DNA of 64,000 bases from Neoechinorhynchus agilis (lineage: Eukaryota > Animalia > Acanthocephala): assembly GCA_051530055.1 (NCBI GenBank), contig CM121342.1, positions 9,191,480 through 9,255,479 of the forward strand. Direction: 5' to 3'. The translations under genes were made by a program, and so were the position numbers. Below, piece after piece: positions 1-64,000 of this stretch. The notes beneath the pieces are model-generated. The model did not search any database. It had not been told where the DNA came from and saw only the letters and a program-made list of their open reading frames with translations. Numbering within the stretch: position 1 is the first letter of the stretch; the number at the start of each line of letters is the position of its first letter.

Positions 1-22
1 TCCGGGATTCGGTACAATAAAA

Positions 23-2760
23 TTTTTTTGATCCCTACTTTTATTAATCTTCATCTCTCGACAATTAACACACTCACCACCTCCCGCCGAATTCCAGCTT
101 TTGTCCTTCCTCGACCGTCGCCATCACGCTGGCAGTATTGCCTCGTTGTACTGCCAGCGAGATATTTTGTCGAAGGAATACGCCTGCTCTTGAGTCTCCG
201 GTTGCCTCTCTCAATTTCTTCGAGAGATCCTGGAGCAGAGAGGGTGCCGAGCTGCCGAGCGCTGCATACGTCTCTACCCCAAAGGGGACAAAATAGTGAG
301 CCCTCGATAAGTGAAGATATTTCCGTATTTTCCTCCCTTCCGCTGCACTGGCGGCACCACCGGCGATTTCGAGGGAGTAGGAGATGTTGCTGGCTGCAAG
401 GGTATCCACACACGTGGCGTCCCGGAGAAGGCATTTGCCCTCCCGCCACGGGAAGATCGAAATTCCATCGGGCCTACGGCCGTCTAGTCTAGAGAGGTGG
501 GCGGGTTCCAGGATGTTCGAGAAGTTCGCCGTTCTCAACGCCCGAGAAATTGCGTTATTGATTTCAGAATGGCGTGAGAACCTTCCTGCTGACCTTCTGC
601 AGACGAGATCGTGTCGCCCGAGAGCATCAACCAAAGACCCACATCGACAGCGATGGGGCGTGCATATCGGGAGACCAAGTCTTAAGGATACTGCGATCCT
701 CGTTACCTCGTCAGTAAGAAGAGTTCCCACTGATGCCAGAGGAACAGCTTCAAACCACGCCCCAGATTCTCGTGTTGAAACTGCCAACAGTCTAGCTCGG
801 AGGACCCCATCGCGAGAACCGGAAAGTAGAGAGCTGTGAGCTCTCGCGACAAGAGGTCCGTCCCAGATCGACTGTCTGAGGCCATTCACGGGAACATGGT
901 TAGCGCCTTTCTGCTGGCACCATTCCTCAACCGCCACCACGAAATCCCGGTCAAGACAGAACTTTTCCTTCAAAATTTTCTTCGATACTGGTAGGCTCCC
1001 CTCAAACGAAGGTCGACTAGTGCCCGAATTCCCAATCCCCCAGATGACACAGGCAAAGAAGCTTGTCGCCACGCCTCATCTGAGAGCTGGACATTTAAAA
1101 TACGATCGATGCATGCCCTCACCTTATCGTCCAGCTTTGCCAATCCTTTTTTGTGTTTGAAAAATGTTGCTGTGCGAACCTTGTACAATAATTTGGGGAT
1201 GAAGAGCGCGTTCCTTATGAGAAACAAGGCTTCATGAGCCGAGAGAGCGCACACTCTATCGCACAGCAACGAAAGCTTCGGTATGATATGGCCGATCTCA
1301 TCTTCCACATTTGAATCGAAGACGCAACTGTCCTGGAGGCTGAGTTGTTCCCGAGTCACGAGTTTCAGGCCTGGAGCTACGGCCTCGAACCCAGCCATTA
1401 GTTCTTTGACTTTGGCGGCGTCTCCAATATTCAGTACAAGGAGCTCACATTTTCCAGCATTAAGCTCAATGCCCATCTTCGAGGTCTCCCTAATCAGCGT
1501 ATCCAAATCGCGCAGTACAACGGAGGGATCACCTCCGAGCGTAGCGTCATCCAAATACCAAGCGTTGAAGCTGGAATGGAGAGAATGCGCTATTGGATTT
1601 ACTGTTAGGGAGAATGCGATTGGACCGAGGGGATCTCCTTGCTGCACTCCTCTTTCGGACCAAATGAGGTGGTCTTCGAAAAGCAAAGGAGTCGCCGTCC
1701 CGTAGGCATTGAGAAAATACTGGAAGGCTTCTGGTGCGTGATCCCTAATTGCGCAGAACATGCTTTCTCTATTGAGAGTTAAAGGCGTTCCGAAAATCGC
1801 ACTTAAGAATCACGCACGGCTCTGAGCTTCTCGTAGCAAAGTTTCGGAGCGAGTGGACAATAGCTTCCGCCCCGCAGGATGTGCAGCAGCCCAGTTGGAC
1901 TCGACGAAGTTGCTGTCCGTTTTTCGCTGTAATACGTTTGCAGAGAATTTTTCCTGCGAGTCGGCGTATCGTCGAAGATACGGCGATGGGACGGATCCCA
2001 CCTTCTTTTTTTGTGAGCCCACACAATGAGGCTCCGAAAAATAGGTCCTTTGCAACGGGGTTCAGGTCCTCTCCAGTCAGGCGGTCGACTATTCGAGTAA
2101 GCGCACTTCCTTGAGAGAAAGCTGCTTCACCAGTTGAAAAGGGCATCATGTCCTTTAGGTGCTGAGGCCGTAGTCCGTCAAGCCCGTGACCCGAACCATC
2201 TGCAAAAGATGAGATGGCCTTTTGTAACTCTGAAATTTGGGTGGGCGTTCTGTCTTGTATGGGAGGAGATGGAATTTCAAAACTTCCGCTACTACATGGG
2301 TGCTTCGACCGGAGTATTTGTAGCGTCTCGCTGTCTCCTTTTGCGAAACTGTCGGAGGATGACAATAACCGAACAGCCCCCGAACATCCCCGTCCACCCC
2401 AGAATCACCGCTGGTGCAGAGGACTAAGCGCGGGAAAGCGAAGAGCCGTGTCCATAAAGGCGCACAGTTCGTTTGCAGGCAATCGTTGAGCAATCCCGTA
2501 AATGCTTTGGCGACCAGATATCGCGCGCCTTTAAGGATCCGTTTCAGGACGTTCCTGGGCAGAAACCGCACGATATCAGGTATCGAAATAGAATCAGTGG
2601 TGATCTGAGGGGTCTCAGGCACAAAAGGTTCGATTAATTGTGGTGGAGAACCAGACCCACTACAGCGGAGATCCCGGGCACCATGGACAAACAAAACCCC
2701 CAGATTCCGTTTCAATGACTGACTGATGAGATCATTCCATTTTACTATGAAACAGATCAC
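23..2760 (-). mobile_element. CRE-clade non-LTR retrotransposon (RT + CCHC + restriction-like endonuclease), frameshifted
   Basis: ORFs 2155-2760, 1769-2365, 970-1761 and 74-1072 give one CRE-type polyprotein in order: LKRI..GAR, GIRPIAV, CDFRNAFN, GVQQGDPLGP, WYLDD, CRCG..D..GRHDLVC, RH..IN, RPDG..PW..GK....DATC, FVPFGVET, NISLAVQRGN. AATAAA on minus at 40-45 followed by A7 (23-29). Confidence 0.88.
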
Positions 2761-2763
2761 CCG

Positions 2764-3090
2764 TTGAACATAAAAACGGACAGTAAAAGCCTGCAGAGAA
2801 TACTAGACACCTATGGGAAGACAGTGGATCGACAAAAAAGAACGCGAGTTCGCCCTCGAACAATCCGATCATGCCTGTCCCGAATTGTGATAAACGGTGG
2901 TTTTCCTAGTTTTAGCGAGATTCTTACGTCCAAAAAATGTGGAAATCTTGCTTATTACATTCATCGATGGTGAACTTCAAGCTAGACATAGCTTCAAGTT
3001 TATTGAGGCAATGATCATCCGTCATGACAGAACCTCATTCAACGTCAAATATAATGAGATGTTCAGTGATCTCCGATTGTACAATAGACT
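2764..3090 (+). mobile_element. Degenerate Penelope-like GIY-YIG 3' remnant
   Basis: Peptides YGKTVDRQKRTRV and FKFIEAMIIRHDRTSFN resemble the GIY-YIG C-terminal half; followed by a degenerate hammerhead-like core at 3273-3301. Confidence 0.45.
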
Positions 3091-3250
3091 GTAATGACGT
3101 AGCAGACAAGTGTAATGACGTAGTGGATATCATGCTGTTGTAATGACGTAGCAGACAAGTGTAATGACGTAGCAGACAAGTGTAATGACGTAGCAGACAA
3201 GTGTAATGACGTAGCAGACAAGTGTAATGACGTAGTGGATATCATGCTGT
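3090..3250. repeat. 21-bp minisatellite (tgtaatgacgtagcagacaag) with a 28-bp variant unit
   Basis: Directly visible tandem copies; variant tgtaatgacgtagtggatatcatgctgt occurs twice. Confidence 0.95.
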
Positions 3251-3414
3251 TAGTTTTATAATGACTGCTTCCCTTAAGACGGATTTGATTAAAATCCGAA
3301 ATATTAGAGCAATTAAAGACTATGCAGTGTGTATATTAAAGAGTTGTACTAAGAAAAATTACTGAGGAAGAAAAATATATCTTCAACATGCTTATTAAGA
3401 AATTTTAAGTACTA

Positions 3415-4368
3415 ATTTTGGAACGAGGTTTTTGAAAATTATTTTAAATTAAACAAAATAGAACGAATTATTCAAATGTCGATTTCATCCATCAGGAAGA
3501 TTTTCCCTCGGAATTCGACTAGGCCACTGGCTACAAAGGGTTTTTGTTGTCAATGAATTATTCCACCTGCAATTCTAAATTTCTGCCATGATTACGGTCA
3601 CAAGCGCTAATGATTTGATTGAATATCTCGTTTTAATAAAGAATGAAATTTAATCTCCGTTCCCGTAGATATCATCAAACGGCGCACGCTTATTGGTTCC
3701 CCTAAGAAAACAGGATATGAAATTAAAAATAAAAACAATAGGTCAAAAGACCGCCGATCTTTCAATGATCTGTAGATAATTTATATATCAAGAATCAGTG
3801 GGCCCTCTATTTCGTGTGTATATAAAACTAATCACGAAGTATACAACTTTCAATCTTTCAACAGCAGCCAACAAAACAAAAAAACCCATTTTCAACAATT
3901 CTACGATGCGCGATAGAGCAATTCCAAAGCAACCAAACAATGAATGGCCCAGCGAATCTTCTGATGAGGAGGATTTCACTTTTAACGAGGATAATGAACC
4001 GGACAATACAACAGAACAAATGGAAGTAGCTAATCACATAGCTGTTATCGATGAAATCATTTCTGCAGTTATAAGTGGGGCCCCTGATGATGAATACATT
4101 CCAGGAGCTCTTGGAGAATTTTATCAACGAATTAGAAGTCATTTCAATGAGCTACAAGAAGACAATACCTCAGGTGAAGACGAGGACCAATGGCAACAGT
4201 AAAATTCCCGCGAATTCTATAAATTCGCTATTTCTTTTTAAATAAATTGATACAGAGCTTTTGTTTCTACAATGCGATTGAAAACCATAATTTCGGTTCA
4301 TATCGTAATTTCAATATAAAGCGCCATCGAAAAAATTTAAAGACGCGAATCATAAACTGCAAATGAGG
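3415..4368 (+). repeat. Dispersed duplication, copy 1 (paralogue of 17610-18525), containing acidic ORF 3798-4202
   Basis: Co-linear similarity with 17610-18525; homology resumes at 7367-7580 versus 18522-18800. Confidence 0.9.
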
Positions 4369-6379
4369 GGAAAAATATGTCGTCGCGCAATTTTTCTGGT
4401 TAAAAACTGCGCACCGACAAACGAGTCTAAAGATCGAGGAATTGATTGCGCTCAGCTAGTTTTTAAAGATCTAAGTGATCGCTCAGTCTTGTCGGACTCT
4501 CGGATGGACGCCGTTGATCATCCTCCACTTCGAGATGAAGGCGGAGGTTTTCGGACTGATGAGGTATTTGTGTCTTCACTCCCTGCCCTCTCCTTCCCTC
4601 TGATTCGTCCATCCAAGCTCCCATAACCAAACTTCCCCTCAAAAAGGAGGATTATATCCTTCGCATTCACAAAGAAAATATGGGCTTCCACTCCAAATAC
4701 AATATTTTGGAAAAATACAACAAACATACTCTCTCATCACACCAAAGTAACCTTCCCACTTATAGTTTCAAAAGAATTTTCGACAACAAGTTCAGCTTTC
4801 TCTTTGCCTTTGTCGACAACAAGGGAAAATCCATATTCTCAGATATGCTTACAGATATGAAAATAAAACATGATGATCTTTCCAGAAAGGTCCTCCTCTT
4901 GATCTCCCGATTGAAGAACAAAAAATTGTTGAGAGCGATCTCAAAATCAAACTCATAAAATACCTATTCCGCAAAAACAGTAGCTCCCCCCGCCCCAATT
5001 GATGTAGCTGATTGCTTATGTGGTTCCAAAAAAAATGTGTTCTCGCATTTGGTATCCTTCACCAATTATAGGGATTCGATCTACGATTTCAATCTCACTA
5101 TTTGCCAGAACTGCTCCCACTGGGGTCATCAGACTCATGGATGCAAAATCACTCATAGGTGTATTTTCTACGCTGGAGACCACTGCAAGGATAAATGTCC
5201 GGACCCCAAAAAAGTCAAATGCACCAATTGCATTTTTCCTCACCCTGCTTTCGCCAGATCATGTCAAGCTGCTAAACAATTCTTGGCCCAATGCTCTTCC
5301 TTGGCAAAGAAACCCCTAAAAGAAACCATCATCAAATCTAGCTTTCTTGGGCCCATAAATATGAATTCTGGCGCACCCTTCTCTGCATCCCCCCCAAAAA
5401 GTTCTCTCCCCTACCTCAAATTCGGAAGGCCCTTGCCGTTACTGCTCTCGTGGTCTTTTAAAGTTCCCCTCACATTGCTCCTCAAGTTCTGTTTCCCCTA
5501 CTTCTAACTCTAACAAAAAAAACCCGGTATTTCCCTCAGAATCTCAAACTCCTCCAATTATTCCGATCCTCTTGCAGGATCTGGAACCCATGAAAAACAC
5601 CCTTAGTTGTCAACTGGGCATCATGTCTGCTTACGGCCTTTAAAAAGACAGTCAAAGCAGCCCTTCGACTCGGAGGAGATGATCATCATCGCCTCCCCCA
5701 AAAAACACCCCTCTTCCTTGTCATCTTCCGAGTTTCTTATAAGAAAGGCAGGGTTAACTAAATAGAATTTTTAAGTTGGCTATAACAACACATAATTTAT
5801 CGAGAGCTTTTTCTCTTCCCCCTCACATTCTAAACACAATTTCCGATTCGATTCCAGACATCCTCTTTTTTCAGGAATCAGGTCCCAGACTTCTAATCTC
5901 TTCTGACTCCTACCTATCTTTTTTTCTCCCCCCCCCTCTAATCCAGGGGGAATAACCTCATTGGGTTCTCCGGATGCTTGCAATCTTTTATTCTCACAAA
6001 ATGGCAACCTAAATTGCTTGTCCAGGAAAAAAACAGTGATTTCGCATTCCAAATTATTTCTATTATTTATCAGCTCCACTCCCATCTCCCTTTCTTGGAC
6101 ACTCATCTTATTATCATTAACTTTTACGTTGATCCCCGTAAAATTTCTTCATTCTTAAAATCCCAAGCCTACAAAGTTTTGAATTGGAATCCAGATATTA
6201 TTGGGCGAGATTTCAATTCTAACTATCTGACAGCTTTCCGTGAAACCTTCAAATTTCATAATTGTATATTACCTAAGCTCCCCTCGTTTCACAGCTTTCA
6301 TAAAAACGCTCACTCCTTCTTGGACGGAATTTTTATAAAAAAATCTTCCCTTCTTTCTATACCCGACCCTTCAATTACA

Positions 6380-6574
6380 TTGTGTAGATATTCATTTAGG
6401 AATTAATTATGATGGTGAACTGAAGGAAAAAATTATGAATATATTAATCAGAATTTTCGACCAATGCGTTGGTCTTCTTCAGTGATTGTTTGCAAGTTTT
6501 TTCAACTGTGAACGCATTGGTCGAAAATTCTGATTAATATATTCATAATTTTTCCTTCATTTCACCATCATAAT
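6380..6574 (-). mobile_element. 195-bp non-autonomous Penelope-type fold-back insert with 12-bp TSD
   Basis: ccttcaattaca at 6368-6379 and 6575-6586; inverted arms 6406-6470 / 6511-6574 (1 mismatch, 1 indel); interrupts the LINE APE reading frame. Confidence 0.8.
6446..6487 (-). ncRNA. Minimal type I hammerhead ribozyme
   Basis: Minus strand AATCA-CTGAAGA-A-GACC(aacgcatt)GGTC-GAA-AATT-C-TGATT: stem I, intact core, stem II, palindromic stem III, UC cleavage site. Confidence 0.85.
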
Positions 6575-8639
6575 CCTTCAATTACAGTCACAACAGTTTA
6601 TGGGACATGATTTTATTTCAACATCACGGTCTTCTGTTAAGGCACCGTATTATTTTCACGGGTTCATCTTTAAAATCCTTCAATGATTCCATTGCCTTTT
6701 CGCTTAATAGCAAGTCTCTAATTTCCCTCTCCGATTTTAACCACATAATTTTAACCTCATCTGAATCCTGCTTGGTCAAAAAAGCCTTTGACCAAGGGCT
6801 CAAAAATCCAAAAACGCCAACCAATTTTATCAACAAGCTATAATAGCCAATCTAAGGAACCAACCTGACCTTCACCAAACTTTTATGAATCGCTTTTATT
6901 ATACTCTTCACTACTAGGAAATAGAAAGAAGCAAAAAAGCTATTACCAGGCACAAATCCCTTTCTAAGCCACTCTGGAACATAATTCTTAACAAGAAATT
7001 TACTAGTTGGAAAGCTAAAACTTCCAACTGGATCGGTTCGGTCTCTTATCCCGTGGTAATTGAAACCATTCTGAATGCCCACACTTTCAGTGCATTTTCG
7101 GATCCCTCTATTCCCATTCTTCGGCATAAGAAGTTCAGATGGAAATTCCGTGCTGACGAACTTTTGAAAGCCTTGAGATCTAACCCCTCCATAGCGAACA
7201 ACCAGTTTGGTGTTTCGCCTTCCATTTTCAGCAGTGTAGAGGAGGGTAATAAACTCCTCTTTTTCAACCACTTCAATGATAAAATTGAAGTGAAGGATCT
7301 GTTGAAAATTAATATAGTTAAAAAGACTTTTATCCCCAAATTATTTTTCTTGTTTTTTTCAAGGTAGAGGAGCTAAGAGTTCGCTCCTTACTCAGCCCCT
7401 ACTCCCTTCTTCGTTTCATCTCAATCTAAAGAAAAAAAACACATAATATTTTTGACATAAACATTTCAACAAATGCAAAAAAATTTGAATAAGGAAACGA
7501 AACATAATAACTGAAAGAAATTCAATCTTTTTAAGCCCACGATTTTTACAGATAATCCGTAAAACCAAATTTGGTATTATTCTTTCAATCCAAAATGCAT
7601 GCTTTGAAAGACAGAGCAAGGAATTGTTTAGTCCTCCGATGAAATCAAGATTGGAGCTTAAAGGAACGTCTTCCGTTCTCGTTGAAGAATGTTTTAAGAA
7701 GAATGAAGGTTGAAACAGAAATGAAGAAGATTTTTATCGTGGACCAAAGATAACATTTTTAGTCTGAAATATCGTCATTTTCTGTGAACAAAAGATTATT
7801 TTTAGCTTTCTGAGCTGTTAGTTAGGAAATAGAAGAGAAACCAAAATTTTAAAATATCGATGTAACAAGACAAAGCATTTAAAACAAAAGCGCGTTTCTC
7901 TTGTCTTCGCAACGAAAGAACCCCAAAGCGACGAATTGACTGCGATCTTTGATTCGTAACTCCAAAAATCGTATCGTTGTGCTCTTCTTCTGGCTTAATT
8001 GTAACGAATTCGAGCATTTCGAACTTTTGGACAATTTATTTACGGAAATTAAGGAGGATGTATTAATAAGGTAAAAGTTCGAAGTTCGTCTGTCGGCACG
8101 CCACGTAATCCAATTTACCTTCCTTATTAAATTAGGATTTGTGGTCCATTGCGATTTTTTTTCGTTTGGACTTTGCCGAATGAAATTTGTAGCTTAATTA
8201 AAATTTCCGCGTCACTAAAATTATTCAGTTTGCGTTGATATTCTAATCTCTATATCCCAGCTGCTCGTCCACGGATTCAAAATTAAATCGACTTCCAGTG
8301 TCGTTTCTCTCATCTTTAGTAAATCCGAACGCACTTGGTCGCCTGTCCATCTTCGGGTCTAAAGTTTCCTCGTGGATCTTTGGCGAATAAGGATACTCAA
8401 AGGAGGAATCTGCGGTCTCTTTCCTTTGCATTGGAAGGTATCGCTTCCTCTCCATCCGTCGACGAAGCGAAACAGGATCGCTCATAAAGACCGAAACTTG
8501 ACCAAGAGTCGGAGTTCAGAGATTTATCGGCGTATTAATTGTCTGTGTCAATTGTAGGGTTAGGACCTGTTATTAATCCGGAAATTGCAATGGAAAGATT
8601 TTTGACAATATAGGCGCCCTGGGGTTTAAATGGTTTTCC

Positions 8640-11600
8640 CTGCACTTGTCTATACTGTTCTGTTTCTTGAGATTGACCCTGATGGATTGAGCACAGGAGT
8701 AAAATATCCGCCTTGAACATCGGTCGGCAATTCAGCATTCATTGGAATTCGCTGCATTTGGCCATAATATCTTTGGGCGTTTGTTGGGATTGACCCTGTG
8801 GTTGAGCACCCGAGTAAAATATCCGCCTTGAACATCGATCGGCACATCAGCATTCATTGGCATTCGCTTCATTTGGCCATAATATTCATGGGGTGTTTCT
8901 TGAGATTGACTCTGTGGATTCGTGGCCGACCCACAATATCCGCCTTGGGCAGCAGCCTGCATTACATTTCCTGCCGGCAATCGTTGATCCTTTGTTAACT
9001 GTTGAGGTCGTATCTGATGAAGCGGAATTTGACGATGTTGGATTGAGCACCCGAATAAAATGTCCGCCTTGAACACCAATCGGCGCATCAGCATTCATTG
9101 GCATTCGCTGCATTTAGCCATAATATTCTTTGGGCGTTTGTTGGGATTGACCCTGTGGATTGAGCACCCGAGTAAAATATCCGCCTTGAACATCGGTCGG
9201 CAATTCAGCATTCATTGGCATTCGCTGCATTTAGCCATAATATTCTTTGGGCGTTTGTTGGGATTGACCTTGTGGATTGAGCACCCGAGTAAAATAGCCG
9301 CCTTGAACATCAATCGGCACATCAGCATTCATTGGCATTCGCTGCATTTAGCCATAATATTCTTTGGGCGTTTGTTATGATTGACCTTGTGGATTGAGCA
9401 CCCGAGTAAAATATCCACCTTGAACATCGGTCGGCACATCAGCATTCATTTTCATTCGCTGCATTTGGTCATAATATTCTTTGGGCGTTTGTTGGAATTG
9501 ACCCTGTGGATTGAGCACCCGAGTAAAATATCCGCCTTGGACATCGGTCGGCACACAAGCATTCATTGCATTCGCTGCATTGGCCATAATATCTTGGGGT
9601 TTATTGAATGACCCTGTGGATGAGCACCCGAGTAAAATATCCCCTTGAACAGCATTCATTGGCATTCGCTGCATTTGCCATAATATCTTGGGGTTTTTGG
9701 ATGACCCTGGATGAGCACCCGAGTAAAATATCCCCTGAAATCAATCGGCACATCAGCATTCATTGGCATTCGCTGCATTTGCCATAATATTCTTTGGGCG
9801 TTTGTTGGGATTGACCCTGTAGATTCGTGGCCGACCCATAATATCCGCCTTGGGCAGCAGCCTGCATTACATTTCCTGCTGGCAATCGTTGATCCTTTGT
9901 TAACTGTTGAGTCGTATTTGATGAGCGGAATTTAAGAGTTATACGACATGAGAACCCCACACCATTGACCCTGTGGATTGAGCACCCGAGTAAAATATCC
10001 GCCTTGAACATCGGTCGGCAATTCAGCATTCAGTGGCATTCGCTGCATTTGGCCATAATATCCTTGGGGAGTTTATTGGAATCGACCCTGTGGATGGAGC
10101 ACCCGAGTAAAATATCCGCCTTGAACATCAATCGGCACATCAGCATTCATTGGCATTCGCTGCATTTAGCCATAATATTCTTTGGGCGTTTGTTGGGATT
10201 GACCCTGTAGATTCGTGGCCGACCCATAATATCCGCCTTGGGCAGCAGCCTGCATTACATTTCCTGCTGGCAATCGTTGATCCTTTGTTAACTGTTGAGG
10301 TCGTATTTGATGAAGCGGAATTTAACGACGTTATACGATCATGAGATATCCGCCTTGACCAGTGGTCGGCATTTTGCATTCGTTGTTATTATTTTCACTT
10401 GCCCATAATATTCTTGGGGAGTTTATTTTATTGACCCTGTAGATTGAGCACCCGAGTAAAATATCCGCCTTGAACATCGGTCGGCAATTCAGCATTCAGT
10501 GGCATTCGCTGGATTTGGCAATAATATTCATGGGGTGTTTCTTGGGATTAACCCTGTGGATTGAGCACCCGAGTAAAATATCCGCCTTGAACATCAATCG
10601 GCACATCAGCATTCATTGGCATTCGCAGTATTTAGCCGTAATATTCTTTGGGCGTTTGTTGGAATTGACCCTGTGGATTGAGCACCCGAGTAAAATACCC
10701 GCCTTGAACATCGGTCGGCACATCAGCATTCATTGGCATTCGCTGCATTTGGCAATAATATTCTTTGGGCGATTGCTGGAATTGACCCCGTTGATTGAGC
10801 ACCCGAGTAAAGTATCCGCCTTCAACATCGGTCGGCACATCAGCATTCATTTGCATCCGCTGCATTTGGCCATAATATTCATAGGTTGTTTGTTGGGATT
10901 GACCCTGTAGATTCGTGGCCGACCCATAATATTCGCTTCGAACTGCAGCCTGTATTGCATTTCCTTCCGGCAATCGTTGAACCTTGGTCAACTGTTGAGG
11001 TCGTATCTGATGAAGCGGAATTTGACGATGTTATCCGGTCATGAGATATCCGCCTTGACCAGTGGTCGGCATTTTAGCATTCGTTGTTATTATTTTCACT
11101 TGCCCATAATATTCTTGGGGAGTTTATTGGAATTGACCCTGTGGATTGAGCACCCGAGTAAAATATCCGCCTTGAACGTCGGTCGGCAATTCAGCATTCA
11201 TTGGCATTCGCTGCATTTGGCCATAATATTCTTGTGGCGTTTGTTGGGATTGACCCTTTTGATTCGTGGCCGACCCATAATATCCGCCTTGGGCAGCAGC
11301 CTGTATTGCATTTCTTGCTGGCAATCGTTGATCCTTTGTCAACTGTTGAGGTCGTGTCTGATGAAGGGGAATTTGACGACGTTATTCGGTCATGAGATAT
11401 CCGCCTTGACCAGTGGTCGGCATTCTAGCATTCGTTGTTATTATTTTCACTTGCCTATAATATCCTGGGGAGTTTATTTGAATTGACCCCGTGGATTGAG
11501 CACAGAATAAATATCCGTGGACATCGGTCGGCAATTCAGCATTCATTGGCATTCGCTGTATTTGGCGATAATATTCTTGGGGCGTTTGTTGGAATTTACC

Positions 11601-11770
11601 CTGTTGTTTCGTACCGACCCATAATATCTGCTTTGCACTGCAGCCTGTATTGCATTTCCTGCTGGCAATCGTTGATCCTTTGTTAACTGTTGGGTCGTAT
11701 CTGATGAAGATGAATTTGACGACGTTATTCGATGATGAGATATCCGCCTTGACCAGTGGTCGGTGTAACG
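8640..11770. repeat. Complex 117-bp tandem array with three related subunit types (~351-bp higher-order unit)
   Basis: ttgacc(c/t)tgtgg recurs at 9147 and 9264 (117 bp); subunits share atatccgccttg(aac/ggc/acc); C-type subunit starts at 11046 and 11397 (351 bp). Confidence 0.92.
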
Positions 11771-12000
11771 TCACTATTGTGAGTGTCCAATATGTTCACA
11801 ACCTCGTCGTACGACAACTATTCCACACTTGTCATTGTCGCTTTCGTGATAATATGAAAGGTCCTCGGGCCCACCCATGAGAGCATACATGAGTTTTTTG
11901 TTCTTCGTCCGCAACACCAACCGAGCAGAAATAGGCATTTAGCTGTTTGTGGTAATTGATCCAGCTTTCTTCTCCTTTCTCAAAACTCCTGAAAGGAACA
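11765..12000 (-). mobile_element. Possible Ty3/Gypsy gag remnant
   Basis: Minus-strand translation MLSWVGPRTFHII...LSYDEVVNILDTH resembles the gag N-terminal motif; stops present. Confidence 0.35.
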
Positions 12001-12179
12001 ATCTGCTTCTCTGCTAAGCGCCACCTGACCGTCGAATTTCGTGAGAATAATTTTCATGAGGTCATCGGAGCGCTTTTGCACATTTTCCATCAATATCGTT
12101 TTTTGCTGCATGAGTTGGGCAAACACAGGTATCCCACCCTTGTCGTCAGATGTAACGTTTCGTGACATGCCTGCAAACT

Positions 12180-12910
12180 ATCTACGACCTTTTTATTACA
12201 CACAGCACACCCCCGCCCAAACACCACCAAATACACCGTTATCCAATGTGCCCTTGAACCTGGTTTATAGGATTCACCACTTTGCTGAATCAAAACAATA
12301 TTATTATGATGTAGATCCATCATGCACAAAATTCTATTCTAGATTTGGCGTACCTCAAGGCTCACCCATTTCTCCTACACTTTTTCTTATAATCACTATT
12401 TTTATTTTTAAAAGTATGGAACACTCACCAATTATTCATCCGCTGATTTATGCGGATGACATTTTTTTATTCCGTTCTGCTAGGTTTATATCGACATTGC
12501 TAGAAAAAATGACGCATTTTTTAAATGAACTATCTCTGAAATTAAAAGAAGCGAATTTGGTTATTAATTTAAAAAATCATGCATCATTCCTTTGACTAAG
12601 TCACGTTTACCAAGGAAATCTCTGGTTACCCTATTAAATACGTCTCCGTTTTTTAAATTTATGGCCATCAAAAAAAACACTCGGCTCTTGGGAGTTGATT
12701 TTCCTGCATTAAATAATAGATTCTTTATAAATACACATTTTAAGAATACAATGAACAAAATTAAAGCGGTCACTATGAGATCTAAGCATTTGCTTATTAA
12801 CAAGAAAACAGTTTACAGCATCCTTAAAACCATAATAGGAGGGTCCCTTTGTTTTTGCGCAAGAGGCCATCCACCCGAATGTAGATACAATTTTTTTTAT
12901 CAAATTTCAT
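12180..12910 (+). mobile_element. Degenerate LINE reverse transcriptase fragment
   Basis: GVPQGSPISPTLF and YADD in ORF 12041-12595, continuing RLLGVDF in 12592-12912. Confidence 0.8.
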
Positions 12911-13127
12911 GATAAACTGAAAAAGTTATTGGATAATTTGGAACTAGATTTTGCCCCTCTTAACTCTTTTTTAATCAAATTATTTTTTACAAAAATGTGG
13001 TTTTATAATCCTGCACTTAGAAATTGTAAGTATGTGAGGGTTGGGGTTCCTGCTTTTAGATTTCAATGCGGTGAGGACCCGCGTAACGCAAAATATGTCT
13101 CCGTTCTGTTTTTAGGGTTATCGTATA

Positions 13128-13282
13128 TTAGAAAAAAAATTTATTTTTTACCAGACAATAATCGATCGTTTTGGAACCCAGTCGATGTACATCAATGCCT
13201 GTCATAGGGGTGTCTAATACGTCCAAGTACCGTAAATGTTTAACGTTTTTAAAAAACCATCATCGAAAACATAAAAATTAGT
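13128..13282 (-). pseudogene. LRR gene, piece 3 (downstream of the Penelope composite insertion)
   Basis: Joined at the TSD it continues LILANTN-FYVFDDGFL, then after a 1-nt homopolymer shift KNVKHLRYLDVLDTPM (LRR consensus). Confidence 0.7.
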
Positions 13283-13346
13283 CATTCATTATTACTGATG
13301 GGTGAAACGAGATTTGTTTTGTGCGGACACCCAGACGTTTTTTATT

Positions 13347-13387
13347 ATGCAAATTTTCGGAGAGCAAAGTCTCCCTCTTCAGGCTTT
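13347..13387 (-). ncRNA. Penelope-type hammerhead ribozyme core
   Basis: CTGAAGA-G-GGAGA(ctttgc)TCTCC-GAA-AATT; stem I weak. Confidence 0.7.
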
Positions 13388-13390
13388 TGG

Positions 13391-13984
13391 TCATCTGAAA
13401 AAATTATTGTCTTGAGAATCTCTTTTAAAAAATGCCTCTTGCCCGGTTGCATCCTGGATCCTGGACCATGTTTTAACCTCTTCCGGCTGCAACATAAGCG
13501 TGACATTACTTTTGTTGCCCTCCATAAGGTGGTCTTCTTTTTTAATCATCAGGGCTTCCATTGTCAACCTCCTCTCCAGGTTTTCTTCCTGCACTAGCAT
13601 CCTGGCGCCCTCAAAATTGACCTCGTGGTCGTGTATGGAGATATGGTTGAAAATCGCTGACGCGGTGTCTCCTTTTCGCACGTTATATTTGTGCTGTTGA
13701 ATGCGTTTCTTCAGTCCCTGGATGGTCTGACCTATATAGACCGCATTGCAATCTTTACACGGTATGCCGTATACCCCTGCGTCGTGCTTCCTTTCTGGCT
13801 TCCTCTTGAAGTACCCCGCAAGGGTTCCACCAGCTTTGGTATAAAACCTACAAGGAATCCCCTGGGTTGCCTTCCTAACGTTCGCCGTACATACGTCGCT
13901 AATGAAGCGGCCTCCCAACCATATCGAGTTTTCTTTTACGCATTCCTTTTGATCTCCTTTTTTGATAGTTCCCCACATCTTCAT
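13391..13984 (-). mobile_element. Penelope-like GIY-YIG endonuclease (5'-truncated ORF)
   Basis: GVYGIPCKDCNAVYIGQT...LKKRIQQH...SAIFNH...R..MEALMI..N. Confidence 0.9.
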
Positions 13985-14455
13985 CCTGGCTTGTTTGATA
14001 CTGAATTAAAAAAAATTAGGACTATGGAAAAAAATCGCAAGATCGATGATCAAAAAAAGAAAAGTCCACACCTTTTTGTTGCAAAGGAAAAGATTTGAAT
14101 TTTTAAACAAATGGAGAGTCCAAAGAACCCATTCTTTCAGTTTGTTACAAATCCAACGGTTCTTCGAAGTTGGAGTTTTAGGGACGACACTGCTTGAGAC
14201 GGTGAAGTTTCTTTTAAAAATGAATTTCAACTTAGCACGGATTGACTCATTGCTACCTCTCTTCTTTTTCAAGATACGGAATATTCACTTTTGTTGTTTT
14301 TAGGATGGATTTTTGTTGTTGTTGTTGTGGACGACTACATCAAATTTTTCCGTTTTTCGAGCATGTAGCCAACCGATAATTGTTTATTTTCAAAATCACA
14401 CACACACCTGCACACTTTGATAACTGAGAAAAAAATTATTGTTTTTTTATGAAAA

Positions 14456-14917
14456 TTACCAATGCCTATAAGGCTCAAAGAAAGCCTCTCGACAGCGAAT
14501 CACGGGGCCACAACTGAAACTCCTTTGTGGTCGACAGATTACTTCGAATGAATTAGGGCGATCTGGTCTTGGTTCGCAAATCTTCGCTGGACAAGGATTA
14601 GTTTGTTCTTGTGGTTGATAAGGAGGCATTGGGCAAATATTCAGAGCATCGTATCGGGTCGAATGACTCGAGAGGACCGGATTACAACAAATCCAAGGAT
14701 TAACTCCTTTTTCATACGATGGACAATCGAAGAATGGCACTGCTCGTTGTTCGTAAGGCCGCATCGGTGGCCGATGCAATGTTCGTTGAAGAACCAATGG
14801 AGGCGGCTGCTGGTAACAGATAGTTTGTTGGCACTTCTTCTCAGGACTACAATTGTTCATGGATGAAAGGTTGAAGCAATTTCGAGGCTGGCCACATCTT
14901 CTATTGCCGAAAGTCAT
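14456..14917 (-). CDS. Cys/Pro/Gln-rich orphan protein, 153 aa (inside the Penelope cargo)
   Basis: Intact ATG-to-TAA ORF in AT-rich surroundings with many C, P and Q residues; no recognised domain. Confidence 0.5.
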   Translation of the reverse strand: MTFGNRRCGQPRNCFNLSSMNNCSPEKKCQQTICYQQPPPLVLQRTLHRPPMRPYEQRAVPFFDCPSYEKGVNPWICCNPVLSSHSTRYDALNICPMPPYQPQEQTNPCPAKICEPRPDRPNSFEVICRPQRSFSCGPVIRCREAFFEPYRHW

Positions 14918-15639
14918 AACAATCGATACACTCTAATCTGTCTCTCGCTCTCTAAGGCACAAGTGTCACTTGGCAACGATGTTTTATGGTTGTTTTTTAA
15001 ATTGAGGTCTCCGGTAGAGGAGGGTAAGTTTGAATGTAGATTTAAAGGAAGTAAGCAGCTAGTCGCTTGGTAACTGTGACTGATGTGGCCTCTTTTTTTT
15101 GAATTCAAAAGTGCCTCAATTTCCATGGAAACTGCGCACGTTAGCAAGATTTTCTTACAAGAAGAGCACATGATGGGCGGCGACTCGGCCAGGAGAAGAA
15201 CCAATGCCAAAAGTAGGCGCAATGCAACAAATCCAAAAAAAGACGGATTATGCAAGTCCGTGGTTTGTGAAAGAGTGAATACAGTTTGCTTTGGAAAACC
15301 TCAAATTGGAGTTATATATTTGCCTATAATAATTGGAATCACAATGCTCATTGTCGCAATATTCAATTTGTCTACTCCGATTAATTTGATCAAGTTTATT
15401 TAATTGAATAAAGAATTTTTTGAAAAAAAAGAAATATGGCGGCTAACGTGGGCTCATTTTCTGAACAGCAGCAAATTAAAAAGAGTTGTCAAGTCTTCAA
15501 AATAGTCGTAATTTCCGATATCTCATTATGATGACTCAAATCGAGTGAGAACGCATTAGAAACGCGACAAAAAAAACAATCGAACATTTTGTATTCGGGT
15601 TTAGAGGTTTCCCAGAAGTATCCTATCTTTTATCTTCTC

Positions 15640-15758
15640 CTCCCCATCGAAAGTGAGTCAGCGCAGAGCGAAATTTTCAAAGGTTTTAGAAATCTGGCAC
15701 CCGGTATAGAATTGATCGCTCTTGACCGGCTGAGTCTTCTAGGGAGCTGCGTTTTTGA
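15640..15758 (+). mobile_element. CRE-clade RT fragment
   Basis: GFRNLAPGIELIALDRLSLLGSCVF matches GFEAVAPGLKLVTREQLSLQDSCVF in ORF 970-1761. Confidence 0.7.
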
Positions 15759-16079
15759 AAACGCATTCAACAGCACAAATATAACGTGCGAAAAGGAGAC
15801 ACCGCGTCAGCGATTTTCAACCATATCTCCATACACGACCACGAGGTCAATTTTGAGGGCGCCAGGATGCTAGTGCAGGAAGAAAACCTGGAGAGGAGGT
15901 TGACAATGGAAGCCCTGATGATTAAAAAAGAAGACCACCTTATGGAGGGCAACAAAAGTAATGTCACGCTTATGTTGCAGCCGGAAGAGGTTAAAACATG
16001 GTCCAGGATCCAGGATGCAACCGGGCAAGAGGCATTTTTTAAAAGAGATTCTCAAGACAATAATTTTTTCAGATGACCA

Positions 16080-16120
16080 AAAGCCTGACGAGGGAGACTT
16101 TGCTCTCCGAAAATTTGCAT
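16080..16120 (+). ncRNA. Hammerhead ribozyme core in the inverted Penelope terminus
   Basis: CTGACGA(16085-16091)-G-GGAGA(ctttgc)TCTCC-GAAA(16109-16112). Confidence 0.7.
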
Positions 16121-16153
16121 AATAAAAAACGTCTGGGTGTCCGCACAAAACAA

Positions 16154-16702
16154 ATAAAAATTAGTATTTGCTAATATTAGTTTTTGAAGTAATTCGTTGT
16201 TTCGAAAAATTCCCGTCGGAAGCAAGGTCAAATCGAAATTTTGTCCGAGATTAAGTACTTCAAGTTTTTCCAGTGCAAAAAATGCATCCTTGTATATCCG
16301 CACGATTCCGTTCAATGACATGTCCAATTGGGTAACATTTGTCCACGAATCGAAGTAATTAGGGCGAATTATTCCTATACGATTTCTTTTTAGAATCAAC
16401 GTTTCCGTCCGATTGTTTCCACGTGGTACTTCTCCAAGATTTGAGCCCAAAATCTTCACAACTTTGACTTTTGGCATTCTGGCTAGAATTTCTGAATTCA
16501 AACTGTGAGCGATTCCACCGTGTACAATAAATTCCTCCATATTTTCGAATTGAAATTCCTCTTCAAACAATTTGTTTAAATCTGCTCGGTATGAAAATTC
16601 CAAGATTTTAAGATTCTCTTCTTTTGCTAATCGACTCAAATTGATCTCATTTAAAGGATTAGCATCGATCCGTATATTTTCCAGTCTTCTAAAATTGAAT
16701 TC
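16154..16702 (-). pseudogene. Leucine-rich-repeat protein, piece 2 (main block)
   Basis: LENIRIDANPL, ETLILKRNRIGII, VTQLDMSLNGIVRI, LEKLEVLNLGQNFDL, LQKLILANTN; frame open 16154-16705. Confidence 0.85.
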
Positions 16703-17262
16703 ACGACGTTATCCGGTCATGAGATATCCGCCTTGACCAGTGGTCGGCATTCTAGCATTCGTTGTTATTATTTTCACTTGCCTATAATATCCTTGGGAAG
16801 TTTATTGGAATTGACCCTGTGGATTGACCACCCGAGTTAAATATCGCCTTGAACATCGGTCGACACATCAGCGTTCGTTGGCATTCGCTGCATTTGGCCA
16901 TAATATTCATGGGGCGTTCGTTGGGATTGACCCTGTGGATTCGTGGCTGACCCATAATATCCGCTTTGGGCTGCAGCCTGTATTCATTTCCTTCTGGCAA
17001 TCGTTGATCCTTTGTCAACTGTTGAGGTCGTATCTGATGAAGCGGAATTTGACGACGTTATCCGGTCATGAGATATCCGCCTTGACCAGTGGTCGGCATT
17101 CTAGCATTCGTTGTTATTATTTTCACTTGCCTATAATATCCTTGGGAAGTTTATTGGAATTGACCCTGTGGATTGACCACCCGAGTAAAATATCCGCCTT
17201 GAACATCGGTCGGCACATCAGCATTCATTCGCATTCGCTGCATTTGGCCATAATATTCATGG
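16703..17262. repeat. Block of the 117-bp repeat family inserted into the LRR gene
   Basis: Same A/B/C subunits as 8640-11770; GAATTC at 16697-16702 and 17263-17268. Confidence 0.85.
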
Positions 17263-17312
17263 GAATTCTGCTTCAAGCAGTCCCAGGACGACATAAATTC
17301 GTTCTACGCAAA
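17263..17312 (-). pseudogene. LRR gene, piece 1
   Basis: Removing 16703-17262 plus one GAATTC restores VCVERIYVVLGLLEAEFNFRRLENIRIDANPL in frame; candidate AG acceptor at 17313-17314. Confidence 0.55.
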
Positions 17313-17609
17313 CTTTTTAATAATAAATTTTAAAAATAAATGCTGAAAAAACAACGAAAATCTGTTTGACGTCGAATTCCATATTTTAATTTTCGAATTA
17401 ACGATTCCGTAAAGGCAACGAATTTCTTTAATAACTAATTGTCATGGACAAAAAATGAACATGATTTTATTTTAAGTTTGTGATGAACGTTAAGGAAAAA
17501 CATATGCACAGTCAGTTTATCTGTTGCACTTGATAAACATCAATAAAAGCCTGTTAATATTGTTAATTTCAATGGCTACCTTTAATTAATCCAAAAAATG
17601 TTAGTTTCA

Positions 17610-18800
17610 ATTTTGGAACGAGTTTTTTAAGATCATTTTAAATTAAACGAAACTTGAACGAAATATTCAAATGTCAATTTCACCCATTAGACAGATTTTC
17701 CCTTGGAATTCGACTAGGTCATTGGTTACAAAGGATTTTTATTGTCAATGAATTATTCGACCTGTAATTCTAAATTTCTGCCATGATTACGGTCAATAGC
17801 GCAAATTATTTGATAAAGAATGAAATTTAATCTCCGTTCCCGTAGATATCATCGAACGGCGCACGCTGATTGGTTCCCCTAAGAAAACAGGATATGAAAT
17901 TAAAAACAATAGATCAAATGACCGCCGATCTCTCGCTGATCTATAAATAATTTATATAAAGAGAGTCAATGGACCCACTATTTCGTGTGTATGTGAAACA
18001 AATCGCGCACTATACAACCATCAATCTTTCAGCAGCGGCCAACAAATCAAAAAAACATTTTCTACAATTCTACGATGCGCGATAGAGCAATACCAAAGCA
18101 ACCAAACAATGAATGGCCCAGCGACTCCTCTGATGAGGAGGATTTCACTTTTAACGAGGATAATGAACCGGACAATACAACAGAACAAATGGAAGTAGCT
18201 AATCACATAGCTGTTATCGATGAAATCATTTCTGCAGTTATAAGTGGGGCCCCTGATGATGAATACATTCCATGAGCTCTTGGAGAATTTTATCAACGAA
18301 TTAGAAGTCATTTCAATGAGCTACAAGAAGACAATACCTCAGAGGAAGACGAGGAACAATGGCAACAGTAAAATTTCCGCGAATTCTATAAATTCGCTAT
18401 TTCTTTTTAAATAAATTGATACAGAGCCTTAGAGAAAACACCATAATTTCGGTTCATATCCAAATTTCAATATAAAATGTCATCGAAAAAATTTATAGAC
18501 GCGAGTCATAAACTGCAGATTGAGGAGCTAAGAGTTCGCTCATTACTCAGCCACCACTCCCTTCTTCGTTTTACTCTACCTTTAGATTTTACATTGATTA
18601 TTAGAATCAACTCACTAACAGTACGCGTATATTATTAATAATAAACTGCATTTTAACGAACCCACATAATATTTTTGATATAAACATTTCAACAAATGCA
18701 AAAAAATTTGAATAAGTAAACGAAACATAATAACTGAAAGAAATTCAATCTTTTTAAGCCCACGATTTTTACAGATAATTTGTAAAACAAAATCGGTAGT
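17610..18800 (+). repeat. Dispersed duplication, copy 2 (lacks the 3-kb LINE segment; acidic ORF has a premature stop)
   Basis: Matches 3415-4368 joined to 7367-7580; codon GGA is TGA at ~18273. Confidence 0.9.
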
Positions 18801-19870
18801 ATAGTTTAAATACAAAATGCAGAATTTTATTCGTAAATTGTTTAAAATGTCATTAAATTTTCGTTTCCCGTTCACAACCCTCTGAAGTAATAAAAATAGA
18901 CTTATACTCCGATCGTAAACCTCTCAAGATTCAACGATAGGATAAAATGCTTCTCCTCAAAGATTTTAACGCGAGGATAGTGTTATGTCTTTTATTATTC
19001 CCTCGTAAACTGACACATCGTCCGGAAAATTCAGATTCATCGCTTGAATCCACGGTAGCCGACATAGCGATTTATCTTCCTTTGTGCTGCAAAGGGAACT
19101 TCAATATTGAGACCAGGTTTCAATCGACCAACCCTGAAAGCTTTGATTTTTACATTTGAAACCAGCTTTAAACTAGTGAAAATTCATATCGTTTCCATTA
19201 GCGTAGAACTAATCTATAGTCTCATTTTCTTATATTTTCAACTTAAAGTACAACTGAAAAATCGTGTGTCGTATTAAATTTAGACAAGCTTTCTACTTGG
19301 TGTTTGACGCTGATTACTAAAAGATTTTCTCTTTATAATTAAATGCGTTTGATTTCGTCAAAATCAGCGCTTTAACTATACGGGACAACGTTTTCTGATT
19401 AAGACTTTATCGGTTGATCGATCGTCTTTAAAAATATATTCCTATAAAGAATTGCGATCTATTTTTGATGTGATAATAATCACTTTGTTTCGGTGTTCGG
19501 TTCATCCCGGTTTTTCGCAATTTCACTCTGCTTAAATCCACGATTCAGTTGTGTTTCTGTATTTTGTTTGGATTGCAACATTCGCAAGGAAATTAGTCAG
19601 GAATCCTAATCGCGCTGTCCTAATTTAGCTCTATATTTCAGCTAGCTCAAGCAGTTTTTATACCGGACGCCGTTCATCGAATTCGGATTTAAGACATAAT
19701 TCCGAATTCGGTGATTAGTGATCGTCGTGCACCATTCAAACATAAGAGAAAATCGGCTATGTTTTATAATTCGCATCAGTGCTTAATTCTGATATTCTCA
19801 AAGGGTGTTTTGTACGTATTTCCATGGTAACAACTACTCTCGTCCATTCCAAATATCGAAGAATGTTAAA

Positions 19871-20892
19871 ATGGAATTCCCCGAAGAAAACGACGAGGCT
19901 CCCATAGTTCCGAAACGAGGTAAAATACTGTGCAGACTTGGCGCCGGTTCGTATGGAACGGTTTACAAGTTACTCAACACCGATACTGGAGAAATAAGAG
20001 CGCTGAAAACCGGATTTGTACGAGATATAAAGCGAATCCAACTGAAAACTGAACACGAAGTCTACGAGGCAGTTGGGAATCGTTTTGGATTTGTTAAATG
20101 TTATAATGCCATTTTTGGCACAAAAGTAAGTTCAATTGAGCTGGACTACATGGGTCCAAGCGTGCATGGCATTGCTGCTCTTCGTCGCACATTTGGATTC
20201 AACGAAAAGACCGTCTTGATGCTCGCATATCAGATGATCAATGCACTGGAATCCTTAAAGCACAGAGTTCAAATCTTTTAGTCTAGAATAAAGATTTGAG
20301 ATCTTAATACACGAATGCCACTTTTTACACCGTGATGTAAAGCTAAGCCACTTTGTTCTTGGTCGTGGTCATCGTTCTCATGAAAGTTCCCTTGATAGAT
20401 TTCGGTCTGTCCAAACGATATAGAGATCGCGAAACTTTGAAACATATCGAGAATGGCACTTCATCGGGGCTTGTTGGGACTCTTCGTTATATGTCTTTGA
20501 ATGCGCATCGAAACAAAGAAACTGCAAGAAGAGATGATCTTGAGTCACTCGGATATGCGCTGGTTCATATGAGCAGAGGAAATCTTCCTTGGATGGGCAT
20601 ACGAGCTATCGACCGGAAGGATAGATATGAACGAGTCTTTGGAATGAAAAGGCGAACGAGTATAGAAACTCTTTGTTCGGGTAGCTGTTCCCCATTTCTA
20701 TTACCATTTATGCGATACGTCCGAGAACTCGAGTTTGATGAGCGTCCCGATTACCAGTACTTAAAGGACCTCGTTCTGTCGCGAATGATTGAGATGCACT
20801 TTCGATTCGATTTTAACACAAACCAGCAAGCGAATAAAACTTTAATTTTAAACGACATTTCTATCTGTACCCCAAGAATTGGAAGCTATTGA
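19871..20892 (+). pseudogene. Casein kinase 1-like protein kinase, disrupted
   Basis: LGAGSYGTVY, RALK, HECHFLHRDVK, LIDFGLSKRY, GTLRYMSLNAH, RRDDLESLGY, LPWMG, LEFDERPDY; 52-nt interruption at 20258-20309 and +1 shift at 20383-20385. Confidence 0.85.
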
Positions 20893-20973
20893 ACTTAAAC
20901 GCGGCTTGTAATGTGTAAACGGCGTCAACTTTTAGGTTTTTAAACGTTTTTTAACAATCCATGCACACCCATA

Positions 20974-21381
20974 ATGTTCGGAAAAACATCGAGATGGATT
21001 TTCAGATTTGTAACCAAAATGGAAAGGCGTCGAAGTAATCAAATTGGAGTTAGTCACAAAAAGTTGCTCTCAAAATATGTGCGAATTGCAGAAAGCATTC
21101 TAAAATCAGGACATGTACAAGTTGAACTTTTGGCTATGGGCGGACCATCGATTTGTAGATGCATCCAATGTGCTAATGCATTGGCTGAAAAATTTGCCCT
21201 TGTTATTGATGGTTAAATTCAAACCGATACCGTTGATCGCGAGGACAGTTCAGAAGGTTTAAGCAACCAATGTTGCAACGATTCGTCGGATGAAGAGGAG
21301 ATCAGCTTGACCGCTACAAACAAGCGAGTATCAACAATTTTAGTCCGAATGACGTTGAACGATCGGCTTATGAGTAAGTAA
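20974..21381 (+). pseudogene. Alba-domain (Rpp20/Pop7- or Rpp25-like) protein with an internal TAA
   Basis: NQIGVSHK..YVRIAESIL..VELLAMG..I.RCI..A..L, stop at 21214-21216, then in-frame IQTDTVD...KRVSTILVRM matching the Alba C-terminus; recognised by eye only. Confidence 0.55.
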
Positions 21382-21511
21382 AACCTTTGAGAAATGAGTA
21401 ATCCGTCCGAGATATTCTGGGAACATATCTTATTTAGCAGCGCTTTTTTGTGTAATTTATAAAATTTCAACGATCAATCAAAGCTTTTAATAATCACAAA
21501 AAAGTGAAAAA

Positions 21512-22492
21512 TCATCTTAGTTGCTTTCGCTCGTGTTTAAAGGGATCTAATTTGTGTCCAGCCATTTCATGTAGCCAATTAAATCTAACGGAAGCATCTA
21601 GAGCGTCCAGCTTTTTCATATCGTCATCATCCAGTTCGATTGAATCTTTTGATCGAAGGTTTTCCTCTAATCGTTTCGGATTGGCTGATTTTGCGATGGT
21701 ATTGTATCCTTTCTGGAGACACCAACGAATTAGAACTTGAGCAGGAGTCTTTTGGTGTTTCTTAGCGATGTCCTTAACGACCTCGTGATCGAGCAGAATT
21801 ATTTCACCAGGTTCCCGTGCGTATGGCGCTCCCAAAGGTGCGTATGCCTGAACCAGAATGCCTTTATGTTGGCAATATTGATTGAGTTCGGTTTGTGCAA
21901 GAAGAGGATGAGCTTCGAGTTGGTGTGCTTCGATGGCTACTTCTGGACACTCCCTTTCAAGACGTTTCAGCTGATCCAAAGTAAAATTACTAACACCCAA
22001 GTGTTTCACCTTTCCTTCCTTTTTCAGTTCACCCATCGCTTTGAAAGTTTCGACATAATCGACATCCGAAAAGGCTACTCGTCCCGTCTCTGGGTCCACG
22101 GGAGATTGATCGTCTGTTCCCTCCTTATATGCAGTTGGCCAATGAATCAAGTAAAGGTCAATATAGTCGAGATTAAGGGCATTAAAAGACTTCTCGAACC
22201 CAACTCGGACTTGTTCTTTTGATCTAAATGTATTCCACAGTTTCGTTGTGATAAATAGATCACTCCGCTTGACGGCTCCGTTTGAATTAGCAATGAACTC
22301 ACGAACCGCTTCACCGATTTCCTTCTCGTTTCCATAAAGCCAAGCTGTATCGATGTGTCGGTATCCAAGTGTCAAAGCGCATTTGACTGCATCGATGGCT
22401 GTGCTATCATTGGATAACCACGTACCTAGTCCGAGTGATGGGATCTTGTCGCCATCCGAAAAGGTTTCGTAGTCAATTGCTTTAACTGGCAT
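21512..22492 (-). CDS. Aldo-keto reductase (AKR1-like), intact and intronless
   Basis: IPSLGLGTW, GYRHIDTAWLY, LFITTKLW, IDLYLIHWP, VKHLGVSNF, QVLIRW..Q, IAKS...RL.EN; catalytic D/Y/K/H present; ATG at 22492. Confidence 0.95.
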   Translation of the reverse strand: MPVKAIDYETFSDGDKIPSLGLGTWLSNDSTAIDAVKCALTLGYRHIDTAWLYGNEKEIGEAVREFIANSNGAVKRSDLFITTKLWNTFRSKEQVRVGFEKSFNALNLDYIDLYLIHWPTAYKEGTDDQSPVDPETGRVAFSDVDYVETFKAMGELKKEGKVKHLGVSNFTLDQLKRLERECPEVAIEAHQLEAHPLLAQTELNQYCQHKGILVQAYAPLGAPYAREPGEIILLDHEVVKDIAKKHQKTPAQVLIRWCLQKGYNTIAKSANPKRLEENLRSKDSIELDDDDMKKLDALDASVRFNWLHEMAGHKLDPFKHERKQLR

Positions 22493-23074
22493 CACTTTTT
22501 GTAAAGTAAAACGCCGTCTTAAAAGGAGTAAAATGTGGATTAGTCAGAGGCTGTGAGTGTAAACATTTCCCCCCCCCAAGAAAAAAGATCAGAGCTTACA
22601 GTCTTTTGCTTGAGGAGAGTTAGAATTTTTTTCTAATGAAAGCTCCGATGACTTAGTTGGAATAACGTCATGGAGTCGTTGCAAGATAACGATTGTCGTG
22701 GCAACGACAACAATTTTTAACCTTTCTTTAATTCAGTTCGCTTGTTTTTTGAGACGAGATCAAATAACTACCAATAAAGCAGTAATTTGGCTAATAAAAT
22801 GTTTGTAGGAATTTGTTGCTTTCTCGGTTTACATGGTAGTTTTTTGTTAAAAATCACGAATTTTCGCCTTATGCTTATTCAGTTTAACTTTAGAAACATT
22901 AGTTTTATTCTGCAGTTCAATTTTATGCCTATTCAAATGTAATCTAATCGTTCTTATCTCCTCTATTTTTTTTGTTTAGACTTACAATCTTCTAAAACGA
23001 AAACGCTTCTAAACAAAAACATTTGACATCTCGTTTAAAAGATTTATGAACTGCTGTCCCGGTTTACTGATTGA

Positions 23075-23290
23075 AAGGGCGGATGCAATCTCCCCCACCT
23101 CGTTGAATAGCCAGGCTTATGTTTTGCATAAGAAATTCTCATGTCCTCAGATCTTCAATGATTCGTCTCAGTCTCTTCGACTATTGATTGACCGGATCTT
23201 GCTCCGCGGTACCAAACGACCCGCTTGTGTGTCGACTTCAGCATCGGTTGCTGCTCTCCTGCTTTAACAGCGGCCAATTTTATGAATCGA
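23075..23290 (-). mobile_element. Highly degenerate CRE-clade endonuclease 3' fragment
   Basis: One minus frame reads RIIEDLRT*EFLMQNISLAIQRG, matching FLRQNISLAVQRG of the 74-1072 ORF. Confidence 0.6.
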
Positions 23291-24226
23291 GTTCGGTTCA
23301 CCTGGTCACGATAATCTGAAATTAAAGACTATAATCGTTTTTAATTTAAAAACAAAACGCTTACCACGCCGTCAGTACAAATCATTTATTTGAAATTTCA
23401 ACGACTATTCTTATTAATCGACAAAAAATCCTTTAAAGATACTCTTTATTCAATTACCTTTGCAGCACTTGCTGAACTGCATTTAGAATATATACAATTT
23501 TTTGAATTAGCTAAGGATTCGAATCTTTATAGCCGTTTTATTCACTTTATTGCGGAATTGATTCTTTTTCTAATTTGACTATCAATGCATGCAATAGAAA
23601 AAACGTACACGGCATAAAAATATACTCTGTATAGAACTACAATTGATTATTTATTCAATATTTCGATCCCCTATCTTGGATCTTCTTCAGAATTGTTTGC
23701 GAGTGTTTACGACGATAGATCGTGTCAGTCGGAAGCACTTGCAAACAATTATGAAGAAGATGCAAGATAGGGTGAATTTAATAAATAATCAATTGAAGTT
23801 CTCCAAAACAACCAACAAACTATGAATCATATTTTCAATATACTCCATATATCCGGACTTCTTTGAAAAAATAACAAAAAGTAGCCATATTTAGCTGTTA
23901 CCTTATTGTTCCAAGCAACGTCAATAATAAAAAAAGGCCTCTCTTTGTTACATTTGAAACTTACAAGCAATACTTGAGAAGGAGGCTGAGGCTTTGAAAA
24001 TTCGCAATGAAGAGTTCGATAAAGCTCGAGCGTGTTACAATTCACCATTGAGAATACACGTCGACTCGAAGGAACAATTGAATCGAATAAAAAAGTGTCA
24101 CACGAATATATCGCTAACTAAACTTTAATGAGGAGACTAAATTTATTAGTTCGGAATGGGTAACAACACGTTTTATTTTGTTTAAGAAGAGGATCCATGT
24201 ACCTCTGGATCTTCGTGATCATTTTA

Positions 24227-25024
24227 GAGTGGGTGACTGATCCGGAATGGATGACGGATCCTGAATGGGTGTTGGATCCTAAGTGGATGACTGATCCGGT
24301 TTGGGTGACTGATCCGGAATGGATGTTGGATCCGAAGTGGATGACTGATCCGGGGTGGATGACTGATCCGGAATGGATGTTGGATCCGAAGTGGATGACT
24401 GATCCGGAATGGATGTTGGATCCGGAGTGGATGTTGGATCCGAAGTGGATGACGGATCCGGAGTGGATGACGGATCCGAAGTGGATGACGGATCCGGTGT
24501 GGATGACTGATCCGGTTTGGGTTACTGAACCGGAATGGATGTTGGATCCGAAATGGATGACTGATCCGGGGTGGATGACTGATCCGGAATGGATATTGGA
24601 TCCGAAGTGGATGACTGATCCGGAATGGATGTTGGATCCGGAGTGGATGTTGGATCCGAAGTGGATGACGGATCCGGAGTGGATGACGAATCCGAAGTGG
24701 ATGACGGATCCGGTGTGGATGACTGATCCGGTTTGGGTTACTGATCCGGAATGGATGTTGGATCCGAAATGGATGACTGATCCGGGGTGGATGACTGATC
24801 CGGAATGGATGTTGGATCCGAAGTGGATGACTGATCCGGAATGGATGTTGGATCCGGAGTGGATGTTGGATCCGAAGTGGATGACGGATCCGAAGTGGAT
24901 GACGGATCCGAAGTGGATGACGGATCCGGTGTGGATGACTGGTCCGGTTTGGGTGACTGATCCGGTTTGGGTGACTGATCCGGAATGGATGTTGGATTCG
25001 AAGTGGATGACGGATCCGGGGTGG
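24227..25024. repeat. 18-bp minisatellite (~44 units) with a 216-bp higher-order repeat
   Basis: Unit like ggatgactgatccggaat; marker ggg(t)(g/t)act at 24303, 24519 and 24735 (216-bp spacing). Confidence 0.95.
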
Positions 25025-25224
25025 TCCTTTGGTTTCTGATTCATCGAGATCCTGTTCACAGCGCCAATTGTTATGTCTTTTATTATTCCCTCGTAAACTC
25101 ACTAACACACCACACTATATTTGCACCCGTAAACACGCGTTTTACCGGTCGCTCATTATCGATCCAAATACTCTATGTCACAGATATAATCTAGAGGAAA
25201 GTTGTTCGGAATTTTTTTTGGTTG

Positions 25225-25668
25225 CTGAGAACGGCGAACTTCCACAACATCCTGGAACCCGCCCATCTTTGTCGACTAGACGGTCGCCGACCTGACGGAA
25301 TTTCGGTCTTTCCGTGGCGGGAGGGCAAATGCCTTCTCTAGGACGCAACGCGTGTACACACCCTCGCAGCCGGCAACATCCCCTACTCCCTCGAAATCGC
25401 CGGTGGTGCCGCCAGTGCAATGAAAGCGAGGAAAGTACGAAAATATAGGGATTTACAGAAGGCCCACTATTTTGATCCCTTCGGAGTAGAGACCTATGGA
25501 GCGCTTTCTCAGCTCGGCACTCACTCTGCTCCAAGATCTCTCGAAGAAATTAAGGGAAACGACCGGCGACGCGCGGGGAGGTGTATTCCTGCGACAAAAT
25601 ATCTCGCAGTACAACGAGGCAATTCGGCTAGCGTGATAGCGACAGCCGAGGAAGGAGAGAAGCTCTAA
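25225..25668 (+). mobile_element. CRE-clade endonuclease 3' fragment (5'-truncated copy)
   Basis: NILEPAHL.RLDGRRPDGISVFPWREGKCLL*DAT, YFDPFGVETYGAL, LAVQRGNSASV. Confidence 0.88.
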
Positions 25669-26139
25669 TTTTGCGGACGGTGGCGATTGCACAACTCGGA
25701 AAATAAAGTTTAAATTAGAAATAATTAACCATTTAGAAATAATTAACCATTAGCTTCTTTTTCGTGCTTTGTATTCATCCACTGACCTTTGTGGTATTTC
25801 AGTTGATTTTAAAATCGTGAATAAACATTGTCAGTTAGCTGCAGGGCATTCTCCGAGCCACTCGCAAATGCAAGCAATCCAATTTTAGTGAATTTTTCGA
25901 CGAAACTGAATTGGCTGTTTATATTTTGATTTTGCCACCAAATAACGACTTCAATTGGTTAGAGTGTGTCGCGAATCGGACAAAGACAAGTTAAATCCTT
26001 TTTTCTAATTTGCTTATTCGTTGCCTTTGAATGAATTTAATTTTTATATTGAAGATTTGAAAGGTCCTTTGTTATTGCAAATTGTGACTAAATCTATTGA
26101 AGATTGTTTGATAGACAATCCGACTGAAAGATAGATTTT

Positions 26140-26644
26140 ATTCAAACACCTAGCTTTCGCCGTCCAACGGCTTCTTCAGGGTGTAATCTACAATGCGAGT
26201 GAAGTGGAGTGGAAGTTCACATTAGATTCATGACGGCAGACAACTCATCCTTCTGGTTAATGAGTGTCCTACCGACCGATGCCCGCTAGAGTCCTCACGA
26301 TCCCGGGTCTCTCGGGATATGATCAGCGCTTCCGCTATCGACAGTTCGACGGGATCCTGCGCTTTGTACATTATGCGCGTGGACAGCTGAACTGTTCCAT
26401 CCGGGTGGACTCGCGAATAATGTTTCGCCCACGGTGTCGTCACATACGATTGCGCACTTGGATTCAACGAGTTTCGTACATGCTCGGCCACTCTTTGGCG
26501 AAGTGGCCTTTCTGTTTTTCCCACGTACGTGACCAAGTGGCCACGGTCAATCCGACACCGTTCACACCGGATCTCGTAGACCACACTGCTCTGGTTGACA
26601 AAGGAATATTATGACCTTTTCAATTTTATTCGTCGCTGAGAACC
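26140..26644 (-). mobile_element. Penelope-like GIY-YIG 3' fragment
   Basis: VVYEIRCERC...TYVGKTERPLRQRVAEH...LSIAEALII in ORF 26228-26584. Confidence 0.85.
26146..26184 (-). ncRNA. Minimal type I hammerhead ribozyme
   Basis: ACACC-CTGAAGA-A-GCCG(ttgga)CGGC-GAA-AGCT-A-GGTGT, followed by AATAAA. Confidence 0.88.
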
Positions 26645-26729
26645 CCAATGATCGTATAACTAATAAGAAACCAATGGTTCTCAGCGACGAATAAAATTGA
26701 AAAGGTCATAACATTCCTTTGTCAACCAG
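26591..26729. repeat. Inverted repeat, 54-bp arms (1 mismatch), 31-nt spacer
   Basis: 26591-26644 is the reverse complement of 26676-26729. Confidence 0.95.
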
Positions 26730-26793
26730 TCTTTATTTTGCCGGATTCAATCATTTTGCAGGATTATCGTTATGACTTTATTAAGGCATCCAG

Positions 26794-28013
26794 TTGTCAT
26801 TCGAACAGTACGAAAATGTTTCAATTTTGCCGCATTTTTACAAGGTCGCAATCGATATTCGATTGCAAATGATGAGAGAGATTCGAATCAAGGGCAAATG
26901 TCTCGTCGACATTCTTGTGGAAAATCGAACTTATCATGCTGTCAAATTCAGTGTGTTGGAGGACCTTTGTACGGACGTCATACTCGGTCTAGAATTTCAA
27001 AAACTCCACAGAAGCATTCGTTTTGTCTATAATAGTTCCAAAGATGAATTGACAATCAAGCCCCTATCAGACTGTTGCAAATTGATCAAAGCTGGCATGT
27101 TGGAAACCCCATTGTTTGACTCGATCCCTCGGAATATTAAGCCTGTTGTGACCAAATCGCGAATGTTTAGCGTTGAAGACCGTTCGTTTATCGATGGTGA
27201 AGTAAAAAAGTTACTTTATGCAGGCGTGATAGAACCTAGTCGATCTCCGTACCCTACAGGCAACGCTCAGATAGAGCGATTCAATGGCACGGTTTGGAGA
27301 TCTGTGAGCTTAACTATTTATTCACGCGGTTTGCGCATATCGGATTGGGAGGAGGTATTACCTCAAGCCTTGCACGCCGCTCGGTCTCTAATCGTACGAA
27401 CAACCAACTCTACTCCCCACGACCGATTTTTCAGCTTTGCGAGGCGATCGTCTTATGGCTCGTCACTTCCGTCCTGGTTATTGTCTCCAGGTCGAGTATT
27501 ATTACGCAATTTCGTGCGAAATAAAACAGAACCGCTGGTGCGAGAAGTTGAATTGATAGAAGCGAATTCAACACATACAAGAATACGATATGAAGATGGT
27601 ACGGAAAGTTAAGTTTCGACCAAGGACCTTGCCAAATTTCCAGCACTCGATAGCACTAACGATAATTTCATCGAGTGCCCAGACGAAAACAGTCGAATAC
27701 CGGGTTCCGGTGATCCAAACGATTGCGAAACGAAGGTCCCACTAGAAGACAAAAAAACTGTACCACTGATTGCCGTACTGAGATATTCCCGAGTCAACCT
27801 TCTACGAGTGCCCGGAACTCCGCAGATCTATACGAATACGACGAAGACCAGAACGATATCGGTGAAAACTCTAAGAGAGCGAGAATGACGTAATAATTAT
27901 ACGCGACTAATTCTTCGTCGCCATAATTCAGCCGCTTACTAATCCGCACGCACGTACGCATTCACGCATACCGTTATTTTTCAAGTTGAATAAAACTGTT
28001 TGTGTCCACCACA
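26794..28013 (+). mobile_element. Internally deleted Ty3/Gypsy pol (protease, RT start, integrase C-terminus) with putative 3' LTR
   Basis: DVILGLEF, GVIEPSRSP fused to YPTGNAQIERFNGT, W...LP..L.A.R; purine tract before TG at 27886, AATAAA, CA at 28013. Confidence 0.75.
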
Positions 28014-28059
28014 CCGTCAAAGTTGTCTTTTCTGTTACTTTGAAATTGTTCCTTAACCT

Positions 28060-28449
28060 CTACGGTGCGATGCCAGTGAATAAGGGTACGGTGCTGTGCT
28101 CCTGCAACAGTACGAAAACGAGTGGAAACCATTGGCATACGCATCAAGAACCTTATCAAGAGCTGAACAGAATTATGCAACGATTGACAAGGAAGCAGCT
28201 GCGATTTTATTTGATGTGAAGAAATTTCACCATTTCATATTTAGAAAGAGATTCCTTTTAAGGACCGATCATAAACCTCTGATTCACATTTTTGGCACGG
28301 GAAGAGAACTGAGCAGGATATTAAGCAATCCGCTACGAAGATGGGCCATTGCCATGATGCAATACGACTATGAGATCGAGTTCTTCAGGGGAAACGAAAA
28401 TGTGATTGTCGAGAATGCCGGAACCGCTAGATGGAACGCGAGCCAATAA
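28060..28449 (+). mobile_element. Ty3/Gypsy RNase H fragment
   Basis: DASE*GYGAVLLQ, KPLAYASRTLSRAEQNYATIDKEAAAI, RTDHKPL, LRRWAI.MMQYDYEIEF. Confidence 0.9.
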
Positions 28450-29129
28450 TGTTACGTTTGGTGTATAGAGTTGACGGCTACGATGCGAATCATAAAATAA
28501 CGGATACTATCGATTGGGACCGGAAAATAGAGAATTTCGAGATGGATCCTTCCTCCCGTACCTCACCGAGCGAATGGGCAACGTAATTCCGCTCAAGAAT
28601 TCGTACGTTATGAGCTTAAGAAACACAATAAAAGCAGTGCGACTTTCAAATTCAACAACAGCGATAAACAGTCCGCACATCACGCGCGTTTAATAAGCAA
28701 ACAACAGCATCGCGACTTATCCAACAACTGCGATAAAGAGTTCGCACGTTACGCTCGCAAACACTGACGACGAAGTGCCGTAATGCCAGCTATAAAGATA
28801 TATCGGCTGAAGTGAAACGGCTTGACAAAACGGGCAACGAATATACTTTAAAGCGTATTAAATGAAGCAACTCTGCTAAGGAATCAAACGCTGTTATAAA
28901 AGGATTCCTCCAATTTACGCAAAGAACACGGAATGCATCAAAGGTCTTCGGCAAATGATAACATTCAGTTGTCAGTCACCCAATCACAAACTCTCCTGCC
29001 ACCTCACCTTTCCCGCTCTTTAACCTCTAACGAAATCACACACGTAAAAGATTTCTGCACCGCAATTTGATCATTGCTGAAGTGGTGAACGGCCCTGGGT
29101 ATCGGGTCTTAAGGCTGTTAGCTATATAT

Positions 29130-29690
29130 AAACACGTTTTATTAATTTAAGAAAAGCACGATCCATACGCTTGCCTGCATCTATCTTTGCTGTAGGAGTA
29201 TGGATGACGGATGTTGAAGGCAAGGCAGTTGGGATTGGTTATTGAAGGGGTGTTGATGTTGGATCGGAGGCTTTGTAAAGGAGATGACAGATTAGAAGTC
29301 TTTCCTTGTTCTCCGGTTATTAAGGAAAGATTGGGCTTGGGGGAAGAAAGATTTTTGGTAGGGGGTGGTACGAGCGAGGGGGGGGACGAAAAATGTTGGG
29401 GTTACGGGTGTTTACGAAGGAAGAGTATTTAGAGATGAAAGAAGAAAATTGTGGAGGGGGTTGAAGAAGACGGAGGGCGTTTTTGGAGAAAATGGAGTGG
29501 AGGTGGGCGTCTAGGGGAGGGAGTGAAATCCCGCGTGTTCTCGCTGCTCTCTTGTACAAGGTTTTGAGGGAATGGAGAGCAATGGCGGAAAGGGCGAGGA
29601 AAGTGGGGAAAGCGTATGTAAGGATAGGAAGGATTTGTTGTATTGTATTGTATGCAACGGTACTTTCCTACGTCGCACCGTAGGTATAAG
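29130..29690 (-). mobile_element. LINE ORF2 3' remnant
   Basis: ILPILTYAFPTF...LYKRAAR post-RT-like segment ending in AATAAA and a TA-rich tail at ~29130. Confidence 0.45.
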
Positions 29691-29694
29691 CCCG

Positions 29695-31380
29695 TCAGAT
29701 AGAATTAGACTCCGCAAGGGATCTAAAATACACGACAGCAGTCCTGTTATGCGGGCAATTCGCGTCTCTTAAAATCAGGTCATCGTATGTACGACAGTTC
29801 CCTTTGCCTTTACGATGGAATGTCGTTGGCTTCCGCAAAAGGAACTGTTGCACGACCTGTGGGCAAGATGCCTCGGACCGAATTATGTTGCCCGTGAACT
29901 GCAGTCGTCTGCGGCGCAAATATTCACTGGGCGGTTGGACTCCGGCTCTCTTATACAGTGCTTTGTTGGTCACTTTATCTGACCATCTGACCTTGAACGC
30001 CGCACGTAAGAGAGATGAATGATTTTGGTCCAACTGCCCCGTCGCCGTTGGTGACAGTGTCCAAGTCTCTACATTGTAGTAGAGAATGCTCTCAATTAGA
30101 GTCCTGAGCAGCTGCGAACGGAGTTCATCTGGCAAAGACTCATTGTCAAACAGTGGTTTAAGTTGCCCCATTGCTCTCCAAGCTATAGCTCTCCGTCGGC
30201 TGACATCCGTACTCACCTCAGGAACGACAGCTCCCAGATAGACATACCGCTCTATCTGTTTTAATTGCCCAACGCCATTCGGCCCTTCGCCAGAGACTGT
30301 ATGCGCGCCATGCGGAATCGTCAACAATTCCGTCTTTTTCGAATTGATGGTCAGACCAATCATACTCGCCCCCTCGCACAGTCTATTTAGCATGCGTTGA
30401 GCTCCTTCGATTGTTGAGGACATCAATACGATGTCCTCAGCATATGCCATGTAGGAGGCGCGTATCTCAGGATACCTGCGACCTCTTTTCCTCAACAGAA
30501 GAAATCCATCTTCATCATTCGGTAGTGCCCATCTCATTACCCAACCAAGCACCAAGATGAAGAGGAAAGGAGCCAATGTGTCGCCCTGCAGAACACCTGA
30601 AGTGGTGGAAAAGTATTCTGTCAAACCGTCAGCTGTCTTGACGGCAGATCTTGTGTTTTTATATAATGCCATAACGGATGTGACAATGATCGGCGGCACT
30701 CCATACTCCTTTAAGATACCGTCAATCATCGTTCTATTTACCGAATCGAAAGCTCGGTGGAAATCAACAAATACCAGCGTCACATCCGTTTGATGAATTC
30801 GTGCCTCCTCGGGGATCCTCCTCAAAGCCAATATGTGCTATTTGGTGCATCGACCTTTCCTGAAGCCGTTCTGTTCAATTCTTAGAAACGGTTCGAGGAT
30901 TGGCTGAATTCGGCGTCTCAAAATGCTGCTGAAAAGTTTTGCCGTGTTGGACATCAAGGATATACCTCTGTAGTCCTCCATCTTTGTCGAGCAGCATTTC
31001 TTGGGGATCATTGTTAAATGCGCCGTTTGCCAGATTTGAGGTACTGAGCCACCATTCATTATGCCATTCATTATCGGTATGATTTTTCTGGCAATAGATT
31101 CAAACCTCAGTACCTCGGCCATTATCCCATCTGGGCCTGACGCATCATTTTCGCCGCAACGATCGCTTCCTTCACGGAAATCGGTCCAGCGAAGTATGCC
31201 TCAGTGCTTGGGACGATTGTGCCTTTTGCAAGTGCAGGACTCACTTCCAAAGACGATAATGGCGAATTGAGAATTTCCGCAAAATAATTTGCGATTCTCT
31301 TTTTTCTGATTTCCAGGGAGGGACCTTCAATCAAAGTTGGCTGTCTTTGGGATCTTCCTATGAGAGTGTCTATCGCTCTC
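29695..31380 (-). mobile_element. RTE-like non-LTR retrotransposon RT region, frameshifted
   Basis: GPDG, MIPKK, YRGISLM, EQNGFRKGR, FVDFHRAFDSV, GVLQGDTLAPFLF, YAED (mutated YADD), INSKKTE, YVYLG. Confidence 0.88.
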
Positions 31381-31513
31381 CATGCTAAGGAGGTACGAAC
31401 AAAACCTTCCTTATATGCGATGCCGCGAACTGCATCCTCTATCGAAGCTTTTTGCTTTTCATTATAGAGGTTGGCAAGTTCAAGACTTGCAATGCGAGCC
31501 TGAGATCGTTTTC

Positions 31514-33110
31514 CTCATGCAATATAACCAATCGATATGGAAAGGTACAATAGTCACAAACGTTTGAAGTTATTTTGTGTGATAAGTGCGCAATGGCACA
31601 CAACAAATCCCTTCAGGCGCTTGATTCGACGTTGAAGGACCAAAGTTCATACAAAACGTCCTTTTGCCGATTGTTCGATTCGCCCGGTCGTTAACTCGAT
31701 AAAAATTTCAATTTTAAGCACTAAAATGAAACAAGTAAACATTCCGGGAATTAATTTTTTCGCATCGCTCAAAATGATCATTTCTATAGTATGAGTCTCA
31801 ATCTTCTGCATCAAGAGAAAGACCCTCCAAATTCACAAACATTATTAAGGGTCCGAGATTTTAAATGTCTGAAACACGAATTAAAAGACGTTCTTAGTGC
31901 AAAATCGGAATGCAGAGCAGGTGGTGAAGAACGATGAGAAATCCACCGCAAGAGGTTTTGAGAACTGTGCTTACCGGTTGCAATGGAGACAGACATTTTC
32001 GTTCGGACCACAATGCTATGATGATCGGTGTTTTTATTCAATTGAAGAAGCAACGAAAGAGGTAAAATAAAAGATGGATCAATGAGATTTTGTAAATCAC
32101 GTACAAAAATGCCCTTTGGTTGGAATGCCATAAAAGCGATGGATAAGATCAAATCAATAAAATGGTGAACAGAATGAGAAGGAATATATTAATTGCTTCT
32201 TTTATTTTTGAGTTTGACTGTTTTCACATAAAGTTCTAGCGATTCTCGCTGCTTTGAACGGCACGAAAAAATGTTGTCCGTCGAGTCTTGCGAAATCAGG
32301 CCACCATTCACACGTAAACAACCTTTTCCGTATTTTATCTTTTATTCTTAAACGCCCTCTGAGCTACCAAAAGCAGCATCGATCGTCATCGGGCTTCGAC
32401 CTTCAGTCGATACTTACTGTCAGCAGAGGAAAATACAAGAAAGCTTTGTATCCACCGAAAGGGTTCCCTTCTTTTTAACATCTCATTCCTTCCCTGCATA
32501 AAAACCTCCTCATCTGAAACGTCGATGTCGCTTCTACGTCTCTCTTTCGATGAAAGCGATTCTGAAATCTGTTTGAAGATTTTTTTCAATTTAATCACTT
32601 TCGTTGATTTTATATACGTACAATATGGGATCTATTTGGTTACTTTTCTTTACATTCACCACCTCCCACCAAATTCCAGCTTTTGTCCTTCCTCGACCGT
32701 CGCCATCACGCTGGCAGCATTGTCCCGTTGTACTGCCAGCGAGATATTTTGTCGAAGAAATAAGCCTGCTCTTGAGTCTCCGGTTGCTTTATGGCGACGA
32801 AGTTAAAATTACTTTCAATTTGATGTAGAAACAATTTACAGCATTGATAAAGGAAAAAAGATTGTGCCGATATATCGGATTTTAAGATAAATTCATTTTA
32901 ATTTCTTTTCCATTAAACAAATATTCTTAAAATCTAAGAAATCCGCCAGTAGAATTGCCGGATAATCTTCTTAATTGTGAATATTTGCATAAACAACATT
33001 TTTGTTTGCTGGTTTCAGATCTTTGATCGAAAACTTCCAATATCTTATTTATTAATTAAGAATAGGTCAAAACATTTTACTTGATGTCCGACCCTTCCAC
33101 GACCGTTTAA
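31514..33110. repeat. Segmental duplication, copy 1 (paralogue of 57868-59279)
   Basis: Near-identical sequence; this copy has extra 32581-32787. Confidence 0.95.
32581..32787 (-). mobile_element. Short 5'-truncated CRE 3' end with A7 tail
   Basis: Matches 75-205 (ccacctccc...gagtctccggttgc); absent from the paralogue at 58936-58956. Confidence 0.85.
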
Positions 33111-34024
33111 AAGATTCGTAACCTCCAGTAGCAAACTAGTAAACGGCTGAATTCGGCTGAAATACAAATTTACCATTCTAAAATATAAACGCTTTCTTCG
33201 TCAATTGGTTCAATGAAATCGCGGTTTCGTTAATATTCAATCACGGCGGTTAAATCAACGTGCTTTTAAACAGTTCTATGCCGTAAAATAAAATGACAAA
33301 GATTTGCTAAAGTACATTTAATAATCGCGCCTTCCGTAATCTCAATCGCTACTTAAAATGATTCTAAGCTTATCTAGACGATTTTCAGCTTTCGTTTTAC
33401 GATTGGTTTCTTGCTCAATTTAAAATAAAGTAATCTGAACGCACTTATCGTGTAGGCAAATGAAAATTTGGAATTCTGAGATTTTGCAAAAATATTATCC
33501 GTTTTATAGCGGAAAAAATATAATCGAATTTTTTTAATTGAAATTTAAACAGAGATGAAGATACGTTTTTATTTTTGAGGACAGTTACAAGATTCGATAT
33601 TTGCTTATGCAAGCGTTTTTTAATTTCAAATAGATCTCGCAAATTAATTCTTAAAAAAAGAAATTTGCCTCTTGACGATTGAAGTAAATAGGACCATAAT
33701 ATCTTGTCTAAAAAGAAATATTAAAATTATAAAAATGTCGAACAAATCTAGCTCCGTTCCCTTTGCGCCATAGAAACAATATTAATCGTAACCACATTTA
33801 ATAAATTTAACAAAGTTCACAGGATAAATAAAAGATGCCTTCGGATGATCTGTAATTGTTTACACAAAAAATAAAAGTGGTATTAAGAGTGTAAATATGA
33901 TTGAAAAATCGTGTGAAATTGGCTATTGTTATGAGAAATGATTCCCTACTTTTCAAAACTACATTATCATATGATTTAAATGGGCCATAGCCATAATTGT
34001 GAGAAAGGTAAAAAATTACGAATT

Positions 34025-37000
34025 TTGAAAACGAGCTATCTTTTTTGATGGTATAAATTGTACGAGGAATTAATAGTTCGATTATTTAAAATAAAACTCT
34101 GAGGCCAATATTTAAAGATAAGAAATGCTGAAAAAGAGCTCACTTTTTTGATGGTATAAATTGTACGAGGAATTAATAGTTCGATTATTTAAAATAAAAC
34201 TCTGAGGCCAATATTTAAAGATAAGAAATGCTGAAAAAGAGCTCACTTTTTTGATGGTATAAATTGTGCGAGGAATTAATAGTTCGATTATTTAAAATAA
34301 AAATCTGAAGCCAATATTTAAAGATAAGAAATGTTGAAAATGAGCTCACTTTTTGATGATATAAATTGTCCGAGGAATTAATAGTTCGATTATTTAAAAT
34401 AAAACTCTGAGACCAATATTTATAGATAAGAAATGTTGAAATGAGCTCACTTTTTGATGGTATAAATTGCCCGAGGAATTAAATGTTCGATTATTTAAAA
34501 TAAAACTCTGAGGCCAATATTTAAAGATAAGAAATGCTGAAAACGAGCTCACTTTTTTGATGGTATAAATTTTCCGAGGAATTAAATGTTCGATTATTTA
34601 AAATAAAACTCTGAGGCCAATATTTAAAGATAAGAAATGCTGAAAACAAGCTCACTTCTTTGATGGTATAAATTGTCCGAGGAATTAATAGTTCGATTAT
34701 TCAAAATAAAACTGAGGCCAATATTTAAAGATAAGAAATGCTGAAAACGAGCTCACTTCTTTGATGGTATAAATTGTCCGAGGAATTAATAGTTCGATTA
34801 TTTAAAATAAAATACTGAGGCCAATATTCAAAGATAAGAAATATTGAAATGAGCTCAATTTTTGATGGTATAAATTGTCCGAGGAATTAATAGTTCGATT
34901 ATTTAAAATAAAACTCTGAGGCCAATATTTAAAGATAAGAAATGTTGAAATGAGCTCACGTTTTGATGGTATAAATTGTCCGAGGAATTAATAGTTCGAT
35001 TATTTAAAATAAAACTCTGATGCCAATATTTGAAGATAAGAAATGTTGATATGAGCTAACTTTTTTGATGGTATAAATTGTCCGAGGAATTAATAGTTCG
35101 ATTATTTAAAATAAAACTCTGAGGCCAATATTTAAAGATAAGAAATGTTGAAATGAGCTCACGTTTTGATGGTATAAATTGTCCGAGGAATAAATAGTTC
35201 GATTATTTAAAATAAAACTCTGAGGCCAATATTTAAAGATAAGAAATGTTGAAAATGAGCTCACTTTTTGATGATATAAATTTTCCGAGGAATTAAATGT
35301 TCGATTATTTAAAATAAAACTCTGAGGCCAATATTTAAAGATAAGAATGCTGAAAACGAGCTCACTTTTTTGATGGTATAAATTGTCCGAGGAATTAAAT
35401 GTTCGATTATTTAAAATAAAACTCTGAGGCCAATATTTAAAGATAAGAAATGCTAAAATGAGCTCACTTTTTGATGGTATAAATTGCCCGAGGAATTAAA
35501 TGTTCGATTATTTAAAATAAAACTCTGAGGCCAATATTTAAAGATAAGAAATGCTGAAAACGAGCTCACTATTTTGATGGTATAAATTGTCCGAGGAATT
35601 AAATGTTCGATTATTTAAAATAAAACTCTGAGGCCAATATTTAAAGATAAGAAATGCTGAAAACGAGCTCACTTTTTTGATGGTATAAATTGTCCGAGGA
35701 ATTAATAGTTCGATTATTTAAAATAAAACTCTGAGGCCAATATTTAAAGATAAGAAATGCTGAAATGAGCTCACTTTTTTGATGGTATAAATTGTCGGAG
35801 GAATTAATAGTTCGATTATTTAAAATAAAACTCTGAGGCCAATATTTAAAGATGAGAAATGCTGAAAACGAGCTCACTTCTTTGATGGTATAAATTGTCC
35901 GAGGAATTAATAGTTCGATTATTCAAAATAAAACTGAGGCCAATATTTAAAGATAAGAAATCCTGAAAACGAGCTCACTTCTTTGATGGTATAAATTGTC
36001 CGAGGATTAATAGTTCGATTATTTAAAATAAAACTGAGGCCAATATTTAAAGATAAGAAATGTTGAAATGAGCTCACTTTTTTGATGGTATAAATTGTCC
36101 GAGGAATTAATAGTTCGATTATTTAAAATAAAACTCTGAGGCCAATATTTAAAGATAAGAAATGTTGAAATGAGCTCACTTTTTTGATGGTATAAATTGT
36201 CCGAGGAATTAATAGTTCGATTATTTAAAATAAAACTCTGAGGCCAATATTTAAAGATAAGAAATGCTGAAAATGAGCTCACTTTTTTGATGGTATAAAT
36301 TGTCCGAGGAATTAATAGTTCGATTATTTAAAATAAAACTCTGAGGCCATATTTAAAGATAAGAAATGTTGAAATGAGCTCACTTTTTTGATGGTATAAA
36401 TTGTGCGAGGAATTAATAGTTCGATTATTTAAAATAAAACTCTGAGGCCAATATTTAAAGATACGAAATGTTGAAATGAGCTCACTTTTTTGATGGTATA
36501 AATTGTCCGAGGAATTAATAGTTCGATTATTTAAAATAAAACTCTGAGGCCAATATTTAAAGATAAGAAATGTTGAAATGAGCTCACTTTTTTGATGGTA
36601 TAAATTGTCCGAGGATTAATAATTCGATTATTTAAAATAAAACTCTGAGGCCAATATTTAAAGATAAGAAATGCTGAAAACGAGCTCACTTTTTTGATGG
36701 TATAAATTGTCCGAGGGATTAATAATTCGATTATTTAAAATAAAACTCTGAGGCCAATATTAAAAGATAAGAAATGCTGAAAATGAGCTCACTTTTTTGA
36801 TGGTATAAATTGTCCGAGTAATTAATAGTTCGATTATTTAAAATAAAACTCTGAGGCCAATATTTAAAGATAAGAAATGTTGAAATGAGCTCACTTTTTT
36901 GATGGTATAAATTGTCCGAGGAATTAATAGTTCGATTATTTAAAATAAAACTCTGAGGCCAATATTTAAAGATAAGAAATGTTGAAATGAGCTCACTTTT

Positions 37001-40000
37001 TTGATGGTATAAATTGTCCGAGGAATTAATAGTTCGATTATTTAAAATAAAACTCTGAGGCCAATATTTAAAGATAAGAAATGTTGAAAACGAGTTTACT
37101 TTTTTGATGGTATAATTTGTCCGAGGAATTAATAGTTCGATTATTTAAAATAAAACTCTGAGGCCAATATTTAAAGATAAGAAATGTTGAAATGAGCTCA
37201 CTTTTTTGATGGTATAAATTTTCCGAGGATTAATAGTTCGATTATTTAAAATAAAACTCTGAGGCCAATATTTAAAGATAAGAAATGTTGAAATGAGCTC
37301 AATTTTTGATGGTATAAATTGCGAGGAATTAATAGTTCGATTATTTAAAATAAAACTCTGAGGCCAATATTTAAAGATAAGAAATGTTGAAATGAGCTCA
37401 CTTTTTTGATGGTATAAATTGTCCGAGGAATTAATAGTTCGATTATTTAAAATAAAACTCTGAGGCCAATATTTAAAGATAAGAAATGTTGAAATGAGCT
37501 CACTTTTTGATGGTATAAATTGTCCGAGGAATTAATAGTTCGATTATTTAAAATAAAACTCTGAGGCCAATATTTAAAGATAAGAAATGTTGAAATGAGC
37601 TCACTTTTTTGATGGTATAAATTGTCCGAGGAATTAATAGTTCGATTATTTAAAATAAAACTCTGAGGCCAATATTTAAAGATAAGAAATGTTGAAATGA
37701 GCTCACTTTTTGATGGTATAAATTGTCCGAGGAATTAATAGTTCGATTATTTAAAATAAAACTCTGAGGCCAATATTTAAAGATAAGAAATGTTGAAAAT
37801 GAGCTCACTTTTTTGATGGTATAAATTGTCCGAGGAATTAATAGTTCGATTATTTAAAATAAAACTCTGAGGCCAATATTTAAAGATAAGAAATGTTGAA
37901 ATGAGCTCACTTTTTTGATGGTATAAATTGTCCGAGGAATTAATAGTTCGATTATTTAAAATAAAACTCTGAGGCCAATATTTAAAGATAAGAAATGTTG
38001 AAAACGAGCTCACTTTTTTGATGGTATAAATTGTCCGAGGAATTAATAGTTCGATATTTAAAATAAAACTCTGAGGCCAATATTTAAAGATAAGAAATGT
38101 TGAAATGAGCTCACTTTTTTGATGGTATAAATTGTCCGAGGATTAATAGTTCGATTATTTAAAATAAAACTCTGAGGCCAATATTTAAAGATAAGAAATG
38201 CTGAAAACGAGCTCACTTCTTTGATGGTATAAATTGTCCGAGGAATTAATAGTTCGATTATTTAAAATAAAACTCTGAGGCCAACATTTAAAGATAAGAA
38301 ATGTTGAAAATGAGTTTACTTTTTTGATGGTATAAATTGTCCGAGGAATTAATAGTTCGATTATTTAAAATAAAACTCTGAGGCCAATATTTAAAGATAA
38401 GAAATGCTGAAATGAGCTCACTTTTTTGATGGTATAAATTGACGGAGGAATTAATAGTTCGATTATTTAAAATAAAACTCTGAGGCCAAGATTTAAAGAT
38501 GAGAAATGTTGAAATGAGCTCACTTTTTAGACGGTATAAATTGTCCGAGGAATTAATAGTTCGATTATTTAAAATAAAACTCTGAGGCCAATATTTAAGA
38601 AAAGAAATATTGAAATGAGCTAACTTTTTTGATGGTATAAATTGTCCTAGGAATTAATAATTCGATTATTTAAAATAAAACTCTGAGGCCAACATTTAAA
38701 GATAAGAAATGTTGAAAATGAGCTCACTTTTTAGACGGTATAAATTGTCCGAGGATTAATAGTTCGATTATTTAAAATAAAACTCTGAGGCCAATATTTG
38801 AAGATAAGAAATGCTGAAAAAGAGCTCACTTTTTTGATGGTTATAAATTGTGCGAGGAATTAATAGTTCGATTATTTAAAATAAAACTCTGAGGCCAATA
38901 TTTAAAGATACGAAATGTTGAAAGAGCTCACTTTTTGATGGTATAAATTGTCCGAGGAATTAAATGTTCGATTATTTAAAATAAAACTCTGAGGCCAATA
39001 TTAAAGGATAAGAAATGCTGAAAATGAGCTCACTTTTTTGATGGTATAAATTGTCCGAGTAATTAATAGTTCGATTATTTAAAATAAAACTCTGAGGCCA
39101 ATATTTAAAGATAAGAAATGTTGAAATGAGCTCACTTTTTTGATGGTATAAATTGTCCGAGGAATTAATAGTTCGATTATTTAAAATAAAACCTGAGGCC
39201 AATATTTAAAGATAAGAAATGTTGAAATGAGCTCACTTTTTTGATGGTATAAATTGTCCGAGGAATTAATAGTTCGATTATTTAAAATAAAACTCTGAGG
39301 CCAATATTTAAGATAAGAAATGTTGAAATGAGCTAACTTTTTGATGGTATAAATTGTCCGAGGAATTAATAATTCGATTATTTAAAATAAAACTCTGAGG
39401 CCAATATTTAAAGATAAGAAATGTTGAAAATGAGCTCACTTTTTGATGGTATAAATTTTCCGAGGAATTAAATGTTCGATTATTTAAAATAAAACTCTGA
39501 GGCCAATATTTAAAGATAAGAAATGCTGAAACGAGCTCACTTTTTTGATGGTATAAATTGTCCGAGGAATTAATAGTTCGATTATTTAAAATAAAACTCT
39601 GAGGCCAATATTTAAAGATAAGAAATGCTAAAATGAGCTCACTTTTTGATGGTATAAATTGTCCGAGGAATTAAAAGTTCGATTATTTAAAATAAAACTC
39701 TGAGGCCAATATTTAAAGATAAGAAATGCTGAAACGAGCTCACTTTTTGATGGTATAAATTTTCCGAGGATTAAGTTCGATTATTTAAAATAAAACTCTG
39801 CGGCCAATATTTAAAGATAAGAAATGCTGAAAACGAGCTCACTTCTTTGATGGTATAATTTGTCCGAGGAATTAATAGTTCGATTATTTAAAATAAAACT
39901 CTGAGGCCAATATTTAAAGATAAGAAATGTTGAAATGAGCTCACTTTTTTGATGGTATAAATTGTCCGAGGAATTAATAGTTCGATTATTTAAAATAAAA

Positions 40001-43000
40001 CTCTGAGGCCAATATTTAAAGATAAGAAATGTTGAAATGAGCTCACTTTTTGATGGTATAAATTGTCCGAGGAATTAAATGTTCGATTATTTAAAATAAA
40101 ACTCTGAGGCCAATATTAAGATAAGAAATGCTGAAATGAGCTCACTTTTTTGATGGTATAAATTGTCCGAGTAATTAATAGTTCGATTATTTAAAATAAA
40201 ACTCTGAGGCCAATATTTAAAGATAAGAAATGTTGAAATGAGCTCACTTTTTTGATGGTATAAATTGTGCGAGGAATTAATAGTTCGATTATTTAAAATA
40301 AAACTCTGAGGCCAATATTTAAAGATAAGAAATGTTGAAATGAGCTCACTTTTTTGATGGTATAAATTGTCCGAGGAATTAATAGTTCGATTATTTAAAA
40401 TAAAACTCTGAGGCCAATATTTAAAGATAAGAAATGTTGAAATGAGCTCACTTTTTTGATGGTATAAATTGTCCGAGGAATTAATAGTTCGATTATTTAA
40501 AATAAAACTCTGAGGCCAATATTTAAAGATAAGAAATGTTGAAATGAGCTCACTTTTTTGATGGTATAAATTGTCCGAGAATTAATATTCGATATTTAAA
40601 ATAAAACTCTGAGGCCAATATTTAAAGATAAGAAATGCTGAAAACGAGCTCACTTTTTTGATGGTATAAATTGCGAGGAATTAATAGTTCGATTATTTAA
40701 AATAAAACTCTGAGGCCAATATTTAAAGATAAGAAATGTTGAAATGAGCTCACTTTTTTGATGGTATAAATTGTCCGAGGAATTAATAGTTCGATTATTT
40801 AAAATAAAACTCTGAGGCCAATATTTAAAGATAAGAAATGCTGAAAATGAGCTCACTTTTTTGATGGTATAAATTGTCCGAGGAATTAATAGTTCGATTA
40901 TTTAAAATAAAACTCTGAGGCCAATATTTAAAGATAAGAAATGTTGAAATGAGCTCACTTTTTTGATGGTATAAATTGTCCGAGGAATTAATAGTTCGAT
41001 TATTTAAAATAAAACTCTGAGGCCAATATTTAAAGATAAGAAATGTTGAAATGAGCTCACTTTTTTGATGGTATAAATTGTCCGAGGAATTAATAGTTCG
41101 ATTATTTAAAATAAAACTCTGAGGCCAATATTTAAAGATAAGAAATGTTGAAAACGAGTTTACTTTTTTGATGGTATAAATTGTCCGAGGAATTAATAGT
41201 TCGATTATTTAAAATAAAACTCTGAGGCCAATATTTAAAGATAAGAAATGTTGAAATGAGCTCACTTTTTTGATGGTATAAATTGTCCGAGTAATTAATA
41301 ATTCGATATTTAAAATAAAACTCTGAGGCCAATATTTAAAGATAAGAAATGCTGAAAACGAGCTCACTTTTTTGATGGTATAAATTGCGAGGAATTAATG
41401 GTTCGATTATTTAAAATAAAACTCTGAGGCCAACATTTAAAGATAAGAAATGTTGAAAATGAGTTTACTTTTTTGATGGTATAAATTGTCCGAGTAATTA
41501 ATAGTTCGATTATTTAAAATAAAACTCTGAGGCCAATATTTAAAGATAAGAAATGCTGAAATGAGCTCACTTTTTTGATGGTATAAATTGTCGGAGGAAT
41601 TAATAGTTCGATTATTTAAAATAAAACTCTGAGGCCAAGATTTAAAGATGAGAAATGTTGAAATGAGCTCACTTTTTAGACGGTATAAATTGTCCGAGGA
41701 ATTAATAATTCGATTATTTAAAATAAAACTCTGAGGCCAATATTTAAAGATAAGAAATGCTGAAAACGAGCTCACTTTTTTGATGGTATAAATTGCGAGG
41801 AATTAATAGTTCGATTATTTAAAATAAAACTCTGAGGCCAACATTTAAAGATAAGAAATGTTGAAAATGAGCTCACTTTTTTGATGGTATAAATTGTCCG
41901 AGAATTAATAGTTCGATTATTTAAAATAAAACTCTGAGGCCAAGATAAGAAATGCTGAAAAAGAGCTCACTTTTTTGATGGTATAAATTGTGCGAGGAAT
42001 TAATAGTTCGATTATTTAAAATAAAACTCTGAGGCCAATATTTAAAGATAAGAAATGTTGAAATGAGCTCACTTTTTGATGGTATAAATTGTCCGAGGAA
42101 TTAAATGTTCGATTATTTAAAATAAAACTCTGAGGCCAATATTTAAAGATAAGAAATGCTGAAAATGAGCTCACTTTTTTGATGGTATAAATTGTCCGAG
42201 GAATTAATAGTTCGATTATTTAAAATAAAACTCTGAGGCCAATATTTAAAGATAAGAAATGTTGAAATGAGCTCACTTTTTTGATGGTATAAATTGTCCG
42301 AGGAATTAATAGTTCGATTATTTAAAATAAAACTCTGAGGCCAATATTTAAAGATAAGAAATGTTGAAAACGAGCTCACTTTTTTGATGGTATAAATTGT
42401 CCGAGGAATTAATAGTTCGATTATTTAAAATAAAACTCTGAGGCCAATATTTAAAGATAAGAAATGCTGAAAACGAGCTCACTTTTGATGGTATAAATTG
42501 TCCGAGGAATTAAATGTTCGATTATTTAAAATAAAACTCTGAGGCCAATATTTAAAGATAAGAAATGCTGAAAACGAGCTCACTTCTTTGATGGTATAAA
42601 TTGTCCGAGTAATTAATAATTCGATGATTTAAAATAAAACTCTGAGGCCAATATTTAAAGATAAGAAATGCTGAAAACGAGCTCACTTTTTTGATGGTAT
42701 AAATTGTCCGAGGAATTAATAATTCGATTATTTAAAATAAAACTCTGAGGCCAATATTAAAAGATAAGAAATGTTGAAAATGAGCTCACTTTTTAGACGG
42801 TATAAATTGTCCGAGGATTAATAGTTCGATTATTTAAAATAAAACTCTGAGGCCAATATTTGAAGATAAGAAATGCTGAAAAAGAGCTCACTTTTTTGAT
42901 GGTTATAAATTGTGCGAGGAATTAATAGTTCGATTATTTAAAATAAAACTCTGAGGCCAATATTTAAAGATACGAAATGTTGCAAATGGGCTCACTTTTT

Positions 43001-44386
43001 GATGGTATAAATTGTCCGAGGAATTAAATGTTCGATTATTTAAAATAAAACTCTGAGGCCAATATTAAAGGATAAGAAATGCTGAAAATGAGCTCACTTT
43101 TTTGATGGTATAAATTGTCCGAGTAATTAATAGTTCGATTATTTAAAATAAAACTCTGAGGTCAATATTTAAAGATAAGAAATGTTGAAATGAGCTCACT
43201 TTTTTGATGGTATAAATTGTGCGAGGAATTAATAGTTCGATTATTTAAAATAAAACTCTGAGGCCAATATTTAAAGATACGAAATGTTGAAATGAGCTCA
43301 CTTTTTGATGGTATAAATTGTCCGAGGAATTAATAGTTCGATTATTTAAAATAAAACTCTGAGGCCAATATTTAAAGATAAGAAATGTTGAAATGAGCTC
43401 ACTTTTTAGATGGTATAAATTGTCCGAGTAATTAATAATTCGATGATTTAAAATAAAACTCTGAGGCCAATATTTAAAGATAAGAAATGCTGAAAACGAG
43501 CTCACTTTTTTGATGGTATAAATTGTCCGAGGGATTAATAATTTGATTATTTAAAATAAAACTCTGAGGCCAATATTAAAGGATAAGAAATGCTGAAAAT
43601 GAGCTCACTTTTTTGATGGTATAAATTGTCCGAGTAATTAATAGTTCGATTATTTAAAACAAAACTCTGAGGTCAATATTTAAAGATAAGAAATGTTGAA
43701 ATGAGCTCACTTTTTTGATGGTATAAATTGTCCGAGGAATTAATAGTTCGATTATTTAAAATAAAACTCTGAGGCCAATATTTAAAGATAAGAAATGTTG
43801 AAATGAGCTCACTTTTTTGATGGTATAAATTTTCCGAGGATTAATAGTTCGATTATTTAAAATAAAACTCTGAGGCCAATATTTAAAGATAAGAAATGTT
43901 GAAATGAGCTCAATTTTTGATGGTATAAATATGCGAGGAATTAATGGTTCGATTATTTAAAATAAAACTCTGGGGCCAATATTCAAAGATAAGAAATATT
44001 GAAATGAGCTCACTTTTTTGATGGTATAAATTGTGCGAGGAATTAATAGTTCGATTATTTAAAATAAAACTGAGGCCAATATTTAAAGATAAGAAATGTT
44101 GAAATGAGCTCACTTTTTTGATGGTATAAATTGTCCGAGGAATTAATAGTTCGATTATTTAAAATAAAACTCTGAGGCCAAGATTTAAAGATGAGAAATG
44201 TTGAAATGAGCTCACTTTTTAGACGGTATAAATTGTCCGAGTAATTAATAGTTCGATTATTTAAAATAAAACTCTGAGGCCAATATTTAAAGATAAGAAA
44301 TGTTGAAAATGAGCTCACTTTTTGATGGTATAAATTGTCCGAGGGATTAATAATTCGATTATTTAAAATAAAACTCCGGGGCCAAT
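34025..44386. repeat. 102-bp AT-rich satellite array, ~101 copies
   Basis: gagctc recurs at 36887 and 36989 (102 bp); consensus gagctcacttttttgatggtataaattgtccgaggaattaatagttcgattatttaaaataaaactctgaggccaatatttaaagataagaaatgttgaaat. Confidence 0.98.
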
Positions 44387-44479
44387 AATGTTTTCGCAGC
44401 TATCTGGTGTTGCGGTAGAGGGCGGCGTAGATTCCTCCCTAATCCAGGTGGCTTAAGCAGTTGGATTAAATATATTCTT

Positions 44480-44720
44480 TCTTTTGTATGATGAAGTGGT
44501 ATATGAGGTCCACTGCAAGACTGCCCAGACAAGTATTTGGGACAGACCAAACAGAGACAGCGAAAGGATCAGACAGCACGGATATACGCATTTAGACGTT
44601 CTCTTCCTCAGCCATATCAAATCATGCGGTTAATTGTGGACATCAAATTGATTTTTTTGGCCAGTCATATTTACAGAATGGATTGATAATGGTAGCCATC
44701 GAAAAAGGCTGCTCAGTTCA
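44480..44720 (+). mobile_element. Degenerate Penelope-like GIY-YIG fragment
   Basis: Frameshifted EVHC.DCPDKYLGQTKQ...SAISNHAVNCGHQIDF. Confidence 0.65.
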
Positions 44721-45279
44721 ACCGATGGAAGGTAATAAAATCAGAATATCAGTTTAAAATTTCCATTAAAAAGGCAGTGGTGCTCTAGTTCAGAGGTTCT
44801 AGTGGACAATGGGTCAAACAAAGATATAACCAGTCCACAGGATAACGCTAAAACCTTGATAATGTTGGAATTATCCGACGAAATATAGGAAATAAATTAG
44901 TGAATTTAGATGCGGCGGAGGGAAATGTGATATTAATTAGGTGTGTGAATATCAAACAGTTCAAAGTTCGTGCATTTAACTTGTCGATATTTGGTTCACG
45001 TCATTTCGTAACGAGAGTGCTTGAATGCCCAAACTTCTGACACTGGCTTACGCGTACGCATGAGTAAATAAATTATTATATCCCGATTGCGGTGGAAACG
45101 CTGGGATGCCTCGGAAAAGAATACCGACTGCGAAAGGAAATAGTCCACTTGAACACCTCGACAACGGATTCGAACCAGTTGACCCTTGACTAAGGATTTT
45201 CTTTTTTTAACATTTCTAGGTTTTACAATAATAAAGCAAAAAGCGTGCAATCACCGCCGTCCGCAAAATTGGAGAGAAA

Positions 45280-45780
45280 TCGGTGGTTAAGGTTAATAAG
45301 GTTTTATTACAGGTTGATGTTAATAACACGTTCGACACTATTAGCATGAATTTTATATATAAGATTTTTTTAGACTTGAAGCTCCCCAAGAAGCTTCTTG
45401 GTCGTATTCAGTTTTTAATGGAAACAAAGACATATTTTCTAGAGGAAGGAAAACAACGCTTGTCCCGTTGACGGACTCTCATGTGGCTCGTAAGCAGTTG
45501 TATGCTAAATTTTTAGAGGATCCGCGCACGAAGAAGGGTTGTCTTGAACTCGGCTCTAGGATCTACATTTCTCAAAGTCGCAGCAATTGCGAGAACGATC
45601 AGGTGGTTGGGTGTGATGATATGTCATCCTGTGAAAATTATGAAGACGATTATGGCTGGCTCATTCTGTTATTTTGGGAGAGGAAGCCCGCCAGAGTTGC
45701 GGATTGATTTTGGCGTTTGTTTTTTCAAACGAGTATGGAAAGTTTTGAAAGATTTGAAACATCAATAACAGAATCGATGG
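45280..45780 (+). mobile_element. Degenerate LINE RT fragment
   Basis: VLLQVDVNNTFDTISMNFIYKIFLDLKLPKKLLGRI (RT domain 3-like). Confidence 0.5.
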
Positions 45781-46789
45781 AATCGTTTTTATGGCATATT
45801 TTTATAACAAAGATCTGGAATTACATACACGAGAACTGGAAAAGATATTCTATAAAATGATGAACATACGTTCAACGAGATTGTGAGGCGACTGAAAAGA
45901 CGAGACAGAGAGAAAGTGGATTCTTGGAAAAAGGAGAACGGACTCTGAATTTATATTGTGAGAGCCATTTGTTACTTATTCTTTTTGTTATTTTATAAGA
46001 TGTAATTATTTTATCCGTAATCATACACGTACTCTCCCAATACTTTTTGTTCTTTTGGGCTGCTAAATATAAGCTATACTGATGGAATACGACGTTTTTC
46101 CTACGTTTCCTTTAAATTCTCATTCCTCTGGTCTATTGACACTTCAAGAAAGGCTTATTCGTCTCTCTTAATCAGAATTATGTAAATGAAAATTTATCAT
46201 TCGCTCTGTTCGAAATGAAAGAAAAAGAGCTGGAAGGAACATTCTACTAGGCAATGTATATGTTCGCCACAATTATATTCACAAATCCACAACTAAGGAC
46301 ATTCTTGGCATTGGAACGTTCTTTTGTTCGGAGATTTTAACGACCCGCCCGATAAATGGACCCGGACTGTGGCGAATCGAGATGGCACACATGAATTCAT
46401 ATGACCCAACCAACCCACTTTCCACGGGTTCTACAATAACTCTCATTCCTTCTTGGATGGGTGTTTTGCTCCATTGGATCGCAGTGTCCGCATCCATCGA
46501 TAAACAGACGTCGATTGCGGGAATTTATTTTCATGAAATACTCGCTTGGAATATTACGGGCGACCTATCTTATAATAATAACACGTTTATTGGATATCCT
46601 TTAAGATGGGAATTAGCAGTCGGGGGATGCCCGTTCTGGCCGGATGGATGTCTATTCGGGTAGGAACTATCCAGTCGGGGACGGTTCGTTCGGGTGAGGA
46701 TGTGTCCGTTCGATTGAGAATATCCGGGTCCGTTCTTGCAGGAAATGGTGTTTATTGCTTGCAGAAGCGCTTGTGAGGTTGGTCTTGCC

Positions 46790-48165
46790 TCAGAATCATT
46801 TCAGGTTATGATATACGGCTCCTTGGATTCGAGACACATCAGACAAATCAGTGGTTGATGACATTATTGGGAGATTGTCGTTTGGCGCCGATACAGTGCC
46901 AAAGGGTAACTGGTTAAAGCTGCCGTTATTGCGATCCCTAAATAATGGAGACTTGACTCCGAATGATTTGTTAAAGGCCCGGGATAAGTTTTTCAAAATG
47001 TCTTCGAATAATTACTCAGCGCCGGTTAAATACCTTAAATTTATTGATTTATCAATAAGACCATTAATTATTTCATGCATTCTGAGGGCATCTAAGGACG
47101 AATGGGAACAAGTTAACATATCACGCAGAATCCTCTCGGTTAAAAGTCATAAACGTACGGTATCTTCTCCGTCTGATCTTAGGAATATTTCTATTCAAAA
47201 CTCTAAAGTATCTTTATATGAGAAGGCCCTCGCTAACTACCTCGTGAAATTTTGTATGGAAAGGGACATCATCTCTTCGAGGGTAGGTCGGTCATTTCGG
47301 CCGTCAAGGAAATCTATTCTTCTCTTTCTCAGAATTCATGTAAATACAAATGCCTCGTATCGTTTGATTTCTCATCTGTCTACGACAATATCAACCGGCA
47401 GTTCTTGGTGAGTTATATGTCCTTCCTCAATTTTCCAAGCGATATTCTCGCCCGGATAAGAGATCTACTTCGAGGACGACATGGATGGCAAAGTTTTCCT
47501 TCTGACTAAAGGTCTCCCTCAAATCTCACCGCTTTCGCCCATACTCTTCCTGATTGCGATGCAATTCATCTCGGGCTATTCAAGAGATGGGGTGAAGACG
47601 ATTATCTACGCAGACGATATTAGCGCGGTTCTTTTTACCGATAACTCCTGGGAACTCCCGGTGTTACTGCGAGACCTAGTATTCTTCATTATTCGGCAAT
47701 CTAACTTAATGGGCCTAAGGCTGAACTGCAATAAAACAAACATTATGGCCGTAGCGGGTAGTCATTATATCACCAGAAAATTAAGAAATATCATTAGATC
47801 AGAATATAAATGATAAAAAATTCAATCGAATTAAGATCTCAGGCTATAATCTTAATTCTAGGTTGAACGAGAAATTCGACCTATCACATCTTAAAAAACA
47901 CTTAAATCAGCAAAACTTTTTTACATTAGAGCAAGTAAACTCAACCTAACAGTCAAAAACGATTTCAGATTTGGAAAACATGGGTCATCTCTGACCTTAG
48001 GTTTTTCAGTCGCAGTAGACAGGAGAGGTTTTGCTAAAAAAATGCCACCGAGATATTGACACCTTGAAAAACAATTTAAGGAGATGGCAAGATAACGAGA
48101 GTGCTTGAATGCTCAAACTTCGGACACTGGTTTACGCGTACGCATGAGTAAATAAATTATTATTA
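46790..48165 (+). mobile_element. 5'-truncated LINE ORF2 (RT) with 3' end
   Basis: SDLRNISIQNS, SFDFSSVYDNI, GLPQISPLSPILF, YADD; 3' end taaataaattattatta, whose last ~70 bp recur at 45008-45078. Confidence 0.8.
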
Positions 48166-49477
48166 AAAACGCTCAGTGATGGGATGTAGTAATCATAATC
48201 CCTGATACAACCAAGGATTCATCTCTGAGTGTGCCATGATCAGATCCTGAATCATCGGCTTCTGAAGTTTCTTTTTTCATAGAAGTTGGTCACATTCGGC
48301 ATTCACGAGATGAGGAACTGAATCTATAAACGTAAGAGACTATTGGCGATGCTCTGGGAATTCCCTAAACGTACGTCAATATACGAATCTTAACTGCTGA
48401 GCAAAATAAAACAACGGGCCATACCAGGAAACTTGATCTTAAACATTCGAACAGTCGTTAATATTGATGCCGTTCGGAATCCATATTTTCCTTTTATAGG
48501 TACCTATGGAGCTCATCAGATGAGGATATCCTCGCTAGATAATAGACTGTTTTTTATCAGAAGATGAAACGACCGAGCGCACAACTCCTCTATCTGATTT
48601 GCAAATCCTTAAATGCTGTCAGTTACTTAAAGGACTGGGTCAAATGGGGCTCGCACATTACACTTTCCCTTAGACGCAATACCGTTAAAATTTATCTCCC
48701 AAAACGACTCCACCATTTAGGAGTCCCTTCGTCCGTTATTTCTAAACTTTACTACATTTTCATTTTACCTTAATCCCTCACCAACGGCTACCCCGTCTTT
48801 TGCAACCTTTTCCAAAATCACAAATCCGTCACCTTGAAATGTTTCATAGAAGAGCCTATAAAATTTGCGCAGTTGATTTTCTCCTGCTCACTGAATGTCT
48901 TTATAAAAATTTTCCGCAAGCAATCAAAATGCCTCTCAGTCCTACTACAAAGCATTTCACACGAGCATAACGCTCGCAATCCCAATTGCTTTCATCATTC
49001 TATTCCTCGCACCTAAATGCTTTATCTCATTCGATTTCTCAGCAGTCTATGACAATATTAATCTTCAATTCGTAATCGGCTACATGTCCTTGTCAAATTT
49101 CGCTCACGGGATACTAGGGGAACTTCTTGGCTTTCTTAATATAAATTTTACAATGATGGGTATCCTGCTTAACTCTAACAAAACCAAAGTTTTAGCCATA
49201 GCCTTAAGACTGCAAAACAGGATAAAAATTTGGGATAAAATTTTAACCCTAAATTAAATGAAAAATTAGATATTAAATTTTAAAAGGATTTTTAAATTAG
49301 CTAAACGTTACTGTCTTAAACCATGGAAGGAAGCACCGTCCAGCGAAGTGTTAAAATCAATGAAAAACTCCACATAACGCAGGAGTACGAGCGGAAATAC
49401 AGTCCCTGAATCTCGGGAATGGCGATCCCGCGTACCCGAGACATACAATAGAAACCAACTCAAACCTCTTCAGATGA

Positions 49478-49512
49478 CTGATGAGGCGAGGTTTAATCTC
49501 GAAACATTTCAA
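49478..49512 (+). ncRNA. Degenerate hammerhead-like motif at a putative Penelope 3' remnant
   Basis: CTGATGA-ggc-GAG(gtttaat)CTC-GAAA-cat followed by AATAAA. Confidence 0.4.
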
Positions 49513-49699
49513 TTCAATAAAAATACGTTTTATCCGCGATTACCTGTAGTTGGTCTAAATGCACCCAGGGAGGCAGCTTACGGGGTTGACGATTATTGGT
49601 TGACAAATCAAGCAAACAACCATGTCGTGTGTTTGTGACATTTTTTAGATTGAATTAATGTGTCGACAAAATATTATTAAACTTTATTCTATGTGTATA

Positions 49700-50070
49700 A
49701 ATAGCGGATACACTCTAAGAAGAAATCGATGCCACGCTCGGACGTAACCCCTCTGTAGTACCGCGCGATTTGGAGACACTCGTGAAGGAGACGACGAAAA
49801 TTGGCATTGAATGCTGCGAAATGCGAGATTTTAGTGATGAACATCGAAAAATACCATGAACCACTTTTAGAAACTGTACCCGGGATAACATTGATTACTC
49901 TACACCGGTTGATTCTTTTAATAAGCAGTATTTTTTGCTCTAACACGGAAACCGATATTTACAATCTTCAGCCGCAACTTTCGGTGCTATGCGAACGAGT
50001 TAATGAATTATCCTTACGCGAGGCTCTGTTCATGATCAAGAATTCTCTTGCGTCATTCCTCAGCCAACCA
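49700..50070 (+). mobile_element. CRE-clade RT fragment
   Basis: LALNAAKCEILVMNI..VPGITL...LSVLCERV..LS..EALFMIKN matches ORF 970-1761. Confidence 0.75.
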
Positions 50071-50155
50071 GATATTGACACCTTGAAAAAAAAAGTTAAG
50101 CAGATGGCTGGATAACGAGAGCTGCCATGTTTAGATTTTCTGGACATGACCTTAT

Positions 50156-51764
50156 TTTGTTTCAATAGCGAAGAATTGTATCAATTAAATTTATTATATG
50201 AAAATTTTCGGCCTTTTCGTTGGCCTTCTTCAGTCACTCTAAAATTACAATAGAATCAAATTCGAGAGCGTCTGAGGTTCAATTTATAGTCGGCTTTGTT
50301 GCCAGGAAACGTGCTTGTTCGCTGGATCATTATCGCTTCGATCGTCACTCTATCGCGCTTTACGTCACTGCGGGCCAGTACTTCGGTGCCATCAAAATTG
50401 ATCGCATGTCCACTGCTATTGATGTGGGACACTATTGCCGAACTTACATCCGTCTTTTTGTCCACTGCTCTTCTGCGCTCGGCAATCCCTCTTTTTAAAT
50501 TGATGGTTTGTCCCTCATATGAGAGATTGCAATTGGAACATGGGATCTTGTATACACATCCGACCGGTACCTCCTCATTTTTCGGTCGGAGTACTCCTTG
50601 GAGAGTCCTGCCCTTTTGCTTAAACGTAGCGCACGCTTTGTCTCTATCGATTCTGTTGATCAGCGAATCTATCCCCGAATTCCATTGAACATCGACGAAT
50701 GGCGTTTCAATGTAGCACTTCTTTTTCTCTTGATTGATTGTTCTCACATACGAAGCATACTGAGCCCTTCTCCTACATTTCTCAATGTATTTCTTTGGGT
50801 ATCCACTCACTTTGAGATTAGTTCACAATTAAGGCGTACTGCATCCGAACAATATCGAAATGCCCTGATGAACATCGATCGGACTATTGCCAATTTGTGT
50901 TTGATCGGCTGAGCAGGTATCCACGGAACAACCATGTGCGGAAACCCTTGCTTCCTGTAGACCGATGTCATAAAACCACTATTCGAACCTTTTGTTACTT
51001 GTACATCCAGAAATGGTAGAGACTCATTTTCCTCCTCTTCCATTGCCCATATTATATTTTGGTGGCAGCTATTCAGTTCCTTGCTCAGTTGTACAGTTGA
51101 ACTTCTATTGGGATTCAGAATAATGAACGTATTGTCCACATATCGTAGCCAGAGCTTCGCATCATTTAATTTTGACAAGTGTTCATCCCATTTTCTGATG
51201 TATATCTCAGCCAATAGTGGGTATAATGGGTTTCCCACATCGCTAGCCCATCCGCCTGGTCATAATTCACACCCTCAAACTCAAAGTTTGAATATTGTCT
51301 ACAGAATTCAAGAAGCTGGCGCCAATTATTAGCTGAGAGCTTCCATTCTGTACATTTTTCGACCAATAGGTTTGTTGCTAGCTCAATCACCTCCTCCACG
51401 GGTATCTTTGTAAATAAGGACGTTACATCCGCCGAAACCATGAGACCGGCTTCGTTTGGATTCACCCTGCCCAATCGATCAATGAAATCTACACCCGAAG
51501 TGACCACATGGTCCGATGCCGGAAGGAGCTGTTTGATAAATCCGGATAATTTTCTCGACAACTTAAAGTTATAGGATGAGTGTGCGGCGATGATCGGACG
51601 CGCTTTGACGGGTGTTTTGTGGATCTTTGCAAATAAATACATTTTCGGCGTCTCTCAAATTTGATTCTATTGTAATTTTAGAGTGACTGAAGAAGGCGAA
51701 CGAAAAGACCGAAATTTTTCATATAATGAATTTAGTTGATACAATTCTTCGCTATTGAAACAAA
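50156..51764 (-). mobile_element. Penelope-like element (RT + GIY-YIG, frameshifted, 5'-truncated) with 113-bp inverted termini
   Basis: AKIHK.PVKARPII, ADVTSLFT.IP, GLAMG-NPLYP.LAEIY, WLRYVDN, GCVYKIPC..C..SYEGQT; 50156-50268 is the reverse complement of 51652-51764. Confidence 0.9.
50198..50237 (-). ncRNA. Hammerhead ribozyme at the Penelope 3' end
   Basis: GTGA-CTGAAGA-A-GGCC(aacgaaaa)GGCC-GAA-AATT-T-TCAT; a damaged inverted copy lies at 51683-51723 (+). Confidence 0.75.
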
Positions 51765-51769
51765 CTATA

Positions 51770-52400
51770 ATGGAGAATATCTTTACCATAACCTTATTGT
51801 CTGGGAATTCGACAAAAATATTCTGTTAGGCAGGAAAACCAAACTATCAGCTCTAAACATCCAACTCTTAAACTCTACTATCCAACTATTTTGCCTTTCT
51901 TGTCGTTTCGCCCCTCTTGGCGAAATTAACAACTTCCTAGCGGAGAGTAGTATCTCCGTTGTGACCTCCACTACCCGTACTATGACTTGGCAAAATAAAC
52001 CTAAGCTCTTATCTTTGTATGACAAAGAATTACAAGCTGCTCGTACTAAAAATGAAAAACTCCTGATCAAGTTTTGGTCTTCACTTAACTGGTCTTGTCG
52101 GGCGAAGCTTCATATTAATCAGGATAAATCCAAGCTGTCTACCCTAAAGCCATTTTCTTCACCGTGGTGGCGCACTATAACCTGCAAAAAGTTTAGACCA
52201 TGGCGAGTAGCTGCTGGTTTTTGGATTAAGAATTCGGGTATGGATTCTGTTTTGGATTATCTCGTATCATTCCACTGGTTGTATTCTTAATCGCCCTACA
52301 CCCGATTTTATTCAAATTCAACATAGACGTTTAGATATAAGAGCTGTCGACATCGCTACTCACTGGGCCTCAAAGAATCTATCTTCTCATAATGGCTCGT
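51770..52400 (+). mobile_element. LINE ORF2 inter-domain fragment
   Basis: LKPFSSPWWRTITCKKF resembles LQPFSSSWWNMVSGKKR in ORF 62825-63457. Confidence 0.55.
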
Positions 52401-55340
52401 CTGTACCCTTCAAAGCCACAAATGTCCTTAAGGGTACTATTGTTCGAGATTTATCCCGGCGAATGGTCGCTGCTTCCTTTGAGGAATGAACCGAAATAAA
52501 TGTAGCTAAAATGATTTTTTTAATAAAAAGTAAATGCAAGACTATTTCTTCAGTGACCATGTCAGATCCATATCTATTCAAAATTCTTTAGTCAGTATTT
52601 ACCAGAGATTGTTAGCCAGATTTATTTTGGGGTTTGCGCTGGAACATAATTGCATTGACCGGCGTTGTCATTGATTCCTTCCTAAGAGATTAGTTCACAT
52701 TGCGATAAGGGAGATTATTCACAATTTTACCAATAGAAAATTGTATATTTCCTTACACTCGAGATAAGCTACCGTGATATTGCGATAATTCTATTTAGGA
52801 AATTATATAATGTAAATCAATGACAAATCCTAGATAATCGATCAGACTGCGCAACAAAACTCTGGTGTGCGCAATGGGTGTATTCACTTTTTATGTTAAA
52901 TTTTATGGAATCAATGATTGGTCCTTTAACCAAAACTCACGTGTGTATGGTCTGAGTGCGAATAAATAAATAAATACATTTGGCAAATAAAGCATCGTTA
53001 ATGTTATCACAAAAACTACTAAAGGAAAGTATCTCTTCTCCTGATCAAAAATTGAGAACTGCGTCTTCAAGACTACGGTATCCTCGGTTGGTGGTAGTGA
53101 AATGGCGGAGAATAACTAAAGCCATGAAGGAAAGTTAAACTTTGATTCGTATATCGCAAAAGTTGCCTGGGACAATGAACTGTGTTTTAATGAAATTCTA
53201 GAGATCCTTTGATTAGCATGCAGCAAAGAAAACTAACTAAAGTTTATTGCTGTCAAAACTATTCTAAATCATACCAAATCTAAAATTACTGGAGCCAAGG
53301 TCTCATCGCGCTAAATCGGATCCAATCTCCTTAGTGCAATATCCAACCTATATTCGACATTATGTAATTGTATGAATTTTTCCAATATTGAGGAGTTCGA
53401 TACATTTTCCTGTAATTGTTCTGATATCTTCCATTATTAAGCGGAGTCTTTTGCGCGTTTCCTTTCGCATCCTTTAATATCTTTGCACTGCCTATAAATG
53501 TTGTAGTTTCTGAAGAGTCAACTTTGGAGTTGCTGGACGGTTTGGAAACAGCAGTCATTTCATTTTTATCAACAATTTCGATTATTTCTAATGCGCCAGA
53601 CACAGCCTTACCAAGTTTTGGTGCCGTGCCCTTACTTTCTTTTTCAACGACGTGAATTTTAGTTGGAAGCTCCGTTAGTCAATCTTCGATCCTCCGGATC
53701 TTTTTTCAATTGTCAATACAAGTAAATCTTGCCAATTCTCACCCGCGATGATCGAGATAGGCAATTCGAAACGTAACCTTTTTATTATCTTTTTGTTATA
53801 ACTCACGCAGACATTGTACTTGGGTTGATCGCCGAACTTTGAAGATTATTTCCTTATTTGGAGTGGTTCCTACAGTTTCGAAGGATACCAATATTATCCT
53901 ATACTCAAACTGACCCACTTACCCGTCGAAATCACGACAAAATTTAAAAATGATCACCAACATTCAAGTTATACAACTCAAATGGATTCATCCTTTTTTT
54001 GAGGAAGCTATGAATGCGCTATTTTCAGCTTCAAACAACTTCTCTTCCTCAGATACCCGTTGGCGTAGCTCTCTTCGTCGCCTAATCCACTCACAATAAA
54101 TTTTGGAATCTTGTTCTTCTACTTGAATGGCCTTACACAATGGCACTGATTTTGAAAGTATTTGTTCGCAGGTAAAGAGCAAAGTATCCGTATTGACGCT
54201 CGTCCCAACATTGGAGCCGTTTATGTCTTCATTGTAGCTGTATTTGTGGCTATTAAATATTGGTATTTAGGAATTTAACTCTTGTTAGTTCAACTTAAAA
54301 AGCGAGATTAATCTTTGTGAACGATTTATAAAAGTTGCTACCGCATCGACGTTCTATAAACCAAGACCAAAAATAGAAGATAAAATCTTTTTCAAAAACG
54401 AAATAGAAAAAATTCCCGATATAAAAACATTTTCCTTAACTTAAAGAATTTTAAGTTAGTTGATTTAATCGCGCATCGATTTTTTTCCAATTTCTAAAAT
54501 TTGTATCGAAATTACTAAGATAAATTTGGTAATAATTGCGATTTATCGCGTCTTTTTTAACTATGTTCTTTTTTATTTGTGGATATAAATGATTGATATT
54601 TGGTATTTTGCTCCTGCCTCTAAACCGAGATAATGGAGTTCTTGATAGTTATGAAGAGAGTATCCCTCCAAGATGAAATCATCTTAAACATTGACTTTCG
54701 AAATTAATGAAAAGATTTTGCTGGATACCAACAGAAGGTGAGCGCGCTCGAGACTGAGTTCTTCAATAAAAGATTGAATTACTGCCAGGATAAAGATACT
54801 GTTAAATCAATACCATCGTTGGAGAATCGATAAAGCACTCAGAAGATTTAGAGGGGATAAAAAGTCTCAAGGTTACTGTATTATATTTAAACAAATAAGC
54901 AAAATTATCATAAAGAAAATTTTAGCGCGTATTGCTATATAACGTAAATGATCCATCGATCTGTCAAGTTCTTTTAATGTCAAACTTTTAAATTTTAAAG
55001 CGTTTTCGTTGCTTCGCGATTTCGGCCGGCGAAGAAAGATCCACAACATGAGCAAGTTTGATTCGGTCGATTAAGACGATTTCGTTACGATCGCTGTAAT
55101 CGATTTTTAAAAATTTATCGTTCGTTTCGATTATTTTATAATGTCCTTTGTACGGCGGCAGAAGGGGACCTCCAGGTTGTACTTGGCTTCGACCGGGATC
55201 TTAGGAACGTATTCCGATACATTCCAATGTCTAGAAGTCGGCAATGGCAACAACGAGCGGATCCTGTCGCAAAGAATTCGAAGGTGCTTTTGCGGGTTTC
55301 AGAAGACGATGCTCCCAGATCAGCTTTCAGAGGCACGAAA

Positions 55341-55775
55341 TTATCCTCCCGACTACTTTCCATCTTCCCTTAAAAAGCTTCTATAAAATCTTGCAGCCTG
55401 TAATCCAAATCCTTTTTGTAGAAAATTCTGATTTGCGTTAAGAAAATCGACAAGAACCTTTCCTACTCTGAGCTCGTGATTTAAAACAACAAATCTTCGC
55501 CTCGATTGCGAAATTGCGAACAAATCTGCCTCAATCCATTCGTCTCACTTCAGATGAGATTATTCTCCCGACTACTTTCCACCTTCTATTAAGAACGCTT
55601 CTATAGAATCTTGTAGCCTTTAATGTAAATCCTTTATAGGAAATTTTGATTTGCGTTACGAAAATCGACAAGAACCTTTCCTACTCTCAGCTGATGATTT
55701 TTAGCTACAAATCCTCGCTTCGATTGTGAAATTGTGAACAAATCCGCCTCGATCTTTTCGCCTCATTTCATGATA
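55341..55775. repeat. Two-copy 219-bp tandem duplication
   Basis: ttatcctcccgactactttcc at 55341 and ttattctcccgactactttcc at 55560, with co-linear similarity onward. Confidence 0.85.
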
Positions 55776-55959
55776 CATCCACGTAATATTTTCAACAACA
55801 AGGATCGTCGGAGGATATCTGTGTTAGATGTGTATGTTAGATGTCCATCGATCGCAAAGTCGCATGCAAAAATCTTTTAGAAACCCAGCCCAGGGAGTCC
55901 ATGTGCCTGAAAAACGCTTGAATAAAAAGTGGCTTGTGTTCTGGAGGGCGACCTCTAGA

Positions 55960-57420
55960 ATAAAAAAACAAGGCTGGAGATAGCCCAAGTTTTCCAAATA
56001 ATTCTTAGGTTATTAACACTCAGCCCCAATTTATAGGCGCACTAGTTGTTTTCGATTTTGCTACTTTTGGAAGCTTTTTCATTTGAGTAATGTCTGTCCT
56101 AGGGGATAAATTGACTGTGATCGTGTGTCTGAGAATACGTAGCTTCTTGGGCATAAAAGAGTTGTTCGATACGGATTGAGAATTGTTGGATAAAAGTGAA
56201 TAAAAGAATAGTTTGAAGTCTCTGCGTATTCGGCTTGAGCGGATTTTAATGATCAATTTTGTTTTTATTAAATTAGAAGAAAGATTGATGTGAGGTAGTA
56301 TGGTCTTTAGATACTCTATGGATTGTTCGATTAAAAGTTTCAGCCTGGCTGCCCTATGAGATTTCATCACAAAAATGATATCATCTGCATAACAAATCAT
56401 AGATGCATTAAGAGGATAATTTTGTACAATGTATTGAGAAGAAAAAAGGAATAAAATAGGGGAGAGTTGCGATCCTTGTGGAACACCGTTAAGAAGGTAA
56501 TAAAACGTCTTGCCAACATCATCATCGTAATAAAACGCTTTCGAGAAAAGCGTATTATGAATCCTGGCTATTAGGTTATGTGGAACACTGAAAAATTCCA
56601 ACATTTCGACAATGTAGCTTAGGGAACCAAAAGTGCAAGTAGAGGGTACGCATCGTCGCCAAAGTTCGAATATCAGCCAACGCAGTGAACAGACTTCCCT
56701 TTCAAAAAACCATGGCAGTATTTGGATATGCAGTTGTGCTCCAAGACGAAAAGGTTGAGTTTATGCGCAAGAGCACGTTCGTAGATGGTGATTTGCAAGG
56801 AGATCGAGCGAAGGTCGTTGTGTGCATTTACTTTTTCCCATTTTTAACCAAGACTGCGCCGTAAGATATATCCCAGGAGGCATACGGGGAACACTACAAC
56901 ATCAAGTTTGTTAAGCGGAGGACGCAATCCCGAGGGAGCCGAGAGAAGAATTTGGTTCCTGAAGTGCTGTTATATGAGGAAATTTTGGGATTAAGAGACC
57001 AAACTTTGGCAATATCATTCTGAGTCAAATCAGAGGGGTTACGAATTGATCTGCGAAATAAGATTGGCGGAATAATGCCTTTGGCGCAAGCGGAGGCATG
57101 AAAATCAATGATAGAAGTTAGTATCTGGTCCAAAGTGGAGGTTTTTAACCAGGAGGTTAGCTTTCCACCACTTCGAATAGAAAGGTTTTAAAGTTTTTAA
57201 AAAGGCACCGTCGAATGCCATTTGTTGTCTACATCGAGCTGCCCAGTATTGACTGGAAAGTACTTTGACAAGAACGTTGGAATCGTTGATAATTTTTCTC
57301 CGAATATCGTGAGGCACAGATACCCTCAACGAATTGGATGGCCGTGTGCCACCCTCCGCCGCAACGCTAGGTTGCGAACACATTTTGCACTCAACGTTTT
57401 TTTATCGCTTTTATATGTAA
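55960..57420 (-). mobile_element. LINE of the 60.6-64 kb family, internally deleted
   Basis: MLEFFSVPHNLIARIHNTLFSKAF, GVPQGSQLSPILF and YADD match 63782-64000; the ORF1 start is joined to mid-ORF2 at ~57275. Confidence 0.85.
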
Positions 57421-57867
57421 AAAATTGATATACAATGGATAATTGATCCACGCAAAGGATGGCGTACTTTGTGCTGTATTTTTTTAAACGGGTTTTACAT
57501 TTAATTCAAAAAATGCGATCATTTTATGTATTTATCGCTCTCGTTATTCGTGATTACCTGGGTAGAGCATTTTAATGTGTAGAAATCGCTAAACTCGTGC
57601 CCTTCCGCAATTATTGTGTAGGGGCAACTGGATCATTGTTGAGGTGCAAGACGATCATCTCTACGGTGAGCGGCTCTGGGTATCGGGTCCTCAAGCTGTT
57701 AGCTATGACCCTAAGCCAACTCCTAAAAACGACAAGGACATACAAAATGCAGAGGGACTGATTTAATACTTGCATTTCCGGAGAGAGAATTTCAATAACT
57801 GCCGACTAATGCCTTTTTATTTTGACACCTTGATGACAACCGAAAAGATATACCGAGGAAACAATAT

Positions 57868-59279
57868 CTCATGCAATATAACCAATCGATATGGAAAGGT
57901 ACAATAGTCACAAACGTTTGAAGTTATTTTGTGTGATAAGTGCGCAATGGCACACAACAAATCCCTTCAGGCGCTTGATTCGACGTTGAAGGACCAAAGT
58001 TCATACAAAACGTCCTTTTGCCGATTGTTCGATTCGCCCGGTCGTTAACTCGATAAAAAAATTTAATTTTAAGCACTAAAATGAAACAAGTAAACATTCC
58101 GGGAATTAATTTTTTCGCATCGCTCAAAATGATCATTTCTATAGTATGAGTCTCAATCTTCTGCATCAAGAGAAAGACCCTCCAAATTCACAAACATTAT
58201 TAAGGGTCCGAGATTTTAAATGTCTGAAACACGAATTAAAAGACGTTCTTAGTGCAAAATCGGAATGCAGAGCAGGTGGTGAAGAACGATGAGAAATCCG
58301 CCGCAAGAGGTTTTGAGAACTTTGCTTACCGGTTGTCATGGAGACAGACATTTTCGTTCGGACCACAATGCTATGATGATCGGTGTTTTTATTCAATTGA
58401 AGAAGCAACGAAAGAGGTAAAATAAAAGATGGATCAATGAGATTTTGTAAATCACGTACAAAAATGCCCTTTGGTTGGAATGCCATAAAAGCGATGGATA
58501 AGATCAAATCAATAAAATGGTGAACAGAATGAGAAGGAATATATTAATTGCTTCTTTTATTTTTGAGTTTGACTGTTTTCACATAAAGTTCTAGCGATTC
58601 TCGCTGCTTTGAACGGCACGAAAAAATGTTGTCCGTCGAGTCTTGCGAAATCAGGCCACCATTTACACGTAAACAACCTTTTCTGCATTTTATCTTTTAT
58701 TCTTAAACGCCCTCTGAGCTACCAAAAGCAGCATCGATCGTCATCGGGCTTCGACCTTCAGTCGATACTTACTGTCAGCAGAGGAAAATACAAGAAAGCT
58801 TTGTATCCACCGAAAGGGTTCCCTTCTTTTTAACATCTCATTCCTTCCCTGCATAAAAACCTCCTCATCTGAAACGTCGATGTCGCTTCTACGTCTCTCT
58901 TTCGATGAAAGCGATTCTGAAATCTGTTTGAAGATTGAACTGTCCATATTGTTTGTTTTATGGCGACGAAATTAAAATTACTTTCAATTTGATGTAGAAA
59001 CAATTTACAGCATGGATAAAGGAAAAAAGATTGTGCCGATATATCGGATTTTAAAATAAATTCATTTTAATTTCTTTTCCATTAAACAAATATTCTTAAA
59101 ATCTAAGAAATCCGCCAGTAGAATTGCCGGATAATCTTCTTAATTGTGAATATTTGCATAAACAACATTTTTGTTTGCTGGTTTCAGATCTTTGATCGAA
59201 AACTTCCAATATCTTATTTATTAATTAAGAATAGGTCAAAACATTTTACTTGATGTCCGACCCTTCCACGACCGTTTAA
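57868..59279. repeat. Segmental duplication, copy 2
   Basis: Near-identical to 31514-33110 without the CRE insert. Confidence 0.95.
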
Positions 59280-59425
59280 CAAGGGCATTAGTCCACTTGA
59301 CCACCTCGACACAACTACGGAATGCCAAACTCAGCCAGAATGGCCTTGAATTAACAAAATCAAAAACTTGCTGAGTTTGACATTTCGTAGTTGCGTCGAG
59401 GTGGTCAAGTGGGCCAATGCCCTTG
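59280..59425. repeat. Inverted repeat, 56-bp arms (5 transitions), 34-nt spacer
   Basis: 59280-59335 versus 59370-59425. Confidence 0.92.
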
Positions 59426-60653
59426 ATCGCAGTTAGGGTTAAACTGGTTCGAATCCGTTACCGCCAATGATGCACAACCAAAGGAAACGAAATATCGCTG
59501 AAGAGAGGAAACTCACGGATGAGTCCCGCCCCTTGGAGGTATCTGAGAATCCGGGGCAATGTTCAAACTCCTTACCGTACACATCAGAGTCTAAGTATTT
59601 CAATCACTTCTCTGATGCAGGAGGTCGGTGGGCCGTGTGCCCAATGAAAATTATCAGCAGCGGAAAAAAGGCCACACATAGACACTTAATAAAAATTATT
59701 TGTATGAAACGTCTTTCTTACAATGCATAAATTGTTCGTGTACCAATTGTTTTTGGTTGACCACTATAAAAAAGATACGATTGAGAATGGATGTCCTGAT
59801 TGTCCACAGAAGTGCGCCTACACTTAGGCGAATCGCGATGAAAATTGGACATCACGAAACATCGGAAATATGTCCAACATTAACAATAACTTTATATTGA
59901 TAACCAGAAAAGGGGCAAATCTAAAATGATTGAAAGGGTAAGTTAACACAAATATCATCCTTTTGTGTTCGTTTCAATCGGTTAGATCGCCGAGTTTTGT
60001 TTCAGCTCGTTGACAAATCTTGTTAAATTTTAATCGCCAGTAATGCCCGGACTCACAAAAAGTCTATGCTTCACGATGCGTTAGTCTCTAATTAATTTCT
60101 AGGCCAAATTGGACAATTCAACTAAAATGTCGCTTCAGCAAGAAAAAATGAAATTCGTCGTTTCATGAAATGTGCGATTTTAAAAAGCCATCAATGTCAA
60201 TTTAATAATGTTATTCTTTCATTACGGTGCTTAGGAATTAAGATTTTATCTAATAATAACACGTTTATTTGTTAAAATTCAAAGAATAGTAACCATGTGT
60301 CTTTGGGTCTCCATTAGCGCTCGAGTTCAGATTTGTTCAAAGAATGCGGATTTTTTAATTGAAAAATTAATTTGTGGAAAGTAGCTGTGTAATCTGCTTG
60401 CTTAATGTCTTTTTAAATTAACGGCGATTTTATTCGCTTTCTGAGCTAACCAATGTGTATCTTTATTAAGTTGAAAAACCACTACAAACATACAGACATT
60501 TTCACCAAATACTTCAATACTGCCCTTTATAACCGATTATCACAGTATTTAATGTTTATAGCACGATCGATGAAGCATCAATCAAAGTGTATGCCGATCG
60601 ATATTTATATCACATGAGTACATTACTGTTTTGGTCGGGTGGGAATAAACGCA

Positions 60654-63600
60654 AAATGCGCACCAATGTTTTGGCGGAGGGTGGCAAACGGCCACCCAAT
60701 TCCTTGAAGATCACTGTGCCTCCGGATCTTCGGAGACAAATCACCAACGTCTCCAGCGCTCTCCCGTCAACGGGCGTCGATGAATCAGTTATCTCCGATT
60801 CTCCTTGATAATTGCGGAGGGTCGGTACCAATCGAACATCGAGAGCAAATGCTCTCCCATCTCAAAGCAAAAACATCTTCGTCAAATGTCTTCTCAAACA
60901 TTATCAAGCTCTTCCTACCAAAAGATGGCCTTTTGTGGTCACTGTCAAATCTAACCCCATTCTTCCAAAACAAGTCATGTTCGACAAGCTGATTACTCCT
61001 TGGGCTCACACATTCAATAACGATGGCATAAAACGAGTTGATAAACTATCTTATTTCGCCGGCACCATGAGGATTTATGTTTCCAAATATGAATGGATGT
61101 CCAATCTGGTTAAATTCGCCAATTCCAATCTTCCTAATAATCTCTACACGGTCTCTGCAACCTCGCAAAAGGTTCAATTTCTTGTTCATGGACTCCAACC
61201 GGACATATGCAAGGAGGATAGGGATCTTTTCGAATCATCATTCGGCTGCACAATTAAATACTTCATCAAATCAAGAAAATCTGGACTTCCAATTTCTATT
61301 GCAGCCGTTGAGGGTATGAGACATTTGCGTGATGACCTCTGCACCAGCAGACCTCGAGCCTTCGACTGCTTCTCGATCCATTTTACTTTGAAATCCTTCA
61401 GTGAGCAAGATGATTATGTTTTCCCCCGCTGCAATATATGCCAGCAATGGGGTCACTGGTGTCAAAACTGCAAAAATCAGAAGGATGCTAAATGTTGCCA
61501 CTGCTCCTGCGCCGATCATACCTCAGATCGCTGCCCGACCCACTTAAGAGGCATTGCGCAAATTGTCAGGGACCTCATGCTGCTTTCTTCGAAGGCTGCC
61601 CAGAGTTTAAGCGATACTGGGCGTGGTTCAAAAATAGGGGGAATATTCCCTCTATTTCGCCGGCCCGAGGCTCCTCAAGCTCGGCTTCAGCTTCGTCTGC
61701 TCAGGTCACTTCTTCAGTCAATAACCCAACCTTCACGAATGCGAACTCGACTCCTGTCTCTTCTAACAATCAACTGGTCAACATGGAGCTGCTGGAGTGT
61801 CGCCTCGAAGAGGTATGTAACAACATGTTCACTACAATGCAAGCCCGAATCACCGAGGCTTTGATCACCTTCGAAAGGAAAGTCAGTGTATTGTTAACAC
61901 GTTTATCGGAACTTCCTATTACGCTCTCCTCGTTTCTCAAACATCCAAGCTCTTCCGTTCTCAAAAGACCCATTTCTACTCAAAACGGCGAATATAACCT
62001 CGTTGACGACTGCGTAGATAGGGATTCGGAATTCGTAAATCAAATCATTAAGGAGCAGTCTTAACTAATCAATAACGGAGTTGCGGACCTTATTCCCGTA
62101 GCAGGCCCGATCCGCAGAAAATCCAAAAAGCCCAGGTAATGGTAGAGAACTTGCGCCTGTTGCAGTGGCACTGTGGGGGGGCGGCCAATCTTCCGAAAAT
62201 TAATAATCTCATACCGGGAGCTTCCATCTTACTTTTACAAGAAAGCAAGAGTATTTTTAATGCCTCTCAACTTTTTAATCTCCTACCGCAGCTTGATTCT
62301 CATGAATACAATTCCTTTATCTCTGATCCATTCGAACATTCGTCTCAAGGGCTAATTTCTGTCTTCAAATCCTCTCTCAATCCCTCCTTATTATCTTCCT
62401 TCACGACAAATGAGCTATCCTACTCTGTCTTTAAATTTTATTTCACTCGCCGGCCTTTCACTATTGTCAATCTGTACATACGACCCGGTTTTATTCATCG
62501 TCCGGCCGTTAAGAATGTCATTGAATGCCTTCTTCGTGCCAATATTGACTTCATTGTTGGTGATTTTAACGATCCCTCAATGAAATGGTCCAAAGCCATA
62601 GTTAACTCCGCTAAACCTCAATACGAACTCTCCGCTCCTCTCACCCCATCCATTCAAATTCTAACTAAAAATAACACGCATTCCTTCCTGGATCTTATCA
62701 TTCACAGGAATGCTTAAATCTGCTAGTTCAAGTAGATCGTCAATTTTCTCGCTTCCACCTAACGGGTCATGATATCTTAATATGGTCTATCGGCTCCAAT
62801 AATACACTCAGGAGAGTCCTTCATTTGTCTCATCTGAACATCGCTTTTTTCAGAGCGGTTAGCTATCCACTTCTATCTTGTTCGGTTTTAACTAATTCTC
62901 TAAATTATTCCCTACCTCAAATTAACAGTTTTATCAATACCACCGCTAATCTGTTCCTCTATCAACCACGAAGAAGTTTTTCTAGACCTTATGAAAGAAG
63001 TTCCTTCCGTTTTATTGGGCGTGAATTATATCAAGCCAAAATTCGTGGAGATACTCTTCTTGTCAAAGTGCTCTTTAGTCATTACTGGGCTGCTCGATGT
63101 CGACAACAATTGGCTTCCGACCGCGCTACCCTAAAATCCTTACAACCATTCTCATCGTCCTGGTGGAATATGGTCTCTGGGAAGAAGAGGTTTATCAGTT
63201 GGAGGTCGAAACTCACCTCATGGTTAAAAGCATCCTCTATGGATCATATTCTCTCGTCTATCTTTGACTTTCATGCCTCATCTTGCGCTAAAGGCATTAC
63301 TCCTCCAGTCATTTTTAGGAGGCTAATTCCTAATCGATCTGATTTAAATCAATCTGATATTGTCAAAGTTTGGTCCCTAAATCCAAAATTGTCCTCGTCC
63401 AATAGCAAGGGACAAAATGCCTCTCCCTGCTTTCTCGGGAGAGTGTCCTCCTCATAGCGAATCTGATGTTGAAGTGCTCCCCTTATGCCTGGAGAGATAT
63501 CAACATTTCGAGGCGCATATTTTTAGTTAAGAATGGGAGGAAGTTAGTTAAGGCTCCCAACGACCTTCGGCCGATCTCCCCGCAAAATCCCCTGGTCACC

Positions 63601-64000
63601 ATCTATGAACGGGCTCTAGCGCATAAACTAAATCTTTTTATCAGGGAACAAGGCAAATCTGTTCACTGAGCGCTGGCTGACATTTACTCGAATTTCGGGG
63701 ACGATGCCTTCCCTCTACGTGCTATTTTAGCAGTGGACCTGTCTCAGGCTTTTGACAAAATCTCGCTGGGCTTTATTATCGAGATGTTAGAATTTTTCAG
63801 TGTTCCACATAATCTTATTGCCAGGATTCACAATACACTGTTTTCAAAGGCCTTCTTTTTTTGACGATGACGCTAAAAAAACCTTATATTACCCTCTTAA
63901 TGGTGTCCCACAGGGATCACCTCTCTCTCCTATCTTATTCCTCTTGGCCTCTCAATATCATGTACAAAACTTCTCTTATAACGCTAACTTGATCTGCTAT
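60654..64000 (+). mobile_element. Near full-length LINE (ORF1 with three CCHC knuckles; ORF2 APE-RT), disrupted, runs off the window
   Basis: CNICQQWGHWCQNC, CCHCSCADHTSDRC, CANCQGPHAAFFEGC; ORF2 from 62139 LLQW, LLLQES, NLYIRP, VGDFN, FLDL; DLRPIS, AVDLSQAFD, GVPQGSPLSPILF. Confidence 0.88.

Follow-up and report, generated by a model that had tools for sequence, protein, structure and literature searches.

Acanthocephalans are generally grouped with rotifers. In Adineta vaga, a bdelloid rotifer, host sequence has been found framed by the terminal repeats of Penelope-like elements (PLEs) together with TSDs, and the same study reports noncoding captured sequences as well as host-derived spacers of 0.9 to 1.5 kb (PMC3846280). 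PLEs have an optional one-sided terminal extension, or tail, of 30 to 40 bp (PMC8557442, PMC3846280), which has been explained by a pair of adjacent sites at which RT can start (PMC11167929). In vitro, a purified PLE protein cleaves both strands of AT-rich DNA and extends them, with reverse transcription starting at two adjacent internal sites in an AC-rich stem-loop (PMC11167929). A further group of relatives, the non-LTR retrozymes, comprises nonautonomous hammerhead-bearing PLE derivatives that depend on PLE enzymes (bioRxiv 10.64898/2026.07.22.740005). Of the ways in which retrotransposition proceeds in animals, PLE integration is the one least understood.

Here we describe an insertion in the acanthocephalan Neoechinorhynchus agilis in which host DNA matching chromosome CM121341.1 (99.3% identity) lies between two inverted PLE 3' ends (Table 1). 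The window, i.e., the whole stretch of DNA that was analyzed, was 64,000 nt of chromosome CM121342.1 (positions 9,191,480 to 9,255,479, forward strand). Pooled worms had been sequenced with Illumina and Nanopore (R9.4) reads and very little HiFi (PMC12690905). The assembly is a MaSuRCA hybrid of these pooled individuals, and the copy structure was read from one insertion.

Table 1. Features of the PLE-framed insertion and its flanks, in window coordinates
Feature	Position	Strand	Remarks
LRR frame, C-terminal 22 codons	13217..13282	-	TNFYVFDDGFLKTLNIYGTWTY, then stop
TSD, left copy	13271..13282		ATAAAAATTAGT, exact match to 16154-16165
Left 5'-truncated PLE copy, ~718 bp	13283..14000	-	End of RT-EN ORF with GIY-YIG, short 3' UTR, tail
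PLE tail, 29 nt, left end only	13283..13311	-	Missing from right arm
Left arm of inverted repeat	13312..13708	-	396/397 identity to 15759-16155
Predicted minimal hammerhead core, left arm	13351..13382	-	CUGAAGA-G-GGAGA/UCUCC-GAAA-AUUU, descriptor scan
Captured host segment	14001..15619	-	Colinear copy of CM121341.1; donor-locus 9298-10920, about 6,245,580-6,247,202 in the record
Cys/Pro-rich ORF, 153 aa	14456..14917	-	Identical to gene model annotated at the CM121341.1 donor
106-aa ORF, C-terminal hydrophobic stretch	15083..15403	+	Divergent to Cys/Pro-rich ORF; protein identical at donor
Non-LTR retrotransposon scrap, 139 bp	15620..15758	+	Region just past RT domain, sense on + strand
Right 5'-truncated PLE copy (right arm)	15759..16155	+	Ends ...ACAAAACAAAT, without tail
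Predicted minimal hammerhead core, right arm	16085..16116	+	CUGACGA-G-GGAGA/UCUCC-GAAA-AUUU, descriptor scan
TSD, right copy	16154..16165		First 2 nt overlap PLE end
LRR frame, N-terminal 181 codons	16166..16708	-	LRR_8, 2.6e-19 (uninterrupted part)

The insert (13283-16153) measures 2,871 bp and carries the exact 12-mer ATAAAAATTAGT on both flanks. Across both strands of the 64-kb window, this AT-rich target sequence occurs at these two places only; the chance of finding it at a fixed place is 4.4e-7. An earlier reading, made from the sequence alone, had proposed a 12-bp TSD here, and the proposal holds with a length of 10 to 12 bp, as the leading AT may equally end the right PLE arm. When the flanks were joined without the insert, a single open frame of 203 codons was restored (...LQKLILAN/TNFYVFDDGF..., the slash marking the junction). 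The rejoined ORF gave a hit to LRR_8 of Pfam (6e-16); LRR_5, with a score slightly below Pfam's own cutoff, matched across the junction. The sequence-only reading had placed the insertion in an LRR exon; the LRR frame stands, but the "exon" is an unannotated ORF situated between satellite arrays, and a protein search with the rejoined ORF returned no relatives at 1e-5. Because that search gave nothing, no intact LRR paralogue or allele serves as a real empty site, and the empty site is that obtained by joining the flanks and restoring the ORF rather than one seen as an allele.

The two arms of the inverted repeat are 397 nt each and differ only at 13378, which is the free N7 position of CUGANGA. 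The ORF at 13391-13984 (minus strand) of the left copy matched GIY-YIG (Pfam, 1.5e-5), and an exhaustive protein search gave 3,818 relatives; the long relatives that were sampled (~750 to 840 aa) carry RVT_1 followed by a C-terminal GIY-YIG. The PLE fragment had no matches in a word-indexed protein search, and an exact-product look-up of the ORF found nothing on record. A second PLE in the same window encodes an endonuclease ORF (50256-50810) with 36% identity to this one, and an alignment of the 3' ends of the two elements for a conserved tail was uninformative. The earlier identification of the termini as inverted Penelope 3' ends of about 397 bp was thus borne out as to their nature and the length of the repeat. 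Their extent needed revision: the left copy runs on to a boundary near 14000, the point where the donor homology of the cargo ends, and has the 29-nt tail as an extension that the right copy lacks, the right arm stopping at the point where this tail starts. Judged by their GIY-YIG domain, inverted termini, one-sided tail, and short AT-rich TSD, the arms appear to be canonical EN+ Penelope-like 3' ends. Neither copy (about 718 and 397 bp) contains a telomerase-related RT domain, as expected because both are 5' truncated short of the RT. RT and endonuclease were therefore supplied in trans. The single insertion event that had been suggested, with a TSD, inverted PLE 3' ends as its bounds, and non-PLE sequence inside, is supported.

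The hammerhead core proposed for each terminus was recovered in both arms by a minimal-hammerhead descriptor, which found six matches in the window (both arms and four other sites) versus none in 200 shuffles. One of the other matches lies ~23 nt beyond the endonuclease stop codon of the second PLE. All of the matches show two features that the descriptor did not demand: GAA is followed by a palindromic A-N-N'-U, and one base stays unpaired between positions 9 and 10.1. Both features are listed by Cervera and de la Pena (PMC4209133). The Rfam hammerhead models, on the other hand, gave no match, either in the whole window at gathering scores or in stretches of 3.4 kb and 186 nt at E<=10. Helix I of the putative ribozyme would have 2 bp only. 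Folding of the 3' region was no better than that of shuffles (z = 0.42), which is expected because the motif is thought to act as a dimer.

Between the two PLE copies lie 1,759 bp of foreign DNA, comprising a 1,620-bp donor segment and a 139-bp scrap. The sequence-only reading had listed a Cys/Pro-rich ORF, a small ORF with a hydrophobic tail, and an RT scrap that it ascribed to CRE. All three are present. Instead of being pieced together from many sources, the interior consists of the scrap and one colinear genomic segment, which holds both ORFs. The search for a donor locus that it had suggested was successful: cargo and donor are 99.26% identical over 1,625 aligned columns, differing by 5 substitutions (0.31%) and 4 indels, all of the latter in homopolymers or a GT microsatellite. 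The divergence of the cargo (5/1620) equals that between the arms (1/397; Fisher p = 1.0), as would be expected if everything arrived at once. At about 0.3% divergence the insertion is young, and all of its junctions are still readable.

The donor is unique host DNA with one annotated gene model. The copied segment includes the 166-bp stretch that separates the start codons of two intact divergent ORFs. The product of the first, whose 153 aa include 14 Cys and 24 Pro, found only itself in a protein search (a single-member cluster), has no Pfam domain, and is on record as an exact product only at the donor locus. The 106-aa ORF differs from its donor by one synonymous change; no gene is called there at the donor, and its protein had no relatives, no domains, and no hit in an exact-product look-up. 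Both ORFs are orphans with no known function, and to speak of gene capture, as had been done, overstates the case. Through the insertion the LRR frame was disrupted, and 1.6 kb of unique DNA gained a dispersed duplicate. The cargo has neither a poly(A) nor a removed intron and it carries two divergent ORFs; none of its features proves an RNA intermediate.

For the scrap at the other arm, tblastx aligned 43 aa at 39.5% identity (E = 3.5e-7, the search being small) with the RVT_1-carrying ORF at 970-1761; the scrap is related to that non-LTR element of the window, and its place in the CRE clade is putative. Each foreign piece lies in sense with its adjoining PLE arm, the annotated cargo gene on the left and the RT scrap on the right; capture at random would give this agreement in 1 of 4 cases. 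Direct repeats flank neither the cargo nor the scrap. The PLE parts are inverted rather than colinear, and a later nested insertion of the cargo into a PLE, the outcome against which the sequence-only reading had asked that its proposal be checked, was rejected on both grounds. The presence of an unrelated second foreign piece at the other arm shows that filler capture occurred in the same event.

The window also holds a 5.4-kb DNA-type duplication that comes from the donor chromosome of the cargo and comprises AKR and a kinase, the latter apparently with its intron retained. That the cargo is part of this segmental duplication was considered and rejected: the source of the duplication lies ~0.95 Mb away, and the duplication is older (95 to 98% identity) and does not include the insert.

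On balance, we favor a single recent integration in which both target strands were primed and, on either side, the RT moved off the PLE RNA and onto another template. The RT-endonuclease of an autonomous PLE, acting in trans, would have cut the two strands 10 to 12 bp apart at an AT-rich site in the LRR frame. Reverse transcription would then have started from each exposed 3'-OH, close to the PLE RNA's 3' end, at either of two neighboring start sites; we propose that the use of different start sites is why the 29-nt tail stands at the left end only. On the left, the enzyme may have left the PLE template after 718 nt and gone on in the same polarity for 1.62 kb along an unprocessed transcript (or DNA) of the CM121341.1 locus. 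On the right, it may have left after 397 nt to copy 139 nt of a non-LTR retrotransposon RNA, again in the same polarity. The two cDNAs would have been joined at 15619/15620, with repair giving the TSD. Two-sided priming, template switching, and the use of RNA as the cargo template are what we infer from the anatomy of the locus. The AC-rich stem-loop that holds the start sites in vitro and the cutting of AT-rich DNA (PMC11167929) may be compared with the right arm end ACAAAACAAAT and the target ATAAAAATTAGT, respectively.

The sequence-only reading had preferred a Pack-type derivative, a term that implies a preformed nonautonomous unit moving and multiplying along with its cargo. On this view, or on that of a 5' transduction, an RNA in which the host segment was already fused to a PLE's final ~718 nt would have been recognized by its PLE 3' end and mobilized in trans. 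Its source would be a truncated PLE beside the donor or an older composite, with the inverted right arm added at integration as happens in ordinary PLE insertions. Host genes flanked by pLTRs with TSDs in A. vaga were interpreted in just this way (PMC3846280), the cargo directly abuts the left PLE copy in sense, and the donor edge at 10920 of the donor-locus sequence lies in the AT-rich run AATTTTTTTTAATTCAGT, the type of site that PLE endonucleases prefer. In the assembly, however, no PLE fragment adjoins the donor segment, and the nearest minimal hammerheads are >3 kb away. No second copy of an arm, of the cargo, or of a junction was found in the 64-kb window and ~40 kb of other loci, and an exact-product look-up of three junction-spanning ORFs gave no record, i.e., neither independent support for the assembly nor extra copies. 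The RT scrap at the other arm would go unexplained unless template switching were also invoked. Two events would be required where one suffices, and the locus is more simply explained by a chimera formed during integration than by a preformed mobile unit. We regard the latter as unlikely, though less so than the other rivals.

Filling at the DNA level, with no cargo RNA, is harder to credit, and we consider it quite improbable. A head-to-head pair of truncated PLEs would have been inserted first, or a break would have arisen at integration, and the gap would have been closed by break repair, either synthesis dependent or microhomology mediated, with DNA that a polymerase copied ectopically from CM121341.1 and from a non-LTR element. 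Long inverted repeats are break prone. The cargo does resemble genomic DNA, with intergenic sequence, two divergent ORFs, no poly(A), and no splicing signature, and the AKR/kinase duplication indicates that dispersed duplication from the same donor chromosome into this region occurs. Against these points, arms and cargo are equally little diverged, giving no sign of two separate times, and both fillers are in sense with their own PLE arm. For PLEs in particular, host sequence that is unspliced and looks genomic is a known cargo (PMC3846280, PMC8557442). An assembly artifact, with a real PLE insertion whose interior was misjoined by chimeric long reads or repeat graph errors, is very improbable: the hybrid assembly of pooled R9.4 data, the known trouble that tandem and inverted PLE structures cause assemblers (PMC8557442), and the location of all four indels in homopolymers or a microsatellite would suit it, but the five substitutions indicate more than the donor's own assembled sequence (a point that allelic variation in the pool weakens), the three junctions are clean, the structure is symmetric with biological hallmarks (TSD, tail, and restored ORF), and the cargo, with one match in the available loci, is no graph-tangling repeat.

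The single integration event primed on both strands, which we favor, bears on how PLEs integrate. The locus presents two outward 3' ends that differ by a tail, each leading in sense to a separate foreign template, and the main donor is known to the base. Cleavage and extension of both strands and two RT start sites in vitro predict this very pattern in vivo. The locus extends PLE-mediated duplication of host sequence from bdelloid rotifers to a parasitic acanthocephalan. It is also a caution for annotators: duplicates of this kind, which include upstream sequence and lack poly(A), would escape recognition as retrocopies. More speculatively, acanthocephalan PLEs may routinely prime both strands and switch to unprocessed transcripts, or the composite may belong to, or have founded, a truly mobile family of cargo-carrying PLEs; we hold out little expectation of either. 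If switching were routine, PLE integration would quite generally give rise to dispersed gene duplicates with their promoters and introns retained. The locus would then be the in vivo footprint of a cleavage and extension of both strands so far seen only in vitro.

The closest described case is that of A. vaga, and its hallmarks recur in N. agilis: host sequence between PLE ends, a TSD, and an empty site, here obtained by flank joining; the donor is identified as well. In both animals, unprocessed host DNA lies between PLE termini, one of them inverted, and the enzymes act in trans. The A. vaga case has an 8-bp TSD, two direct pLTRs and one inverted pLTR, and no internal PLE sequence, whereas N. 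agilis has a TSD of 10 to 12 bp and two inverted, 5'-truncated 3' ends with endonuclease coding sequence. The cargo in A. vaga is an NRPS gene, intron bearing and from a family with 50 members; in N. agilis it is a single-copy orphan, and its donor, at 99.7% substitution identity, has been identified. Only N. agilis has a further foreign scrap, next to the other arm, and an insertion into an LRR reading frame.

Ordinary EN+ PLE insertions likewise show inverted copies with their 3' ends outward and a one-sided tail (Evgen'ev and Arkhipova 2005; Craig et al. 2021, PMC8557442; Frangieh et al. 2024, PMC11167929). They also share with N. agilis an AT-rich target, a short TSD, and an AC-rich copy end, and their minimal hammerhead, which directly follows the ORF, has a putative counterpart in N. 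agilis. The difference lies in the interior, where ordinary elements have their own RT-EN body or pLTRs between the inverted ends and the N. agilis insertion has foreign sequence, neither of its copies reaching the RT. Non-LTR retrozymes resemble it in being nonautonomous, in their PLE-derived hammerhead regions (to which the predicted cores of N. agilis would correspond), and in their reliance on PLE enzymes, but they consist of short tandem hammerhead repeats without host cargo, in contrast to two inverted truncated copies with unique cargo. Pack-MULEs and other transposons carrying gene fragments also hold host sequence between transposon termini within a TSD. They are DNA transposons whose many-copy families move their cargo, whereas the mechanism proposed for the N. 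agilis locus is RNA/RT based, with no second copy known.

In L1 twin priming, reportedly described by Ostertag and Kazazian in 2001, both target strands are said to prime cDNA synthesis. In L1 template-switch chimeras of the U6-L1 type, attributed to Buzdin and colleagues in 2002, the RT is said to move to another cellular RNA, giving a sense-to-sense junction within one TSD. Priming from both strands, a change of template by the RT, and a sense chimera inside one TSD, as in L1 twin priming, template switching, and 5' transduction, are what we propose here. The inverted and direct parts of a twin-primed L1 are adjacent, nonoverlapping sections of one RNA, whereas the N. agilis arms copy the same 397 nt; classic twin priming was rejected because the arms overlap completely. 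L1 is an APE-type LINE, while PLEs combine a telomerase-like RT with a GIY-YIG endonuclease, and the N. agilis insertion has no poly(A) and an unprocessed cargo. PLE-framed host sequence is of a kind already known from A. vaga, of which the N. agilis locus is a well-resolved new case and not a new type of element.

An exact target-site duplication (TSD) bounds the 2,871-bp insert, which interrupts an LRR reading frame. The 12-mer ATAAAAATTAGT stands on both sides, with no third occurrence on either strand of the whole window; at any one fixed place, its chance of occurring is 4.4e-7. Because the first two bases of the right-hand 12-mer could equally end the Penelope-like element (PLE) arm (...ACAAAACAAAT), the TSD measures 10 to 12 bp. 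When the flanks were rejoined (13282 to 16166), a single open minus-strand frame of 203 codons was restored (...LQKLILAN/TNFYVFDDGF...), with an LRR_8 match of 6e-16 and an LRR_5 alignment that crosses the junction slightly below the Pfam cutoff. The TSD and the restored coding sequence agree with the sequence-only reading, which had called the target an LRR exon. The frame is open and matches LRR_8 strongly; no gene model in the collection covers it, a protein search at 1e-5 gave no relatives, and it may be a gene remnant instead of a working exon. Frame and insert lie in a 4.9-kb block bordered at both ends by a 117/351-bp satellite. Since ~52 bp of satellite is common to both edges, the block was perhaps itself inserted into the satellite array. 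A locus of CM121342.1 (L001) matches window positions 11512-32492 at 100% identity, which places the insert at ~9,204,762-9,207,632 on that chromosome.

Features of the window and of related loci
Feature	Position	Strand	Remarks
TSD	13271-13282; 16154-16165		
Insert	13283-16153		
4.9-kb block	11764-16695		Contains LRR frame, insert, and non-LTR RT fragment (12041-12595)
Satellite	8661-11763; 16697-17263		117-bp units, 351-bp higher-order period
Satellite repeated at block edges	11711-11763; 16696-16747		About 90% identical
Inverted repeat (arms)	13312-13708; 15759-16155		397 nt, single mismatch
Left PLE copy	13283 to about 14000	Minus	~718 bp, 5'-truncated
Left terminal extension	13283-13311		29 nt
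GIY-YIG ORF, left copy	13391-13984	Minus	
Host segment	14000-15619		Colinear with L002 9298-10920
153-aa Cys/Pro-rich ORF			Annotated at donor
106-aa ORF			Hydrophobic tail; divergent to 153-aa ORF; unannotated at donor
Non-LTR scrap	15620-15758	Plus	139 bp; translated similarity to element at 970-1761
Right PLE copy	15759 to 16153/16155	Plus	5'-truncated; terminates in ACAAAACAAAT
Second PLE	50233-51642	Minus	GIY-YIG ORF 50256-50810; upstream ORFs 50807-51642; hammerhead starts 50233
Solo minimal hammerheads	26179; 23690; 6482	Minus	
Solo minimal hammerheads, other loci	L002 14155; L002 3099; L003 8827	Plus; minus; plus	
Non-LTR retrotransposon	74-2760	Minus	RVT_1; C-terminal ORF 74-1072
Dispersed duplication	19077-24513		5.4 kb, 95-98% identity to L003
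Tandem array	24118-25108		Short period, GSVIHFGSNIHS...-type repeats
Retroelement ORFs	26794-27612; 29695-30831		
980-bp repeat	57868-58847; 31513-32492		Inverted, 99% identity

The 3' ends of both PLE copies point outwards, and the inverted Penelope termini proposed from the sequence were recovered. The left copy encodes a GIY-YIG domain with a ...VYGIPCKDCNAVYIGQT... motif. By exhaustive HMMER search, this ORF has 3,818 relatives; the long ones examined are mostly ~750 to 840 aa and combine RVT_1 with a downstream, C-terminal GIY-YIG domain, an arrangement recognizable as canonical EN+ PLE architecture. The left terminal extension, which the right copy lacks, is identifiable as the published PLE "tail," an optional 30- to 40-bp extension usually present at one insertion end only (PMC8557442), with a 31-bp example in PMC3846280, and later explained by two adjacent internal RT start sites (AC-rich stem-loop) (PMC11167929). 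The left-copy ORF shares 36% identity with its endonuclease counterpart in a second, unrelated PLE in the window, the upstream ORFs of which are contiguous and gave no Pfam RT match at 0.01; that PLE's minimal hammerhead starts ~23 nt beyond the EN stop codon.

Rfam searches returned no hammerhead matches, lax thresholds on 186 nt included. This result leaves the hammerhead undecided, because metazoan PLE hammerheads are "minimal," without helix III, and were first detected with a relaxed structure descriptor, not by homology (PMC4209133). A descriptor composed of CUGANGA, 0 or 1 unpaired base, a helix II (minimum 4 bp, closing pair G10.1-C11.1), and GAAA gave six matches in the window (one in each arm, one by the second PLE, and three solo occurrences) versus none in 200 shuffles. 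With three further matches in L002, the cargo donor locus, and L003, at ~7.19 Mb on the same chromosome, the total was nine in ~105 kb; shuffles gave none. An unpaired base after A9, not required by the descriptor, is present in all nine, and a GAA-A-N-N'-U continuation, palindromic at 15.2-16.2, was read off by eye in eight; both are hallmarks listed by the original authors (PMC4209133). The sole mismatch between the arms falls at the unconstrained N7, and helix I measures only ~2 bp, a length shared with the D. virilis variant. Judged by sequence, the arm motif is probably an authentic PLE minimal hammerhead. The N. agilis genome seems to abound in truncated PLE 3' ends.

A donor of the cargo was located on another chromosome, CM121341.1, which has the exact Cys/Pro-rich ORF product on record. 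The host segment and the donor are 99.26% identical, differing by 5 substitutions and 4 indels, every indel in a homopolymer or GT microsatellite. Donor and copy encode identical 153-aa and 106-aa proteins, and the segment also spans the 166 bp between the two start codons and flanking noncoding DNA. The 153-aa protein retrieved only itself in the protein search and contains no recognized domain. The donor is surrounded by ordinary host genes (proteasome subunit, AAA ATPase, kinase, GTPase, and BTB). The translated scrap is 39.5% identical to the region directly past the RT domain of a non-LTR element, its nearest relative within the window. That element has a G+C content above that of the surrounding DNA, and its C-terminal ORF carries a Cys/His motif and a putative restriction-enzyme-like endonuclease region.

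Transposable elements are very abundant across the window. One of the two retroelement ORFs has a putative integrase-like C-terminal part, judged by eye; the second encodes a 378-aa RT (RVT_1, 3e-16). The 5.4-kb duplication carries genes for an aldo-keto reductase and a kinase, the latter apparently intron-retaining (two ORFs ~70 bp apart). Its source lies on CM121341.1, ~0.95 Mb from the cargo donor; ~830 bp of L003 is missing from the window copy, and its borders are free of same-family PLE ends. The tandem array, open in several frames, carries a 271-aa gene call in the collection, with a shorter version at the corresponding L003 position.

Read along the minus strand, the left PLE copy (sense) follows the host segment, which is oriented as the annotated gene; along the plus strand, the right PLE copy follows the scrap, both in sense. 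Each arm is thus joined head to tail with a foreign piece of its own, and 15619/15620 marks the point where the two halves of the insert meet. In substitutions, the cargo has diverged from its donor by 0.31% and the arms from each other by 0.25% (Fisher p = 1.0), which is consistent with a single recent arrival of all parts. On an AT-rich target, purified PLE protein cleaved and extended both strands and began RT at two internal sites without target homology (PMC11167929). The simplest account would be a two-sided target-primed reaction at the locus, in which the polymerase would quit the PLE RNA on each side and carry on along another template, presumably RNA in the case of the cargo, before the two cDNAs were joined.

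Alternatively, mobilization in trans could have acted on a preformed composite, as the sequence-only reading proposed, or on a chimeric RNA with a truncated PLE downstream of the host segment (5' transduction); similar structures in A. vaga were interpreted along these lines (PMC3846280). However, no PLE sequence adjoins the donor in the assembled locus, no second composite copy is visible in the window, L002, or L003, and a template switch would still be needed to account for the scrap beside the right arm. DNA-level break repair with ectopic filler would suit the genomic appearance of the cargo and the presence in the window of an older duplication from the same chromosome, but the equal age of arms and cargo and the sense orientation of the foreign pieces with the arms argue against it. 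Misassembly of the interior is possible, given the type of data (a MaSuRCA hybrid assembly, its Illumina and Nanopore reads derived largely from worm pools, with Hi-C scaffolding and BRAKER annotation after repeat masking; PMC12690905), but is unlikely in view of the 5 substitutions, the clean and symmetric junctions, and the single-copy cargo.

On the two-sided priming account, the insert would be useful as an in vivo footprint of such PLE priming. It is clearly a further case of a known phenomenon, PLE-framed host sequence as in the bdelloid rotifer A. vaga, here in an acanthocephalan, and not a new class; a Pack-type label would require further copies. Unlike the A. vaga case, the N. agilis insert has only inverted truncated 3' ends with EN coding sequence retained, a second captured scrap, and a donor identified at near-identity.
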